Origin: a bacterium
GTDB lineage: Bacteria; UBA8248
DNA length: 64,000 bases
Assembly (NCBI GenBank): GCA_965202625.1
Contig: CBDBBI010000010.1
Coordinates: 183,311 to 247,310 of the forward strand
Direction of reading: 5' to 3'
Shown: positions 1 to 64,000 of the stretch, piece after piece
How positions within the stretch are numbered: position 1 is the stretch's first letter
Layout: each line of letters opens with the position of its first letter
Program-made: the position numbers and the translations under genes
Notes under the pieces: generated by a model
What the model was told of the DNA's origin: nothing
The model's database searches: none
The model's input: the letters and a program-made list of their open reading frames with translations, nothing else

Positions 1-9
1 GTCTGTGTA

Positions 10-33
10 CGTCATTCCGGTGAATACCGGAAT
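10..33. repeat. 24-nt hairpin repeat (cgtcattccgg-N6-ccggaat), copy 1
   Basis: Stem attccgg/ccggaat with a 6-nt loop; an inverted copy lies at 1626..1649. Confidence 0.5.
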
Positions 34-180
34 CCAGAGAATTTGTCTTCTCTTTAATGCCTGTGTCCCTAGAAAGGCAAGCCCCGATACATTCTTTATG
101 ATTTCATATATGGGAACGTTGATGAAACCCTGCAATGTGCCATGGGTTTGAGGACGAATTTCACTGTGAAACTCATTGTA

Positions 181-519
181 TCAACTGCATCGGAGCAGAG
201 CACGGAATTCATGTTCTATGTTACTTTCATATCTTAGGGTCAGTGCCTTTTTGTAAGTAAGGTGTTGACATAGCCAATGGTAACAACGATCGAAAATACT
301 GTTGAATGCTGTTTGTGCTTGTTCAGCCGCTTTAGTGCTACCCTTTCCTGTTTTCGCCCAACAGAATAACCAGCATATACTTTGAGCCCTCGCCTGCTCT
401 TTTCCGTTCTCGTCTGTATATGTGTGCCAGCGAGTTTTGATGCCTTTCTGGCAAGTGCCGTGCTCAATTCGTGAAAGGTGCTTTCCTGCTTCTCGTGATG
501 ACACTTTCATCTCGACCAT
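181..519 (-). CDS. hypothetical protein (112 aa), lower GC than surroundings; possible mobile-element remnant
   Basis: ATG ORF in an AT-richer stretch; Cys/His/Trp-rich; no family recognised. Confidence 0.25.
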   Translation of the reverse strand: MVEMKVSSREAGKHLSRIEHGTCQKGIKTRWHTYTDENGKEQARAQSICWLFCWAKTGKGSTKAAEQAQTAFNSIFDRCYHWLCQHLTYKKALTLRYESNIEHEFRALLRCS

Positions 520-587
520 AATGTCGTCTCCTAATGTATTTTTACAAAGGCAAAATCATCCTGTTCCCCCATGTTTTCACTTCTATT

Positions 588-1352
588 CTATTTGAAGCGC
601 GCTTCGTTCAGCCGCCAATAGACATCCGTGCCTTGGAGTGAGGGGTTCTCCTTTGCTAAATCCCACGGCGTTTTGCCTTTTTCGTTTTTCGCCGCAGGGT
701 CGGCGCCAGCTTTTAGTAATACCTCCACGATCTCCGGAATGCTGAATTCCGCTGCCGAATGTAATGGAGTCGAGCCATCCTCATCTCGCAGATTAGGATT
801 CGCGCCAGCTTTCAGCAAAGCTCTTATGATCGCCGGATAACCCCCGCCCATTGTTCCGATCTTCGCTTTGACGCCTCTCTTCAGGGTTGCCTCGGTCAAC
901 TTGCCCTGCCGCTTAGCCGCCGCGGCTGAGTGCCCCTTTCTGAGGGCTGCCGCTTCGGCCCTTATGCCGGAGCTCGTGGCTTCAAATTGAGCGATGAAGA
1001 TTGCCTCGGCTCTCGCGCCACCTGCCGCCCGATGCAAGGGCGTCAGTCCGTGCCTGTCCCGCGCGTTCACGTCCGCCCCAGCTTTCAGTAGTGTTTTTAT
1101 GAGAGCTGGTTTTTTGCTGCTTCTCGCCGCTAAGTGCAGGGGCGTCCATCCCCCTCTATCCCGCTCGTTAACATTGGACCCGGCTTTCACGCAACGAGAG
1201 ACGTCCGCTGCGTTGGCGTGCTTGAAAAACTTCACACTCAGCCAGTCGTCGCACGAAGTCGCCGCGGATGCCGGTGTTCCGTGCGTCATCACTGCGAGCC
1301 ACAGACAGAATCCTGCGAAAAACATTTTGAAAATCCTTGAAAATACAAGCAT
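588..1352 (-). CDS. ankyrin-repeat protein with N-terminal signal peptide
   Basis: Hydrophobic N-terminus then ...ASA cleavage-like site; at least 3 ANK repeats (GWTPLHLAAR..., HGLTPLHRAA..., DGSTPLHSAAE...LLKAGADP). Confidence 0.8.
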   Translation of the reverse strand: MLVFSRIFKMFFAGFCLWLAVMTHGTPASAATSCDDWLSVKFFKHANAADVSRCVKAGSNVNERDRGGWTPLHLAARSSKKPALIKTLLKAGADVNARDRHGLTPLHRAAGGARAEAIFIAQFEATSSGIRAEAAALRKGHSAAAAKRQGKLTEATLKRGVKAKIGTMGGGYPAIIRALLKAGANPNLRDEDGSTPLHSAAEFSIPEIVEVLLKAGADPAAKNEKGKTPWDLAKENPSLQGTDVYWRLNEARFK

Positions 1353-1625
1353 CTCTACCCCTTTCTTGGTGATATGGATATGGGCTAGCTACAGCTAGTC
1401 CAGTCGATGAACAACTCACGGAGCGATGGTGGATTCCCATGAAGTTGCACAAGGATATAATTTCGTATTCCACAAGAGACCCGACAACCCGACAAGAGGT
1501 TGTTCCGTGAGGTTTTCAGCGTAGGAAATAGTGGGGGATGACGTTTGAATCCGTCAAGCGGATGATAAGGAAGAAGGGTTGATGGTTTTAATAGGATGGC
1601 TTCCGTGCAGTACGAGCAAAGATAG

Positions 1626-1649
1626 ATTCCGGCATCCGCCGGAATGACG
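1626..1649. repeat. 24-nt hairpin repeat, inverted copy 2 (attccgg-catccg-ccggaatgacg)
   Basis: Reverse complement equals cgtcattccggcggatgccggaat, matching copy 1 apart from the loop. Confidence 0.5.
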
Positions 1650-1676
1650 AGGCAAACCCTTCCGCGCTCTTAATCC

Positions 1677-2675
1677 TTACCCCGCCTCATCCCCCCGATT
1701 CAGGGCCCTCAAGGGCAAGCCAAGTACCCTGGCCGAATTTTTGTGCAGCATCGTCTCGATCTCCTGGGGCTTGACGCCGTTCTCCAGTATGAGCTGAACG
1801 AAAAAGCGCAAGCCCTCCCAGGGAGGCGCGTTGTGCAGTTGGCCGAGATCGGTGGAGAGAATCGTCCGCGCGGGGCCTACGTCTTTCACCATTTTCGCCT
1901 GCTCCTTGGCGGATATGGGCGGAGCCTTCTTATACGTGGGGTACGCGCCCGAATAGGTGAAGCAGAAAATCGCCAGATGCTCCGATGTGCGCCCCCATTT
2001 TGGCGAACTCCACCTGCTCCTCTATGGATGCGTCCACGATGTATTCCGGGTGTTGAACGATGATGTGCTTCACTCCCTCCTTTTTCGCAAGTGTTATGAG
2101 GGTGCGTACCTCGTCGACGCTCAAGTGTCCCGTGCTCAGGCAGATTTTCGCGTCGGCGATGAGCTTGCAGATGGTTCGCACCTCTGGGTATATTTTTTTG
2201 CGCGCCTCGTAAGCGAAGATGGCCAGCCCCTCTTCCTTGAGACGCACCCCTCGCACCTGCTTCATGCCCGGAAAATGGGGCGCTCCCAGCTTCTCGAGAT
2301 GGTTCAGCGCGCTGATGGTGGGCATCCACACCATCAGCGCCCCCATCTTGATGGCGGTGTTCACCGCGAAGGGGTTGAACCCGCCCACAGGGCTGGTGAG
2401 CGTGATGCTCCCGTAGATTTCGATTGCGTCGCCGAGCACGTCCCGGGGGATGGGGATGCGGCCCGTCGTGTCTCCGTGATGGACTTTGAACACCACCCCT
2501 CGCATCCCCACTGAAGCCGCGCCGCGCACACACTCAATGTGGTCGCAGACGCGCGGAAACAGGTTGGGCGCCGCGTGGATGTGGGTATCGATTGCGCCGT
2601 GAAGCAGCCAGTGCGCTCCGTCCAGGTAGATTTGTGTTTTCGTGGAGATACTCGTGGGTGCGGTGATCGAACCTC
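1677..2675 (-). pseudogene. amidohydrolase-family TIM-barrel metal-dependent hydrolase, reading frame broken around 1892-1930
   Basis: ORF 1930..3030 carries HGAIDTHIHAAPN metal-binding N-terminus and ...AHIGASGDFLL. The C-terminal ~70 aa (KDVGPARTILSTDLGQ...) continue in a different frame (ORF 1677..1892). Start (putative GTG ~2675) uncertain. The first ~120 codons of the long ORF are Ser/Pro-rich read-through. Confidence 0.55.
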
Positions 2676-3174
2676 GCACTCCACCATGGCCATTGCCGCA
2701 AGCGGGGGCCGAGGAAGTTTTGCGGGCGATGGACAAGATTGGCGGCGCGCCCGTGAGCTGGATGCGGCGCGCGGTGGAGGAAGTCGGCGCAGATCCGCTG
2801 CTCATCGGTTCCTGTTGGCCGGAGAGCGAGCCGGTATCTATTTTTTCGCAGGTTGAGAGTCTGGGCCCGTCCGCCGGGGATGAGGATAAAATTCTGGTTG
2901 GCACGGCAAGAAGATTGTTCGGGCTGTAATGGAAAAAATGGGTGGAAAGGTTTTCGGAACGCTCCCCCGCATTCGCGGGTCGCTCTCGCTCCTCCTTGCG
3001 AGAAAGTGGGGCAGAGCATTTTTTTTGCATAAGGCCCGCTAGGCTATGAAAATGTGGAGCAGGTGGGTTATTCTTTCCTGCGCTCGCCGCCGGGCCGGGA
3101 CGTCGATGAGCGGAACGCCTGCCGGGGATGATTGCGTATTTTTGCTCAAACGACTCTGAGAGGAGTTAGGTTGG

Positions 3175-3984
3175 ATGAAGATCGGCTACGTGGTCGCCAC
3201 GCCTGACGTCACGACGCCCCTGATGCCCGCGGTGCGAGGCGCGTTCAAGGAGAATCTCTCGTTTTTGAAGAGCTTGGGTTTTGATGGCGTCGAACTTGCA
3301 GTTCGGGACGCAGAGGCTTTTGAGCAGGACGCGCTGTGCAGCGCGCTGGAGGAATCGGGTCTTGAGGTTTCCCTCATCGGCACGGCGCCGATATCTTATC
3401 AGGACAAGATTGAATTGTGTCATCCGAGCACCAACACGCGCGCTCAGGCCTTGGAGCGTCTCTTCACGCATATCGACTTCGCCGGCGCGCTTGGCTGCCC
3501 AGTGAACATTGGCCGCTTCCGGGGGAACCTCCTGGATGGAGAGCGAAGAGAGGAATCCGAAGTCTGGATGTGGGACGCGCTCAGGGCGGGCGCGGACAGG
3601 GCGGCCGAGCGCGGCGTTCGCATGTTGTTCGAGCCCCATCACCGTTTCAACACGAACTTCGTGCGCTCCACGCAGGAGGGTTTGGCGTTTCTTGATAAGA
3701 TGAACCACGAGGCACTGGGTTTGTTGATAGACAGCTTTCACATGAACATTGAGGATGCCTCCTTCGCCGCCTCAATCCGCGAGGCGGGGGAAAGAATCGA
3801 TTATTTTCATGTCGCCGACAACACGCGCACCTATCCGGGTTCCGGCCATATTCCCTTTGATGAGATCATCGCCGCGCTCAGGGAAGTGGGCTATTCGGGT
3901 TATCTCTCCGCCCAACTCGCCCAGAAGCCCGATTTCGAGACGGCGGCGACCAGGACAATGGAATATCTCAGGGCGCGCCTTTGA
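3175..3984 (+). CDS. sugar phosphate isomerase/epimerase (xylose-isomerase-like TIM barrel)
   Basis: 269 aa; MKIGY...LGFDGVEL..., typical AP-endonuclease-2/xylose-isomerase-like fold signature. Confidence 0.75.
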   Translation: MKIGYVVATPDVTTPLMPAVRGAFKENLSFLKSLGFDGVELAVRDAEAFEQDALCSALEESGLEVSLIGTAPISYQDKIELCHPSTNTRAQALERLFTHIDFAGALGCPVNIGRFRGNLLDGERREESEVWMWDALRAGADRAAERGVRMLFEPHHRFNTNFVRSTQEGLAFLDKMNHEALGLLIDSFHMNIEDASFAASIREAGERIDYFHVADNTRTYPGSGHIPFDEIIAALREVGYSGYLSAQLAQKPDFETAATRTMEYLRARL

Positions 3985-4009
3985 GCCGCGACTTTTGGGG
4001 AGCGAAACG

Positions 4010-4771
4010 ATGATGGAGCAATTCCGTATGGATGGTCGCGTCGCCATCGTTACGGGCGGCACGTCCGGCATCGGCCTGGCGATAGGCAAAGCGCTCGCGC
4101 GCTCAGGCGCGCGCGTCGTTCTCGCGGGCCGCTCCCCGGAGCGGGGAAGCGAGGCACTCGGGGCCTTCCGGACGGATAATCTGACTGCGCAGTTCCACCC
4201 TTGCGATGTTGCGGACACAGAGTCGGTCTCCGGCCTGGTGAGGGCGGCGGCGCGCGAGGGGAAGCTTCACACCTTGGTGCACAGCGCGGCGATGAACATC
4301 GTGAAGTCCGCTCTCGATCACACGCCCGAGGACGTGGATGCGCTTTTGGCCTCCAACGTGCGCGGGGCTTTTTTTTGCGCACAAGAAGCCGCCAGGGTCA
4401 TGATATCCGAGGGCGGCGGAAAAATCGTTCTTCTCACCTCCATGGTGGCTGAGCGCGCGGTGCCGAACCAGTCCGCGTACATCGCTACCAAGGGCGCTCT
4501 TGTCTCTCTCGTGCGCGCGCTGGCACTCGAATGGGCACCGCATGGGGTTCAGGTGAACGCCCTAGGGCCGCAACTCACACGCACGCCGATGACGGCGGGC
4601 CTGTTCGCAAACCCCGAGAAGATGAGCGAAGTATTCGCGCGTACTCCGGCGGGACGCGCCGGCACGCCCGATGACGTTGCGGGGGCCGCGCTTTTCCTGT
4701 GCTCCGCCGCTTCGAATTACCTCACCGGACAGCACATCGTGGTGGACGGCGGCCGGGGCGCCGTCGGCTGA
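4010..4771 (+). CDS. SDR-family NAD(P)-dependent oxidoreductase
   Basis: TGGTSGIGLAIGKALA Rossmann motif, NIVKSALD, YIATKGAL (YxxxK) catalytic motif; the longer ORF 3749..4771 is an N-terminal read-through. Confidence 0.85.
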   Translation: MMEQFRMDGRVAIVTGGTSGIGLAIGKALARSGARVVLAGRSPERGSEALGAFRTDNLTAQFHPCDVADTESVSGLVRAAAREGKLHTLVHSAAMNIVKSALDHTPEDVDALLASNVRGAFFCAQEAARVMISEGGGKIVLLTSMVAERAVPNQSAYIATKGALVSLVRALALEWAPHGVQVNALGPQLTRTPMTAGLFANPEKMSEVFARTPAGRAGTPDDVAGAALFLCSAASNYLTGQHIVVDGGRGAVG

Positions 4772-5208
4772 CTTTTTATGATGCGTGGCAGGTTCTGAGC
4801 ACCCTTTCATGTGTCTTGCCTTCGTCAAACAGCGCCTGTTCTTTTTTTGCGTCCCCTTAAGGGTTGTCCAATCGCTGTCCTGCTCTCTAGGACGCTCGTG
4901 TCGTTTCAGGGAAGGCCGACGACCAGGAAGGATGCTCTTTTCTTTCGCGCGAGCGGACGCCCTCAAGGCCGAATACGCATATTTCCTCTGGGGGGATGAT
5001 CAGCAAACCGCTCTGCAAGCGCGAGAAGGGAAAAGGGCGTAGAGTCGAGCAATTTCTAGGGACTGACGTATCCCGCTTTTTGAACGTGAGAAGCGACGTC
5101 CGGCTCCGTCAGGCGCGCACGCTCATGCGTCCTCTGCGAACGTCGTCTCTCGGTGGGTGACGTCTGCCGAGCGACGCTATCGCCTTCTTTATGATGTTCT
5201 CTCCCGTA

Positions 5209-6978
5209 TTACCCCCCGTCTTTCGGGGGAATGATGGGCAGGAGCAGGTAGGGGTCTCGCCCACCGCCGGCGTGGAGGGTGACTTTGTTGTCGAAAACCG
5301 CTGGAGGGCGATCGTCGAGGTCGTTGTGCGTCATCCCGCCCGTGCCTTTGGTGGAATAATGAAACGCTCTTCCGAAGTCACTGAGAGGACCTGTGTATTC
5401 GTAGTCCTTGCCGCGCACGGTGAACGCCACCCGCCAACCAGCGGGAACGACGATGCACGAGGCGACTATCTCCACGTCGCACTCATATGCCTCGCCGGGG
5501 GTGAGTGAATCCACTCTGTCGTGGGGATGGTAGGGACGCCAGAACGAGCTTTTCTCTGGAGCCAGGGCGCGGTGCGAGGCGCGTAACCAGCCGTTGGCGA
5601 TTGGGGTGTGCGGATCGGTAGAGCCCATGAAGGTGAGTTCCTTACCCTCCGGGTCGAACACGCGAACGATGAGGAAGAGGTCGGCGTCCTGCGTGGATGA
5701 GGAGACGAAGAGCTTCGCCGCCATTGGGCCGGTGATCTCGGTCTCCTCCACCATCGGGGGCATCCAGAAGGTCACGCCTTCGCCCATGCCTTTATATTCG
5801 AGGCGTGCTTGTGCGGCGACGGGTTCCTCCACGAGTGCCTTGTTCTCCAAGTCGAGATAAAACTTTGTCCAGCGGGTTCGGGCCAAGGGCCATTCGTTCT
5901 CATAGCGATGGATGAATTTCGGCCCTGGGTGGCGGACGTTGAGCATGACGCGCGGGGTTTTCTCCCAGCCGTTGTTGACCCCTTTCAAGAAGTGATCGAA
6001 AAAGCGCTTTTGAAGGTCGAGACCGTAGGTGCTCGAGAACAGCGACCAGTGGGAGTCGCCGTGGGCCTCAAGCCACTTTTGCTCGGAGTCCGACTCCAGA
6101 AAGCCGTTGAAGTTTCCGCGCGGATGAATTCCCTGGCCGCCCCAGTTGGCGCAGGTGAGGAGCGGGAGAGTGACCTTTGAGAGATCGGCCGAGCGATCCC
6201 GATGCCATTGATCGTCGAGCGGGTGCGCTTTCAACTCCTCGAAAGGGTTGACGCGGTTCTGTGCCAGTTCCTCCTCGCTCAGCGTGATGGGACCAGCAGT
6301 GGACTCGCCCGTCACGGGGTGCTTTCTCGCGTTCGCTCCCCGTCCATACTGGACGTTCATCACCTGAATCTTCGACCACTGCTCCGTGAACTGGCTCAAG
6401 ATACCCCCGTGGTAGCCAGAGTCGCGATAGGTGTCGTTTCCACCCTCCCACGGGATGATGGCGGTCAGGTGAGGCGGCTTTCTACCGGCGATTCGCCACT
6501 GGTTGCGCGCGTAGTAGGAAATTCCCAGCATTCCGACCTTGCCGTTGCTCCACTCCTGCATGCCTGCCCATTCGATGCACTGGTAGAGGTCGTCAATTTC
6601 CCTGGGGGAGTTGGGCTGCATGAAGCCCGGCGACCAGCCCGCCCCGCGCGAGTCCACGCGGACGCAGACGTAGCCGTGTGGAATCCAGCATTCGGGGTCC
6701 GTCACCTCCCAGTTTTGATATTTGTTGGTGGACATCTTCAGTATCTCTGGATAATCCGCCACCATCTTGTTCCACTGGTGGTGATAGCCCTCCTGGTAAG
6801 CTACCCCCTTTCCATAAATTCCGTAGGTCAGGATGACGGGGTATCTCCCCTCCTCAATGGGCCGAAACACATCGGCGCGAAGGACAAGGCCATCGTCCAT
6901 CTTGATGGGCTGGTGCCAGGTGATCCGCATTTCGTCTCGATCCTCGGTTCTTGCATTTACCTCAGGGGTCTCACTCAT
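5209..6978 (-). CDS. CocE/NonD-family hydrolase (X-Pro dipeptidyl-peptidase, S15 family)
   Basis: 589 aa; RADVFRP..GRYPVILTYGIYGKG...GISYYA serine-hydrolase core, long C-terminal beta-sandwich domain. Confidence 0.85.
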   Translation of the reverse strand: MSETPEVNARTEDRDEMRITWHQPIKMDDGLVLRADVFRPIEEGRYPVILTYGIYGKGVAYQEGYHHQWNKMVADYPEILKMSTNKYQNWEVTDPECWIPHGYVCVRVDSRGAGWSPGFMQPNSPREIDDLYQCIEWAGMQEWSNGKVGMLGISYYARNQWRIAGRKPPHLTAIIPWEGGNDTYRDSGYHGGILSQFTEQWSKIQVMNVQYGRGANARKHPVTGESTAGPITLSEEELAQNRVNPFEELKAHPLDDQWHRDRSADLSKVTLPLLTCANWGGQGIHPRGNFNGFLESDSEQKWLEAHGDSHWSLFSSTYGLDLQKRFFDHFLKGVNNGWEKTPRVMLNVRHPGPKFIHRYENEWPLARTRWTKFYLDLENKALVEEPVAAQARLEYKGMGEGVTFWMPPMVEETEITGPMAAKLFVSSSTQDADLFLIVRVFDPEGKELTFMGSTDPHTPIANGWLRASHRALAPEKSSFWRPYHPHDRVDSLTPGEAYECDVEIVASCIVVPAGWRVAFTVRGKDYEYTGPLSDFGRAFHYSTKGTGGMTHNDLDDRPPAVFDNKVTLHAGGGRDPYLLLPIIPPKDGG

Positions 6979-7035
6979 GCGCGCTTCCTCTCGAAAAACG
7001 AACTCTCAATATGAAATTTTGATAATATAGCGGTG

Positions 7036-7746
7036 CTACACGCGGATGGATTCGCCCGGCTCCATTACGCTTATCTCTGCTGACAGCCCACGCTTGGCGA
7101 CCTCGTCTTGGAATTGCGCCGGCGTACCCGTGAGCGGTAGGAAGGTGGAATGGTGGATGGGCACGACGCGCGTGGCGCCCAGGAGCTCGACGGCGAGGGC
7201 CGCCTCTCGGGGGTCCATCGTGAAGCGGCTGCCGATGGGCAGGAGGCAAAGGTCCGGCGCATATAACGCACCGATGAGCTTCATGTCGCCGAAAACGGCA
7301 GTGTCCCCCGCGTGGTAGAGCCGTTTGCCGTCCTCGAACGTCAGGATGAGTCCCGCTGGCTCTCCAGCGTAGATACCCGGTTCGTTGTAGCTCGAGCTGT
7401 GCATGGCATGGGTTAGCGTGACGCCGATGCCGTCGAAATCCACCGTCCCTCCCTTACCCATGGCGCCTGCGTGCTCCTCGGCGAAACCGTCGGCCTGGGC
7501 GATGAGGTTCACCAGCTCATAGGGGCCGGCGACCGGGCATCCTCCCTGGCCGTAAACGTCCATGACGCCGGCCACGTGATCGAAATGGCCGTGGGTGAGG
7601 GCGATGAGGTCCGCTTTCTGGGGGCTTTGATGATCCTCGGGGCAGATTGGATTTCCTTCCAGCCATGGGTCGATATAAAATGTCTTTCCCCCATCCGATC
7701 GCCCGACAACTGTAGAATGTCCCAGATATGTTAAAGTTGCTCCCAT
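7036..7746 (-). CDS. metal-dependent hydrolase, beta-lactamase fold (UPF0173-like)
   Basis: LTHGHFDHVAG motif (HxHxDH), 236 aa. Confidence 0.8.
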   Translation of the reverse strand: MGATLTYLGHSTVVGRSDGGKTFYIDPWLEGNPICPEDHQSPQKADLIALTHGHFDHVAGVMDVYGQGGCPVAGPYELVNLIAQADGFAEEHAGAMGKGGTVDFDGIGVTLTHAMHSSSYNEPGIYAGEPAGLILTFEDGKRLYHAGDTAVFGDMKLIGALYAPDLCLLPIGSRFTMDPREAALAVELLGATRVVPIHHSTFLPLTGTPAQFQDEVAKRGLSAEISVMEPGESIRV

Positions 7747-7916
7747 GATCGTCCTCCCTATCGGGTTTTGGGTTTTCCCTCAGCAGTCGTTTGCCCACGG
7801 TGATAGCTGAAGTTCAAACGGCGAAGATATGCCTCTTCATATTTGCCGCATTATAGTTTCAAAGTCCTCGCTGTGAAAGGGTTTGCGGCGTTTCATGTGA
7901 GGTTTCAGGGGGTCGA

Positions 7917-8405
7917 ATGAACAGAGAAGCGATGCGCGTTAGGGCCATGCGCGTTGATGATCTTGATGAGGTGCATGACATTGAGCGGTGCTCCTTTCCG
8001 CTTCCGTGGCCGAGGGAGATTTTTTTGAGAGAGATGCGCGAAATCGAGACCTCGCACCTCCTGGTCGTGACGACGTTTGAGAACCACGCCGAGGCGACGG
8101 AATCCTCGCCCGCCCGCGTCATGGCCTACGCTTGCTGGTGGGCGGTAGCGGATGAATGCCACATCACGAATTTAGCGGTTTCTCTCGCGCATAGACGTCG
8201 GGGGGTCGGCGGGTTTTTGCTGGAGAGAATCTTGGAAGACGCCAAGAGCAAGAAGTTCGTTCGCGCGACGCTGGAGGTGCGCATCAGCAACGCGGCCGCC
8301 ATCGCCTTGTATGAAAAAAGCGGATTTACAGCGGCGGCCATGCACCCCTGCTATTATACGGACAATGGGGAGGACGCTCTGATTATGTGGAAGGAGAAAA
8401 TTTAA
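7917..8405 (+). CDS. rimI: ribosomal-protein-alanine N-acetyltransferase (GNAT)
   Basis: 162 aa GNAT; LAVSLAHRRRGVGGFLLE acetyl-CoA binding motif; RimI-like N-terminus. Confidence 0.75.
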   Translation: MNREAMRVRAMRVDDLDEVHDIERCSFPLPWPREIFLREMREIETSHLLVVTTFENHAEATESSPARVMAYACWWAVADECHITNLAVSLAHRRRGVGGFLLERILEDAKSKKFVRATLEVRISNAAAIALYEKSGFTAAAMHPCYYTDNGEDALIMWKEKI

Positions 8406-8494
8406 ACAGACCCTAGAATGACAAAGTATCGTCATTTATGCTACTAGTAATATAAGCGTGTGCAATACTCGTCCCAAGAGAGCGCAAAGCTGCT

Positions 8495-9055
8495 ATGATC
8501 TACTTTACCTTGCTGGATATGCTCATTCTCCTCGTCGTTCTGGGGTTTGGGGTTCGCAGTTTCTTGCGCGGTTTTTTTCGGGAATTTTTTTCCCTCCTTG
8601 CGCTCGGGTGCGGCGTGTTCGTCACCTTGCTCCTCGCGCCGGCGGCGCGGCCCTATGCCTCCTCCCTGCTCGGTGAGGCGGGTTCGCTCGATTTGGTGTT
8701 CAACCTGTTGTTCTTCTTCGTGGCGTGGATGCTCGTCGTGTTGTTTTTCCGTGTGATGTTCCATTTTTTCTCGACGCCTAAGCCTGAGTTGCTGTCAAGG
8801 TTCGGTGGTGGTCTTGTCGGGTGCGCCAAGGGCGTATGCCTTGTCGCCATCGTATTGCTAGGAATTGAGACCTATGCGCCGAGCTATCTCCCCAGGAGTG
8901 GAAGAACAGACAAAGTCTTGCCGTATATGCGAGAGGTGAGCGATTACATCGTCAGCCTGAGACTTCTGGACGTTCGAGATAATCTCGATTTTGTCAAGAG
9001 GACGAAGCGAGGTGGCGGGGGATGGACGAAGGACAGTCTCGATGATGAAAAATGA
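8495..9055 (+). CDS. cvpA: CvpA-family membrane protein (colicin V production protein)
   Basis: 186 aa, 4 predicted TM helices, GGLVGCAKGVCLVAIVLL motif typical of CvpA. Confidence 0.75.
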   Translation: MIYFTLLDMLILLVVLGFGVRSFLRGFFREFFSLLALGCGVFVTLLLAPAARPYASSLLGEAGSLDLVFNLLFFFVAWMLVVLFFRVMFHFFSTPKPELLSRFGGGLVGCAKGVCLVAIVLLGIETYAPSYLPRSGRTDKVLPYMREVSDYIVSLRLLDVRDNLDFVKRTKRGGGGWTKDSLDDEK

Positions 9056-9991
9056 AAGCGTGGTCGTACTGATCGGCGGTTTCTCGTCCCGGCTCGTTTT
9101 GCGATCTGGTTTCCATGATCGCCACTTGAATCGGATCCAAGGCTCTCGCTTGCCCGGAGGATGATGGTGATGCGCCTCTTAATATTTCTTTTAAGAGATG
9201 AAAGATTGCTTTTGACTTCTTCATTATCATGTCCCCTCCCGCTATTCGACAAGAACTAGGCGACGCAAATACCTTCACGCCGTGAAGTCACTTTCCGGCG
9301 TATTGATCCTAGGTTTCTGTTGTTCGTATTTTTGCTCCAGAGTTTTTGAATTTCCTTTTTCTGCCGGTATCAACCGGGTCCGCCCACTCTCTCGACGGTT
9401 TTCGATCTCGCTACGTATTCTCTCTCGTTGCCTCGAAAGGTGCCGATCAAGATTTTCTCCTGGATGTCTGCGCGGTCGGTATGCAGCTCGCCATCTGATG
9501 CGGGGGTGTGACGATCAGAAAGCCTTCACTCATGTTGCGTTCCCGCAAGTAGTCGATAACGATTTTCGTTGCCGCTTCATAAAACTAGCGCTTTCTCTTC
9601 GTCATTGAATAGAACTCGGGTTGTGGCTCACGAACGACGCTCCATTCCTGGACATGGTGCTTTCGGGTGCGGGTTACGGCGTGGCCCACAACAGGTTGAC
9701 GGTTTCTCATCGATCACCCACGAGCAGATCGATGAGAGGTTTCTCGCTTCCCTTGTCTGGCAGTGGCAGAAAACGTGTAAGTTTCGCGGTGTTAGAGGTC
9801 TCGTTCTCATTATCTCATCCACTAGGGGGCCGCAGACCTTGAGCGCTTGCAATGACGGCGAACCTCCGGGCATGGGCTTGTTCATCTTGCAGTATTTTCA
9901 AGGTTTCCTTCTGTCAATGCGCCGATCCGCGTAGGATCGCGAATCACGCGAACGCGCATTCCGGGTTTCAGCTTCTCCTCATTCAACTGTT

Positions 9992-10561
9992 TTATTCTTG
10001 TCGCGCCCGCCAGCAAGCCGGATCGTGGCGCTCGGGTATCCGGCCTACGCTTTCGAGGTAGGCTTCGGTGATCTTGGGACCTATGAACGTGAACTCTTTG
10101 CGAAATATCTTTTGGAGCGTGGGCAAATCGTCGGGCAGGGAGGCGAGATAGCGGTTGAACGAGCCATATCCCTCTTGAATGGTCAGAAATTTTTTGGCGT
10201 TCTTGATGGCCGCCTCGATTTTCTTGCGATTGCGCACGACGGCCGGATTGTTCATGATGCGCGTGACGTCTTCATCCGTGAAGCGGGCGACTTCCTCGGG
10301 CAAGAACCCAAGGAACTCTTCCCTGAACGCCGCGCGCTTGTGAAGTATAGTGCGCCAGGACAGACCCGCCTGAAAAATCTCGAGCGTTAATTGCTCAAAG
10401 TGTTTTTGGTTCTTGCGGACGGGAAACCCCCACTCCTCGTCGTGATATTTTTCCATCACCGGGTCGCCCTCGGCCCATGCGCACCTTCTGGGGTTGGAGG
10501 GGATGTCTTTTCGCGTTCTTGAAGGAATATTTTCTCGCTTAGGTGAACCTAGAGGGGCCAT
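9992..10561 (-). CDS. tag: DNA-3-methyladenine glycosylase I
   Basis: RCAWAEGDPVMEKYHDEEWGFP aligns with the Tag N-terminus (ERCGW...YHDNEWGVP); HhH and Zn-binding C-terminus. The true start is probably a non-ATG codon ~20 codons inside the ORF. Confidence 0.85.
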   Translation of the reverse strand: MAPLGSPKRENIPSRTRKDIPSNPRRCAWAEGDPVMEKYHDEEWGFPVRKNQKHFEQLTLEIFQAGLSWRTILHKRAAFREEFLGFLPEEVARFTDEDVTRIMNNPAVVRNRKKIEAAIKNAKKFLTIQEGYGSFNRYLASLPDDLPTLQKIFRKEFTFIGPKITEAYLESVGRIPERHDPACWRARQE

Positions 10562-11235
10562 TTTTCCAGGTTCCAGCTCATGTCCCAGAAAAGGTATTCA
10601 TATCTCGTGCCCGTCAAAAAACGCGCCCGCATGCGCTCCCACTCGGCCGGGCACGCCGTGGACGCGGTCTCATCGAGCATTTCGCGCAGCCAGCGGGCGA
10701 GCTGCGCGAATTCGTCCGAAGCATAGGTTTCTATCCATTCGGCGTGGAGCGGCGCGTTTTCGGGGATGCCCCCCAAGGCGAGCTGCTCGCCGATGATCGC
10801 GTAATCCCATTGGCAGGGGAGCATGGCGGCGGCGATTTCTCCAAACGTGCCTGAAAAAGCCGCCTCCAGCAGAAAATCGGTGTACGCCTTGCACGTAGGC
10901 GCAGACTTTGTCGCCTCGATCTCCTCATCCGGGATGCCGAATTTCGCGGCGAACCCCCGGTGTAGCGCCATCTCTGTGTTCAGCGTGGCGTTCAGCAGGT
11001 CGGCGAAACGTCCCATCTCCTCCAGACGAGGTGCCTTCACGACGGCCAGAGCAATGACGCGGCTGTATTCCTTCAAGAAGACGTAGTCCTGGCACATGTA
11101 GAAGCGAAATTGCGTCATCGACAGCGTGCCGTCCCCGATGCCTCGGACGAAGGGATGCGCATGGATCTTTTCCCAGAGCGGCTCCGCCTCAGCGCGAAGG
11201 GCCTCGCTTATCTTCGTTTTAGGTTCAGAAGCCAA
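10549..11235 (-). CDS. tenA: TenA-family thiaminase II / aminopyrimidine aminohydrolase
   Basis: 228 aa; HPFVRGIGDGTL...FRFYMCQDYVFL...CQWDYAIIG signature of the TenA/THI-4/PQQC family. Confidence 0.8.
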   Translation of the reverse strand: MASEPKTKISEALRAEAEPLWEKIHAHPFVRGIGDGTLSMTQFRFYMCQDYVFLKEYSRVIALAVVKAPRLEEMGRFADLLNATLNTEMALHRGFAAKFGIPDEEIEATKSAPTCKAYTDFLLEAAFSGTFGEIAAAMLPCQWDYAIIGEQLALGGIPENAPLHAEWIETYASDEFAQLARWLREMLDETASTACPAEWERMRARFLTGTRYEYLFWDMSWNLEKWPL

Positions 11236-11242
11236 GACGACC

Positions 11243-11575
11243 TCAAAGATTGTCGAGGATTTTCTTTGAGCGGCCCTTCTCTAGGACTTCGCCGAAAGAA
11301 TCGCCCAGGTCGACGCCCAGCTGCTGGGCGCGTTTTTGCGCCCAAAGCCCGATGTTGCGGTCGTCCTTGTAGAAAGAGCCGTCTTGTGGTTGGGAGGGGT
11401 CGAACCCCTCAAGCCGCTGGGCTTCGGTCTGATGAGAGGAGAAGCGCGACATGATTTTTCGCAGCCTCCCTCTCCCGCAGGCCCGGCAGACGAGTTTTCG
11501 CCGATCCGATGGCCTCATCACCAAGTGGCCGGAGATAAAGCCGCATTCTTTGCATTCATACTCATATATCGGCAT
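11243..11575 (-). CDS. FmdB-family zinc-ribbon protein
   Basis: MPIYEYECKECG...CRACG: two CxxC pairs, the classic FmdB putative-regulatory zinc ribbon. Confidence 0.75.
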   Translation of the reverse strand: MPIYEYECKECGFISGHLVMRPSDRRKLVCRACGRGRLRKIMSRFSSHQTEAQRLEGFDPSQPQDGSFYKDDRNIGLWAQKRAQQLGVDLGDSFGEVLEKGRSKKILDNL

Positions 11576-12851
11576 TGTCTGAATCCCTCGTCTCCACCTC
11601 GGCGCCCAACGACGCCACGCGCTCGCAAAAATCAGGAAAAGTTATCGACATGGCTTCGGCAGTGTCGACCGATACCCCTTCTGGGGCGGCGAGACCGGCT
11701 ACGGCGGCGGACATGACGACGCGATGATCGCCAAAGCCATGGGCCGTCCCGCCCCGCAGTCCGCCCCCTTTGATGATGACGCCGTCCGCCAGTTCCTTCG
11801 CCTCTCCGCCCAGGGATTCGAGGACAGATCGCATGGCGGAGATTCTGTCGGTTTCTTTGATGCGGGCTTGGGGGACGTTCGCGAGTCTGGTCTCTCCTTC
11901 GGCGAACCCACCGAGAATGGCCATGATGGGCAGCAGATCGGGCGTGGCGTTCAAGTCGAATTCTCCGCCGCGCAGCCCGCTCCCGCGCACTCTGACTCCA
12001 GCCTCCGTGATGAGAACGTCCGCGCCCATCTCCTCCAGGAACTGGAGAATTTTCTTGTCTCCTTGTGGGTCGCTCATATCTAGACCCTCTAGCGTCACGT
12101 CGCCGCCCGGCAGCGCTCCCGCTGCTGCAAGGAAGGCGGCGGAACTCCAGTCGGCGGGCACGGTGATCTCGAACCCGGAAAGCGTCTGACCTCCCGGAAT
12201 GAGGAACTTCCGGTACTCGTCCCGCTCGTATCTCAGGCCCAGACGATCGAGCCACCAGAGCGTCATCTCGACATAGGGACGCTCATTGAGATGGATCGGC
12301 TTGATGACGCTTGTATTCTCGCCAAAAGGCGCGTTCAACAACAAGGAGGACGTGAACTGGCTCGTCGTGCCGTCCACCATCGTCTGGCCGCCGCGCCATG
12401 GGCCGCTCACCGTGGCGGGCAGTCGGCCACCCTTGCTGGACCACGTGGTCGCGCCCAGGTTGGTGAGCGCGTCAAGCAGAGGCCCCATCGGACGTTTTCG
12501 GGTCTGGGAGTCGCCGTCGAAGTGGGTTTTCCCCTCTTGCATGAGGGCGGCGGAGCCGAGTGCCATCCGGCAGGTGGTTCCAGAATTGCCCACGTCGAGA
12601 ACCCCGCGCGGCTCTTTGGGTTGAGCGCAAAAGCCCTTCACGCGCCAAACCTTCTCTGCCTTGTGAATGGCGGCACCGAGACTCTCGTAGACCGTGGCCG
12701 CCGAGAGGCCGTCCTCAGAGTCTAGGGGGTTGAAAATCGCGCTCTCGCCAGAGGCGAGGGATGCGAGAGCGACGGCACGGATGGAGTGGGATTTGGATCC
12801 GGGAACGCCGGTGGTTCCCTTCGTCTTTGAGGGTTTGATCGACAGTATCAT
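11562..12851 (-). CDS. aroA: 3-phosphoshikimate 1-carboxyvinyltransferase (EPSP synthase)
   Basis: 429 aa; LPGSKSHSIRA, ...RMAL..., full EPSP-synthase architecture; overlaps the downstream fmdB-like gene by 14 nt. Confidence 0.9.
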   Translation of the reverse strand: MILSIKPSKTKGTTGVPGSKSHSIRAVALASLASGESAIFNPLDSEDGLSAATVYESLGAAIHKAEKVWRVKGFCAQPKEPRGVLDVGNSGTTCRMALGSAALMQEGKTHFDGDSQTRKRPMGPLLDALTNLGATTWSSKGGRLPATVSGPWRGGQTMVDGTTSQFTSSLLLNAPFGENTSVIKPIHLNERPYVEMTLWWLDRLGLRYERDEYRKFLIPGGQTLSGFEITVPADWSSAAFLAAAGALPGGDVTLEGLDMSDPQGDKKILQFLEEMGADVLITEAGVRVRGSGLRGGEFDLNATPDLLPIMAILGGFAEGETRLANVPQARIKETDRISAMRSVLESLGGEAKELADGVIIKGGGLRGGTAHGFGDHRVVMSAAVAGLAAPEGVSVDTAEAMSITFPDFCERVASLGAEVETRDSDNADI

Positions 12852-12863
12852 GGCGGGTGCTTT

Positions 12864-13229
12864 TTAGAGGTTGTCGCTCAGATAGCGGCCGAGCGCGTCG
12901 CGAGAGTGTTCATCTTCATGGCATTCCACGCATAGGTTCTCCCAGTTGCGGCCGTCTGGAGGGTTGTTCTTATGGTCGCCGTCTCGGTGGTGGACAGTCA
13001 AGCTGTGGAGGTTGTTTTCATCAAAGTCCCGGCTGCATTTGGCGCAAAACCAACCGTGAATTTTAAGCGACTTTCGTCGGTAATCCGCCGCGCTCTTGCC
13101 CACGACCGCCGAAGACTTGAGGCGCGCAGCCACCTGTTTGGCGTTTTCGCCGGAATCAGCGGGGGGGCGAGAGACCCTCTCTCGTCCGGGGCGGCGTTTT
13201 TTCGCCCTGAATCTGATTCTCGCCATCAA
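12864..13229 (-). CDS. yajD: HNH endonuclease family protein YajD
   Basis: WFCAKCSRDF...LTVHHRDGDHKNNPPDGRNWENLCVECHEDEH closely mirrors E. coli YajD (WVCGRCSREF...LTVHHIDHDHTNNPEDGSNWELLCLYCHDHEH). Confidence 0.75.
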   Translation of the reverse strand: MMARIRFRAKKRRPGRERVSRPPADSGENAKQVAARLKSSAVVGKSAADYRRKSLKIHGWFCAKCSRDFDENNLHSLTVHHRDGDHKNNPPDGRNWENLCVECHEDEHSRDALGRYLSDNL

Positions 13230-13354
13230 GTCAACCTCCCGTGCGCACGTCTCATCCTAGCAAATCGCGTTATAATGGGAAAGATGAGAGGCTATCTTTC
13301 ATCCTAGTGGGAGAGAGCGCGGGTGCTCGCGCGTCCGGGCCGAGGAGAGCCTGA

Positions 13355-13978
13355 ATGAGGAGATTGCGGGGTCGCTGGTGGAAATGGTTGATTTTCATCA
13401 TGGCCTTATCTCCACTCGTCGGAGTCGGCGGGCTGTATGGGATTCGCGCCGTGGAATCCTACGATCCCTTTTGTACGGCCTGCCACTTGCAGGATCATCG
13501 GGATTATCTCGATGACGGAGCGCGTTCAAGGGAGCGGGTAAGGACGTTGGCCGGATGGCACGTGAGCGCGGGCGAGGTGAGGTGCATATCCTGTCATGGA
13601 GAGGAAGGGATTGGGGGGATGATTCGGACGACGATTTTGGCGAACAAGGACCTCTACAAATTCCTGATCGGCGATTTCGAGCAGCCCTCGCGCGTGTTTC
13701 ATCCCATCCTCGATAAGGACTGCACGAAGTGCCATGACGAGGAGCGTCTCTTGGAGTTGGCTGACGGCGCGTTCCATGCCATCACGGATCACGCGGAGCT
13801 CAAGGCGAACTGCGTGGAATGCCACAATGGTCACCGAATGGGCGGTGCGAGGGAAAAGGGGTTCATGGTGGCGGCGACGGCGCAGCCTCGTTGTGACGTC
13901 TGTCACGACGAACTGGAGCAAAAGGTGGATTTGGAGACGCTGGATCCGTTTCCCCGAAGCGGAGAATCTGATAGTTGA
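13355..13978 (+). CDS. membrane-anchored multiheme c-type cytochrome (NapC/NirT/NrfH-like), 5 CxxCH
   Basis: N-terminal TM helix; CTACH, CISCH, CTKCH, CVECH, CDVCH heme-binding motifs. Confidence 0.8.
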   Translation: MRRLRGRWWKWLIFIMALSPLVGVGGLYGIRAVESYDPFCTACHLQDHRDYLDDGARSRERVRTLAGWHVSAGEVRCISCHGEEGIGGMIRTTILANKDLYKFLIGDFEQPSRVFHPILDKDCTKCHDEERLLELADGAFHAITDHAELKANCVECHNGHRMGGAREKGFMVAATAQPRCDVCHDELEQKVDLETLDPFPRSGESDS

Positions 13979-14014
13979 GGGTGGCGGCTCACCTGGGTTT
14001 TCACCTCTTGCCTG

Positions 14015-14932
14015 ATGTCCGAAACAGGGCGGGTTTGGGGAAAGAATGAGGAAACGTTGCGATTTTTTGTCTTGATTTTTGCCGTCACCTTTCTTTGGGG
14101 TTTGAGTTTTCCCGCGGCCAAGATTGGGCTGCGCGGCGTGGAGCCTTTCACGTTTCTCTGGCTGAGGAGCCTGATCTCGGCCGCGAGCGTTCTTCTGATC
14201 ATGATCGCAAGAAAAATGCCCGTTCTGCCCCCGCGCCCCGGAGGCGGGAGAGAGAACGGCGACTTCTGGATCAACGCCTGTCTGCATAATCTCATGTTTC
14301 TCACCTATTATCATGGCGTGGACTACACTACGGCCGGGCGTGCATCCTTATTCCTCTACGCTCAGCCTCTTTTCCTTACAGCGCTCGCCGCGTGGATTCT
14401 GCCTCAGGAGAGAGTGGGGCTTCGCGCCGTTTCCGGCTTCATAGGCGCGAGTCTGGGCATGGTTCTCCTGTTTGGCGACAAACTCTCTTCATCTGGCGGC
14501 TCCACCTGGTTCGGGGACTTCGTCGTCATTCTGGCGGCTGCTTTGTGGGCGATTCAGTCGATTTTCCTGAAAACGAGGCTCAGAAGTTTTGACGTCTTTA
14601 GAATCACGGCCTGGACCCAGCTTCTGGCCGTGCCCCCGTTTTTTCTCATCGCCTCTCTCCTGGGGGAACCCTGGCCCGACCTTTCAGACCCCAACGTGTT
14701 CACGGGTGTGGGCTATAACGGCCTCATCGGCACCGGACTCGCCATGATCCCCTGGCTGTGGTTGCTGAAGGACTACCCGGCGGGCCGCGTGAGCGCGTTC
14801 ATGTTCCTGACGCCCGTCTTCGGGGTTTTTCTAGGTGCTTTGCTGCTCTCGGAGCCCTTGACGTTTCTCATGCTTGGCGGGGCGATTTTGATTTCAGCCG
14901 GAATTTACCTCGTCAATTCGGATTCGAAATGA
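14015..14932 (+). CDS. EamA/DMT-family transporter
   Basis: 305 aa, ~10 TM helices, duplicated EamA domains. Confidence 0.8.
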   Translation: MSETGRVWGKNEETLRFFVLIFAVTFLWGLSFPAAKIGLRGVEPFTFLWLRSLISAASVLLIMIARKMPVLPPRPGGGRENGDFWINACLHNLMFLTYYHGVDYTTAGRASLFLYAQPLFLTALAAWILPQERVGLRAVSGFIGASLGMVLLFGDKLSSSGGSTWFGDFVVILAAALWAIQSIFLKTRLRSFDVFRITAWTQLLAVPPFFLIASLLGEPWPDLSDPNVFTGVGYNGLIGTGLAMIPWLWLLKDYPAGRVSAFMFLTPVFGVFLGALLLSEPLTFLMLGGAILISAGIYLVNSDSK

Positions 14933-15250
14933 CCCATGCCAGGAAGCGCTTGCTGCTCCCGAGAGGTGTATCGGCAAGCCGACAGGTTTCCTCATTCTTG
15001 ATGCTGAGGCCCATTCCCCCCCTGCTCCATTGAGAGGGTAGAACATATTTTATTTTTCTATCCTATTGTATTTCAGAGGGATAGGTGAGGAGGGATTTCC
15101 GAGCCAGCCTAAATTGAGTAACTAGGGATTGTTATCAAAGGTTGAGTGGAATAAGGTATCCTAATGATTCCGATGTCAAAAATGGACTAGGAAGCTTCAA
15201 AGCTTGCGAGTCTCTCCTTCACGTTCGCTGGGGCAAGAGGAACAAGGCTT

Positions 15251-17875
15251 ATGTCATTCACTCCAATAAAAAAAATGATGGATCGCGTTCGAACCAATGG
15301 AAATGCCTCCGATTACGAGCTGTTTCACAAGCTTCTTTACGCAGGCGAATTTATAGCAAAAATAACCATTGCAGCCTTTGTCGCCTTGATTGACGACGAT
15401 CGAGACAACCATCGCTACAGGTGCGAGCATAGGCTCGTGAGAGCGGATGGAATTGGAGAGTGGGCAAAAAGCATTTCTGAAATCTGTACCGGACCAACAT
15501 CGCAACACCTCTCTCCTTCGATTCGGGACGCACAGCGTGTTTTCACAGAACGAGTCGGAAAAGGAAAAGATAAGTGGCAATATGAAGTCGTAGAAACCGT
15601 GCACGAAGTTTTGTCTGATATTAATCGTGATACTTCCCCGATAGAAAAAAAAGTCAGACTTCTCGCTTGGTTCATGAAGTTTGTTGAACTGCGGAATAAA
15701 ACCCGGGGTCATGGGGCACCCACAACCACTAAGTGCAAGAAACTTGTCCCGAAACTTCAAAGATCGATTGAGTTGCTGATTGCCAATAATCCTTTCTTTA
15801 ACCTGCCATGGGCTTATCTTCATCGAAATCTTTCAGGAAAATATAGAGTTGTTACGCTTGGGGGTGATGAATCTCATTTTTCGGAATTAAAGACCGCCGC
15901 GGCCTTAAAAGGAGAGAAAAAAGGAGAGAATTATCCAGATGGCATTTATTTGTGGGTCGAAAAACCAAGAGCAGTTTCTCTTCTGAAAAGCGATCCTGAT
16001 ACTACCGACTTCTTTGTTCCGAATGGTGCGTTCAATGGAAGAAAAAGAACCTACGAACTCCACTCACCCATTACCGACGATCGCAGCAAAGGAGACGCGA
16101 ATCTGTATCTTAAACCCCCGTCGAACAGGCCGCCTAGTGAAACAGAAGGGTTGGGGGAGCTAGACATTATTGGAAAAGTATTTACTAACCTGCCAGCAGC
16201 TCCGGTCGGTTACGTTAGGCGTCCCCAGCTCGAAGAGGAAGTAAGGGATAAATTCATCAATGACCGTCATTCGATTGTGACACTTGTTGGTCGCGGTGGC
16301 ATCGGCAAGACATCACTTGCGCTCATCGTATTGCATGAAATCGCTAAAACGGACCTATACGCAGTGATAGTTTGGTTTAGCGCGAGAGACATTGACTTAA
16401 CTGAAACCGGTCCCAAGGTCGTTAAACCCAAGACTTTAACCGCAAAGGATATTGAAGAAGAATATAGAGATTTGGTTACCCCACTTGGTTCTGATTTCAG
16501 CAACGGTAATATGTCAAAACATATGCACGAGTCTCCGCACGGTGGTCCGATATTATTCGTTTTTGACAATTTTGAAACAGTCCGCCCTCCGATTGATATT
16601 TACAACTGGATCGATATGAACATCAGACTGCCGAACAAGGCCGTCATCACTACGCGTTACCGAGATTTCAAAGCTGATTTCCCCATTGAAGTATCCGGCA
16701 TGGAGTATAATGAGGCGAAGGAACTCATTGAGCAAACTGCCAAGAAGCTTAACATTGAAGGAATAGTTGGCACTGAACAAATTGATCAAGTCATTGAAGG
16801 TTCAAACAGACACCCATATGTGATCAAGATTATTCTTGGAGAAATGGCGGATAGCCGTGAATTCAGTAAACCGAAAAGGGTGTTGGCCCGTAAAAACGAT
16901 ATTTTGGACGCTTTGTTCGAGCGAACCTATAGCAATTTGTCCCCACTTGCGAATCGTATTTTCCTTACCCTCAGTGGATGGCGATCTCTTGTGCCCCAGC
17001 TTGCGGTGGAGGCTGTGCTCCATTGGCGCAATTCGAATGAAGATGTTGATCCAGAAGCAGCGATCGATGAACTTGTACGTATGTCTTTAATTGAACGAAC
17101 AGTAGCAGAGGACGAAACCGATTTTCTTGGGGTGCCGATTACAGCAGCATTGTTCGGCAGCAAGAAGCTTGAAGTTAGCCCCTCTCATGAGTTGATTCGA
17201 AATGACATCCAGTTTCTGCGATATTTTGGACCCACGGCCACTATTAATTTGAACAAAGGTAGTTATCCGCGTATTCAATCTATTTTTAAGAAAATCTCTA
17301 ATCAGATCAGCGAGAAAAGCGTTTCTTTGGAAGAAATGCGACCAATGCTGGAGTTCATAGCAAAACATTACCATCAAGCTTGGTTGCTATTTGCTGATCT
17401 TGAGAACGAGGCAGGCGATGAACCGGAAAATGAAGCTGAATATATTCAACGTTTTCTTGAACAGAGTCCATCCAGTGAAGAAGCCCATAAGGCATGGATG
17501 CGCCTCGTTTCCCTCTACCGCACAATGGGTGGCGTCGATGGTGTTGTTGGAAGCTGTAGTGCTTTCTTAAGTGCTGCTAAGATTTTAGAGCCGGACATTG
17601 ATGATGTCAGCCGCATGGCAAATTATGTGAACAGCGATCGAGAAATCATTGATGGGATGGATGCTGACCAACGTAGCGCATTGCTAAAGCCACTTGCATC
17701 TCTTATGGAAAAACATCGGCAAAGTCTTTCTGCGACCGATTTGTCGCGGCTTGCATGGTTGTATCTTCACTCAGGAGAAAAAGAATGTGCGCGCCATCTG
17801 GCAGAATTAGGTTTAGAAAAAGATCCAGATAATGCGCATTGTCAGCGTCTTTATGAGAGGCTGAAATTAGAATAA
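15251..17875 (+). CDS. STAND/NB-ARC-type P-loop NTPase (874 aa): unknown N-terminal domain, central NTPase, helical/TPR-like C-terminus; candidate antiviral STAND (Avs-like) protein
   Basis: Walker [16 protein letters not shown] (aa ~345-358) and Walker [10 protein letters not shown] (aa ~434-442), as in NB-ARC; N-terminal ~330 aa with RNKTRGH (R-x5-H, HEPN-like) motif; C-terminal repeated helical hairpins. Gene and flanks (14933..17900) are markedly AT-richer than the rest of the window. Confidence 0.7.
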
Positions 17876-18778
17876 CAATAGCTCACCATATAAAGCTCGC
17901 CCGCCTCCTTCGCCACTCGCGCCTCCTCCCTTACCTCTCCCCAAACCCGTAAGCGCCATAGATTTCTCCCGCATGATGCGCGCGAGCAGCCGCGCTTCCA
18001 CGCAGGGCGACAGAGCGTGAACGGGCGAATCAAAGTCCCAGTGGGGATAATCCGTGGCGAAGAGAAGGATTTTCTCCGCGCGCACCATGTCGAATATCTG
18101 GAGCAGATGCGCGTCCTCCTCGGGTTCCTCAATGGGCTGGATCGGCACCCGAAAGTGCGCGAAGAAATATTTGCTCGGCAGCTTCTTGAGTCAGAGCACC
18201 TCCGGGCGCATTCCCCGATAGTTCTTGCCGAGCCGCCACAGCAGCTCCGAAATCCAGGAGGGGCCGCTCTTGATGAGCGCGATTCTCAGCTTCCGAAGCA
18301 GCTCGAACACGCCCTCGCAGATGCAGCTGACGGCGTGTATCATGAAACACTGCTCATGGCCGTGTGCCATTCTATGTAGTCCGAAGCCGTGGGCGTCGGG
18401 GCGTTTCCCGCGCCCGTGCCGCCAAAGTGAATTCCGATCGGAAGCCTCTGCTCCTCGACGGCGGCGTATATCGGGTGATACCTCCCTTGCCATACGGGGT
18501 GTGCGAACCCACCGGAAAGAGAACCTGCGCCATGTTCGCCCGTTCGCCGACGCGCTCGATCTCCTCCACGATGTGCCGGGGGTTCTGGTGCGATGCCCCG
18601 TGATGGCGCCCCGCAGTTGCTCGTCTTTCTCCAGCCAGTGTGCGATCTTCCAGTCGTTGCGGGCGGGTGCCAGAGCCGCACCAAACTTGGGAATGCCCAT
18701 GAAGGAGACGTTGTAGTAGACCCTGTTCAGAATGGCGTGGCTCACTCCGTAAGGGTTCAGGACCTGCTCTAGGAGCAT
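17867..18778 (-). pseudogene. amidohydrolase-2 (ACMSD-like) family gene, degraded by multiple frameshifts and an in-frame stop
   Basis: C-terminal piece ...[13 protein letters not shown]... (frame of ORF 17867..18148); middle piece [19 protein letters not shown] (frame of ORF 18340..18684); N-proximal piece [22 protein letters not shown] (frame of ORF 18191..18778). Three frames are needed to assemble one protein. Confidence 0.6.
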
Positions 18779-19037
18779 GGCGAGGCTAGAGCCGACGAGT
18801 CCGCCCTCGGCGGGTATGGCGTCCTGCGGTGCATGTCGCCCCCCGTTTTGGAGTAGGGGGCGTTGGGCAACCTAGCGTAGTCGGTCTCCTCTACGTAGTT
18901 ACTCGGCCGGTAGATAGGGCAAGGAGGCGTCCATGGACGGAGGCGCGTGATGAAAGTCGGCTTCGTGTCCGTTTTTTCTTCCTCCCGCATGTAAGCCCTC
19001 GCGTCTCCTCGTTGGGGAAACGGGGCTTGTCTGGCGA

Positions 19038-19784
19038 TTATGCGAGCAAAAGACGAATCGATCCGCCCAGGGCGATGCCCAGCACGCAGAGGTTGAACGC
19101 ACGCCCGCTGAGCCTGTCCTGAACCCAGGCGCCGGCCTTAAGTCCCAGCCACAGGGCGGGGAGGCCGATGACGCTCGCCCAGAGGGTGTCCGCCGTGACG
19201 ACGGAAACCTGCCAATAGGCGATGACCTTGATGGGATTCATCACGGCGTAGAGGCTCCATATCGTGCTGATCATGGCGCGTTTTTCCAGTTTCTGGCTGA
19301 TGAGGATGGGGGTGAGGAAGATCGCCCCGCTGTTGGCGAGTGCGGAGCACAGCCCGCTCATAAGACCGAAGCCCGCACCCTGCCAGATGGGCAGGGGAGG
19401 GATGTCAAAGGGCCGGCCCCTGAGCTCGATGCCCGTGTGATACAGGGCGAGAGAGAAGCAGATGACGCCGATGACGGCTTTCAACCCCGCCCCCGGAAGC
19501 CAGGTGAGGAGCCAAACGCCGCAGAGGATTCCGAAGACGATTCCGGGGGCGAGAATGAGCACGTAGCGCGTGCTCCACTTCCCCCAGAGATCGAATGCCG
19601 CCCCTAGCCCCGCCCAGCAGCTGAGGAGCGCGATGAGGCCCAGGGAGAAAGTGGGCGAGAAGGCGAATATGAGGAAGGGGGTGATGGCGAGGCCCACGCC
19701 CGCTCCGAACGTGCGCACCAGAAAGCCGTTGCAAAAGGCCGCAGCAAGGACGAAAGCCCACGCGAGCGTGGAGAAATCGGGCAT
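19038..19784 (-). CDS. TauE/SafE-family sulfite/anion exporter (membrane protein)
   Basis: 248 aa, 7-8 TM helices, Gly-rich helices typical of the TauE/SafE (DUF81) family. Confidence 0.75.
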   Translation of the reverse strand: MPDFSTLAWAFVLAAAFCNGFLVRTFGAGVGLAITPFLIFAFSPTFSLGLIALLSCWAGLGAAFDLWGKWSTRYVLILAPGIVFGILCGVWLLTWLPGAGLKAVIGVICFSLALYHTGIELRGRPFDIPPLPIWQGAGFGLMSGLCSALANSGAIFLTPILISQKLEKRAMISTIWSLYAVMNPIKVIAYWQVSVVTADTLWASVIGLPALWLGLKAGAWVQDRLSGRAFNLCVLGIALGGSIRLLLA

Positions 19785-19787
19785 GGG

Positions 19788-20534
19788 TCAATTCGACTCG
19801 AGAAGCAGGCGCAAGGCTGCAGCGATGGAGAGGAGCAGAAAGATGCGCGTGAAGCCTTTTTGTGGAATGCGCTCAAGCGTCCGCTTGCCGCACCAGCTTC
19901 CAGCCCACGCCAGGGGAAAGGCGAGGAAGCCGACCACGAGCATCTGCGTTTTCACGACGCCCCCAAACCACAGCGAGGCGACCTTGAGGGGGTTCACCCA
20001 GAACCACGTGCCGAGAATGCTTGCCACCACCGCCGTTTTGGAAAGCCCCTGACTGATGAAGAACAGGCTCAAAACGAGTCCGCCCGAATGAAACATAGCG
20101 CTTATGATTCCGCCTCCCACGCCGATTCCCACCCCCGCCGCGGCGCTGATGGGCGGCGGCTGCATCTCTCCGCGTGCCTCCCGCCAGACGAGCAGAGCGG
20201 CGAAGCAGACGCACGCGACCCCGATTCCCTTGCGCAGCCAGTAATCCGGCAGGCGCACGAGCGCGTAGACGCCGATGATGATTCCCACGTAGAAACCGGG
20301 CACCAGAAAGCGCAGGAAGCGGGCCTCCCATTGCTTCCAGAACATCGGCAGGGCGAACAGGTCGGTCACCCACATGACGACGGCCACGATTCCGATGATG
20401 AAGCGCGTGGGCCAGAACATGATCAGGACTGGAACGAGAAAGACGCCGATTCCGGAGCTGAAAGTGGTTTTGAGAAAACCGACGAAAAAGGCGGCGATCC
20501 CGACGGCGAACAGCTGATGATTCGCGTATTCCAA
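19788..20534 (-). CDS. TauE/SafE-family membrane protein (tandem paralog)
   Basis: 248 aa, same topology; the two genes are separated by 3 nt. Confidence 0.75.
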   Translation of the reverse strand: MEYANHQLFAVGIAAFFVGFLKTTFSSGIGVFLVPVLIMFWPTRFIIGIVAVVMWVTDLFALPMFWKQWEARFLRFLVPGFYVGIIIGVYALVRLPDYWLRKGIGVACVCFAALLVWREARGEMQPPPISAAAGVGIGVGGGIISAMFHSGGLVLSLFFISQGLSKTAVVASILGTWFWVNPLKVASLWFGGVVKTQMLVVGFLAFPLAWAGSWCGKRTLERIPQKGFTRIFLLLSIAAALRLLLESN

Positions 20535-20821
20535 AACGTCCCCTGCTTGCCTGTAATGGAACGGGAGACAAGCCTAGCGATTCAAGGGCGGCGGAACAAG
20601 CACTCGCGCGGGTTCGCGGCAAAAACCGGATTCGCTCTTTCGGGGAGTTCGATTATACGTTTTGACGAACCACTGCTCGTTCTCCCTCATTTTGGAGGCT
20701 TCGGGAGAGGAGGATTTGTGGAAAAAGCATTTCCACTTAGGGAGGAGCATCCCCGATTCCGCTCTCTGCGCGCCGCGCGTGGTCGTTAAACGGAATGGAG
20801 AGGGAGCGCGGCGAAATGCGC

Positions 20822-21079
20822 CTAAAACGTGACGATCCCCCCTTTGACGCCGAGGAGTTTGGATATCAGGCCGTGAAAGTAATAGACGTCCAGAAGCGTC
20901 AGGGCGATGAGAAGCGCTACGAATATGAGTATGAGGCCGGCGACGAAGCAAGGGAGCTGGGCGATGGCGTGAAATACCCCTCCTGCTTTCCCCGCCCGGA
21001 GAGGATAGCCGCAGTGTGGACAGGAGACGGCCTTCGTGCTCAGGGTGCCCTTGCATTCGGGACAATCGAGGAGGGCCAT
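20822..21079 (-). CDS. small zinc-ribbon membrane protein (hypothetical)
   Basis: MALLDCPECKG...CPHCGYPL zinc ribbon followed by one TM helix; begins 2 nt after the upstream acyl-CoA synthetase stop. Confidence 0.45.
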   Translation of the reverse strand: MALLDCPECKGTLSTKAVSCPHCGYPLRAGKAGGVFHAIAQLPCFVAGLILIFVALLIALTLLDVYYFHGLISKLLGVKGGIVTF

Positions 21080-21080
21080 T

Positions 21081-23027
21081 TCACAGCGCCTCCTTGATGG
21101 CGTAGAGAAACGCCGGCGTCTCGATGGAGGAGACGTCGATGCGCGCCGGGTCCGCGCCTAGATATACTTTCTTGATGGCGGCGCGAACGATTTTGGCCGA
21201 GCGGGTCTTGGGCAGTGCGCGGACGAACTTGACTTTCTCGGGCCGTAAACTTTTTCCGAGATATTTTACGGTTTCTTCTTTCAGGGTTTCCCTCAGCGCG
21301 TCCGTCGGTTCGTGGTTCTCGGCGAGCACCACGAAACAGCACAGACCCTCCCCCTTGATGGGGTGCGGCGCGCCGATGACGGCGGCCTCCACGACGGCTG
21401 GATGGGCGATGAGAGCCGCCTCCACCTCGGCGGGCCCCACGCGCTTGCCCGCGACGTTGATGGTGTCGTCCGAGCGGCCATAGAGATACCATTGGCCATC
21501 CGCATCCGCTCGTGCCCAGTCGCCGTGATACCAGACGTCAGGCCACCGGGAGAAATACGTCTCCATGTAGCGTGCGTCGTCTTTCAGAAAACTTTTCGTC
21601 ATCGAGGGGGTCGGCTGCTTACACACGAGATGGCCGATCTCACCGCGCACGGATTCTCCCGCCTCGTTGAACACGTCCGTGTCCGCCCCAAGGGCGGGGC
21701 CGCCCAGAGAGCAGGGCGTAAGTGGAACGATGGGGTAGGGCTGAAGCAGGCAGCCGCAAAGCTCGGTGCCGCCCGAGATGTTCATGATGGGACACCGCCC
21801 CCCTCCCACCTTCTCGAAGAACCACATGTAGGATTCCCGATCCCAAGGCTCGCCGGTCGAACCCAGTATTCGCAATTTCGATAGGTCGTGTTTTTCCACC
21901 CATTCGTCGCCCTGGCTGATCAACAGCCGAATCGCAGTGGGCGAGACGCCGAAGGTCGTCACCCCGTGATCGCTCAGGAGCTTCCAGAGACGGTCGGTCT
22001 CCGGCCAGTTAGGCGCCCCCTCGTAGATGAGGTAGGCGCCGCCCCCGAACTGGACCCCTATCATCTCCCAGGGGCCCATCATCCAGCCGATGTCCGTCAC
22101 CCAGAAGAAGACGTCCGCATCCCTTAAGTCGAGACAATATCGAATCTCTTTCGCCACGTTGAGCATACAGCCTGCGTGGGTGTGCACCGTGCCCTTGGGT
22201 TTTCCCGTCGTGCCCGAGGTGTAGATGATAAGAGAATGGGCCTCGGCGGGCAGGCGCTCGGTTGCTGCGGCGTCTGACTGCCCCCGGACGAAATCCTTCC
22301 ACGAGACGTCTCGCCCCTCCCGCATGGGGACGCGCGTTCCGGTTCTTCTGAAAACCACCACTTTTTCGACCCCCGTCCCGACATCGAGCGCCGCATCCAG
22401 CAGGGATTTTACGCCGACCTCCTTGCCTCGGCGCAGGCCTGCGTTCGACGTGAATACGAGTCGCGCCTCGGCGTGGGCGAGACGCTCGGCGACGGCCTCG
22501 GGGCCGAAGCCGGAGAAGATGGGAATCGCGACGACCCCGATTTTCAGGCAGGCGAACATGGCGAAGACAGTCTCGGGAATCATGGGCATGAAGATGCCTG
22601 CGCTCTCTCCTGGACGCATTCCCATTCCGCGCATGGCGTTCGCCAGCCGGCAGACGTGGGTGTTCATCTGCGCGTAGGTGAAGCGGCGGACCTCGCCGCC
22701 GTCGCCCTCCCAGACGAGGGCCGTTCTGTCGCGCGCCGGAGTCGCGAGATGCCTATCGATGCAGTTGTGGACGATGTTGATCTCACCGCCTAGAAACCAC
22801 TTCGTCCAGGGGAGGCCGCCCGATTGGTCGACGATTTTCTCATACGGCTTGAACCAAGAGACGCCCATGTCCTTTTCCAGCGTCTCCCAGAAGCGGCCGA
22901 CGTCCTCTCTGGAGAAGGCAAGGAGCGTCTCGTAGTCGGCGAGGTCGTTTTTGCGCATGAAGCGCGCGACGTTCGAGTTCTCGATAAAATCCTTGCTCGG
23001 CCGCCAGATGATGTCGTTCGCGCTCAC
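21081..23027 (-). CDS. AMP-forming acyl-CoA synthetase (acetyl/propionyl-CoA synthetase-like)
   Basis: 648 aa; YTSGTTGKPKG AMP-binding motif, ...ISGGTE..., SAKIVR C-terminal motif; Acs/PrpE-like N-terminal domain. Confidence 0.85.
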   Translation of the reverse strand: MSANDIIWRPSKDFIENSNVARFMRKNDLADYETLLAFSREDVGRFWETLEKDMGVSWFKPYEKIVDQSGGLPWTKWFLGGEINIVHNCIDRHLATPARDRTALVWEGDGGEVRRFTYAQMNTHVCRLANAMRGMGMRPGESAGIFMPMIPETVFAMFACLKIGVVAIPIFSGFGPEAVAERLAHAEARLVFTSNAGLRRGKEVGVKSLLDAALDVGTGVEKVVVFRRTGTRVPMREGRDVSWKDFVRGQSDAAATERLPAEAHSLIIYTSGTTGKPKGTVHTHAGCMLNVAKEIRYCLDLRDADVFFWVTDIGWMMGPWEMIGVQFGGGAYLIYEGAPNWPETDRLWKLLSDHGVTTFGVSPTAIRLLISQGDEWVEKHDLSKLRILGSTGEPWDRESYMWFFEKVGGGRCPIMNISGGTELCGCLLQPYPIVPLTPCSLGGPALGADTDVFNEAGESVRGEIGHLVCKQPTPSMTKSFLKDDARYMETYFSRWPDVWYHGDWARADADGQWYLYGRSDDTINVAGKRVGPAEVEAALIAHPAVVEAAVIGAPHPIKGEGLCCFVVLAENHEPTDALRETLKEETVKYLGKSLRPEKVKFVRALPKTRSAKIVRAAIKKVYLGADPARIDVSSIETPAFLYAIKEAL

Positions 23028-23217
23028 GGCTTCTCCTCCTCGCGCGGTCGTTACGCCATCCGGCTCTCATACGCTAGACGCATGAGTTCCTTGAGAGCAT
23101 CGGCGCGGTTCTCGATTTCGTCCCCACTTTCCCAGGGTGGGATGATTTCTCAGGGGGATTCTTTGAGGTTTTTGGTAGTTCTCCAAGTCCATCTTCTTTC
23201 CGTGCCTGCGGGCGGTG

Positions 23218-25164
23218 CTAGATCGCTTCCCGAATGGCGTCGAGATGCGCGGGGTTCTCAAGGGAGTTCATATCCATGTGGTCTACCGGCTCGCCCAGAT
23301 AGACCTTCTTGATCGCGCTGCGCACGATTTTCGCTGAGCGCGTCTTGGGCAACGCCCGAACGAACCGGACCGCATCGGGCCTCAAACTCTTGCCCAGATA
23401 TTCCACCGCTTGATCTTTGAGCTCCTCGCGCAGTGCGTCGCTCGGCGCGTAGGAATCCAGCATGACGACGAAGCACGTGAGGCCCTCCCCCTTCACCGGA
23501 TGCGGCGTTCCGACCACCGCCGCCTCGATGACGCCCGGGTGCTTGATGAGTTCGGATTCGATCTCGTTCGGTCCCACGCGCTTTCCCGACACCTTGATGG
23601 TGTCGTCCGAGCGGCCGTAGAGATACCAGAGTCCCTTCTCGTCCACCTTGGCCCAGTCGCCGTGATACCAGACGCCCTCCCAGCGCGAGAAATAGGTTTC
23701 GACGTAGCGCTCCGGCTCCTTCCAGAAGCCGTTGGTGAGCGAGGGGATGGGTTGTTTGAGCACGAGGTGGCCCACCTCGCCGCGAATCGGCTTCGCGTCC
23801 TCGCCGAACACGTCCGTGTCCGTGCCCATGGCCGGCGCCCCCAGCGTGCAAGGGGCGAGCGCCATGACGGGAAGGGGCTGGAGGAGGCAGGCGCCGATCT
23901 CCGTGCCGCCCGATATGTTCATGATTGGACAGCGCGAGCCGCCCACTTTCTCGAAAAACCACATGTAGGACTCCGTGTCCCAAGGCTCGCCCGTAGAGCC
24001 GAGAACGCGCAGGGAGGAGAGGTCGTGCTTCTCCACCCACGCATCGCCTGCGCTGATCAGAACGCGCACCGCGGTGGGCGAAAGGCCAAGATGGCTGATT
24101 CCGTGTCGGGCGACGATTTGCCAGAGGCGATCGGGCGCGGGGTGGTTCGGCACGCTCTCATACAGGAGGCAGGAATGCCCGCTGAAGTGTGCGCCCACCA
24201 GTTCATAGGGCGCCATGACCCAGCCGAAGTCCGTGACCCAGAAAACCGTGTCTCCATCGCGCATGTCGAGACAGTATTTGAGCTCTCGTCCGGGGCCGCT
24301 CATCAGGCCGGCGTGGGTATAGACGGCGCCCTTGGGCTTTCCGGTGGTGCCGGAAGTGTACATGATCATAGAGACGGCGTCTGCGGGGAGCCGCTCGGTC
24401 TTCGCCTCAGCGGGTTGGCCCTTCACGAAGGCGTCCCAGGTGACGTCGCGCCCCGCCTGCATGGGAACGTCCTCGCCCGAGCGCTGGACGACGACGACCC
24501 TTTCCACCATCACGCCCTGCTCCAGCGCGGCGTCCGCCGTGCCTTTGAGGGGAATATGCTTGCCCCGGCGAACGGCACCGTCGGCCGTGAACAGAATGCG
24601 CGCCTCCGCGTGAATCAACCGCTCGGCCAGTCCTTCAGGACCGAAGCCGGAGAAAACGGGCAACACCGCCACCCCCGTCTTAAAGCACGCGTACATGACG
24701 ATGGCGGCCTCGGGCACCATGGGGAGGAACACGCCCGCCACGTCCCCTGGCTTGAGTCCCATATCACGCATGGCGTTTGCCAGTCGGGAGACTTCCGCCG
24801 AGAGTTCGGCGTAGGTGAATTCTCGCGTCTCTCCCGTATCGCTCTCCCAGAGGAGCGCGGTCTGATTCCTTCGCGCACTCGCGGCGTGACGATCGATGCA
24901 GTTCAGTACAATGTTCGTCTCCCCGCCCACGAACCACTTCGCCCAGGGAAAGCCGCCGCTCAGGTCCAGCAACTCGTCATAGGGCCTGTACCACGCAAGC
25001 TCCATGTCTTCGAGCACGACTTCCCAGAAGCGGCGGATGTCCTCAACCGACCATTTCAGAAACTCTCGGTGATCGGCGATGTCGAGTTTTTTCATCAGCT
25101 TGGCCACGTGGCTGTTCGTCAGAAAATCTTCGTTGGGTCGCCATATGACGTCCGAGGTGTTCAC
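23218..25164 (-). CDS. AMP-forming acyl-CoA synthetase, tandem paralog (start assigned at GTG 25164 with GGAGAGGA Shine-Dalgarno upstream; an alternative ATG lies at 25257)
   Basis: Same motifs (YTSGTTGKPKG, SAKIVR); N-terminus VNTSDVIWRPNEDF parallels MSANDIIWRPSKDF of the neighbouring paralog. Confidence 0.8.
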   Translation of the reverse strand: MNTSDVIWRPNEDFLTNSHVAKLMKKLDIADHREFLKWSVEDIRRFWEVVLEDMELAWYRPYDELLDLSGGFPWAKWFVGGETNIVLNCIDRHAASARRNQTALLWESDTGETREFTYAELSAEVSRLANAMRDMGLKPGDVAGVFLPMVPEAAIVMYACFKTGVAVLPVFSGFGPEGLAERLIHAEARILFTADGAVRRGKHIPLKGTADAALEQGVMVERVVVVQRSGEDVPMQAGRDVTWDAFVKGQPAEAKTERLPADAVSMIMYTSGTTGKPKGAVYTHAGLMSGPGRELKYCLDMRDGDTVFWVTDFGWVMAPYELVGAHFSGHSCLLYESVPNHPAPDRLWQIVARHGISHLGLSPTAVRVLISAGDAWVEKHDLSSLRVLGSTGEPWDTESYMWFFEKVGGSRCPIMNISGGTEIGACLLQPLPVMALAPCTLGAPAMGTDTDVFGEDAKPIRGEVGHLVLKQPIPSLTNGFWKEPERYVETYFSRWEGVWYHGDWAKVDEKGLWYLYGRSDDTIKVSGKRVGPNEIESELIKHPGVIEAAVVGTPHPVKGEGLTCFVVMLDSYAPSDALREELKDQAVEYLGKSLRPDAVRFVRALPKTRSAKIVRSAIKKVYLGEPVDHMDMNSLENPAHLDAIREAI

Positions 25165-25180
25165 CTGGATTTCCTCTCCG

Positions 25181-26038
25181 TTATTTTCTGGCGTGATCCT
25201 GAATCCATACTTTGACGCGTGGGAACACGTACTCGTCCACCTCGCCCCACGCCCCACCGTCCACTTTGGCGGGCGGATCGTGCGCGCCCGCTTCGAGCTC
25301 CTCCATATTTTGCGCCAGCTCGCCGATGATGGAAGGATCCGGATAGGGGTCGGTATGTCCCGACGTTATCCACCGCACCTCTTTCTCCCGGGCGAGTTTT
25401 TCCATTTTCCTGAGCGAGGGGGCGTAGTCGGAGAGCACCGCCGTGGGTACTTGCAGGAACAGGTATTCCTCGCACCGAATCAAATCGCCCGAGACGAGAA
25501 TTTTCTCCCGCTCGTCGTAGAGCGAGATGCTGCATGGAGAGTGCCCGGGCGTGTCGTAGACGTAGAACTTTCTCTCGCCGAGGTCGAAGCTGTCGCTTTC
25601 CTGAAGCGTCCAGCCAAACGTGGCGGGTTTGATGGCGTAGGTGTCCTCGTCGAACCAGTTGGGGAAAGCTTTGCCATTGCTCTTCCACGTGTTCACGAAA
25701 GCCTTCTCCAGCCGGGAGAAATCGTTTGCGAGTAGGTTTTTGCCGGCGGGGTGAACGCCGACTTCATCCCATTGCGCCGCCGCCCCAAGGTGGTCCCAGT
25801 GGGTGTGGGTGAGAATGAAGTCGATGGGCTTGTCCGTGATGCTCTCGTAGAGTTTTCGCAAGTTTCCGACCCCGATTCCGCCGTCGATGGCGACCGCTTT
25901 TTCATCTCCGACCAAAAGGAGCATGTTGAATCGGCCGCCTTCGGTGATTTGGTAGCTGTTCGGGGCGAATTCGTTGACGGAGTACCAGTCTTGGGTTTCC
26001 ATGGAGTCGCCTTTCTCGTTGAGGGATGAACCATTCAC
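25181..26038 (-). CDS. MBL-fold metallo-hydrolase
   Basis: ILTHTHWDHLG (HxHxDH) motif; 285 aa. Confidence 0.75.
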   Translation of the reverse strand: MNGSSLNEKGDSMETQDWYSVNEFAPNSYQITEGGRFNMLLLVGDEKAVAIDGGIGVGNLRKLYESITDKPIDFILTHTHWDHLGAAAQWDEVGVHPAGKNLLANDFSRLEKAFVNTWKSNGKAFPNWFDEDTYAIKPATFGWTLQESDSFDLGERKFYVYDTPGHSPCSISLYDEREKILVSGDLIRCEEYLFLQVPTAVLSDYAPSLRKMEKLAREKEVRWITSGHTDPYPDPSIIGELAQNMEELEAGAHDPPAKVDGGAWGEVDEYVFPRVKVWIQDHARK

Positions 26039-26558
26039 AGGTACATGGCAACAAAGAGACTATCCTCATCCTTATGGGTCTCGCCGTCCCGGGTTGAGGA
26101 TTCCAATCTAGCCCCATTGCCCCGCGCGAATCAAGCGCGAGGCGCGTTTTCGAGCGACGTTCGAGCTTTTGTTTCACGCGTTTTCCCGCAGATCTTTTGA
26201 ATCGGGGGCATTCTGGTACGCTCGCGCCGAAGTGGGGCGTGATTTGCGCCTTCGCTGTGTGGGGTTTTCTATTAGGTAAGGAGAATACAAGTGGTTTGTG
26301 CGAATGGCGTTTTCTGTGGGACTCTCGCTTTGTCATGTATGTGGGCGCGGGAGAGGGGAAACCGAGAAAGGGGACCCAGGTGGGGTTTCGCTACGAACAC
26401 GTCCGCTTCTTGACGCGCGATGTCCGCGCCACGAAGGAGGATTTGAGGGATGCGCCCTGGGCGGTTTTCAGGCCTGGAGGAGAGGGGGACCCCCGCTCGT
26501 TCGGGGATGTAGCTTGAGAAACCGTCCCGCCGCGCATCCGCCCTCTGCCGATACGGGC

Positions 26559-27449
26559 ATGACGCTTGAACTCGTTCTTGGTTCGCTGTTTCTCACGCTG
26601 GTGTGGGGGATGGCCCAGCCCATCATCAAGGGTGCCTACGCGGGTCTCACGCCCTTCGCCCTCATCTGGATGCGTTGCGGGGCGGGCATCCTCACTCTGA
26701 CGCTCTATCGGCTCCTCACCCGTTCTCCCAACCGGGTGACCCATCCGGACGCCTGGAAGGAGAAGGGACACCGAATTCTAAGCGGCCTTTTGCATAACGT
26801 CTATATTCTATTCTTGTATCAGGGAATGTTCGGAACCACCGCCGCGCGCGCCTCGGTTCTGCTTTACACCCAGCCGATTTGGGTCATGCTGTTCAGTGCC
26901 CTGATGCTCGCGGGCGAGCGGATTACCCCCGTGCGGGCGCTCGGCTTCGCCGTGGCGATGGGCGGAACCATCACGGTGTTCTCAAATCGCCTTGGGCCGG
27001 GCAGCGCGCCTTGGGCGGACGCCTACGTCCTCCTCGCCGCCGTTCTCTGGGCGGTGCAGACGATGCACTACCGCCGATATCTCTCGAATTCGGATTTCGT
27101 GTCGATCGCCAGATGGGCCATGTTCATCGGGGCGCCGATGTATTTTCTTCTCTCCTATACGGAGCATCGCTTCGGAATCGCTTTTTTCGGAGGGGCGCAG
27201 ATTTTGGCGGTCGTCTATATGGGCGTGCTGTCCAGCGCGCTCCTGCTGGCCTACTGGGGTTATTTGCTGCTCAAGTACTCACCCGCCAGAATGTCGGTGT
27301 TCTTGTTTCTGAACCCCATCGTCGGCGTGCTAGGCAGCGCCTTCTATCTCGACGAACGACTGAGCTGGCGTCTGGCTGCGGGTGCCGCTCTGACGGCGGT
27401 CGGCGTCTGGCTGGTGACGGGAGAGGGAAGAGCGGCGCAGACGGGATAA
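26559..27449 (+). CDS. EamA/DMT-family transporter
   Basis: Start chosen at MTLELVLGSLFLTLVW (the longer ORF 26298.. is an N-terminal read-through); ~10 TM helices. Confidence 0.75.
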   Translation: MTLELVLGSLFLTLVWGMAQPIIKGAYAGLTPFALIWMRCGAGILTLTLYRLLTRSPNRVTHPDAWKEKGHRILSGLLHNVYILFLYQGMFGTTAARASVLLYTQPIWVMLFSALMLAGERITPVRALGFAVAMGGTITVFSNRLGPGSAPWADAYVLLAAVLWAVQTMHYRRYLSNSDFVSIARWAMFIGAPMYFLLSYTEHRFGIAFFGGAQILAVVYMGVLSSALLLAYWGYLLLKYSPARMSVFLFLNPIVGVLGSAFYLDERLSWRLAAGAALTAVGVWLVTGEGRAAQTG

Positions 27450-27472
27450 GCGCCCCGCCTGTTTCCATGGAG

Positions 27473-28621
27473 TCATGGGGCGGCGGGTACATAAACCATT
27501 CCCTCCATCAGGCGTCTCGCCGTGCGATGGACGATCACCTTTTCCGCTTTGTATCCTTCGGGTGTGCTGAAAACGTCCGCGCCTACCGTCTGGACGCCCG
27601 AAGGATGCCCGAGGCGGATGGCGCGGTCGGATCGTCCGACGGCCTCGTGAACCAGAGTGCCGGGAATCTGCGCGGCGACTGCCAGGCACATCGCGCCCGT
27701 GAGGGCGTAAGCGCGGTGGGTTTTGCCCATTGAGACGACGCTGCTCACGACGTCGCACGCATCCGGCGCGATGACGTCGCCTTTTAGGTTCACGTATTCT
27801 ATCGCCGGTGCGACGAGGGCGATTTTCGGCGCTGCCTGCCCGCTCTCGGACGCCTCTCTCCTGTTTCGCGCCAGCCCCATGTGCACGGCCGCCTCCGCGC
27901 GAATCTGCTCAAGGTTCACCATCAGCTCGACTTGGCTGTCGATGCGTCCCGGGGCTTCTCCGCCGGACAGTCCTACGTCCTGCGCGCGGAGGAACACCAT
28001 CGGGTTGGTCGCGTCCACCATGCTCACCTCAATGCTTCCCACGCCCTCGATCTGAAAAACGTCCACGACGTTGGCGGAGGGCAGGAGCTTTCCTGTGGCG
28101 GCGCCTCCCGGGTCCAGGAATTCGAGGGTGATTCGCGCCCCGGTGCCGGAGACGCCGGGCAGTTCGTATGCGCCGTTCACGCGGGCCGCGCCGGCTTCCA
28201 CCTCAAAACGGCACTGGTAGGTTTTCCCCGTGTTCGTGTTGTGAACGCGAACGGTGGCGACTCCGTTTTCAGGCGCGGCGACCAACCCCTCATCCACCGC
28301 GAAGGGGCCGACGGCACTTGATATGTTTCCGCAGGTGCCCGCATAGTCCACGATTTTTTCCCGAACTCCCACCTGAGCGAAAGTAAAATCGACGTCCGCA
28401 TCCACGCGCGCAGAGGGCGTGACGATGGCGATTTTGCTCAAAGAGGACACTCCGCCCCCTAGGCCATCCAGCTGGCGGCCGTTTGGGTCGGGACTGCCGA
28501 GAGCCTTGAGGAATATGGCGTCTCGCGCGTAGCGTTCCCCTGGCAAATCCTTCTCGTGGAAAAAGATGGCGCGGCTCGTACCCCCGCGCATGAATACGGC
28601 CGGATATTTTGCTTGCCTCAT
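27473..28621 (-). CDS. prpF: PrpF-family 2-methylaconitate isomerase (AcnD-accessory protein)
   Basis: 382 aa; MRQAKYPAVFMRGGTSRAIFF... N-terminus and overall PrpF/4-oxalomesaconate-tautomerase fold; lies immediately downstream of the aconitase-family gene. Confidence 0.8.
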   Translation of the reverse strand: MRQAKYPAVFMRGGTSRAIFFHEKDLPGERYARDAIFLKALGSPDPNGRQLDGLGGGVSSLSKIAIVTPSARVDADVDFTFAQVGVREKIVDYAGTCGNISSAVGPFAVDEGLVAAPENGVATVRVHNTNTGKTYQCRFEVEAGAARVNGAYELPGVSGTGARITLEFLDPGGAATGKLLPSANVVDVFQIEGVGSIEVSMVDATNPMVFLRAQDVGLSGGEAPGRIDSQVELMVNLEQIRAEAAVHMGLARNRREASESGQAAPKIALVAPAIEYVNLKGDVIAPDACDVVSSVVSMGKTHRAYALTGAMCLAVAAQIPGTLVHEAVGRSDRAIRLGHPSGVQTVGADVFSTPEGYKAEKVIVHRTARRLMEGMVYVPAAP

Positions 28622-28622
28622 C

Positions 28623-30596
28623 TTATGCGCCGACTTCCGTTTCGCTCTGTGGTGCGCACACCCCTTCGATTCGGGCCAGAGCGAGCGCGCCGCCCGCCAG
28701 GAGGGTGCTCCGCTCGCGCGCAGTCAGCGTGCACGCCACGCCAAAGGCGCGGCCCGCTTCCTGGTTTTCCACTTCGAGGACGCCGGCGATGAGCGAATCC
28801 CTGAGGTGGGAGATCGAGAGTTTCTGTCCCGGGGCGGTTTGCTCGTAGTCGGCTTCGTTCAGAAACAGGAGGGGCAGGACGCCCCAGTTGATAAGATTCG
28901 CCCGGTGGATTCTGGCGAAACTCTTGGCGATGACCGCGCGAACTCCCAGCATCATTGGGCAGATCGCCGCCTGCTCCCGGGCGGAGCCTTGTCCGTATGT
29001 TTTCCCCCCGACGATGATTCCGCCGCCCGCTTTCCGCGCTCGGGAGACGAACGTTGAATCGACGCGCCTGAATACGTAATCGGACAGCGCGGGCATGTTC
29101 GTGCGATAGGTGATGGCCTCCACCCCTGCGGGAATGATGTGGTCGGTCGAGACGTTGTCGCCGAGTTTGATGAGAACTTCCCCCTTGCAGGAGTCCCCCC
29201 AAGGCGACCCTACCGGAACGGGGCCGATGTTCGGCCCTCGCGGAATTTCCACGGACGCCGAATCGTCCGACGGGGGAACGATGCCCGTCCTGTCGCTCTT
29301 CAGACGGTGGGGAAGGAGGATTTCGGGAGGTTTCCCTTCTTTTCGCGGGTCTCTTATCTCTCCGTGAAGGGCGGCGACGGCGGCCACTTCGGGACTCGCG
29401 AGATATACCGAATCCTCATCCGCTCCCGAACGCCCCTTGAAGTTGCGGTTGAAGGTGCGCAGGGAGTTCATGCCCGAGGCCGGAATGTGTGCGTAGCCGG
29501 GACATGCGCCGCAAGTCGCTTCGGAGACGCATACGCCGGCGGCGAGGAGGTCGGCCAGGTGCCCCTCTCTGGCGAGTTCCTCGAACGCCTGGCGGCTGCC
29601 CGGAAAAACGATGGCGTCCACGAGGTGGGCCACTTTCCGGCCCCTGAGCGTCTGGGCGAACGAAGCGACGTCGGTGAATGAGCCGTTCGTGCAGCTGCCG
29701 ATGATGACTTGGTGAACCGGCGTGCCGACGGCTTCCGATACGGGAACCACGTTGTCCGGATCGGAGGGCAGGGCGACGAGAGGCTCTATCTCGCTCAGGT
29801 TCAGCGTCATTTTCTCGTCATAGGCGGCGTCCCTGTCCGCTTCCTGGGCGGACCAATCCCAGGGGCGGTTGATGCGCTCGTAAAACAATCGGGTCTGCGC
29901 GTCGCTGGGGAACACGCTCCCCGTCAGTCCCAGCTCGGTCCCCATGCTGGCGATAGTGAAGCGCTCCGGCACCGAGAGTGTGAGGACGCCGGGTCCGGCG
30001 TATTCAAAGAATTTGCCAATTCCCCCCTGAACGCCCAGCCGGCGCAGAAGCTCCAGGGCGACGTCTTTCGCCGTGGCACAGGGGCCCAGTTTTCCGCTCA
30101 GATTCATCTCCACGACGAGAGGGCGGGGGAGAATGGCGGCGCCCGTCGCCATGGCGACTGCCACGTCCACCCCGCCGGCGCCGATGGCGAGCATCCCCAC
30201 GGCTCCCGCCTGGGGCGTATGGGAATCGGTCCCCATGAGACTTGTCCCGGGAAGGGAGAATTCCTCAAGGTGCACGTTGTGGCAGACGCCGTTTCCAGGT
30301 TTTGAGAAATGGATGCCGTATTTTTGACAAAATCCGAGCATGAAGCGGTGGGCGTCCGTGTGCAGGTGGTGTGCCTGAATAGTTTGGTGGTCGCCATACA
30401 TGACGGCGGTTTTTTGTTTTACCCTTTCAAAGCCCATAGCCTCGAACTGGAGCAGTGCCATGGGACCCGAGGCGTCCTGAAGGAGGATCTGATCGATTTT
30501 GATCTTGACCTCCTCGCCGGGAGTTCTGGAGGCGCCTGAGAGGAGGTGCGCGTCGAGGAGTTTTTGCGTGAGGCTGCGCGCATCTGGATCAACCAC
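28623..30596 (-). CDS. acnD: aconitase-family hydratase (AcnD-like 2-methylcitrate dehydratase candidate), ~657 aa
   Basis: IGSCTNGSF and CGACPG Fe-S ligand motifs, VCHNVHLEEF, DSHTPQAG catalytic motifs. Putative GTG start at 30596 overlaps the prpC stop (TGA 30589-30591). It is in frame with the upstream read-through, which is why the ORF track shows a 1032-aa fusion. Confidence 0.75.
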   Translation of the reverse strand: MVDPDARSLTQKLLDAHLLSGASRTPGEEVKIKIDQILLQDASGPMALLQFEAMGFERVKQKTAVMYGDHQTIQAHHLHTDAHRFMLGFCQKYGIHFSKPGNGVCHNVHLEEFSLPGTSLMGTDSHTPQAGAVGMLAIGAGGVDVAVAMATGAAILPRPLVVEMNLSGKLGPCATAKDVALELLRRLGVQGGIGKFFEYAGPGVLTLSVPERFTIASMGTELGLTGSVFPSDAQTRLFYERINRPWDWSAQEADRDAAYDEKMTLNLSEIEPLVALPSDPDNVVPVSEAVGTPVHQVIIGSCTNGSFTDVASFAQTLRGRKVAHLVDAIVFPGSRQAFEELAREGHLADLLAAGVCVSEATCGACPGYAHIPASGMNSLRTFNRNFKGRSGADEDSVYLASPEVAAVAALHGEIRDPRKEGKPPEILLPHRLKSDRTGIVPPSDDSASVEIPRGPNIGPVPVGSPWGDSCKGEVLIKLGDNVSTDHIIPAGVEAITYRTNMPALSDYVFRRVDSTFVSRARKAGGGIIVGGKTYGQGSAREQAAICPMMLGVRAVIAKSFARIHRANLINWGVLPLLFLNEADYEQTAPGQKLSISHLRDSLIAGVLEVENQEAGRAFGVACTLTARERSTLLAGGALALARIEGVCAPQSETEVGA

Positions 30597-31721
30597 GGCT
30601 TCTGAGTGCCTTGTAAGCCCGCTTGGCGGGGCCGACGTAGCGCGCCCGGGGGCGGATGAGACGATTATCGGCCTGCTGCTCCAGGATGTTGGCCGTCCAG
30701 CCGGCGACCCTTGACATGGCGATGATGGGAACGAACAGCTCCATGGGGATTCCCAGGCCTTGCCACAGGGGAGCGGAGTAGAAGTCCACGTTCGGAATGA
30801 CGCCTTTTCTGCTTCGAACCGCGCGATCGAGTGCCCGCGCCATGTCGAACCATTTGCTCTCCCGCCCGGGACGGTGGGATATCTCATCTGCCAGTTCGAT
30901 GAGGACGTCTGCGCGGGGGTCCCCGTTCCTGGCGTACACCCGGTGGCCGAACCCCATGAGCAGCCTTTTTTGCGCGCCTCCTCGACGAAGGGTTCCACGG
31001 CCTCTATCGATCCGATTTCCTTCAAGGTTTCCATGACCGCCAGTCCGGCACCCCCGTGCAGCGGGCCTTTCAGGGCGCTGACGCCCGCCGTGACGGCGGA
31101 ATAGATGTCTGACATCGTGGAGGTGACGACCCGCGTTGCGAAGGTCGAGGCGTTGATCTCGTGCTCCGCGTACAGGACGAGCGTGGCGTCGAGCGCGCGG
31201 GCGTCAGCTTTGTCGGGAGTCTCTCCGGTGATCATGTATAGAAAGTTCGCCGCATGTCCGAGTCCCTTGCGCGGGGTGAGGGGCTTGAGGCCGGCCGCCA
31301 GTCGATGCTGGGCGGCGATGATGGTGGGAATTTTCGCCACCAGCCGGATTGCTTTTCTGGCGTTCGCCTCGGGTGCGGCGTCCTCCGCCTCGGGGTCGAA
31401 AAGTCCCATGACGCCGACGCCCCCCCTGAGTGCCGCCGTTCTTTGCCCTCTGGAGGGGATCTGCTTCAGGGTGCGCAGCATCTCGGGCGAGAGCTTTCGC
31501 TCGGCCTTAAGGTTTTGGTCAAACGCTTTCAGGCGCTCGCGTGTGGGCAATTCCCCGCGCCATAGGAGATAGACGATTTCCTCGAAAGTCGCCCTTTGGC
31601 GCACCATCTCCGGCACGTCATACCCGCAATAGGCCAAAACGCCGTTCACGCCGTCGAGATCGCATATGCGCGTGTCGGTCGCTATGACGCCCTCAAGTCC
31701 CCGGATGGGCGCGTCTTCCAT
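30589..31721 (-). pseudogene. prpC: citrate/2-methylcitrate synthase with a single frameshift in a T6 run (~30957-30965); may be a genuine pseudogene or a sequencing error
   Basis: N-terminal 250 aa (LHGGAG... citrate-synthase motif) in one frame (ORF ..31721); C-terminal 122 aa (GFGHRVY..., ORF 30589..30957) in another. Span 1133 nt is not a multiple of 3. Confidence 0.6.
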
Positions 31722-31746
31722 GTCGGCGTCCCTCCCGGAGCACTAC

Positions 31747-32703
31747 TCAGGCGTATATCTCAGGGTTGGCGAGCGACGTGACTCTCTCGCCCTCCACCGC
31801 TCTTTTGATGTTATCACACAAAAGTTGATAGCTGGCGCGCTGAACACTCTCGGTCTGAGCGGCATTGTGCGGGGATATGACGACGTTGGAAAACCGGTGC
31901 AGGGGGTGTGTCTTGGGCAAGGGTTCAGGATCGGTGACGTCGAGTCCCGCGCCAGCGATTCTCCCCTCTCTGATGGCCACCAAGAGCGCGTCCGTGTCCA
32001 CGTGGGGTCCGCGCGAGACGTTAATGAGAAACGCCGTTTTCTTCATGGTTTCAAGTTCTCGCTCGCCTATAATACCCTTGTTCTCGGGCGTCAGGGGCAG
32101 GGTGAGCGCCACGAAGTCCGCGCGCGGCAATAGTTCCTCAAGAGTCTCTGCCTCCTCCACCTCGAAGCCCTGCGGACGGAATTTCCTCCTCGTGCGCGTA
32201 TAGGCGAGTATCTCCATCTCGAAACCGGCGGCGCGCCTGGCGAGCGCCTGCCCTATGTTGCCGAGACCCACGATGCCAAGCGTCGCCCCTTGCAGCTGAA
32301 CGTGAAGCTTGCGCTCTCCGATCGACCAAAGCCAGGGTCTGCGCGCCATCATAAGCATCAGCGCCATCGCGTGCTCCGCCACAGGGACGCACCGCATCGA
32401 TCCGGGAGCGTTGGCGACGGGAATGCCGTGCTCCGTGGCAGCGCGCACGTCGATATTGTCGACGCCCGTCCCCACTTTTCCGACGACCTTGATGTTAGGC
32501 CCCGATTCCATCAACCCTCTCGTGATGGGGGCGAATCCGGTGACGAGCGCGCAGGCGCTTTTCGCCTCCTCACGCAAAGCGTCAGGGTGAAAAGACGCAG
32601 GGACGATGAACGTATAGCCCTCGTGCAGGTATTCTTCCATGAACGCTTTTCGGGCCGGCTGCGTTCTGGTGCGCTCATCTACGCTGAGGACGCGATGCTG
32701 CAT
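31747..32703 (-). CDS. D-isomer-specific 2-hydroxyacid dehydrogenase (NAD-binding)
   Basis: GIVGLGNIGQALARRA Rossmann motif, ...RGP..D catalytic region, 2-HADH C-terminal PHNA motif. Confidence 0.8.
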   Translation of the reverse strand: MQHRVLSVDERTRTQPARKAFMEEYLHEGYTFIVPASFHPDALREEAKSACALVTGFAPITRGLMESGPNIKVVGKVGTGVDNIDVRAATEHGIPVANAPGSMRCVPVAEHAMALMLMMARRPWLWSIGERKLHVQLQGATLGIVGLGNIGQALARRAAGFEMEILAYTRTRRKFRPQGFEVEEAETLEELLPRADFVALTLPLTPENKGIIGERELETMKKTAFLINVSRGPHVDTDALLVAIREGRIAGAGLDVTDPEPLPKTHPLHRFSNVVISPHNAAQTESVQRASYQLLCDNIKRAVEGERVTSLANPEIYA

Positions 32704-33331
32704 TTTTTCCTCCTCCGTGTTCATCTATTGCGCCCGCCATGCTCGAGACGCCGGGCCGCCATGCGGGAGGCGGGTCTGCACCTTCGCGCGCATATCCATC
32801 CCGCTCCAGCCGGTCCCGATACCACTCCTCGTTTACCCGGTTGGTGTCCGCGTCCATTCGGGCCATGTCGCAGAAAATCTCGATGCCGTTTCCGCAAGGA
32901 TCGTGAAAGTAGAAGGCGCGGTTCTCACCCAGGGTTCCGTCTCCCTCCGGGTGCGTCGGGCTGTGGACGAGAGGACCCGCGGCGATGTCGATCCCTTTCG
33001 AGCGAATGTGCCGCACCCAGGCTTCGAACTCCTCTCGGGAGCCTACCTCGAAGGCGAGGTGGTGAAGGCCGACTTCGGGTTTTCTCATGTCGCCTTCCTT
33101 GGGCGACAGGCCGGCGTCCGGATGGTATCCGATGAGGGAGATTTCGTGATGTCCCTCTGCGCAGCGCATGAAGCATATTCCCCAGGGGTTATGGGGGTTG
33201 TCCCCTGGGGCGTAGCGATCGGAGATTCTCAGGCCCATGACGTCGCGGTAGAAATGTGTGGCTTCGTCCAGATCGTGCACCTTGAGGCCAACGTGCTGAA
33301 TGCGCTTCAGGGGAGGGGGGGCGTCGCTCAT
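32675..33331 (-). CDS. VOC-family (glyoxalase/bleomycin-resistance/dioxygenase fold) protein
   Basis: IQHVGLKVHDLDEATHFYRDVMGL N-terminal VOC motif and a second HHLAFEV module; low-complexity C-terminal tail, so the exact stop is uncertain. Confidence 0.65.
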   Translation of the reverse strand: MSDAPPPLKRIQHVGLKVHDLDEATHFYRDVMGLRISDRYAPGDNPHNPWGICFMRCAEGHHEISLIGYHPDAGLSPKEGDMRKPEVGLHHLAFEVGSREEFEAWVRHIRSKGIDIAAGPLVHSPTHPEGDGTLGENRAFYFHDPCGNGIEIFCDMARMDADTNRVNEEWYRDRLERDGYAREGADPPPAWRPGVSSMAGAIDEHGGGKNAASRPQRR

Positions 33332-33361
33332 CGTGTCTCTCCTTCTGGGGATGCGCGTGGA

Positions 33362-35833
33362 CTAGGCGGTTTGCGGCGTCTCGTCCGCTCGGGTTCTTTG
33401 CATGATGAACGCCGCTGCGATGGTGAGAACGCCTACGGCGTATGCGTAATACCGTAAATCTCCCTTTATCGGGGTGATGAACGCCACGAAATTCCCCACG
33501 GGAAGGAGCAGACAAACGGAGCTGACGAACATCAAGATGCGCTCCGCTCGGTTGGCGTGCCGCGTCATGAAGTTCTCCATCCATCCGGCCCACCCGACGA
33601 TGCCGATGAGACAGGCGGCGAAGGTGATGCTTACCTCCATGGCCGTGCCGCTGAGGAGGAGAGGGGTATAAACGAACAGGAATGGCATGATGAAGAGCCA
33701 GGAGGCGAGCTTGAGAGCCTGAAAGCCGGTCTGGACCGGGTCGGATACGGCGATGGCGCTCGCCGCGTAGGCGGCCAGGGCGACCGGAGGGGTCACCGCG
33801 CTCACGACGGCTACCCAATAGCAGATGAGGTGGGCGTGCACCGTGGGGATTCCCAGATTGGTGAGCGCGATGACGCCAAAGATGACCAGCACCACATAGC
33901 TCGCCGTGATGGGCAGGCCCATGCCGACGATGTATCCAGCGATGATCACCCAGATGATGGTGAGCGGCAAAAGCCCGAAGCTGAAGTCGGTCAGCAGGAT
34001 GGAGATGCGTCCCGAGAGGTCGCTTTGCGTCGCGCAGGAGAGGAGTATGCCCAGCACACAGGCGATGCAGCCGATGACGAGCGTATTTCTGGCGCCGGCC
34101 TCAAGCGAGACCCACGTGATCCTGATGATTTCGAGAAGGAGGTCGCGAAGCCGCGTGTAGAGAATCGGGCCCGTCTCATGCTCAGGGTTTGCTGCGGAAT
34201 CGCTTTTGGAGGCGGCGATGAGAATTTCCCCGAGTTTCAGAATGATGAATCCCGCTATTGTCCAGAACAGGGCGTCTCCCCAGTTCATTCCGCGCAGCGT
34301 GTCCGCGAACCAGGAGAACGGAGCGCCCACCTTCAGCCCGAAGTAATAAGAGAAAACGCCGAAGAGGATCGAGATGCACAAGAAGGGACGGGCTGTCTTG
34401 TGCGCCGTCGGTATCTTGAGCGCCGCGAGCAACTCGCAGGACTTGAGCATGATGATGATGCAGATGGTCTTGAAGGCCGCCAGAAAAGCGGAATCCCCGA
34501 TCACGAGATAATACACCATCACGGGAATGGGCAGCAGGAAATGAAGACGCGGAACGATCCGGTTCCAGGCGGGAAGTTCCGACACGGGAACGCCGTGAAG
34601 CCCCCGCCGCACCGCGCGGATATACACCATGTAGCCCACAGACAAATAATAGAGAATGGCGGGAAGAGTCGCTATTTTCACGATCTCGAAATAGGGCGTT
34701 TCGGTGAGCTGTGCGACGAGGAAGGCGGCGCCCGCCATGATGGGAGGCATGTACGCGCCCCCCGTGGAGGCGGCCGCCTCGACCGCGCCGGCGAACTCGG
34801 AGCGGTAGCCCACCCGCTTCATGAGCGGAATGGTGAACGTTCCCGTCGTCACCACGTTGGCGACGCCGCTGCCGGATATCATGCCAAACAGACCGCTCGA
34901 CATGACGGCCGTCAGGCCGGGGCCGCCCGTTTTCTGTCCCGTCAGTCGATAGGTGGCGTCGATGAGGAATTCGCCGAGCCCCGTTTTTTCCAGAAAGGCG
35001 CCGAGGACGACGAATATGACGATGTAGGTGGCGAAAACCTCGACGATGAGACCGGTGATGCCGTCGGCCTCCAGCATCAGGAACTCGGCCACGCGGTCGA
35101 GTCCGAAGCCATCGTGAAAAAGGAGTCCCGGAGACATCTGGGCGATGGGTTGGAAGGTATAGATGAGGAACATAAAGCCGATGAGCGGAATGACAGGGCC
35201 GATGACGCGCCTGGCGATGTCGAAGCTCACCGCCGTCAGAAGCGCGGTGTATATCACCACCGAGGTGGGCACGGGGCCGCCGATGCGCGTGGTGAGCTCG
35301 ATGTTGAACATGTTCCACCAGACGATGGGGGCGACGGCCGATACGATGAACAGCCAGTCGGAGAGTGACGGAATCTCCGATATCCTCCGTCTGGTGGCTT
35401 CGTATCGATACAAAAATGCGCCGAACAGCCCGCCGCCGAGGGCGAGCAGATAGGTTCCTGCCCCCAGAAATTCGCTCCAAAGCCCGTCTCGATGGAATAC
35501 GCCCCAGTAGAACCACAGGATTAATGACGCACACATGACGACGAGGGCGAGGAACGAAAAGAATTCATCCAGATAGGCGAATCCGTCTCGAATGGGTCTT
35601 TGCCTGCTTTTGTAGACGAGGATGCACAGGGCGGCGGTCGCCAGGATATAGACGCCCTTGAAGATTTCTGATCGCGGGGGGCCGAAGTAGGAGATATGGA
35701 CGAAAAAGTAGGAAAACGCCACGGAGATGATGGAGACGATGACGTGCGGGAAGCCCCTGAGCGCGCGTGGTTTCACCATCTCGCTGGATATGAGGCCGAC
35801 CTTGATCAATATGGGCAGGAGATTCCGAAACAT
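33362..35833 (-). CDS. TRAP transporter fused permease (TAXI-type, DctQ/DctM fusion)
   Basis: 823 aa, more than 16 TM helices, characteristic of the large fused permease partner of TAXI binding proteins. Confidence 0.8.
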   Translation of the reverse strand: MFRNLLPILIKVGLISSEMVKPRALRGFPHVIVSIISVAFSYFFVHISYFGPPRSEIFKGVYILATAALCILVYKSRQRPIRDGFAYLDEFFSFLALVVMCASLILWFYWGVFHRDGLWSEFLGAGTYLLALGGGLFGAFLYRYEATRRRISEIPSLSDWLFIVSAVAPIVWWNMFNIELTTRIGGPVPTSVVIYTALLTAVSFDIARRVIGPVIPLIGFMFLIYTFQPIAQMSPGLLFHDGFGLDRVAEFLMLEADGITGLIVEVFATYIVIFVVLGAFLEKTGLGEFLIDATYRLTGQKTGGPGLTAVMSSGLFGMISGSGVANVVTTGTFTIPLMKRVGYRSEFAGAVEAAASTGGAYMPPIMAGAAFLVAQLTETPYFEIVKIATLPAILYYLSVGYMVYIRAVRRGLHGVPVSELPAWNRIVPRLHFLLPIPVMVYYLVIGDSAFLAAFKTICIIIMLKSCELLAALKIPTAHKTARPFLCISILFGVFSYYFGLKVGAPFSWFADTLRGMNWGDALFWTIAGFIILKLGEILIAASKSDSAANPEHETGPILYTRLRDLLLEIIRITWVSLEAGARNTLVIGCIACVLGILLSCATQSDLSGRISILLTDFSFGLLPLTIIWVIIAGYIVGMGLPITASYVVLVIFGVIALTNLGIPTVHAHLICYWVAVVSAVTPPVALAAYAASAIAVSDPVQTGFQALKLASWLFIMPFLFVYTPLLLSGTAMEVSITFAACLIGIVGWAGWMENFMTRHANRAERILMFVSSVCLLLPVGNFVAFITPIKGDLRYYAYAVGVLTIAAAFIMQRTRADETPQTA

Positions 35834-35980
35834 GGCGTCCCTATCTTGCGTTGGGCGATTCCACAGTTGGTTTTCGGGAGAAAAAGCGCAAAGAACTATC
35901 GGGGAGGAGGAGCGCGCTGCGGGCTCTCCTCCTCCCCGGATGATTCCGTATCCGCCGGATTCTCCGGTCGGTGCCGAGGG

Positions 35981-36973
35981 CTAGTAGCCTTTCACGACCT
36001 CCTCGGGGACCGCCACGCCGCGCTCCTTCCAATAGCGCGCGGCGGCCGGATGCACCCAAATCTTGTGCACTTTCAGCGCGTTGAAGTTGCCGCTCAGGTC
36101 GCGCCAATACCGCGCCGTCTTGGTCAGCTGCTTGAGGTTGTCCGGATCCGCGATGACCTTCAGCATGTTGTAGATGGCGGCGTCGGACATCTGTTTGTGA
36201 GCGATCCACCACACGTCGTAGGCGATGGAGCGCGCGGGCGCGGTCATTCCCCGGACTTCCTCTTGGGGAGGAATGGTGACGGGCACGTAGAAGCGGTGGT
36301 TGGAGATCACCGCCTTTTGCTCCGCCTCGGTGAGGCCGATGTAGCGCACCGGCTTCTGAATGGAGAGCCGCGTGATCGCCGGAATGGTGAAAGGGGCACC
36401 GGCCGAGCAATATACGTCGATCTGGCGATCGCCCAGGGCGCGCCCAGAGGCGGCGAAGCCCAGATAGCGCGGCTCGATCTTGTCGAGAATGCCGACTGCG
36501 GCGAACATGTTTTTGCAGTTCACGTGGCTGCCGGTTCCCTGTTTGAGCAGGTTCACCCTCTTGCCCACCATGTCCTGATAGGACTTGATGGGGCTGTCCG
36601 CCAGAACGGCGATGATCTGGGACTGGGCGCGGACGTTGGCGACGATGCGGAAGTCCTTGCTGGCGCCGTCTTGCTTGAACAGGCCGGTGCCCGTCCATGA
36701 TTGATGGACCTGGCCCACGTGTCCCCATGAGGTGCCGAACTCGCCGAGGCTCACGCGGCGGACGTTGGCGACCGAGCCGGCGGAGGGAGAATACTGAAAG
36801 TAGAATTTTCTTCCGACTTTTCTGTTGAGAAGCTGGGTTCCCGCGCTGATGGCGGGGTGCCATCCGCCGCCGGAGGGACCGCCGCCAAAACGATAGCGCT
36901 CGGCGGCGTCCGCCGCGCCCATCATGAGCGCCATGCACGCCGTCGTCGTCAGAAAGAATGCGAATCTTTTCAT
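35981..36973 (-). CDS. TAXI-family TRAP transporter solute-binding protein
   Basis: Start at MKRFAFFLTTTACMALMMGAADA (signal peptide); ...GGGPSGGGWHPAISAGTQLL... TAXI signature; the longer ORF to 37096 is a read-through. Confidence 0.8.
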   Translation of the reverse strand: MKRFAFFLTTTACMALMMGAADAAERYRFGGGPSGGGWHPAISAGTQLLNRKVGRKFYFQYSPSAGSVANVRRVSLGEFGTSWGHVGQVHQSWTGTGLFKQDGASKDFRIVANVRAQSQIIAVLADSPIKSYQDMVGKRVNLLKQGTGSHVNCKNMFAAVGILDKIEPRYLGFAASGRALGDRQIDVYCSAGAPFTIPAITRLSIQKPVRYIGLTEAEQKAVISNHRFYVPVTIPPQEEVRGMTAPARSIAYDVWWIAHKQMSDAAIYNMLKVIADPDNLKQLTKTARYWRDLSGNFNALKVHKIWVHPAAARYWKERGVAVPEEVVKGY

Positions 36974-37384
36974 TGTCCACTCCTTTAGTAGTAGATGGTG
37001 AAAACCTGCGCGATGTGGTGATGAAGCCCCATCACCGGATGAACGCTTCATCTCTATCTCTCGTGGAGAGTTCCCTTGCGCGCAATATCCGTCCATTCTT
37101 CTGAAGCTCCCCGTCTCATGCGCGCCTAGGGGACGCCCGCCGTTTCATCAAGACTGCGATATGAATGCGTCTATTATCCCCTCTCTGAAATCCGTGTCAA
37201 GACCTGCACGCACGTCGGTACGGGACGGTAGCGAGAGGGCAGTTTTGGAAGGGAAAGGCGGGTTTTGAGGGCGAGAGCATTTTCTCTGAATGTGTGATAA
37301 GGGGATAGGGGACGCGGGAGATTCTTTCATCACCGGCGGGAGAAAATCGGCGCCATGGCGTCAACTACCTGGGGGGAGAGGAAA

Positions 37385-38362
37385 ATGAAGGCGATATGCG
37401 TGCATGAATTCGGCGGTCCTGGGGTAATGGTGCTTGAGGAGGCGGAAGAGCGGACTCCGGCGGCGGGAGAAATTCTGGTGCGGGTGCGCGCGGCGGGAGT
37501 GAACCCTGTGGACACGACCTTTCGATCGGGTGCGCATCCATTGTCAAGAAACCTTGCTCTGCCCTGGACGCCCGGCATTGACGCGGCGGGCGAGGTGATG
37601 GCCGTCGGGGAGGGCGTGAGCGGATTCTCCCCTGGCGAGAGGGTTTTTGGCGCCGCGACGAGCGGGAGTTACGCAGAACAGGCGCTTCTCAACCCGTTGC
37701 GCACGGCGAAGCTTCCCGAGGGCGTATCCTATGAGGAGGGCGCTTCCTTTCCGGTCGTTTTATACACGGCCTATTACGCCCTGATATACAAGGCGCGCAT
37801 CAGGGCGGGCGAGACGGTGCTCATCCACGCGGGGGCCGGCGGCGTGGGCTGCATGGCGATTCAAATCGCGAAGGCGGCCGGAGTTCGCGTCATCACGACG
37901 GTGAGCTCGGAGGAGAAGGCGGAATTTTGCCGAGGGTTTGGCGCCGACGTGATAGTGAATTACCGGGACGAGGATTTTGCGGAGCGTTGCCTGGCGGAGA
38001 CCGAGGGGCGCGGGGTGGACGCCGTCGTCGAGATGGTGGCGACGGATAATTTCGACAAGGACTGCCGGGCGGTCAAAAAATATGGCTGCATCGTCGTGCT
38101 GGGCGCCGGGACCGGCAAGAACCCGGTGGGTTCGGTGAACTATCCCCCCTTCTATTCCAAGGATATCGACGTCCGGGGGATGAGCCTGTTCAATTCGGAC
38201 CCCGTGTTTCCGTACATGGCGCGTCAGTTGGATCTCCTGCTCGCCGAGGGGAGAGTGCGCGCCGCCGTGGGGGAGACGATGCCGCTCGCTGAGGCCGCGC
38301 GCGCCCACGAGGCGCTGATGACGGGCGAGGTTTTCGGGAAAATCGTCTTGTCGGTTGACTAG
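37385..38362 (+). CDS. qor: NADPH:quinone oxidoreductase / zinc-type alcohol dehydrogenase-like (MDR family)
   Basis: MKAICVHEFGGPGVMVLEE... ; GAGGVGCMAIQIAK cofactor motif; 325 aa. Confidence 0.8.
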   Translation: MKAICVHEFGGPGVMVLEEAEERTPAAGEILVRVRAAGVNPVDTTFRSGAHPLSRNLALPWTPGIDAAGEVMAVGEGVSGFSPGERVFGAATSGSYAEQALLNPLRTAKLPEGVSYEEGASFPVVLYTAYYALIYKARIRAGETVLIHAGAGGVGCMAIQIAKAAGVRVITTVSSEEKAEFCRGFGADVIVNYRDEDFAERCLAETEGRGVDAVVEMVATDNFDKDCRAVKKYGCIVVLGAGTGKNPVGSVNYPPFYSKDIDVRGMSLFNSDPVFPYMARQLDLLLAEGRVRAAVGETMPLAEAARAHEALMTGEVFGKIVLSVD

Positions 38363-38464
38363 ACGAGGCGTCAAGCCCATCAAACGAGCCGGCGCGAATG
38401 GCGGCTTCGATTTGGTGCCCGGTGGGGGGCGTGCCCTTTGACGTGAAAATTTCGTAAGGAAATC

Positions 38465-38767
38465 ATGCAGAAAATCATCTGGGTGATCAAGAAAATCCTG
38501 CTGGTTTTGGTCGCTTGGGTTTTGGTCGCGGGAACTGTTGGAGCGATGATCTTCGGCGAAGTTCGTTCTTGGCCCAACTTGATCAGCGTCGCTGTGCCGA
38601 TTTTCAGTCGCGGTGGAGCGTGGAGACGGGTTGCGGCCGCCTGCGCCGGATTCGCAGCAGGAAACCTGACCGTCCTGGCTTTTCGCACGGCGGCAAAATT
38701 GTATGTTGTGGCCAAAGGGGGTTTCAGCACGCCCGCTTTCTACGACGTCATTATCCACCGCCGGTAA
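38465..38767 (+). CDS. hypothetical small membrane protein (100 aa)
   Basis: Two predicted TM helices; no recognised family. Confidence 0.3.
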   Translation: MQKIIWVIKKILLVLVAWVLVAGTVGAMIFGEVRSWPNLISVAVPIFSRGGAWRRVAAACAGFAAGNLTVLAFRTAAKLYVVAKGGFSTPAFYDVIIHRR

Positions 38768-38904
38768 CATAGCTGGCATTGGTGCTGCTGTCGTCGCTCC
38801 GATTGTGAGCTTGGGGGTGGTTTTGCTGGTTTTGTGGTGGAACCGGACCCCCCTGAAATCGTCGAAGTGATTCCCCATGTCCTGCGTGCGACTTGAAAAC
38901 CCTT

Positions 38905-39020
38905 GTAGCTGAGCAAAAATCATTGCGCATTTATGCGAAAATAATTCAGAATGCCCTGGAAAATGGCCGTTTTTCGGGCGTAAATGGCCGTGAAAAGGCC
39001 TTGAAAAGCCCTTCAAAGCG
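38905..39020. repeat. ~110-nt dispersed repeat, copy A (contains aaatggccg sub-motifs)
   Basis: ~75-80% identical to 61861..61978 by eye. Confidence 0.6.
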
Positions 39021-39250
39021 CGTCGTCGAGCGCGGCGGCGGCGAGGGTCTCCGCGTCTCCGGGCGCGGCGTCGATGGGGGATAATCGCCGCGTTCGTCAT
39101 TGCGAGCAGTCGCCTTTCCGCCCGTTCGGGTGAAAAAACACAATGGGCGTCATCGGGAAAAGTTAAGGGAGAGCGCACAGCACGCTCCGTAAGTGGGCAC
39201 TTGTAGTTCACAATGCGGATATCGGTAGCGAAGAGGATTGGGGGAAAGAC

Positions 39251-40423
39251 ATGGGCGCGTTGGACGGTATTCGCGTGCTGGACATGACGCACTACGTGGC
39301 GGGGCCGTTCTGCACGCTGATGATGGGAGATGCGGGCGCCGACGTCGTCAAACTCGAGCCGCCCGAGGGCGATCGCGTCCGGAATTTTCCCTCCTCGTTT
39401 GCGGGGGAAAGCAGGCTGTTCCTGGGTTTGAACCGCAGCAAGCGCAGCCTCGCCCTGAACCTGCGCGCGGCGCGCGGCAGGGAGATCGCCAGAAAACTGG
39501 CCTCGGATGCGGACGTGTTCGTGGAGGGCTATCGTCCGGGAGCGGTCGAGAGGCTGGGGCTGGGCGCCGACGCGTTGATGCGGGAGAACCCCCGGCTGAT
39601 TTATCTGTCCGTCTCCGCCTATGGACAGAGGGGTCCCTTGCGTGAGCGCAGGGGCATTGACCCCATCATCCAGACCACGGCGGGCATTCCGGCCGAGCAG
39701 GGGGCGGGCGGTCCTCCCCGACTCGTGCAGGGCTCTTTCGTGGATTACATTACCGGAGCACTGGCACTGGGCGCGGTGCTGATGGCGCTGTACGCCCGTG
39801 AGCGCACGGGCGAGGGGCAGCGCATCGACGCCTCGCTTCTGGGAGGCGCTGCGGCCGCCCAGTTTGGCCGTCTGATATGGGCGCCCGACTCTGAGCCTCT
39901 CTCGAGGGTGGAGGACGCCCTGAGCGACAGGATTTCCCGGATCTACGAGGTCGCCGACGGACATATCTACCTTTATCTGGACGTGGATGGTTTCTGGGAG
40001 AAATCCTGCGAGGTTCTCGGACTTCCCGAATTGCTTGAGAATGCCGCGTGGCAAGCTTTCAGAGGGCGGCATCGCGCGCGCGATGCCATTATCCCCCGCG
40101 TCCAGAAGGTTTTGCTCGGGGCGTCGGCCGAGGAATGGGTGCGGAAGTTCGAGGGCGTCGGCGTGCCCTGCGCGCGCGTGAGAAAGCCTGCGGACCTGTT
40201 CGAGGATGAACAGATGAAGGCGATGGGCTATCTCGCCCAGGCGGAGCATCCCGAATACGGCGTTTTGCGCATGGCGGGCGTTCCTGTGCAGCTCGACAAG
40301 ACGCCCTCGTCTGTGCGAAGGCCGCCGCCTCGCCTCGGGCAGCACACGGACGAAGTGCTCGGGGAGATGGGCCTCCCTCCCCGCGAGATATCCGCCTTGC
40401 GCGCCGAGGAGGTCGTTCGCTGA
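39251..40423 (+). CDS. CoA-transferase family III (CaiB/BaiF) protein
   Basis: GIRVLDMTHYVAGPFCTLMMGDAGADVVKLEPPEGD N-terminal signature of family III CoA transferases. Confidence 0.85.
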   Translation: MGALDGIRVLDMTHYVAGPFCTLMMGDAGADVVKLEPPEGDRVRNFPSSFAGESRLFLGLNRSKRSLALNLRAARGREIARKLASDADVFVEGYRPGAVERLGLGADALMRENPRLIYLSVSAYGQRGPLRERRGIDPIIQTTAGIPAEQGAGGPPRLVQGSFVDYITGALALGAVLMALYARERTGEGQRIDASLLGGAAAAQFGRLIWAPDSEPLSRVEDALSDRISRIYEVADGHIYLYLDVDGFWEKSCEVLGLPELLENAAWQAFRGRHRARDAIIPRVQKVLLGASAEEWVRKFEGVGVPCARVRKPADLFEDEQMKAMGYLAQAEHPEYGVLRMAGVPVQLDKTPSSVRRPPPRLGQHTDEVLGEMGLPPREISALRAEEVVR

Positions 40424-40557
40424 TGGATTTTGTTTTTGCGGGCGCGCGCGATTGACCGAGGGGCGTCCCCGCGCTTAGCATTTCGCCGAAACCCTGCGCG
40501 GCGACGCGATTTTTTGCGGCGAAACTCCTTCCCCATTTTCTCAAAACGGAGAGCGAA

Positions 40558-41778
40558 ATGATTCGGAAACTACGCACCGAGAGAGACAACCAGCAGTGGA
40601 TGCTCGATTTGGCGCTCAACATGAGGGGCCGCGTTCAGAACTTTGAGCGCGATTACCTGGAAGTCCCCCAGGGCAAGCGCGCCCACAATTACCAGATGTT
40701 GCCCAAAGTCTGGCGCGAGTCCGCCGAGACGCATGAGAAGCTCGCCAAGAAGGCGCAAAGGGAGGGTTTTCATCCCACGGCCACGGAGCACTACGACCAC
40801 GCCATCGAAGCGTATCGAATGGCCCAGCATCCGATTTTTTACGACGACAATCCGGTGAAGATCTACCTCACCAACAAGCTCAAGGAGATGGTGGACAGGC
40901 GATCCGAGACCGCCTCCTATCCCATCGAGCGCGTCGAAGTCCCCTTCGATGACGGCAAGACCATATCGTGCCTTCTGCATTTGCTGCCGGATCGCAGAAA
41001 GGCGCCTTGCGTGATCTACGTGCCGGGAATGGACCAGACCAAGGAGGTGTTTCCCCACGCGAGGCACAACGTCGCGGCCGAGCGGGGCTTTCACGTCCTG
41101 GCGATGGACGGGCCCGGACAGGGGAACTCCAACATGCAGAAGATACGCGCCGTCGGGGACAATTATGAGCGCGCAGGCGCCGCGGTGATGGACTACCTTC
41201 TGGGTCGCGAGGAAATCGAGCCGACCAAAATCGGCGTATACGGCATCAGCATGGGCAGCTTCTGGTCGCTTCGCCTGGCGAGTTACGACCGCCGCGCGGC
41301 CGCCGTGGCGAGTGCGGTGGCCTGCTTCAACCCGAACAACACGATCTTCACGCAGTCCTCGCCCCGCTTCAAGCAGGTGTTCATGTATATGGCGGGCATG
41401 GAGGATGAGGATGCGTTTGACGAGATGGCGCGGAATATGACCGTGAAGGGGTATATGGGCGAGATACAATGTCCCACCCTTCTGGTGACGGGCGAGTTCG
41501 ACCCGCTCTGCCCCCTTGAGGATGCGATTGAGGTGTATGAGGACCTCACGTGCAAAAAGGAGATGTGGGTGTTCGAGAATCAGTTCCACCCCCTGGTCAG
41601 CCTGAAGAATCTCGGGGGCATGGACAACCATCAATACATTCTGGACTGGCTGCGTCGCACCCTCGTGGATGGGCGGGTGAGCGACGACCGCATCGCCTAC
41701 GTGAAGGAGGACGGGGATGGTCCATTCGGGCAGTGCGAATGGACGCCGCCCGTGCGTTCCGGCCAGGTCTATTTTTAG
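40558..41778 (+). CDS. alpha/beta-hydrolase-fold protein (esterase/peptidase-like)
   Basis: GISMGSF nucleophile-elbow (GxSxG) motif, 406 aa with N-terminal helical cap. Confidence 0.7.
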   Translation: MIRKLRTERDNQQWMLDLALNMRGRVQNFERDYLEVPQGKRAHNYQMLPKVWRESAETHEKLAKKAQREGFHPTATEHYDHAIEAYRMAQHPIFYDDNPVKIYLTNKLKEMVDRRSETASYPIERVEVPFDDGKTISCLLHLLPDRRKAPCVIYVPGMDQTKEVFPHARHNVAAERGFHVLAMDGPGQGNSNMQKIRAVGDNYERAGAAVMDYLLGREEIEPTKIGVYGISMGSFWSLRLASYDRRAAAVASAVACFNPNNTIFTQSSPRFKQVFMYMAGMEDEDAFDEMARNMTVKGYMGEIQCPTLLVTGEFDPLCPLEDAIEVYEDLTCKKEMWVFENQFHPLVSLKNLGGMDNHQYILDWLRRTLVDGRVSDDRIAYVKEDGDGPFGQCEWTPPVRSGQVYF

Positions 41779-41846
41779 CGGATGAGAGAATGCGAGAAGC
41801 GGTGAGTTGAACGCAACCTGAATAAGGGGCGCGCCGGGGCGGAAGC

Positions 41847-42773
41847 GTGGGTCTTCCGCCCCGGCTTTTTGATGCCTGCACTTTGCGGGGAGGCTTCTTG
41901 GAGCATTATCTCGCCATCGTTTTAAGTCTGGCGTCGGCGGTTCTGTTCGCCGTATTCAGCGTTATCGCGCGCAAGGGGCTGGGAGAGACGACCGCCTACG
42001 TCGGCGCGGTCGTCGGTCTGGCCATCGGAATTCCGATTCTGGGGGGGCTATCCCTCGCTTTCTCCAGCTGGGGGCAGCTCTCCTATCGGGCGGGGCTTTG
42101 GTTTCTCGCAGGCGGCGTCCTGGCTCCAGGGTTCAGCCGCTTCCTCCTTTTTCTGGGTTTCAGGACGATAGGCGTCGGCCGCACCATGCCCCTGGTGACG
42201 ATCACCCCCTTCCTCTCGACCCTGGTGGCGATCGCCTGGCTTGGAGAGAGGCCGGGGCCTGCGGTTTGGATCGCCATCGTTTTCGTAATGGCGGGATGTT
42301 TGTTCTTGACCGTCAAGCCGGAGGGCGACTCCGACTGGAGGCGCGTCCACATGATCTACCCTTTCCTTCACGCCGTCGTGATGGCGGTCGCATCCACCCT
42401 GCGGCGCTACGGGCTGCTCGTTTACGGCGATCCCTTGATCGGCGCGACGATCGCGAACCTCGTTTCGCTGCCCGCGCTCCTGTTGTTCGCTCCCGCCCTG
42501 CCGGAAGCCGAGCGTTTCCGCATGGACTGGGTGGGCCTCAAGTGGTTCAGCCTGGCGGGCGTGGTCAACGCCGCGGCCTATCTGGCGTTTTTCTCCGCGT
42601 TTCAGTATGGCGAGGTGTTCGTCGTCATGCCCCTCAGCTATACCGCGCCCTTGTTCTCCCTGGCGCTCGCGCGCGTTTGGCTCAAAGAAGAAGAGAAACT
42701 CACGTGGCGGAAATGGGCGGGAGGCGTCTTGTTGTTTTTCGCCACGATGATGATCGCCTGGGCGAGCGTGTAG
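41847..42773 (+). CDS. EamA/DMT-family transporter
   Basis: ~10 TM helices; start codon uncertain. Confidence 0.7.
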   Translation: MGLPPRLFDACTLRGGFLEHYLAIVLSLASAVLFAVFSVIARKGLGETTAYVGAVVGLAIGIPILGGLSLAFSSWGQLSYRAGLWFLAGGVLAPGFSRFLLFLGFRTIGVGRTMPLVTITPFLSTLVAIAWLGERPGPAVWIAIVFVMAGCLFLTVKPEGDSDWRRVHMIYPFLHAVVMAVASTLRRYGLLVYGDPLIGATIANLVSLPALLLFAPALPEAERFRMDWVGLKWFSLAGVVNAAAYLAFFSAFQYGEVFVVMPLSYTAPLFSLALARVWLKEEEKLTWRKWAGGVLLFFATMMIAWASV

Positions 42774-42911
42774 ACGGAACGAGACGTTTCATGTTGAAAA
42801 TCCCCCCTTTTGGGGGGGGCGGGCGTCTCCCGCAAGCGTCGGTCGAAAGTGCGCCCCCGCGCGCTGCGCATCGGGGAGGAGGAGCGACCGGCCAGTCTCC
42901 CCCCTTGCGGG

Positions 42912-43427
42912 TCATTTTTTGAGGAGCCACACGCCGTCCTCGCCATCCACTTCCCGCATTCGAACCTGGATGTGCTCCTGGGGGGAGGTGGGCACGTTCT
43001 TGCCGACGAAATCGGGACGAAACGGCAGCTCTCGGTGCCCTCGGTCTATCAGGGTGGCGAGCCATATTCTCTTTGGTCGTCCCATTTCCATGATGGCGTC
43101 CAGTGCCGCGCGCGTGGTTCTGCCCGTGAAGAACACGTCGTCCACCAGAAAAATCTGGCGATTCGTCATGTCAAAATCAACGAGCGTCGGCTCGAAATGA
43201 CGCCCCTCCGCGGGGTGCCCCGCGTCGTCTCGATGGATGCCGATGTCGAGCACGCCAAGAGGGGGGGTGACGTTTTCGAGTTCCTGAATGTGTTCCTTGA
43301 GCCGCCTGGCCAACGGTTCTCCTCGCGTGAGCACTCCGAGGAGGGCGACGCTTTCATCTCCGGCGCACGCCTCCATCATCTCAGAGGCGATCCGCTTGAG
43401 GGACAATTCGAGCTCTTTCGCCGTCAT
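42912..43427 (-). CDS. pyrR: bifunctional pyrimidine operon regulator / uracil phosphoribosyltransferase PyrR
   Basis: Start chosen at MTAKELELSL; VLDIGIHRDD and LVDDVFFTGRTTRAALDA PRTase motifs; the longer ORF to 43577 is a read-through. Confidence 0.8.
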   Translation of the reverse strand: MTAKELELSLKRIASEMMEACAGDESVALLGVLTRGEPLARRLKEHIQELENVTPPLGVLDIGIHRDDAGHPAEGRHFEPTLVDFDMTNRQIFLVDDVFFTGRTTRAALDAIMEMGRPKRIWLATLIDRGHRELPFRPDFVGKNVPTSPQEHIQVRMREVDGEDGVWLLKK

Positions 43428-43507
43428 GATGGAAACCGCAGCCATGCAGGATACCCGGAGTGGGGGAGAAGTGCACCGCTTCATCCTAGCGGTTGTCGTT
43501 TCGCGAA

Positions 43508-44833
43508 TCAACGACTTTGCGGAATGGCGAAATTTCGCCTTACGAAATCCCTGGCCTGCTCGGCGTTGGACACGCACCCCTCGAGCTGCGCATCTTCAAG
43601 CGCGAAGAGAATCTCTCCCAGCCTCGGCCCTTGCGGGTAGCCCATGTCCATGAGCGCGCGCCCATCCAGCAGACGCGGCGGACGGAGGGATTCCTCCTGG
43701 AGTGCGCGCAGTTTTTCGGTGCAGAACTCATGGGTTCCCAAATCGCCGTGGCTGGCGAGGCAATCGATGCGATGCAGCTCCAGCAACTCCTCGAAGTAGG
43801 GCTCCCGCAGAAATCGCTTCAGGCGGCTGTCCCGCATCTTCTCCACGTGCATGAAGCGCATGTGGTTGGCGACCAGCGCCTGAATGCGCAGCGCGCGCGA
43901 CCGCGCCATGCGAAGCCTCTCGCAAATGGCCAGACCCATTTCCGCGCCTGCCTTGTCGTGTCCGTTGAAGCGGATTCTGTCGGTTTTCGCGTATGTGGAG
44001 GGTTTGCCGACGTCGTGGAGCAATACGCTCCAGGAGAGGGTGGGCGAGGAGGAGCGCTTGATGTGCAGCATGATGAGGGTGTGCGTCCAGACGTCGCCTT
44101 CGGGGTGAAATTCCGGAGGTTGCGCAACGCCCTTCAGGGCGACGACCTCGGGCAGTGCGTAAGGGAGAAGCCCCAGCGAATCGAGCATGGGGAAAGCGCG
44201 GTCGGGATTCTCCTGGGTGAGCATCGTCGTCAGTTCGTCTCGAATCCGCTCGGCGCTTATTTTCTCGATGCGCCTCGCGTTCGCCTGGATGGCCGAGGCG
44301 GTCGCCGGCTCGATGGCGAAACCGAATTTCGCCGAGAAGCGGACCGCTCTCATCATCCGCAGGTGGTCCTCCTGGAATCGAAGCCCCGGCTCTCCGATGG
44401 CGCGAATGGTTTTCTCCGCAAGGTCGCGCATACCGCCGACGTAGTCGAGAACCCGACTCTCGAGTATGTCGTAAAACATTCCGTTGACCGTGAAATCCCG
44501 CCTTCTCGCATCTTCGACCTCGTTGGAAGGGCGTACCGCATTCGGGCGTCTTCCGTCGCCATACACGTCGTCTTCGCGAAATTGCGCCACTTCAAACTCT
44601 CGCCCCTCCATGCGCACGCGCACCACGCCAAACTGCGCTCCCGTCATCGCGGTTTTCTCGAAGCGGCTCCGCACGGTTTCCGGCCTCGCGTCCGTGGCGA
44701 TGTCCCAGTCCTTTGGTTTCCGGCCGAGCAGGGCGTCTCTCACGCACCCTCCTGCAAGAAGGGCGCGATGGCCCAGTGCCCGCAGCGCTTGAATGATGCG
44801 AACCGCAGCGTCCGGCGGCTTGATGTCCAGCAT
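43508..44833 (-). CDS. cca: CCA-adding tRNA nucleotidyltransferase with HD domain
   Basis: LAGGCVRDALLGRKPKDWDIAT Pol-beta head motif, RRDFTVNGMFYD, C-terminal HD (HDVGK) domain. Confidence 0.8.
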   Translation of the reverse strand: MLDIKPPDAAVRIIQALRALGHRALLAGGCVRDALLGRKPKDWDIATDARPETVRSRFEKTAMTGAQFGVVRVRMEGREFEVAQFREDDVYGDGRRPNAVRPSNEVEDARRRDFTVNGMFYDILESRVLDYVGGMRDLAEKTIRAIGEPGLRFQEDHLRMMRAVRFSAKFGFAIEPATASAIQANARRIEKISAERIRDELTTMLTQENPDRAFPMLDSLGLLPYALPEVVALKGVAQPPEFHPEGDVWTHTLIMLHIKRSSSPTLSWSVLLHDVGKPSTYAKTDRIRFNGHDKAGAEMGLAICERLRMARSRALRIQALVANHMRFMHVEKMRDSRLKRFLREPYFEELLELHRIDCLASHGDLGTHEFCTEKLRALQEESLRPPRLLDGRALMDMGYPQGPRLGEILFALEDAQLEGCVSNAEQARDFVRRNFAIPQSR

Positions 44834-45097
44834 GAACTACCCTCCATGGTGAAGGCGTCTGCGCTCTCGGTGCAGGATAGCCCAGCCCTGAGCGCCGGCA
44901 AAACCTGGGTTTCATGGAGGGGTTTGCCTCGATTCGCGTCTGGCTGATAACTTGCCGCGCGACGGAGGATGCGATGGTTCCCCAAAGCGCGCGCGTTTGT
45001 CGCTTGCCGCATCATTTTCCGGCCTCGGCGAGCGCGGCGTTCGGGGCGTCCCTTCTGCGATGATGCAGAAAAGCCCCCACCCGAAGCGCGGGGAGAG

Positions 45098-45949
45098 ATG
45101 GTGATGTGCTCAGCCATACGGGCAGGTTTGGCGATTATCGCGCTGATGCTCGCCTCTTTTTCTCTTCCGGGTTTCGCATGGTCCGCTCCAGTCGAGGTGG
45201 ACCTGGAGCTCGTCCTGGCCGTGGACGTTTCCGGAAGCGTGGATGCGGAGGAGGGGAGGCTCCAGCGCATGGGCTACGTGAACGCCTTTCGCTCCGCATC
45301 CGTTTTGCGCGCCATTCGCTCGGGCAGGCGCAAACGCGTCGCGGTGGCTTACGTGGAATGGGCCGGCCATGATTTTCAGCACACTGTGGCGGGCTGGACG
45401 CAGATTCACGACGCGGCGAGCGCGGGGGCGTTCGCCGCGCTCCTCGCCCGGAAACCTGTGGGTGCGGGCCCCTACACCTCCATCAGCGGCGCGATAGAGT
45501 TCGCCTTGCCCATGTTCGATGACAACGGATTCACGGGCACGCGCCGCGTCATTGATATTTCCGGAGATGGGCCGAACAACAGCGGAGATGACGTGACGAC
45601 GGCGCGGGCGAAGGCCATACGGGCGGGGGTGACGATAAATGGACTCCCCATCGTGAACGACCGGCCCAGTCCCTGGGGGAGAGTGCCGATGGCGAACCTG
45701 GATTTGTATTACAGAAACTGCGTCATCGGGGGCAGGCGCTCCTTCATGGTGGTTGCGAGTGATTTTGCGTCTTTTGGACGCGCCATTCGCAGAAAACTGG
45801 TTCTGGAGATCGTGGGCGCGCCGGCGGAAAGGCCGCGCCAGGCCCATCGCGTGCGAGAAGCAGGGCGAATTCCTGTTCTCATATCCAGGACGTCCCCGCC
45901 GTGCGATGCGGGCGAGCGACGCCGCAGCAGCTGGCCGGAGGATTTTTAG
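45098..45949 (+). CDS. DUF1194 (vWA-like) domain protein with signal peptide
   Basis: LVLAVDVSGSVD MIDAS-like motif; signal peptide MCSAIRAGLAIIALMLASFSLPGFAWS; start and C-terminus uncertain. Confidence 0.6.
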   Translation: MVMCSAIRAGLAIIALMLASFSLPGFAWSAPVEVDLELVLAVDVSGSVDAEEGRLQRMGYVNAFRSASVLRAIRSGRRKRVAVAYVEWAGHDFQHTVAGWTQIHDAASAGAFAALLARKPVGAGPYTSISGAIEFALPMFDDNGFTGTRRVIDISGDGPNNSGDDVTTARAKAIRAGVTINGLPIVNDRPSPWGRVPMANLDLYYRNCVIGGRRSFMVVASDFASFGRAIRRKLVLEIVGAPAERPRQAHRVREAGRIPVLISRTSPPCDAGERRRSSWPEDF

Positions 45950-46057
45950 GATTTATCAGGCGTTTGTATTTTCTTTTCGTGTTCAGGCGCGGGCGGAACC
46001 TCTGTGCCGTCCGGTGGCGTTTGAACTGGTTTTCAAAACTGAAGGAGTGAAACTTCG

Positions 46058-47032
46058 ATGAAAGCGGTGCGCGTACATGAATTCAACATGGATGTCCCCA
46101 TGCGGGTGGATGAGGTGGAAGACCCGAAGCCAGCCCCTGGCGAGGTGTTGATAAAAACCGGCGCGGCCAGCGTCAATCCGGTGGACTTGGCCATTCGCGC
46201 CGCCAAACACCCCTACGCCAGGCTGGTTGTGCCGCCCTACGTTCCGGGCGCCGAGGCGGCGGGGGAAATCATCGCCTTGGGAGAGGGGGTGGAGGGCTGG
46301 CGTATCGGGCAGCGCGCGTATGGCCGCGCGGTGGGCGGCGGCTACGCCGAGAACGTGCGCCTCTCGGCGGACGCGGCGGCGGAGTTGCCCGACGCCTGCT
46401 CCTACGAGGAGGGAGCGTGCATCACCGTGGCGTTCTATACCGCCTGGAACGCGCTCGTCATCAAGGCCCAGGCGGGTCCCGGCGAGACGGTGCTGATTCA
46501 GGGCGGAGCGGGAGGCGTCGGCATGGCGGCGATTCAACTCGCCCGGCGCCTGGGGTGTCGCGTCTTCGCCACGGTGAGCTCTGATGAAAAGGCGAAATTT
46601 TGCAGGGATTTGGGCGCGGACGAGACGATCAACTACCGAGAGGAGGATTTCGCGGAACGCTGCATGGAGCTCACCGACGGGCGCGGCGTCGACGTCGTCG
46701 TCGAGCTTTGCGCGTGCGATAATTTTGACAAGGATCTGGACGCCATCCGCGTGGACGGAAGAATTATCGTCATAGGTACGGGAACGGGGAAGGGGCCGGG
46801 CGCGGAGTTTCGCGTTCCGGCCGTGATGACGAAAGACACCGTCGTTCTCGGTTTGGCCGTGGTGAACCTGTTTCCGAAGATGCCGGAGTTGGTGCGCCGC
46901 TTCACGCCTTTGCTGCGCGAGGGCGCGTTTCGCGTCCACGTCGATAGGACATGGGGGTTTGCGGAGGCGAACCAGGCACACGATCACGTTTTGGAGGGGC
47001 GGTTTCTGGGCAAGGTTGTCCTGACCCCATAA
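46058..47032 (+). CDS. qor: NADPH:quinone oxidoreductase (MDR family), paralog 2
   Basis: MKAVRVHEF..., GGAGGVGMAAIQLAR. Confidence 0.8.
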   Translation: MKAVRVHEFNMDVPMRVDEVEDPKPAPGEVLIKTGAASVNPVDLAIRAAKHPYARLVVPPYVPGAEAAGEIIALGEGVEGWRIGQRAYGRAVGGGYAENVRLSADAAAELPDACSYEEGACITVAFYTAWNALVIKAQAGPGETVLIQGGAGGVGMAAIQLARRLGCRVFATVSSDEKAKFCRDLGADETINYREEDFAERCMELTDGRGVDVVVELCACDNFDKDLDAIRVDGRIIVIGTGTGKGPGAEFRVPAVMTKDTVVLGLAVVNLFPKMPELVRRFTPLLREGAFRVHVDRTWGFAEANQAHDHVLEGRFLGKVVLTP

Positions 47033-47072
47033 GCGCCCACGGGCGAGGGTTGCGGGGCGAGAGGAGAAGGAA

Positions 47073-48047
47073 ATGAAAGCGATAAGGGTGACCCGGTTCG
47101 GGCTCGAGCATCCGATGGTTCTGGAAGACGTGGAGGAGCCGAAGCCGGGGCGCGGCGAGATTTTGGTGCGCGTAGCGGCCGCCGGAGTGAATCCTCTGGA
47201 AGTCGCCATACGCTCGGGAAAGCATCCGCGCTCCAGGGCGATGCGCCTCCCCTATACGTGCGGCACGGACGTGGCGGGCGAGGTGGAGGCGGTGGGCGAG
47301 GGCGTCGATGCGTTCTCTCCGGGAGATCGGGTATGGGGGCGCGCCCCGGCCGGCGCGTACGCCGAGAGAGGGCTGGTGCCCGCAGACGCGGCGGGAAGGC
47401 TGCCGGATTCCATGTCCCTCGCGCAGGGTGCCGCGCTGCCCATCCCCCTCCTCACGGCCTGGAACGCCTTGATTCTGAAGGGAGAGGCGACTCCGGGCGA
47501 TTGCGTGCTCGTGCAGGGGGGAGCGGGCGGCGTGGGCTATTTGTCCATTCAGCTCGCCCGCGAGGTGGGTTGTCGGGTGTTCGCCACCGTGAGCTCGAAG
47601 GAGAAGGCGGATTTTTGTCTCGCCGCCGGTGCCGAGGCGGCCATCAACTACAGGGAGGAGAACGTGCCCGAGCGCGTGATGGCACTCACTGCCGGACGGG
47701 GCGTCGATGTCGTCGTGGAGACTGCGGGCTGCGAGAATTTGCCCGCCGACCTCACGCTCAACGCCGTCAACGGCCGAATCGTCATCGTGGGAACGGGGAC
47801 GGGCAAGGGGCCGGAAGCGACGATTCCGCTGCCGGCGGCCATGGGACGAGACGCCAGAATTCTGGCGCTCTCATCGGGGAATCTGGGCCCGCTCGTTCCG
47901 GGCATCATCCGGCGTCTGTCCCCTTTGCTGGACAGAGGCGCCATCAACCCCCACGTCGGACGGGAGTTTCCGCTTGCGGAGGCGAACGACGCCCACGCGC
48001 TTTTGTTGAGCGGAAAGTTTCTGGGCAAACTGAACCTCGCACCCTAG
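47073..48047 (+). CDS. qor: NADPH:quinone oxidoreductase (MDR family), paralog 3
   Basis: MKAIRVTRFG..., GGAGGVGYLSIQLAR; tandem to paralog 2. Confidence 0.8.
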   Translation: MKAIRVTRFGLEHPMVLEDVEEPKPGRGEILVRVAAAGVNPLEVAIRSGKHPRSRAMRLPYTCGTDVAGEVEAVGEGVDAFSPGDRVWGRAPAGAYAERGLVPADAAGRLPDSMSLAQGAALPIPLLTAWNALILKGEATPGDCVLVQGGAGGVGYLSIQLAREVGCRVFATVSSKEKADFCLAAGAEAAINYREENVPERVMALTAGRGVDVVVETAGCENLPADLTLNAVNGRIVIVGTGTGKGPEATIPLPAAMGRDARILALSSGNLGPLVPGIIRRLSPLLDRGAINPHVGREFPLAEANDAHALLLSGKFLGKLNLAP

Positions 48048-48065
48048 CGCAAAACGAACCGCGCT

Positions 48066-48773
48066 TTGATGAGGGGAGAGAACGTGCGCTTGCTGAACGG
48101 CCATGAAATCGACGTCTGTTTGTTCGACGCCTACGGCACCTTGTTTGACGTGTCCGCCGCCGCCGAGGAGAAGGAATCCGCTCTGGGCGATCGGTGGCGG
48201 GTGCTCTCCTCGCTTTGGCGGACGAAGCAGATCGAATACACGTGGCTGAGGAGCCTGATGGGGTGTCACGCGGATTTCTGGCGGGTGACGGGCGACGCGC
48301 TGGATTTCGCCCTTGATACTCTGGGAATGGAGGAGCCGGAGCTTCGAGACGAACTCATGGCGCTTTACAAGCGATTGCGCGCGTATCCCGAGGTGAGAGG
48401 CGCACTCGGGAAGCTCCGGAGGAGCCGGATGCGGGCGGCGATTCTCTCCAACGGCTCTCCCGAAATGCTCGACAGCGCGGTGAGAAGCGCCGATATCGGG
48501 GAGTATCTGGAAGCGGTCCTCTCCGCCGAGGAGGTGGGGGTGTTCAAGACGCACCCCTCCGTCTATCAACTGGCGGTGGACAGGCTCGGCGTTCCCGCCG
48601 GCAGAATCTGCTTTTTCTCCTCCAACGCCTGGGACGTGGCGGGCGCGTCGCATTTCGGGTATCGCGTGGTCTGGGTCAATCGATTCGCACAGAAAAAAGA
48701 GCGCGTCCCGCACGAGATCGACGCGGAAATCGGCTCGCTTGAGGAGCTGGAAGGCGTGCTGGCGTATGCGTGA
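48066..48773 (+). CDS. HAD-superfamily hydrolase, 2-haloacid dehalogenase type II-like
   Basis: CLFDAYGTLFDV (DxYGT motif I), ...SNG..., ...W/D motif IV. Confidence 0.75.
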   Translation: MMRGENVRLLNGHEIDVCLFDAYGTLFDVSAAAEEKESALGDRWRVLSSLWRTKQIEYTWLRSLMGCHADFWRVTGDALDFALDTLGMEEPELRDELMALYKRLRAYPEVRGALGKLRRSRMRAAILSNGSPEMLDSAVRSADIGEYLEAVLSAEEVGVFKTHPSVYQLAVDRLGVPAGRICFFSSNAWDVAGASHFGYRVVWVNRFAQKKERVPHEIDAEIGSLEELEGVLAYA

Positions 48774-48794
48774 AGCCCCCGCATCTCTCGCGGC

Positions 48795-49379
48795 TTACGA
48801 GACGTTCAGCGCACCTCTGAGGGTTTGAATTCTCCCCGCGTGATCGGAATGGCTGACGGGCGGAAGTTTTTCCCTGTTCGTGACGGGAAGCGCGATGAAG
48901 TGCGGTCCCGCCTCGGCGAGGAGCCGGGGGAGGGTTTTGCGAAACGCCCCGAGAGAATCCACCCGCTCCACCTTGCCCTTTCCCGTCGCGCCGCCGCCCT
49001 CAAACCCCGAGGCGCGCGCCAGCGCGACGAAATCTGCCCGGGGGGGGAGCCTTTGCCCGCCCACCATTTCGTAGCTCCTGTTCTCCAGCAGAAAGACGAG
49101 CAGGTTTTCGGGTCCATAGCGCGCCAGCGTCACGAGCGAGCCGAGACTCATCAGCATCCCCCCGTCCCCTTTCCAGACGATGACCTTTCTCTCGGGTCGC
49201 GCGAGGGCGAGGCCCAGGCCGAAGTCGGCGGCGTGCCCCATGCCGAACGCCAGAAAGTCGAAATCGAGGTCGCTTTGCGAGACCAGGGGCCACTGCAGGG
49301 TGGCGGTCATGGTCATCACCACGATCTCTGTCGTTCTGTGCTCCGCCACGGCCTGAAACAGCCCCATCCGCTCTATCAA
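48795..49379 (-). CDS. TPP-dependent decarboxylase beta subunit (sulfopyruvate/phosphonopyruvate decarboxylase-like, ComE-like)
   Basis: GMGHAADFGLGLALARPERKVIVWKGDGGMLMSLGSL TPP-binding GDG motif; C-terminal TPP domain only. Confidence 0.7.
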   Translation of the reverse strand: MIERMGLFQAVAEHRTTEIVVMTMTATLQWPLVSQSDLDFDFLAFGMGHAADFGLGLALARPERKVIVWKGDGGMLMSLGSLVTLARYGPENLLVFLLENRSYEMVGGQRLPPRADFVALARASGFEGGGATGKGKVERVDSLGAFRKTLPRLLAEAGPHFIALPVTNREKLPPVSHSDHAGRIQTLRGALNVS

Positions 49380-49397
49380 GACGCTCCGCCTCTGTGG

Positions 49398-49907
49398 TCA
49401 GGGTTGGAATGCGTAGCCGGTGAGGACGGCCGCCGGATAGGAGGAGGCCGCCGCCGCTTCGTCCATCAGGTCGAGCGTGCCCAGGTCTTCGTCCGACATG
49501 AGGTGCCAGGTCGGTATCCCCCACGCCTTGAGAAGCGGCTCTGTGAAGGGGTAGGCCGAATCTATCGGCAGCTTGCCCGCCATCGCCCCGCCGTATCCCC
49601 GCCAGCCGACCACCATGCGCAAGGGTACCCTGGGCCCTGCACCGCAGCCTCTCAAGGCGTCTCCCGCCTCCATCAGCCCCGTGTTCTGAATCACGAGCAG
49701 CGGTTTTTGCCCCCCCGTCCACAGCCCGGCGGCGATGGCGATCGACTCCCCCTCCCGGCAGGGGGTGATGAGGTCGATTTCCGGGGCACTCTCCAGACGT
49801 TCGTAGAGGAGCCTGCTCTCGCTGTCCGGAATCATGAGGACGTGCGTGAATCCGAGTTCGTGAAATTTCCGCACCGTGTGGGTCGCACTCGCACCTTTTG
49901 CGTCCAA
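49398..49907 (-). CDS. TPP-dependent decarboxylase alpha subunit (ComD-like; pyrimidine-binding domain)
   Basis: N-terminal TPP (PYR) domain only (..LMIPDSESRLLYE..CREGESIAIAAG..); paired with the beta subunit 18 nt downstream. Confidence 0.7.
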   Translation of the reverse strand: MDAKGASATHTVRKFHELGFTHVLMIPDSESRLLYERLESAPEIDLITPCREGESIAIAAGLWTGGQKPLLVIQNTGLMEAGDALRGCGAGPRVPLRMVVGWRGYGGAMAGKLPIDSAYPFTEPLLKAWGIPTWHLMSDEDLGTLDLMDEAAAASSYPAAVLTGYAFQP

Positions 49908-50113
49908 AGGGTTTTCCTCTCCGCCCCTTGATGAGAGTTCCAGGTTCTTTCATATTCAGGCAGCCATCTTCGGCCGCGCGCGTCGCCAAAGTCAAGGGTT
50001 TCCGGCGAGACGATGCGCGAAGCGAGAATGATAGGCGCGCGCGGCTGCGTTTTGGTTTTTCCCGTGCGGTGTGCGGAGAAGGAGCCACCTTGAGAAGACG
50101 ACCTGTCATCGCG

Positions 50114-51124
50114 ATGACCATGGGGGATCCTGCGGGAGTGGGCCCCGAGGTGTGCCTGAAGGCGGCTCAGGAGGTGCGCGTTCAAAAAAAATGTGTCCCC
50201 GTCATCGTCGGCGACGCGGCGGTTCTTCGCAAACACGCGCGCAGAATGGGAGTTCGGCCCCGGCTCCAGTCGCTCGCAGAGGAGAAGCCGCCCCCTCCGG
50301 AGTGCGAATCCTCGTCCATTTGCGTGATCGACCTCAAAAACGTCGCTCCCGCGCATCGGGTGTTCGGAGAGGTTCTTCCCGAACTCGGCAGGGCGTCGGG
50401 CGAATACGTCGAAAGAGCCGTCTCGATGGTGCGCACCGGATGGGCGGACGCCGTTGCGACCGCACCGATAAGCAAGGAATCCTTGCAGGCCGGAGGTTAT
50501 GACTATCCCGGGCATACCGAAATGCTCGCCGCCCTGTGCGGCGGGGGACGGCCCGTCATGATGCTGGCCCACCGCAGAATACGCATCGCCCACCTATCCA
50601 CGCATTGCCCTCTTCGGACGGCGGTTCAGCTCGTGAAGAGAAAAAGAATCGTATGCGTGGGGCGGATTTTCGACGAGGCGTTGTGCCTGCTCGACCGCAA
50701 GAGGCCCAGAATCGGGGTTGCGGGCCTGAATCCCCACGCGGGCGAATCCGGCTTGTTCGGAACCGAGGAGGGGGAGGAAATCGCGCCGGCGGTTTCGGAT
50801 TTGCGGGCGATGGGCATCGACGCGCATGGGCCCGAGCCGCCGGATACGATATTCGCGAAATTGCGAGGGGGGCACTACGCTGGCGTCGTGGCCATGTATC
50901 ACGACCAGGGACACATTCCGGGGAAGCTGGCGTGTTTTCGCTTCAACGCCCGGGGGGAGGGGAGCGTTCGGGGCGTCAACGTCACGCTGGGCCTGCCCAT
51001 CATCAGAACGTCGGCGGAACACGGAACGGGGTTTCCCATCGCAGGGCGGGGGGTCGCCGACCCCTCCAGCATGATCGACGCGCTCCTCCTCGCCGCCCGA
51101 ATGGTCAAAAATGGCGGGAAATGA
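50114..51124 (+). CDS. PdxA-family 4-hydroxythreonine-4-phosphate dehydrogenase-like (PdxA2-type) oxidoreductase
   Basis: Start at MTMGDPAGVGPEV (canonical PdxA N-terminus GDPAGIGPE); ...AGLNPHAGE... and YHDQGHIP motifs. Confidence 0.8.
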   Translation: MTMGDPAGVGPEVCLKAAQEVRVQKKCVPVIVGDAAVLRKHARRMGVRPRLQSLAEEKPPPPECESSSICVIDLKNVAPAHRVFGEVLPELGRASGEYVERAVSMVRTGWADAVATAPISKESLQAGGYDYPGHTEMLAALCGGGRPVMMLAHRRIRIAHLSTHCPLRTAVQLVKRKRIVCVGRIFDEALCLLDRKRPRIGVAGLNPHAGESGLFGTEEGEEIAPAVSDLRAMGIDAHGPEPPDTIFAKLRGGHYAGVVAMYHDQGHIPGKLACFRFNARGEGSVRGVNVTLGLPIIRTSAEHGTGFPIAGRGVADPSSMIDALLLAARMVKNGGK

Positions 51125-51387
51125 ACAGTTTGTGGTGCCGCTCCGCCAGAGCCGTTTCGCTTTTATGCTTCGGTATCTGAGAAATTTTCTGCGCACGACG
51201 CCGTTGTCTGCCCCCACGACGCCCTGTGCGGGCTGAGACGCAGGGCGGCGTGGGCGAGTAGGTTGGCAGGAGATGCGCGGCCGGCTTCGGCGACGCCAAC
51301 GGTTTATAAAATCGCACTGGCTGGCCTGATCCGTGATTGACGGTTCTGGCCGTTGTGGCCACTATCCCGTCAAAATGGAGATAGCCC

Positions 51388-51527
51388 ATGAAAGCGATTT
51401 CCGCCCGGCGCGCGCCCGTTGTGGTCGAAAAGCACGGTCGGCCGTTCGTCGTGGTCATGGCCGTCAAGGAACGTGAAAATCTGACGGGGAACATCGTCCT
51501 TCCCTCACAAGATAAGGAGCACGAACC

Positions 51528-51530
<3 letters not shown>
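51388..51530 (+). other. possible remnant of a Phd/YefM-like antitoxin (very short, runs into hsdM without its own stop)
   Basis: MKAISARRAPVVVEKHGRPFVVVMAVKERENL resembles the antitoxin pattern ...ISAS.AR..f..l...V..Ge.VvItRhGkPvAVLvs.eEYE.L with the central part missing. Confidence 0.2.
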
Positions 51531-53091
<1,561 letters not shown>

Positions 53092-53099
<8 letters not shown>

Positions 53100-54378
53100 T
53101 ATCTGGCCGAGAATACCTTTAGATTCTGTTGTCCGCTTCCAAGAAGGTCCGGGCATCCTTGCGAAAGACTTTCATCCAGACGGCGTTCCGCTTGTTAGGC
53201 TTGCGGGGCTTGGCGGGTACGAAGTAACGCTCAACAAGTGTAACTATCTTGATCCGTCTTTCGTAGCGAAGAAGTGGGATCACTTCAGGCTTAAAAAGGG
53301 GGACATACTTATTTCAACGAGTGCATCATTTGGAAGACCTGCGGTTGTGGGTGCAGAAGCCGAAGGCGCAATATTTTACACGGGAATAATCCGCTTTCGT
53401 TCTATGTCTAGTGAGCTAAACGAGGGCTATTTGAAAAGCTTCCTCGGGTCTCGCGCGTTTATGCTTCAGGCCGAAGCACAGGCGTCAGGAAGTGTAATTA
53501 GTCATTTTGGACCTTCGCATTTGCGCCGGATGGAAATCCCACTGCCGCCATTGAAAGAGCAGCAAAATATCGCGTACGTACATTCCACCCTCGACGACAA
53601 GATCGAACTGAACCGGTGGATGAACGAGACGCTGGAGGCGATGGCGCGGGCGATTTTCAAGGACTGGTTCGTGGATTTCGGCCCCACCCGCGCCAGGATG
53701 GAAGGCCGCGAACCCTGCCTCGCCCCCGAAATCTGGAACCTGTTCCCCGACAGGCTGGATGCGGAAGGCAAGCCGGAGGGGTGGGAGCAAGGAACCCTTG
53801 TGGATATTGCGGATTCCCCGAGGCGAGGCGTTAGCCCAGCCGACGTTGCCGAGGACACGCCCTACATCGGCCTAGAGCATATGCCGCGCCGTTCAATCGC
53901 ACTCTCGGAGTGGGAAGGCGCGGGGAAAGTTACGAGCAACAAGTCGATCTTTAAAAAGGGGGAATTCCTGTTCGGGAAACTGCGGCCCTACTTCCACAAG
54001 GTCGGATTTGCGCTATTGGACGGCATTTGTTCGACTGACATCGTTGTTGTGATCCCGCGAGCCCCGAACTGGGGAGCGTTTACTCTCGCCTGCCTATCTA
54101 CGGATGAATTCGTGGATTACACGGATCAGACGTCGACCGGCACGAAGATGCCGCGCACGGGCTGGAATACAATGGGGCAATACGAGGTTTGCATTCCATC
54201 TGAGCAGATTGCCCATGCTTTTCAGAGCATCGCGCAGACGCTGTTTGACCGTGTCAGCACGAACATTCATGAATCCCGCACCCTCGCCCAAACCCGCGAC
54301 TTTATTCTTCCGAAACTGATGTCCGGCGAAATCCGGCTCCGTGAAGCCGAGAAGATCGCAGGGGAGGCAGTTGCATGA
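53092..54378 (+). CDS. hsdS: Type I restriction-modification system specificity subunit
   Basis: 428 aa with two target-recognition domains and conserved central/terminal repeat (...[11 protein letters not shown]...; ...[11 protein letters not shown]...); 8-nt overlap with hsdM. Confidence 0.85.
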
Positions 54379-55172
54379 AGGTAGCGGCAGGAGAACCGGT
54401 GTACCATGAAGGCAGCGCCCCGTGTTCCGGGCTTGGCCTGAAGTGGTCGGGCGACGAGCTTGATGCTGCGATGAATGGCCGCGTGGCTGCCGTCCTGTTT
54501 GATGACGCAGGCAAGGCCGACATCGAAGGCATTCTGACCGGCCTTCCCGAGACCGACTTTGAGCAGGAAGGGCTTCGCCGTATTCTCTCCGCTCCCGATG
54601 ATATGGAGGACTGGCGCGTCGGAGAGGCGATCGCCGAGGCCTATCTCACTGATCACCGCGATTGCTGTTTCCCGTGGCCTGCCGGACGAGACGAGCGCAA
54701 GCGAGGCTCCAGTCTGCCTGGTGCGGATCTTGTCGGCTTCCATGCCGACGAGCAGGGCGATTGCCTGGCATTTGGTGAAGTCAAGACGTCCTCCGAAGCC
54801 AGGTATCCACCGGGGAGCATGTATGGCCGGACAGGGCTCAAGCAACAACTTGGGGACTTGCGAGACAGGGTTTCCATACGCGATGACCTCGTCTGGTATC
54901 TCTTCCATCGTGCCAAGGGGGCCGATTGGTTTGCGCGGTTCATGAAGGCGACAAAGCGCTATCTGGCCAACAAATCGGACGTGCGGCTTTACGGGTTTCT
55001 TGTCCGTGATGTTCAACCGCAGAAAGATGACGTGCGAGTCCGTGTGGAAAAGCTCGGAAAGGACTGCCCGGAGGGAACGAAAGTTGAACTTCTTGCGCTG
55101 TATCTTCCGAAGGGCCGCATTAAAGGAATCGGCGCCGCCGCTGTGAAGACAAGGACAGGAGCGGGATCATGA
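54375..55172 (+). CDS. PD-(D/E)xK-like nuclease-fold protein (candidate HamA/DUF1837-like component)
   Basis: 265 aa; PGADLVGF (D118) ... LAFGEVKTS (E135-x-K137) restriction-endonuclease-like motif; ATGA start/stop overlaps with hsdS upstream and the helicase downstream. Confidence 0.45.
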   Translation: MKVAAGEPVYHEGSAPCSGLGLKWSGDELDAAMNGRVAAVLFDDAGKADIEGILTGLPETDFEQEGLRRILSAPDDMEDWRVGEAIAEAYLTDHRDCCFPWPAGRDERKRGSSLPGADLVGFHADEQGDCLAFGEVKTSSEARYPPGSMYGRTGLKQQLGDLRDRVSIRDDLVWYLFHRAKGADWFARFMKATKRYLANKSDVRLYGFLVRDVQPQKDDVRVRVEKLGKDCPEGTKVELLALYLPKGRIKGIGAAAVKTRTGAGS

Positions 55173-58100
55173 CTCTGTCCATGAAATCTCTTGACGATCT
55201 CAGAGAACATTGGGCTGTCAGTGCAATCGGCGCGGAGGATATCGCGCGGGCCGAAAGGCTCGTAAACGAAAATCTCGCCCGTCGAGCGGTTGGCCAGCAG
55301 ATAGCCTTTTCGTTCTCGCCAGGTGCGAGTGACGACGCCTTTCTGGAGCGCGTTGCGCTGGCCTTTGAAATGGCGGCTATTGAGGGCCTGGACGAGCTGA
55401 GCCGTCCTTCCGGCGAGAACGCGGCATTGCGCGATCAGGCGACTGCCGCGTCATTCCGCGCTTTTGATATTCGCCGTTTGCTGCCGGTCCCGACCGAAAC
55501 GCATGACCGGCTTTTCTTTGTCCTGCAACTTTCCGCCCTTGCCTATTGCGGGGATCGCTGGTCGGACCTTCGCCGCTGGTACAAGGAAAACGCCGGGGCA
55601 CTGGCGGCTCCGAGCGTTGCCGAAAGCCTGTGGGACCGCCGCCTTCTGTACCGTTTGTTCCATTGCTGGGTCCGGTTGTTCCGGAAGGAGGGCTGGGATG
55701 ATCTTGACCGGATCAGTGAGATCATCGACGGACTGCGCGACGATCAAAAGATATATGAGAAAGAGCGACTTAAGAACGGTTCGCACGCGGCGAATCGGGC
55801 AATCGCCCTGCGGCTTGCGGCGCTTTATCACTGGGCGAAGAGCACCGAGCTTGTTGCGCAATACATGTTGCAGGGGCAGCCGGCAAACCCGTTTGGCTTG
55901 ATTGACAAGCACTTCGACGGGGCCATCAAGGCAGCGACGGCCTCAGGCGACGCGCAGCACGAGATTATTCTGCGCTGGTTACATGCAGCCGCGCGGATCA
56001 TGATCACGAACTCGCTTTGGTGGGCGACGCGTACCGTCAATTCACGCACAACGCGTTTTGTCCACTCCTTGACGCACCGCAAACACCAGGCGATGTTCGA
56101 GCTCCTGCCGCCTCAGCGAGCGGCCCTTCTTGAGCAGGGGCTGCTCGATCAGGCCAAGACGGCAATCGTGGTCGATATGCCGACCTCGGGAGGAAAAACC
56201 CTCCTCGCGCAATTCCGCATCCTTCAGGCATTGAATCAGTTCAGCGCCGATGGTGGCTGGGTCGCATATGTTGCGCCCACACGCGCCTTGTCCGCCCAGA
56301 TCACCCGGCGGCTGCGAAAAGACTTCGAGCCGCTCGGCGTCCGGGTCGAGCAACTAACGGCCGCGGTCGAGGTGGACGCCTTTGAGGAGGAGCTGCTGGC
56401 GAACAAGGAGCAGCCATTCACGGCCACGGTCCGGGTGGACGTCTTTGAGGAGGAGCAGCCGGCGGACAACGATCCGCCATTCGACATTCTCGTGGCTACA
56501 CCCGAGAAGCTGTCCCTCGTCATCCGCAACAAGAAGGTCGAGAACCGGCCGCTTGCCCTCGTTGTCATGGACGAAGCACACAATCTCGAAACGAAAGACA
56601 GAGGGCTCCGCATCGAGTTGTTGCTCGCGACGGTGAAGAGGGATTGTCCGAAGGCGAACTTCCTTCTCCTCATGCCTTATGTAGAAGGAGCGGAATCCGT
56701 AGCGCGGTGGCTGGCACATGATATAAACGCCGGCCAGGCGATCAGCCTTGGAACGACGCCCTGGAAACCCAATGAACGAATTATCGGCCTTTATAGTGCC
56801 GTTGCGGATGACAGCCAGCGCGCTGGATGGCATCTCAAATTCGAGACTTTAACTGCTACTTCGAAAGCTATGCAGCTTCACGGCACTCACCGCGTTGGCG
56901 GTGTGAAGCCCATCAATGTTCCCAAAAGCAAGGTGCTTATCAAAGGCCGGCAGGAAGGTTTCGGCCTTCAGACGGCGGCCATTGCGACCGTCATGTCCGC
57001 CCGTGGCACGAGCGTCGCCATAGCCAACCATATTCCCACCGTGTGGAACATGGCCGCCAAGGCGGCAGAGTGCTTGTCGGATTTCGATACGATTCCGACC
57101 GACATCAAGCTCGTTCAGGATTTTCTGCGCACCGAGATCAGCCCCGACTTCCCGCTGATTGCAATGCTGGACAAGGGAGTCGGTGTCCACCATGCCGGTC
57201 TTTCCGATGACGTGCGCGGCCTTATGGAGTGGCTTGCCGAAACCGGAAGCCTGCGGATGCTTTGTGCGACCACCACGATTGCGCAGGGGATCAATTTTCC
57301 GGTTTCCTCCGTTTTCCTGCAAACGCACAAATATCGCTACGGGCAGGAAATGTCGCCGCGCGAGTTCTGGAACCTGGCCGGTCGCGCAGGCCGTATCGAT
57401 CATGACAGCGTGGGTGTCATTGGCATTGCGGAAGGTTCGAGTCGAGATTCTCTCATCAAGTTCGTCAGCCGCAACACGGGTGCTCTCGTCTCGCGCCTTG
57501 TCTCGTTGCTGGACGATCTTGCCAAGCAAGGCGAATTGGCGAATCTGTCGGAAGTCCTTTGTCAGGAACAATGGGAGGATTTCCGCTGTTACATTGCGCA
57601 TCTTTGGGCGGAGAAAAAGAACCTCGACGCCGTTCTCTCTGAATCTGATCAGCTCCTTCGCCAGACGTTCGGCTATACGTCTCTGCGAAACGACCCCGCG
57701 CAGCGGGAGAAGGCTGACGCATTGCTGCTTGCGGCCCACGCCTACGCGCGCGAACTTGCCAAGAAGCCTGGCGTCGCCGAACTTGCGGACTCGACGGGCT
57801 TCTCACCGGAAGGCGTGGGTAAAGCGATGAGCGAACTTAACCAGCTTGAGACCAAACTCACGCCATCGGATTGGGCTCCGGAGAGTCTTTTCGGAAAGGG
57901 CGGCAAAATCGCCGATTTGTATGGCGTCATGTTGAAAGTGCCGCAACTCCAGAAGCAACTTGAGGAGATTGGCGGCCAGGGTTTTGATCGCACCCGGATT
58001 TCCGATATCACGCGCGACTGGGTGAATGGCAAGGGAATTGACGCCATAGCCAGGGAGTACTTCAGCCGGGAAACGGACGACGAAGGGAGAACGGCTGCGA

Positions 58101-58504
58101 TTACGGATGCCTGCCGCGCCATATATCGCGCGATTGTCAATAATGGAACCTGGGGTGTTTCCGCGCTGAGCCGCATTTCCGGTATCGACTTTGACAGTCT
58201 GCCGGAGGCCGAGCGTCGCAGGATCAATGCGCTTCCCGCGATGATTTATCACGGCGTCCGCACGGAAGATGCGGTTTTGATGCGTATGAATGCCGCGCCA
58301 CGCAGCGCGTCTGTAAACCTAGGGAATTTGTATCGCGAGACAATCGGCGAAGGCGATGGTCGCTATTCCGTCGGCCAAGCCCGCCAATTCCTGAAAGACC
58401 TGAGCGATCGCGACTGGCACCGCGCCCGCCCGGAAAGCGCCGCTCTCTCTGGCGACGGATACAAGCGCGTCTGGGAAGTGCTTTCCGGGGAGAGAAGCAC
58501 ATGA
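55169..58504 (+). CDS. SF2 DExH-box (Ski2/Lhr-like) helicase, 1111 aa (candidate HamB-like component)
   Basis: Motif [10 protein letters not shown] (~56176-56199), motif [10 protein letters not shown] (DEAH, ~56564-56584), motif VI-like [13 protein letters not shown]; long C-terminal helical domain; contains a 63-nt in-frame tandem duplication (56357-56482). Confidence 0.7.
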
Positions 58505-58538
58505 CGGCATTTGCCGAAAACGTCAAGGAGGCCGTGTA

Positions 58539-61697
<3,159 letters not shown>

Positions 61698-61860
61698 TGA
61701 CCAGAAAAGACGAGACATGAGAAGCTCCGTTCCATGCGGACTCTCTTCCAAAAATTTCTGGGACGCAGGGTGTCCCGGTTCCTTGACGCGGCGGGCCGGG
61801 CGGTATGCGCGGAACCCCCTCGGGTCGCATACGCCCTGGACAGCCTGGTCGGCTGTAGCC

Positions 61861-61978
61861 AGACAAAATAATTGCGAATTTGCACAAAAATAACCCGGAA
61901 TGCCTTGTGAAAAAGACCGTTTTTCGGGGCCTAAACGGCTTGTGAAATGGCCGTGCAAGGGTGTTGCAAAGGTCGCGC
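61861..61978. repeat. ~110-nt dispersed repeat, copy B
   Basis: Aligns with 38905..39020 (aaaataa..gaatgcc.tg.aaaa.g.ccgtttttcggg...aaatggccgtg...caaag..cgcg). Confidence 0.6.
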
Positions 61979-62124
61979 AAGGCAGAATCCGCAAGCGTTG
62001 ATTGCGGCGAGGGCGTCCGCAGCCTTTGATATCTCCAAGGAAAATTTGGTTTGGTTGCGGGGGCAGGATGTGAACCTGTGCCTTCAGGTTTGGGGATGGG
62101 GGTCTTGCGAGAAGACGCGGCCCC

Positions 62125-62880
62125 TCAAGCGCGGCAGATGGTGAGGAGGTGCACCGCGTTGGCCCCCGCTTTTTTGAGCTCCCGCGCACACGCCGAGGCG
62201 GTCGAGCCGGTCGTGACCACGTCGTCGATCAAGATGCACGTGGCGGATGCGAGTTTTTCACGCACCCCTCCGGAGCGAACCCTGAATACCCCGCGCATGT
62301 TTCGCCGCCTCTCCCGCCCGGACAATCCCGTTTGCGAGCGGCCTGGCTTCGCGCGTTCCAGCAAGCGCGCGTGCGGCTTGCCCAGGTGCTCCGCCGTCTG
62401 GAGGGAGAGGAGCAGTGCCTGATCGAAGCCCCGGGTTCTCCAGCGCGCGCGGTCGATCGGCACGTGCGTGAGGATGACGTTCGGCGTTTCTTCACCGACG
62501 CCGAATTCGCTTGTCGCCAGATCGGCGAGATGGGGAGCGAGTGCGCGCGCCAGCTTCGTGACGCCCCCGAACTTGAGGAGATGCACCAACTCTCGCAAAG
62601 AACCCTCAAAGGCGCCGATGGAGCGGACCTTGTCATAGTGAAGGTCGTCTTGTTGGCACGGGGCGCAGACGTGCGCGGGAAAATGGGACAGGGCGGCCTG
62701 GGAGTGAAAGGGTCTGCCGCATCTGGGGCACCAGGGCGGCTTGAAGCATTCGAAGGCGTCCGCGCAAGGGGTGCATATCGCATCGGTACCGCCGATTTCC
62801 ATCAGATTCAGGCACAAGGGGCACTTTCTGGGGAGGAGAAAGTCCGTCGCCGCGCGAAGGAGAGAACGCAGGTGGCGCAT
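62125..62880 (-). CDS. comF: ComF-family protein (ComFC-like phosphoribosyltransferase domain)
   Basis: N-terminal CPLC...CTPC / CPRCG...CAPC zinc fingers; C-terminal ILIDDVVTTGST PRTase motif. Confidence 0.75.
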   Translation of the reverse strand: MRHLRSLLRAATDFLLPRKCPLCLNLMEIGGTDAICTPCADAFECFKPPWCPRCGRPFHSQAALSHFPAHVCAPCQQDDLHYDKVRSIGAFEGSLRELVHLLKFGGVTKLARALAPHLADLATSEFGVGEETPNVILTHVPIDRARWRTRGFDQALLLSLQTAEHLGKPHARLLERAKPGRSQTGLSGRERRRNMRGVFRVRSGGVREKLASATCILIDDVVTTGSTASACARELKKAGANAVHLLTICRA

Positions 62881-62948
62881 AGGCTTTTCGCTTCAGGTGA
62901 AAGGGGAGACACTCTTGTCCGAGCGCCGCGGGCGTTCTTTGCGGGACG

Positions 62949-63998
62949 TCAGGATTTTCTTCTCAACTGCACCCTTTTGCTGCCCGCCCCCTCGCTTCTC
63001 GCCTCGCCCCGGCGGCGGTGGCGAATGAGTTCTGCGACGATGGCGACCCCGATCTCCCCCGGCGTATCGGCGCCAATGTCCAGGCCGATGGGTGCGTGGA
63101 CGCGCTTGATGAGTTCTCCCCGATCGTGGCCCTTCTCTTCGAGGTGGCGATAGGTGAGCAGTACCTTGCTCTTTGAACCTATCATTCCGATGTAGCGCGC
63201 GTTCGTCTGCATCGCCCATTCGAGGACGACCTCGTCGTTCGCGTGTCCCCGGGTGATGATGGCCATGTAGTCTGCCTCGTCCACCGGAATTTTCTCGAAA
63301 ATTTCGGGAAAATCCCCCACGTAGAACGCCTCCGCCATCGGAAAGCGCTCCGCGTTGGCGAACGATGGTCTGTCCTCTACGACCGCGACCCTGAAGCCGG
63401 CGAGATAGGCCGCCTGCGCGACGCAGAAAGACACGTGCCCGCCGCCGAAGACGTAGACGAGCGGCTGGCCGGATATGGGTTCGACGAAAATTTCTGTGGC
63501 TTCTCCGGGCGCGGACCTCTTTCGCCCCGCGCGCGCCGCCTCCGTGTGGAAATGCAGGAGAGAGGGGCTGCCCTGGCGAATGATTTGCGTGCTCTCCGCC
63601 CAAATCTCTGCCGAATAGTGGGGAATTTCGCCCACGGCGCTGCCGTCGCGCCTGAAAAGCATTTTTCTGGCCTCCGGCGTCGGAATGTCGAGCGCGCCCG
63701 GCTGGACGATGGTCGCCAACGCCGCGCTGCCGCCCTGGTTTCTGATGGCGTTGATCGCATCGAGCAGTTCCGGATGAAACACCCGAAACGGCTCCACCAG
63801 TATCTCCACGACGCCGCCGCAGATGTGTCCGCTGTCCTCCGCCTCCTGCTGGGTGAGGTCGAAGGCGCACTTCTCAGGCTCGCCCGTCTCCAGGACGCTC
63901 ATGGCGCTTTCCCAGACCTCCGCCTCCAGGCAGCCGCCCCCGACGGTACCCTCCGTGCTGCCGTCCTCGCGCACGAGCATTTTCGCATCCCCGCTCAT
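62949..63998 (-). CDS. xdhC: XdhC/CoxI-family molybdenum-cofactor insertion accessory protein (N-terminus probably beyond the window edge)
   Basis: TVGGGCLEAEV and YVFGGGHVSFCVAQAA Rossmann-like motif of XdhC; the ORF reaches position 63998 of a 64000-nt window. Confidence 0.7.
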   Translation of the reverse strand: MSGDAKMLVREDGSTEGTVGGGCLEAEVWESAMSVLETGEPEKCAFDLTQQEAEDSGHICGGVVEILVEPFRVFHPELLDAINAIRNQGGSAALATIVQPGALDIPTPEARKMLFRRDGSAVGEIPHYSAEIWAESTQIIRQGSPSLLHFHTEAARAGRKRSAPGEATEIFVEPISGQPLVYVFGGGHVSFCVAQAAYLAGFRVAVVEDRPSFANAERFPMAEAFYVGDFPEIFEKIPVDEADYMAIITRGHANDEVVLEWAMQTNARYIGMIGSKSKVLLTYRHLEEKGHDRGELIKRVHAPIGLDIGADTPGEIGVAIVAELIRHRRRGEARSEGAGSKRVQLRRKS

Positions 63999-64000
63999 GG

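Follow-up and report, generated by a model that had tools for sequence, protein, structure and literature searches.

Helically phased A-tracts occur at bacterial promoters (PMC9825172, PMC4132750). The parC site of plasmid R1 is 159 bp long and strongly curved, with a 39-bp core that has a set of five 11-bp iterons on either side, the two sets flanking the par promoter (PMC2241845). These systems are compared below with a noncoding repeat that is present twice, as copies A and B, in the 64-kb window analyzed in this work (the window being the whole stretch of DNA under study). The nearest named homologs of the window proteins, according to protein searches, were proteins of Nitrospinota metagenome-assembled genomes (MAGs).

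Similar to the curved A-tract promoters, the repeat has 8–9 tracts with a period of 11–11.5 bp over ~110 bp and a strong predicted bend, forms an AT-rich island in a GC-rich genome and, in the case of copy A, is located upstream of a co-oriented operon which lacks the proximal promoter of a relative. In contrast to such promoters, however, all 120 nt occur twice as one homologous unit, there is no gene for copy B to drive, a −35/−10 pair in common is missing, and the tracts are found on both sides of the core and not just upstream. With R1 parC the repeat shares 11-bp direct repeats, a similar length, a central nonrepeated core and curvature, but there is no parR/parM or other partition gene in its vicinity, its left and right units differ, and it is represented by two diverged chromosomal copies without sequence similarity to plasmids.

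The dispersed elements of the REP/BIME, ERIC and MITE-like types resemble the repeat in being short, noncoding, exclusively intergenic and lineage-restricted and in occurring more than once. The repeat differs from them in not being palindromic overall, in the lack of terminal inverted repeats and target-site duplications and in its numbers (two copies seen in the 64-kb window, none across ~104 kb from related genomes), and from the GC-rich hairpins of the REP type in being AT-rich and periodic. The likeness to att sites concerns the direct repetition in one orientation and the position of copy B beside a horizontally acquired island, whereas most of the DNA separating the copies is core genome, an integrase and a tRNA target were not seen, and the copies are only ~75–78% identical. 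Overall, the repeat is of a kind already known, that of short repeats dispersed in intergenic DNA or of curved DNA resembling promoters, and nothing in it would greatly surprise a specialist; what intrigues is only that both copies share a position at the edge of acquired DNA.

Homology and extent of the two copies

Copies A (38904–39020, 117 nt) and B (61854–61978, 125 nt), both on the + strand and 22,950 bp apart, are homologous: 91 of the 116 ungapped columns of their global alignment were identical (78%), with 10 gap columns in addition, and blastn gave 74.8% identity over 119 columns with an E-value of ~1e-15. This upheld the earlier note, which had aligned the two intergenic sequences at roughly 75–80% identity and had named similarity below the significance level as an outcome that would speak against a repeat. 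The local alignment of A 38904–39006 with B 61854–61958 reached a score of 79 against 17.0 ± 2.3 (maximum 31) for mononucleotide and 17.2 ± 2.6 (maximum 30) for dinucleotide shuffles. Because of the periodicity and low complexity of A and B, a control was added in which copy B was permuted in blocks of 11 nt; it scored 26.7 ± 5.1, and the highest of its 1000 trials reached 50. The real score exceeded this maximum as well, indicating that the similarity reflects collinear homology and not shared composition.

The left boundary was sharp in both copies at TGTAGC, and the left flanks were unrelated. This edge places the start of copy B at 61854 and not at 61861, as had been assumed before. On the right-hand side, the extended alignment included a 17-nt collinear match, GCGGCGAGGGnnTCCGC, between 39038–39054 and 62004–62020; this possible extension (GCGGCGAGGGTCTCCGC on the + strand at copy A) may lengthen the repeat rightwards, the match being not significant when taken alone (p ~ 0.09).

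The substitutions between A and B were of all types (13 transitions and 12 transversions), accompanied by six indels. Because the 1-nt indels break every reading frame, the repeat is noncoding; a protein-coding role was rejected, with the frames interrupted by stops and the 1-nt indels differing between A and B. Neither blastn nor nhmmer detected a third copy in the 64-kb window.

Periodicity, predicted curvature and the dyad core

Both copies are sharply bounded AT-rich islands (44% GC in A and 47% in B) within flanks of 56–63% GC, with nine A/T-tracts at a period of ~11 bp in copy A and eight at a period of ~11.5 bp in copy B. The AA/TT periodicity of copy A peaked at 11.0 bp with a Fourier power (10.5–11.5 bp) of 2.57, compared to a mean shuffle maximum of 0.46 (p < 0.001), and that of copy B at 11.5 bp with a power of 1.92 (p < 0.001); none of the 1000 shuffles reached the values observed for A or B. 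In a sliding 120-nt scan of the 64-kb window, copy A ranked first and copy B second in periodicity, and both exceeded every 120-nt window in ~190 kb of related loci.

Copy B was less regular than copy A. In the latter, TRF recognized an 11-nt unit, AAAAGGCCTTG, repeated 3.3 times in tandem at 38982–39017 (+ strand), and in copy B, where the corresponding stretch has decayed, it found no tandem unit. An aaatggccg-like sub-motif had previously been counted two to three times in each copy: this held better for A, with four matches to GAAAWGGCCKT at no more than one mismatch (38960, 38981, 38992, and 39003), than for B with its single match (61944). The units in the left-hand and in the right-hand part of the repeat differ in sequence.

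The wedge model gave a bend of ~130° over 120 bp for copy A, the second most curved locus in the window, and of ~86° for copy B, which ranked 31 of 6388 windows in curvature, although only this ranking is to be trusted. Both copies are thereby predicted to be strongly bent.

The best-conserved stretch of the repeat was a dyad core, GAATGCC-N9/10-CCGTTTTTCGGG, and the pattern GAATGCC-N11-13-CCGTT matched these two sites only in the whole window, with 0.04 matches expected by chance. The dyad is imperfect, comprises ~11 pairs and is retained in both copies. In copy A (38949–38979, + strand) the core consists of GAATGCC and the dyad GCCCtGGAAAA-N6-TTTTTCGGGC with a hairpin of −6.2 kcal/mol as DNA (z −1.6), and in copy B (61898–61930, + strand) of GAATGCC and GCCttgtGAAAAA-N5-TTTTTCGGGGC with a hairpin of −5.4 kcal/mol (z −1.8). 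Promoters of the ECF-sigma type have the form GGAAC-N16-17-CGT. The core, read by eye as GAAT-N15-CGTT in A and as GAAT-N16-CGTT in B, is taken by us to resemble such a promoter, which is to be treated as a lead only because a chance match would be expected in about 1 of 10 AT-rich 120-mers. The A/T positions were conserved to 81% and the G/C positions to 75%, a difference in which two sequences cannot separate selection for the tracts from shared descent. Among the previous interpretations, putative iteron-like protein-binding sites had the best anatomical fit, given the 11-bp phased units and the dyad core.

Copy A locus

Copy A ends 231 nt before the ATG of the CoA-transferase gene at 39251, in line with the ~230 nt given earlier, and is located upstream of and co-oriented with the CoA-transferase/FrsA-like/EamA operon. 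It is preceded by a lineage-specific segment (38363–38903, + strand) which did not align with the corresponding loci of two relatives, L005 and L007. The window sequence from 38363 to 39042 stands in place of the 5′ two-thirds of a gene for a 246-aa protein in L005, and the same spot in L007 is occupied by another, different small ORF. The homology to the relatives resumes at 39043, ~20 nt past the end of copy A, with a remnant of the C-terminus of the L005-type gene (39043–39205, + strand; blastn identity of 67% over 182 nt with L005 9598–9777), in which the frame is open and the start codon is absent. The intact gene of L005 (9008–9748) encodes a protein with a Cys/His-rich N-terminus.

The replaced segment includes a 100-aa ORF which matched only itself among 1.84 billion representative proteins. 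At 38465–38870 (+ strand) this ORF overlaps, in another frame, a 55-aa ORF with a convincing transmembrane helix; the pair may stem from an error of assembly or represent a small membrane-protein gene with a frameshift.

A sigma70-like promoter is present in L005 23 nt upstream of the CoA-transferase ATG, inside a stretch of ~190 nt that is absent from the window. The sole + strand sigma70-like match upstream of the operon in the window was located at 38893–38920, overlapping the left edge of copy A, and no such site was found between 38921 and the CoA-transferase ATG. The AT-rich islands elsewhere in the window were mostly positioned 5′ of genes.

Copy B locus and the pdxA–comF hot spot

Copy B starts 157 nt past the stop codon of hsdR at 61697, i.e., just 3′ of the type I restriction-modification (R-M) operon, as had been noted before. 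It is placed between convergent genes and faces the 3′ end of comF, with no gene to drive, and no promoter-like site was found in it. The preceding R-M/PDC-M23 island (51296–61697, + strand) consists of a Phd-like remnant, hsdM, hsdS, PDC-M23A/B, and hsdR, as delineated by Pfam, PADLOC and synteny breaks. This island (~51.3–61.7 kb) is a horizontally acquired defense insertion between pdxA and comF. The pdxA–comF interval was observed to be an insertion hot spot: it is empty in the relative L003 (10757–11216), contains two AAA_16/TPR ATPase genes in L004 (10757–15198) and the R-M/PDC-M23 island in the window (51124–62125). Just downstream of pdxA, a moderately periodic AT-rich element was present in L004 (~15081) and L003 (~11131), unrelated in sequence to the repeat.

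The closest relatives of the R-M module (six loci, L008–L013, with 83% HsdR identity) are found near integrase, phage tail genes or DNA polymerase. They share the Phd-like upstream region with the window and have nothing in common with it downstream of hsdR, which indicates that copy B is not a part of the R-M module as found elsewhere.

Several observations were made on the island itself. PADLOC recognized PDC-M23A (265 aa, E-value 5e-99) and PDC-M23B (1111 aa, a HamB/Hachiman-like DEAD helicase) between hsdS and hsdR at 54375–58504 (+ strand), a candidate two-gene defense system. Since the closest R-M relatives hold a 246-aa Abi_C gene in that slot, the position between hsdS and hsdR seems to be an exchangeable cargo site. 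The PDC-M23B gene includes a tandem duplication of 63 nt (21 codons) with 81% identity at 56349–56474 (+ strand). Upstream of hsdM, a Phd/YefM-like antitoxin frame was found at 51388–51527 (+ strand) in DNA homologous to the gene of a 60-aa antitoxin in related R-M modules; it continues into hsdM, the 71 codons read being free of stops, and so may be damaged.

Synteny of the DNA between the copies

Five relatives were used for the comparison, two of them (L003 and L004) with ComF 71–73% identical and three (L005–L007) with CoA-transferase 85–87% identical to the window proteins. The gene order of the window at 33–51 kb, i.e., DctM, NMT1, ADH, CoA-transferase, FrsA-like, EamA, PolyA_pol, DUF1194, ADH, ADH, HAD, TPP, and PdxA, was kept in L003–L007, with the stretch from DctM to PdxA syntenic in L005–L007, and the nucleotide identity to L003 and L004 was ~78% at 42.9–51.1 kb and 62.1–64.0 kb. 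Among the relatives, only the part at 51.1–62.1 kb, the cargo between pdxA and comF, differed. The conserved order in the relatives means that the 22.8-kb block between the copies is mostly core genome and not a unit. The check suggested in the earlier note, whether 39.0–61.9 kb is absent as a unit in relatives, was accordingly answered in the negative, with only the R-M part being an insertion.

These data bear on the interpretation of the copies as att-like direct repeats bounding an integrated element of 22.8 kb. The same orientation of the direct repeats and their spacing would be compatible with it, but the relatives L005–L007 share the gene order between the CoA-transferase gene and pdxA, and the identity of ~75–78% between the copies is unlike that of fresh att duplications. 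No integrase or recombinase was recognized by Pfam among the genes beside both copies and in the R-M island, nor among the syntenic genes of the relatives (the window genes at 41.8–49.9 kb lying outside this set), and the window had no tRNA or other usual att target gene. An att origin of the pair is therefore hardly credible, and for annotation the 22.8-kb "block" should not be called an island. The repeat was absent at the orthologous sites of all five relatives and in the relatives of the R-M module.

Search for further copies and element classes

No copies were found in ~104 kb of related genomes, and blastn against plasmid and phage collections produced either no match or noise limited to the GC-rich tail. 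The pattern AATGCC-N3-4-GAAAA-N3-CCGTTTTTCGG was scanned against the GTDB species representatives, JGI metagenomes and IMG/VR, with three loci as the output. Two of them (L001 and L014) were inside apparently coding sequence and were rejected as chance matches, and the left-half pattern had no match in viral contigs. As exact-pattern scans are insensitive to ~75%-identical copies, this absence is weak evidence.

The third locus (L002, positions 6960–7030; Pseudomonadota MAG contig JAUPTV010000109.1) contains a look-alike of the core, GAATGCCcccGAAAATaaCCGTTTTTCGG, with a perfect 7-bp dyad. It has the core dyad in common with the repeat and matches TTGCGCATTTATGC at 12 of 14 positions, and outside the imposed pattern its similarity to copy A was marginal (p ~ 0.01) and to copy B absent. 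The match is positioned between cysK and an ORF that we take to be Fic-like, 35 nt upstream of the latter, and is probably due to chance.

Multiple unrelated copies, as expected for a generic REP-like family, had been anticipated in the earlier note as a possible objection, and no further copies were found in any sequence searched. A MITE or IS-derived origin was rejected on account of missing terminal inverted repeats and target-site duplications and the unrelated flanks of the copies. On neither strand of the left junctions (38340–38520 and 51100–51340) did a left-end partner emerge above the level of the shuffles. The substitutions of all types and the lack of a reverse transcriptase among the scanned genes excluded a template/variable pair of a diversity-generating retroelement (DGR). 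An XerC/D dif-like site, an integron attC, Tn7/Mu-type TGT...ACA ends, a sigma54 promoter and an IHF site were rejected on reading the sequence against their consensus sequences.

Possible function of the repeat

The explanation favored here, tentatively and somewhat short of an even chance, is that the repeat acts as DNA and not as RNA, being a lineage-specific, intrinsically curved module of the promoter/operator type. The phasing and the dyad core have outlasted 22% divergence and six indels, and both are properties of double-stranded DNA, which favors a module functioning at the DNA level. In such a module, about ten A/T-tracts spaced by one helical turn would present narrow minor grooves on one face of ~120 bp, and the phased tracts may bend the DNA in vivo or allow it to wrap round a protein oligomer. 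The dyad core could be bound by a dimeric regulator, serve as an ECF-like promoter for an alternative sigma factor, or combine the two roles. Copy A would now provide the upstream promoter region of the CoA-transferase/FrsA-like/EamA operon, and copy B, at the distal edge of the island, would be orphaned or decaying, with antisense transcription as the most it could drive. A promoter role of copy A is supported by the loss of the L005-type promoter stretch, by the sigma70-like match at its left edge being the only one upstream of the operon and by the mostly 5′ location of the AT-rich islands. The higher regularity of copy A is what would be expected with A in use and B decaying. Against a promoter module are the lack of a sigma70 −35/−10 pair common to both copies and the location of copy B between convergent genes, and no regulator gene was found near either copy.

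Other explanations were weighed against the curved promoter/operator module. A rather unlikely one regards the repeat as a junction relic, i.e., a terminal piece left over from foreign DNA or from a non-autonomous mobile element which brought in both lineage-specific segments, the piece itself having no present function. This would account for the location of both copies at the right-hand edge of DNA absent in relatives, A being followed within ~20 nt by the resumed L005 homology and B squeezed between the R-M island and comF, for their orientation, which is that of the inserted genes, for the sharp left boundary TGTAGC and for the absence of the repeat from the orthologous sites of five relatives, where both sites are variable hot spots. 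It is opposed by the lack of terminal inverted repeats, a target-site duplication, a left-end partner and a transposase or integrase among the genes scanned or the syntenic genes of relatives, by the closest R-M relatives, which share the upstream DNA but not the repeat, by the third island of the window (the NB-ARC gene at 15.2–17.9 kb) being without a copy, and by the absence of matches in plasmid or phage collections; moreover, neutral decay is not expected to keep the phasing in both copies. A very improbable possibility is that the repeat is the cis site of an unrecognized one-ended mechanism of cassette capture or insertion: a phased protein-wrapping site would mark the downstream edge of acquired DNA, with the recombinase encoded elsewhere. 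Two hot spots, ADH/CoA-transferase with the cassette of the homolog-less ORF and pdxA/comF with the R-M/PDC-M23 island, would in this case provide the edges. The anatomy of the repeat also recalls a stand-alone array for a DNA-wrapping protein, such as a parC-like centromere, replication iterons or a nucleation site for a nucleoid protein, with no promoter role. The direct 11-nt units placed one per helical turn, the predicted curvature and a size and layout reminiscent of R1 parC (PMC2241845) are in agreement with it. However, the left and right units are unlike in sequence, those of copy B have decayed, both copies are in a chromosomal core context, and the neighbors of the copies (an ORF without homologs, a gene remnant, CoA-transferase, hsdR, and comF) include no ParR/ParM, ParA/B or Rep gene, which makes an array of this kind distinctly improbable.

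The remaining explanation, that the copies are paralogous genes of small RNAs or leader RNAs with the left third serving as promoter and the remainder as transcript, is improbable as well. Their size and the presence of two diverged copies are typical of sRNA paralogs, the sigma70-like site at 38893–38920 would transcribe most of copy A, and the central hairpin is kept in both copies (z ~ −1.6 to −1.8) through compatible changes, two sequences being too few for covariation. On the other hand, Rfam covariance models produced no match at the gathering score in the whole window and only noise (E 0.4–10) in permissive scans, with none for the repeat even at E ≤ 10. The z-scores of the minimum free energy for the whole element were −1.0, −0.9, −1.25, and +0.3 for the two copies on two strands, i.e., it folds no better than shuffled sequences. 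There was no intrinsic terminator within or after either copy on either strand, copy B has no promoter-like site, the repeat was conserved in no relative examined, and the 1-nt indels leave the periodicity of the DNA intact while displacing the pairings predicted for the RNA. The earlier proposal of a small structured RNA was thus not supported, and neither locus should be annotated as an RNA gene.

If the repeat does work as a curved promoter/operator, it would illustrate the re-wiring of an operon, in an uncultured Nitrospinota-like bacterium, once the promoter-proximal DNA of the operon has been replaced, and it would offer a compact natural example of bent DNA with 11-bp phasing over 120 bp, open to testing in vitro. 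Should it instead mark where acquired DNA ends, it would provide a handle on the entry of defense islands at pdxA–comF. With a lineage-restricted repeat in two copies, whose function is only proposed, the practical value is mainly negative.

Other features of the window

A low-GC island at 15251–17875 (+ strand), with a GC3 of 0.42 compared to 0.7–0.8 in the neighboring genes, encodes an 874-aa NTPase of the NB-ARC/STAND type. It is probably another acquired defense gene, and no copy of the repeat was found at its edges. Two adjacent ORFs on the − strand, at 21081–23027 (an AMP-binding acyl-CoA synthetase according to Pfam) and 23218–25257, share DNA repeats with 69% identity spaced by 2137 nt. 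Three paralogs of a zinc-type alcohol dehydrogenase are encoded on the + strand at 37355–38362 and 46058–48047.

GC-rich words of the hairpin type, CGTCATTCCGG...CCGGAATGACG, occur at 10–34 and 1625–1649 as an inverted pair separated by 1.6 kb, and the related word CGTCATTGCGAGC was found at 39096–39108, just downstream of copy A; these words may constitute a separate REP-like family. According to the wedge model, the most curved locus of the window is situated at 1241–1400, where an ankyrin-repeat gene of the − strand has its 5′ end and upstream region; within the part coding for the signal peptide, the locus includes TTGAAAAT units spaced by 11 nt.

Follow-up and report, generated by a model that had tools for sequence, protein, structure and literature searches.

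What are the two genes that lie between hsdS and hsdR in a Type I restriction-modification (R-M) operon of the 64-kb stretch of DNA analysed here (the window), and does their position matter to what they do? A preliminary description of this DNA had read them as a Hachiman-like nuclease-helicase pair that forms a composite defence operon with the R-M genes. We examined the operon, its two inserted proteins and a set of related loci.

Layout of the operon

All five genes lie on the + strand. The gene hsdM (51528..53099) encodes a 523-aa methyltransferase (Pfam N6_Mtase 5.5e-106, HsdM_N 1.7e-24; PADLOC MTase_I 3e-204) and hsdS (53092..54378) encodes a 428-aa specificity subunit (Pfam Methylase_S 1.4e-15; PADLOC Specificity_I 4.9e-83, full length). 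The last gene, hsdR (58539..61697), encodes a 1052-aa restriction/translocase subunit (TIGR00348 hsdR 5.1e-183, 610 bits; PADLOC REase_I 1146.7 bits, full length) with the Pfam domains HSDR_N, SWI2_SNF2, T1R_D3-like and T1RH-like_C. HsdM, HsdS and HsdR were matched end to end by Pfam, NCBIfam and PADLOC models and make up a complete Type I R-M set on one strand. Between hsdS and hsdR are a gene for a 265-aa nuclease (54375..55172) and a gene for a 1111-aa helicase (55169..58504). Direct reading of the sequence revealed an 8-nt overlap between hsdM and hsdS, an ATGA overlap between the hsdS stop and the nuclease start (54375-54378) and a second ATGA overlap between the nuclease stop and the helicase start (55169-55172). 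The helicase TGA (58502-58504) is followed by a 34-nt gap, in which an AAGGAGG ribosome-binding site (58525..58531, + strand) stands 7 nt before the hsdR ATG. The chain of five genes joined by 8-nt and 4-nt overlaps and a 34-nt gap had thus been described exactly to the base. No sigma-70-like promoter was found within 50500-62500 and terminator-like sites were rarer there than in shuffled sequences, which fits a single transcript and is consistent with the earlier proposal of co-transcription.

The GC3 values divide the operon differently. They are uniform across hsdS, the nuclease gene (0.63) and the helicase gene (0.68), within 0.62-0.68, compared to 0.84 in hsdM and 0.82 in hsdR. No tRNA was found in the 64-kb window, and a Pfam scan of the immediate operon neighbours (44969-51124 and 62125-63998) found no integrase. 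The nearest genes flanking the operon are housekeeping genes, namely pdxA, a comF-like PRTase gene and xdhC.

Relationship of the pair to PDC-M23 and Hachiman

Both inserted proteins match models of the PADLOC candidate PDC-M23 over nearly their whole length. The nuclease matched PDC-M23A (PDLC04529, 5.3e-99, residues 1-257 against model 1-258 of 265), the helicase matched PDC-M23B (PDLC04531, 1423 bits, residues 13-1108 against model 4-1060 of 1060), and the two genes are adjacent with a 4-nt overlap. PDC-M23A models were also matched by 88/88 diverse members of the nuclease family. PDC-M23 was presented as a new candidate by Payne, Hughes, Fineran and Jackson (2024, bioRxiv 10.1101/2024.01.29.577857; PADLOC-DB v2), whose prediction drew on its occurrence within BREX, DISARM and Type I R-M systems. 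In their Table S8 the cassette carries the number CAS_00096 and a count of 161; the table merges some cassettes with known systems ('Incorporate into Gabija model') but not PDC-M23 with Hachiman. The window pair shares with PDC-M23 the match to both models, the gene order and the embedded context, and shows no material difference from it; the window copy adds a 21-aa duplication in the helicase. The novelty that the preliminary description had implied was therefore not upheld, since the pair is already a candidate predicted from the same kind of embedding, and cassettes embedded in this way have been described in Type I R-M before. The literature searched yielded no experiments on PDC-M23, and the anti-phage function of the pair is thus a prediction.

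To place the nuclease, we compared its structure with the PDB. HamA was the sole whole-length match of the 265-aa protein, which has the HamA fold, that is, a restriction-endonuclease core with HamA-specific insertions. HamA was also the best PDB match of an HMM of the nuclease family, in which GEA, GADLVG and GEVK align with GEI, GEDVIG and TEAK of HamA. D118, E135 and K137, together with E84, thereby align with the G-E-D and T-E138-A-K140 of HamA, so that the D-ExK sites lie at nearly equal positions (E135/K137 and E138/K140). The site is intact and is kept in family members down to 27% identity: E84, K137 and Q158 never vary, and D118 and E135 show at least 90% conservation. Alignment of the nuclease family with HamA fragments by hhalign gave a moderate probability of 76% (E 2e-5) and spans the N-terminal two-thirds of HamA only, because the homologue search seeded with a HamA fragment gave only HamA fragments of up to 160 aa. 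A conserved loop of low pLDDT (residues 105-116) aligns with the HamA 102-117 loop, which contacts HamB according to PMC12278908. The fold and the three residues named in the preliminary description were thus borne out.

The profile search that the preliminary description had set against its own reading had the opposite outcome. The 265-aa protein had no Pfam HamA/DUF1837 or PADLOC HamA match at E <= 0.01, and nothing else in Pfam (E <= 0.01) or NCBIfam; searched directly against the PDB, its sequence had no match at E <= 10. By the usual HMM criterion, formal membership of HamA therefore fails. Among the 88 family members, ten weakly matched Pfam HamA (PF08878, best 3.4e-4) and 16 weakly matched the PADLOC HamA1 models (PDLC00159, best 2.5e-6). 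At 11-13% identity to HamA, the window protein lies below the Pfam DUF1837 and PADLOC HamA thresholds; judged on sequence, its link to HamA is sub-threshold or at family level only. It is a remote HamA relative and not a canonical HamA. Long family members (e.g. P0154, 684 aa) were considered as HsdS-nuclease fusions, a reading that we dropped, these proteins being without Pfam domains.

The larger inserted protein (1111 aa) belongs to the Ski2/Hel308-like SF2 helicases, and its ATPase motifs are all intact. Motifs I, II, IV, V and VI are present, including the expected DEAH box (468-471). HamB was its best match among models of known defence systems (PADLOC HamB1 models, 1e-47), as the preliminary description had anticipated; these matches cover the RecA core towards the C-terminus and exclude the N-terminal domain. 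Its PDB matches were HamB (8vx9_B, 3e-23) and also Slh1, ASCC3 and Hel308. The helicase shares core motifs and RecA1/RecA2 architecture with Hel308/Hjm, Slh1, ASCC3 and Brr2, but Hel308/Hjm and other Ski2-like helicases are without a HamA-fold nuclease partner. Its N-terminal domain of about 290 aa is all-helical. HamB (1174 aa) is likewise Ski2/Hel308-like and similar in size, and in both proteins some 295 aa of helical sequence lie ahead of motif I. According to PMC12278908, the N-terminal alpha-helical (NAH) domain of HamB, which docks HamA, is lacking in other Ski2-like helicases; the helical domain of the window protein is a candidate counterpart of it.

As in the Hachiman HamAB of E. coli ECOR31 (PDB 8vx9/8vxy), the window unit consists of two genes, the nuclease gene first and the helicase gene second. 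E. coli AbpAB (PDB 8zue) is regarded as a Hachiman variant. Its AbpA (531 aa) carries an additional Cap4-like nuclease domain at the N-terminus, and its HamA-like domain is catalytically dead, as described in PMC12278908; in contrast, the window nuclease is a single-domain protein with an intact active site. The window clade also differs in lying mostly inside Type I R-M, a context without mention in the two Hachiman papers searched by keyword. The HamA fold, the aligned motifs and the HamB match thus sustain the Hachiman-like pair between hsdS and hsdR as a composite defence operon, with the qualification that the window protein itself reaches no HamA model. A fitting annotation of the operon is Type I R-M plus PDC-M23. 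PDC-M23 in turn can be regarded as a Hachiman lineage that has diverged deeply, a link made by neither the source preprint nor the current Pfam and PADLOC HamA models. Since the PDC-M23 nuclease escapes the DUF1837 models, Hachiman-type systems are probably under-counted. The operon does not overturn current understanding.

The pair across related loci

We compared 82 related loci, which were found by patterns from alignment A1, the diverse alignment A3 being too variable. The nuclease-helicase junction was scored in 77 loci, the junction with the upstream ORF in 42 and that with hsdR in 23. Nuclease and helicase genes were adjacent in 77/77 loci and overlapped by 4 nt in 72 of these. The stop of the upstream ORF overlapped the nuclease start by 4 nt in 32/42 loci, and the distance from the helicase stop to the hsdR start was -8 to +13 nt in 20/23. 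The repeated overlaps show that the operon layout is not due to chance. Adjacency was also retained in distant homologues at 30-34% identity. Nuclease and helicase therefore form an invariant, translationally coupled pair, with or without flanking R-M genes.

In ~70% of informative loci, which represent several Type I families, the pair had hsdS on one side and hsdR on the other. Eight of the 34 informative loci had no hsd genes within 2-10 kb, and in two more the pair followed a complete R-M operon. Four distant homologues were looked up, and the three with informative flanks were all free-standing. The pair is thus not tied to R-M, as ~30% of informative close relatives and three distant branches stand alone. 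Neighbours at the related loci were R-M genes, transposases, a resolvase, a WYL regulator, and RT and TIR genes.

The family is large: at 90% identity it falls into about 1,500 clusters, and at 50% into 489. The pair is 60-86% identical across the Alphaproteobacterium Luteithermobacter, Bryobacterales, Methylocaldum and many metagenomes, and this patchy cross-phylum distribution indicates horizontal transfer. The closest named relative for the operon is Luteithermobacter gelatinilyticus. Phage or plasmid cargo was considered and dropped: plasmid and phage collections held no relative of the nuclease, and IMG/VR held one.

Function of the pair and of its position

Collectively, these results suggest that the two inserted genes are probably a Hachiman-type two-gene anti-phage module (PDC-M23) that an intact Type I R-M operon carries as cargo between hsdS and hsdR, on the same transcript, and that acts by HamAB-type, DNA-damage-sensing abortive infection. 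On the model of E. coli HamAB (Tuck et al., Cell 2024, PMC12278908), the helicase would bind the nuclease via its N-terminal helical domain and hold it inactive while surveying intact dsDNA. Damaged DNA or free 3' ends that build up in infection would then lead ATP-driven helicase activity to free or activate the nuclease, which would degrade DNA indiscriminately and abort the infection. For the window proteins, both the formation of such a complex and its activating signal are proposed purely by analogy. Co-transcription with hsdMSR may provide layered defence, with restriction acting first and the Hachiman-like module second against phages that escape or inhibit restriction. PDC-M23 thereby gains a concrete proposed mechanism that points to particular residues: E135 and K137 of the nuclease, D468/E469 of the helicase.

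Does the slot itself contribute? The near-universal coupling in the order hsdS, nuclease, helicase, hsdR recurs in Type I families only about 30% identical to one another, and it might reflect a functional circuit and not just a convenient location. A HamAB-like complex would then respond to Type I products (HsdR-cut ends, stalled translocation) or to inhibition of the Type I enzyme by a phage. We consider this unlikely; if true, it would be the first case of a Hachiman-type sensor coupled to restriction, and the GC3 unity of hsdS, nuclease and helicase could reflect joint exchange of the specificity subunit with the module. One clade strongly prefers the hsdS-hsdR slot, which makes it a tractable subject for studies of cooperation between an embedded defence and its host R-M.

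PrrC and RloC, which are ABC-ATPase-like tRNA anticodon nucleases, occupy the same position between hsd genes and set the example of a Type I operon that houses a further line of defence. By that precedent, the pair could be a guard with a physical or functional link to the Type I complex, silent as long as HsdMSR works and triggered by a phage anti-restriction protein that disables the enzyme or by HsdR-made DNA ends. The tight, conserved coupling on both sides of the pair is consistent with such a guard, and PrrC is cited as occurring almost exclusively inside Type I R-M. The slot is also occupied in Type I families in which HsdR shares no more than 27-38% identity with that of the window, and at one locus with the gene order R-M-S (L023) the pair still directly follows hsdS. 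Against this stand the loci without hsd genes, those in which the pair follows a complete R-M operon, and the free-standing distant homologues. Moreover, the slot elsewhere houses unrelated TIR, Schlafen and PRTase-RT genes, and another PADLOC candidate, PDC-M02B, shares it in the same operon; the position may therefore be merely a permissive site of integration and expression. Sharing the slot with such genes also counts in favour of the Hachiman-type module, as do the loci at which the pair stands alone. The proteins themselves are unrelated to PrrC and RloC. No PrrC model was found among the three PADLOC matches of the nuclease or the best 25 of 35 of the helicase, and neither inserted protein had an ABC-ATPase-like N-domain with an anticodon nuclease domain in Pfam or in these PADLOC matches (for the helicase, the best 25 of 35). 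We regard a guard of this kind as quite doubtful.

Co-transcription between hsdS and hsdR and a helicase resembling Hel308, a DNA-repair helicase type, would also suit a restriction accessory that processes or degrades Type I cleavage fragments or resolves stalled translocating enzymes, without abortive infection. This is improbable: the pair occurs free-standing in defence or mobile contexts without R-M, its nuclease has specifically the HamA fold and, to our knowledge, the great majority of Type I systems function without such a pair. A housekeeping Hel308/Lhr-like DNA-repair helicase-nuclease present by chance and without a defence role is very improbable. In its favour are the best NCBIfam matches of the helicase, archaeal Hel308-type repair helicases (1e-34, far under the cut-off at 120 against 887 bits), and a weak PDB match to Lhr (5v9x_A). 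The horizontal spread of the pair, its GC3 well under that of hsdM and hsdR, and its R-M and mobile neighbours argue otherwise.

The favoured module is present in the window with some individual features. The gap of 34 nt between helicase and hsdR compares with the usual -8 to +13 nt in relatives. The helicase gene contains an in-frame tandem duplication of 63 nt x 2 (56357..56482, + strand; TRF period 63, 2.0 copies, 84% matches), which lengthens the protein by 21 aa (residues 412-432) in the stretch from motif Ia to motif Ib. This insertion is private to the window copy, being absent in 29/29 aligned homologues of 1087-1101 aa.

A PDC-M23 cassette in a coupled operon

Five consecutive ORFs lie on the + strand of the window: hsdM (51528-53099, 523 aa), hsdS (53092-54378, 428 aa), the putative nuclease gene A (54375-55172, 265 aa), the DEAH helicase gene B (55169-58504, 1111 aa) and hsdR (58539-61697, 1052 aa). 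The ORF table and direct inspection of the junctions bore out the chain of overlaps proposed in the preliminary description, with hsdM and hsdS overlapping by 8 nt and ATGA overlaps joining hsdS to A at 54375 and A to B at 55169. The spacer between B and hsdR is 34 nt, and AAGGAGG is located 7 nt upstream of the hsdR ATG. No sigma-70-like promoter was found within the operon region, and terminator-like hairpins were rarer there than in shuffled sequence. Pfam, NCBIfam and PADLOC searches showed that hsdM, hsdS and hsdR make up a Type I R-M system that is complete, with each gene full-length. Computationally, all five genes belong to a single translationally coupled operon.

A PADLOC run on the locus, as had been proposed, identified the pair as PDC-M23. 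In PADLOC-DB, A matched PDC-M23A (5.3e-99) and B matched PDC-M23B (1423 bits), both near end-to-end, and the pair agreed with PDC-M23 on every point that could be tested. The PDC series, or "phage defence candidates", comes from Payne et al. (bioRxiv 10.1101/2024.01.29.577857) and was predicted by "guilt-by-embedding" from cassettes nested within BREX, DISARM and Type I R-M. Table S8 of that work lists CAS_00096 (FAM_02460>>FAM_00699, count 161) with the entry "Assign as candidate PDC-M23", while some other cassettes were merged into known systems, e.g. Gabija. Given the PADLOC-DB match and the guilt-by-embedding origin of the PDC systems, the A-B pair had already been catalogued, on the same ground on which it was first flagged in this window. 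The literature searched yielded no paper in which PDC-M23 is named or tested. Both the cassette and the way it is embedded are already known; the explicit link from PDC-M23 to Hachiman, together with the statistics on the hsdS-hsdR slot, is a modest new element. The find is solid, yet will not surprise a specialist; it hints that Hachiman-type systems are under-counted, and the locus supplies a testable mechanism.

Kinship of A and B with HamA and HamB

A has no Pfam or NCBIfam family match and no relative was found by sequence search of the PDB. Its family is large: clustering at 90% identity gives 1,537 clusters, and 489 representatives remain at 50%. Across 88 aligned members that share 27-52% identity with the window A, E84, G116, G121, K137, S139 and Q158 were invariant and D118 and E135 were at least 90% conserved; judged from the sequence, these residues make up a complete putative E...D...ExK site of the restriction-endonuclease type. 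Two methods were used to search the PDB with an AlphaFold2 model of A (pLDDT 83, pTM 0.85). In Foldseek the model aligned over the whole length with HamA, the nuclease of Hachiman (8.7e-7, probability 1.00, TM 0.56/0.57), and only the two HamA chains fell below E 1e-3, all other matches being above E 0.06. The structure prediction called for in the preliminary description thus gave a HamA fold, and the modelling shows computationally that A has this predicted fold with an intact predicted active site.

Profile comparisons pointed to the same family. The best PDB match of the A family HMM was HamA (E 0.066), with the family motifs GEalA, GaDlvG and GEVK aligned to GEIFA, GEDVIG and TEAK of HamA; in this alignment GEVK corresponds to HamA E138/K140, the pair mutated in 8vxy. 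Comparison of the A family with a profile of HamA fragments using hhalign recovered the same motifs (76% probability, E 2e-5). When the 88 family members were scanned individually, ten matched Pfam HamA (best 3.4e-4), the sole Pfam family matched by more than one of them, and the PADLOC HamA1 models were matched by 16 and 10 members (best 2.5e-6). The search against DUF1837/HamA profiles that had been suggested gave no match for the window A itself, so that on the conventional HMM definition it is not a HamA. The loop at residues 105-116 of A (RDERKRGSSLPG) is strongly conserved, was modelled with low confidence and aligns with HamA 102-117, described by Tuck et al. (PMC12278908) as a loop contacting HamB. 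We conclude that A is truly, though remotely, homologous to HamA and is missed by current DUF1837 models.

B is a Ski2/Hel308-like SF2 helicase. Its best NCBIfam matches were Hel308-type models, at scores far below their cut-offs. By sequence, its PDB matches were Slh1, ASCC3, HamB (8vx9_B, 3e-23) and Hel308, with the family profile in agreement, and its best match to a known system in PADLOC was HamB1 (1e-47, 160 bits), above SngC and BrxH. Motifs I (GGKT, 341-344), Ia, Ib, II (DEAH, 468-471), HHAGL, V and VI (AGRAGR) are all intact. The AlphaFold model of B was poor overall (pLDDT 57, pTM 0.36); residues 1-288 were modelled as all-helical with pLDDT of about 60-88, and the helicase core of HamB starts at the same offset as that of B (299 vs 294). 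According to Tuck et al. (PMC12278908), the N-terminal helical (NAH) domain of HamB docks HamA and sets HamB apart from other Ski2-like helicases. Computationally, B is an intact Ski2-like helicase with a predicted N-terminal helical domain. The B gene also carries an in-frame tandem duplication of 63 nt x 2 (56357-56482, 84% match), which lengthens the stretch from motif Ia to motif Ib by 21 aa (residues 412-432); this insertion is private to the window B and missing from all 29 aligned homologues.

The preliminary reading of the pair as HamA/HamB of Hachiman stood with respect to the fold and catalytic motif of A, the helicase class of B and the order of the genes, and did not stand, for the window A, with respect to the DUF1837 HMM, which canonical HamA matches. 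The most fitting description of A-B is a deeply divergent lineage of Hachiman rather than a canonical member; by analogy it would work like Hachiman.

The pair in related loci

We mapped the five window proteins onto 80 metagenomic and several genomic loci, all encoding A at 51-80% identity. A was followed by B in 77/77 loci long enough to show both, with a 4-nt overlap in 72 of them. Among the 34 loci informative on both sides, the pair lay between hsd genes in 24, mostly in the slot that directly follows hsdS and precedes hsdR. The overlap between A and the upstream ORF was 4 nt in 32/42 loci, and B was separated from hsdR by -8 to +13 nt in 20/23. The hosts are R-M systems of several families (HsdM 27-76% and HsdR 27-83% identical to those of the window). 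In two informative loci the pair is 3' of a complete Type I operon: L023 (R-M-S-A-B, 5073-14070), where A again overlaps the hsdS stop, and L002 from Bryobacterales (M-S-(PDC-M02B)-R-A-B, 5333-6481 and 10001-14064), where the hsdS-hsdR slot is taken by PDC-M02B, and PDC-M23 comes after hsdR.

The remaining eight informative loci had no hsd genes within 2-10 kb. Neighbours there included housekeeping genes (L005), a resolvase and a PRTase-CE + reverse transcriptase pair (L010), a WYL regulator (L029), IS110 (L032), an SMC-like ATPase with a metallophosphatase (L041) and imuA-imuB-dnaE2 (L069). Behind each of four distant A homologues (30-34% identity), and overlapping it by 4-11 nt, lies a gene for a DEAD helicase of 1050-1064 aa; flanks were informative for three of the four, and all three lay outside R-M operons. 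Since the pairing persists in embedded and non-embedded loci alike, the conserved unit is the A-B pair, as in Hachiman. Computationally, the pairing is invariant and the pair is found in defence-type contexts; the window's clade strongly favours a Type I R-M operon as host but does not depend on one.

In embedded loci, other genes sometimes share the slot with the pair, namely a TIR-domain protein (L057, 8212-9282) and a Schlafen/AlbA_2-HATPase_c_4-Fic-like_C protein (L028, 6191-7669), and a YhcG/DUF1016 PD-(D/E)xK nuclease gene lies between hsdM and hsdS in L074 (7487-8599). A PRTase-CE/wHTH protein and a reverse transcriptase directly follow A-B both before hsdR (L068, 7782-10346) and after the free-standing pair of L010 (14150-16717); the two modules may travel together. 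No relatives of A were found in plasmid and phage collections, and IMG/VR held only one.

Third-position GC in the window operon (51528-61697) was 0.84 for hsdM and 0.82 for hsdR vs 0.62 for hsdS, 0.63 for A and 0.68 for B. The difference has the same direction in most related loci (including L001, L002, L006, L012, L054 and L057). These values suggest for hsdS-A-B either a history distinct from that of hsdM and hsdR or exchange as one block.

Proposed mechanism, alternatives and local setting

The operon is probably best explained by a Hachiman-type A-B module (PDC-M23) carried and co-expressed in a Type I R-M operon. By analogy with HamAB (PMC12278908), A would be kept inactive by B for as long as B is bound to intact DNA. 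Damaged DNA or free ends arising during infection would engage the ATP-driven activity of B, freeing or activating A, which would then degrade DNA and abort the infection. Co-expression with hsdMSR would add a second layer of defence.

That the Type I enzyme is functionally wired to a HamAB-like sensor, the most novel of the readings considered, appears unlikely. A PrrC-style guard or circuit that couples A-B to the R-M enzyme is consistent with the tight junctions to hsdS and hsdR, and is improbable for a pair that also occurs away from hsd genes. That A-B is an accessory of restriction would agree with its usual slot; given the free-standing pairs and the HamA fold of A, we consider this very improbable. 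A housekeeping repair function, to which the Hel308-type matches of B might point, is hardly credible beside the low third-position GC of A and B and the defence-type contexts.

The operon is flanked by pdxA (49898-51124) and, on the other side and the opposite strand, by a comF-like phosphoribosyltransferase gene and xdhC; no tRNA was found within the window. Four sizeable ORFs 5' of the operon (37760-40345 (-), 45983-47209 (-), 47258-48106 (+) and 48825-49931 (+)) had no Pfam or PADLOC match, and some may be mis-called frames of GC-rich sequence; the 282-aa ORF among them has a low GC3 of 0.51. Elsewhere in the window, an 874-aa ORF (15251-17875, +) has a GC3 of 0.42 vs about 0.75 in its neighbours. 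PADLOC gave no match for it and its N-terminal domain of about 330 aa is unannotated; its product combines TPR repeats with a STAND NTPase core of the NB-ARC/NACHT type (aa 329-539, 6.8e-7) and appears to be a candidate immune sensor, Avs/bNACHT-like and acquired horizontally.
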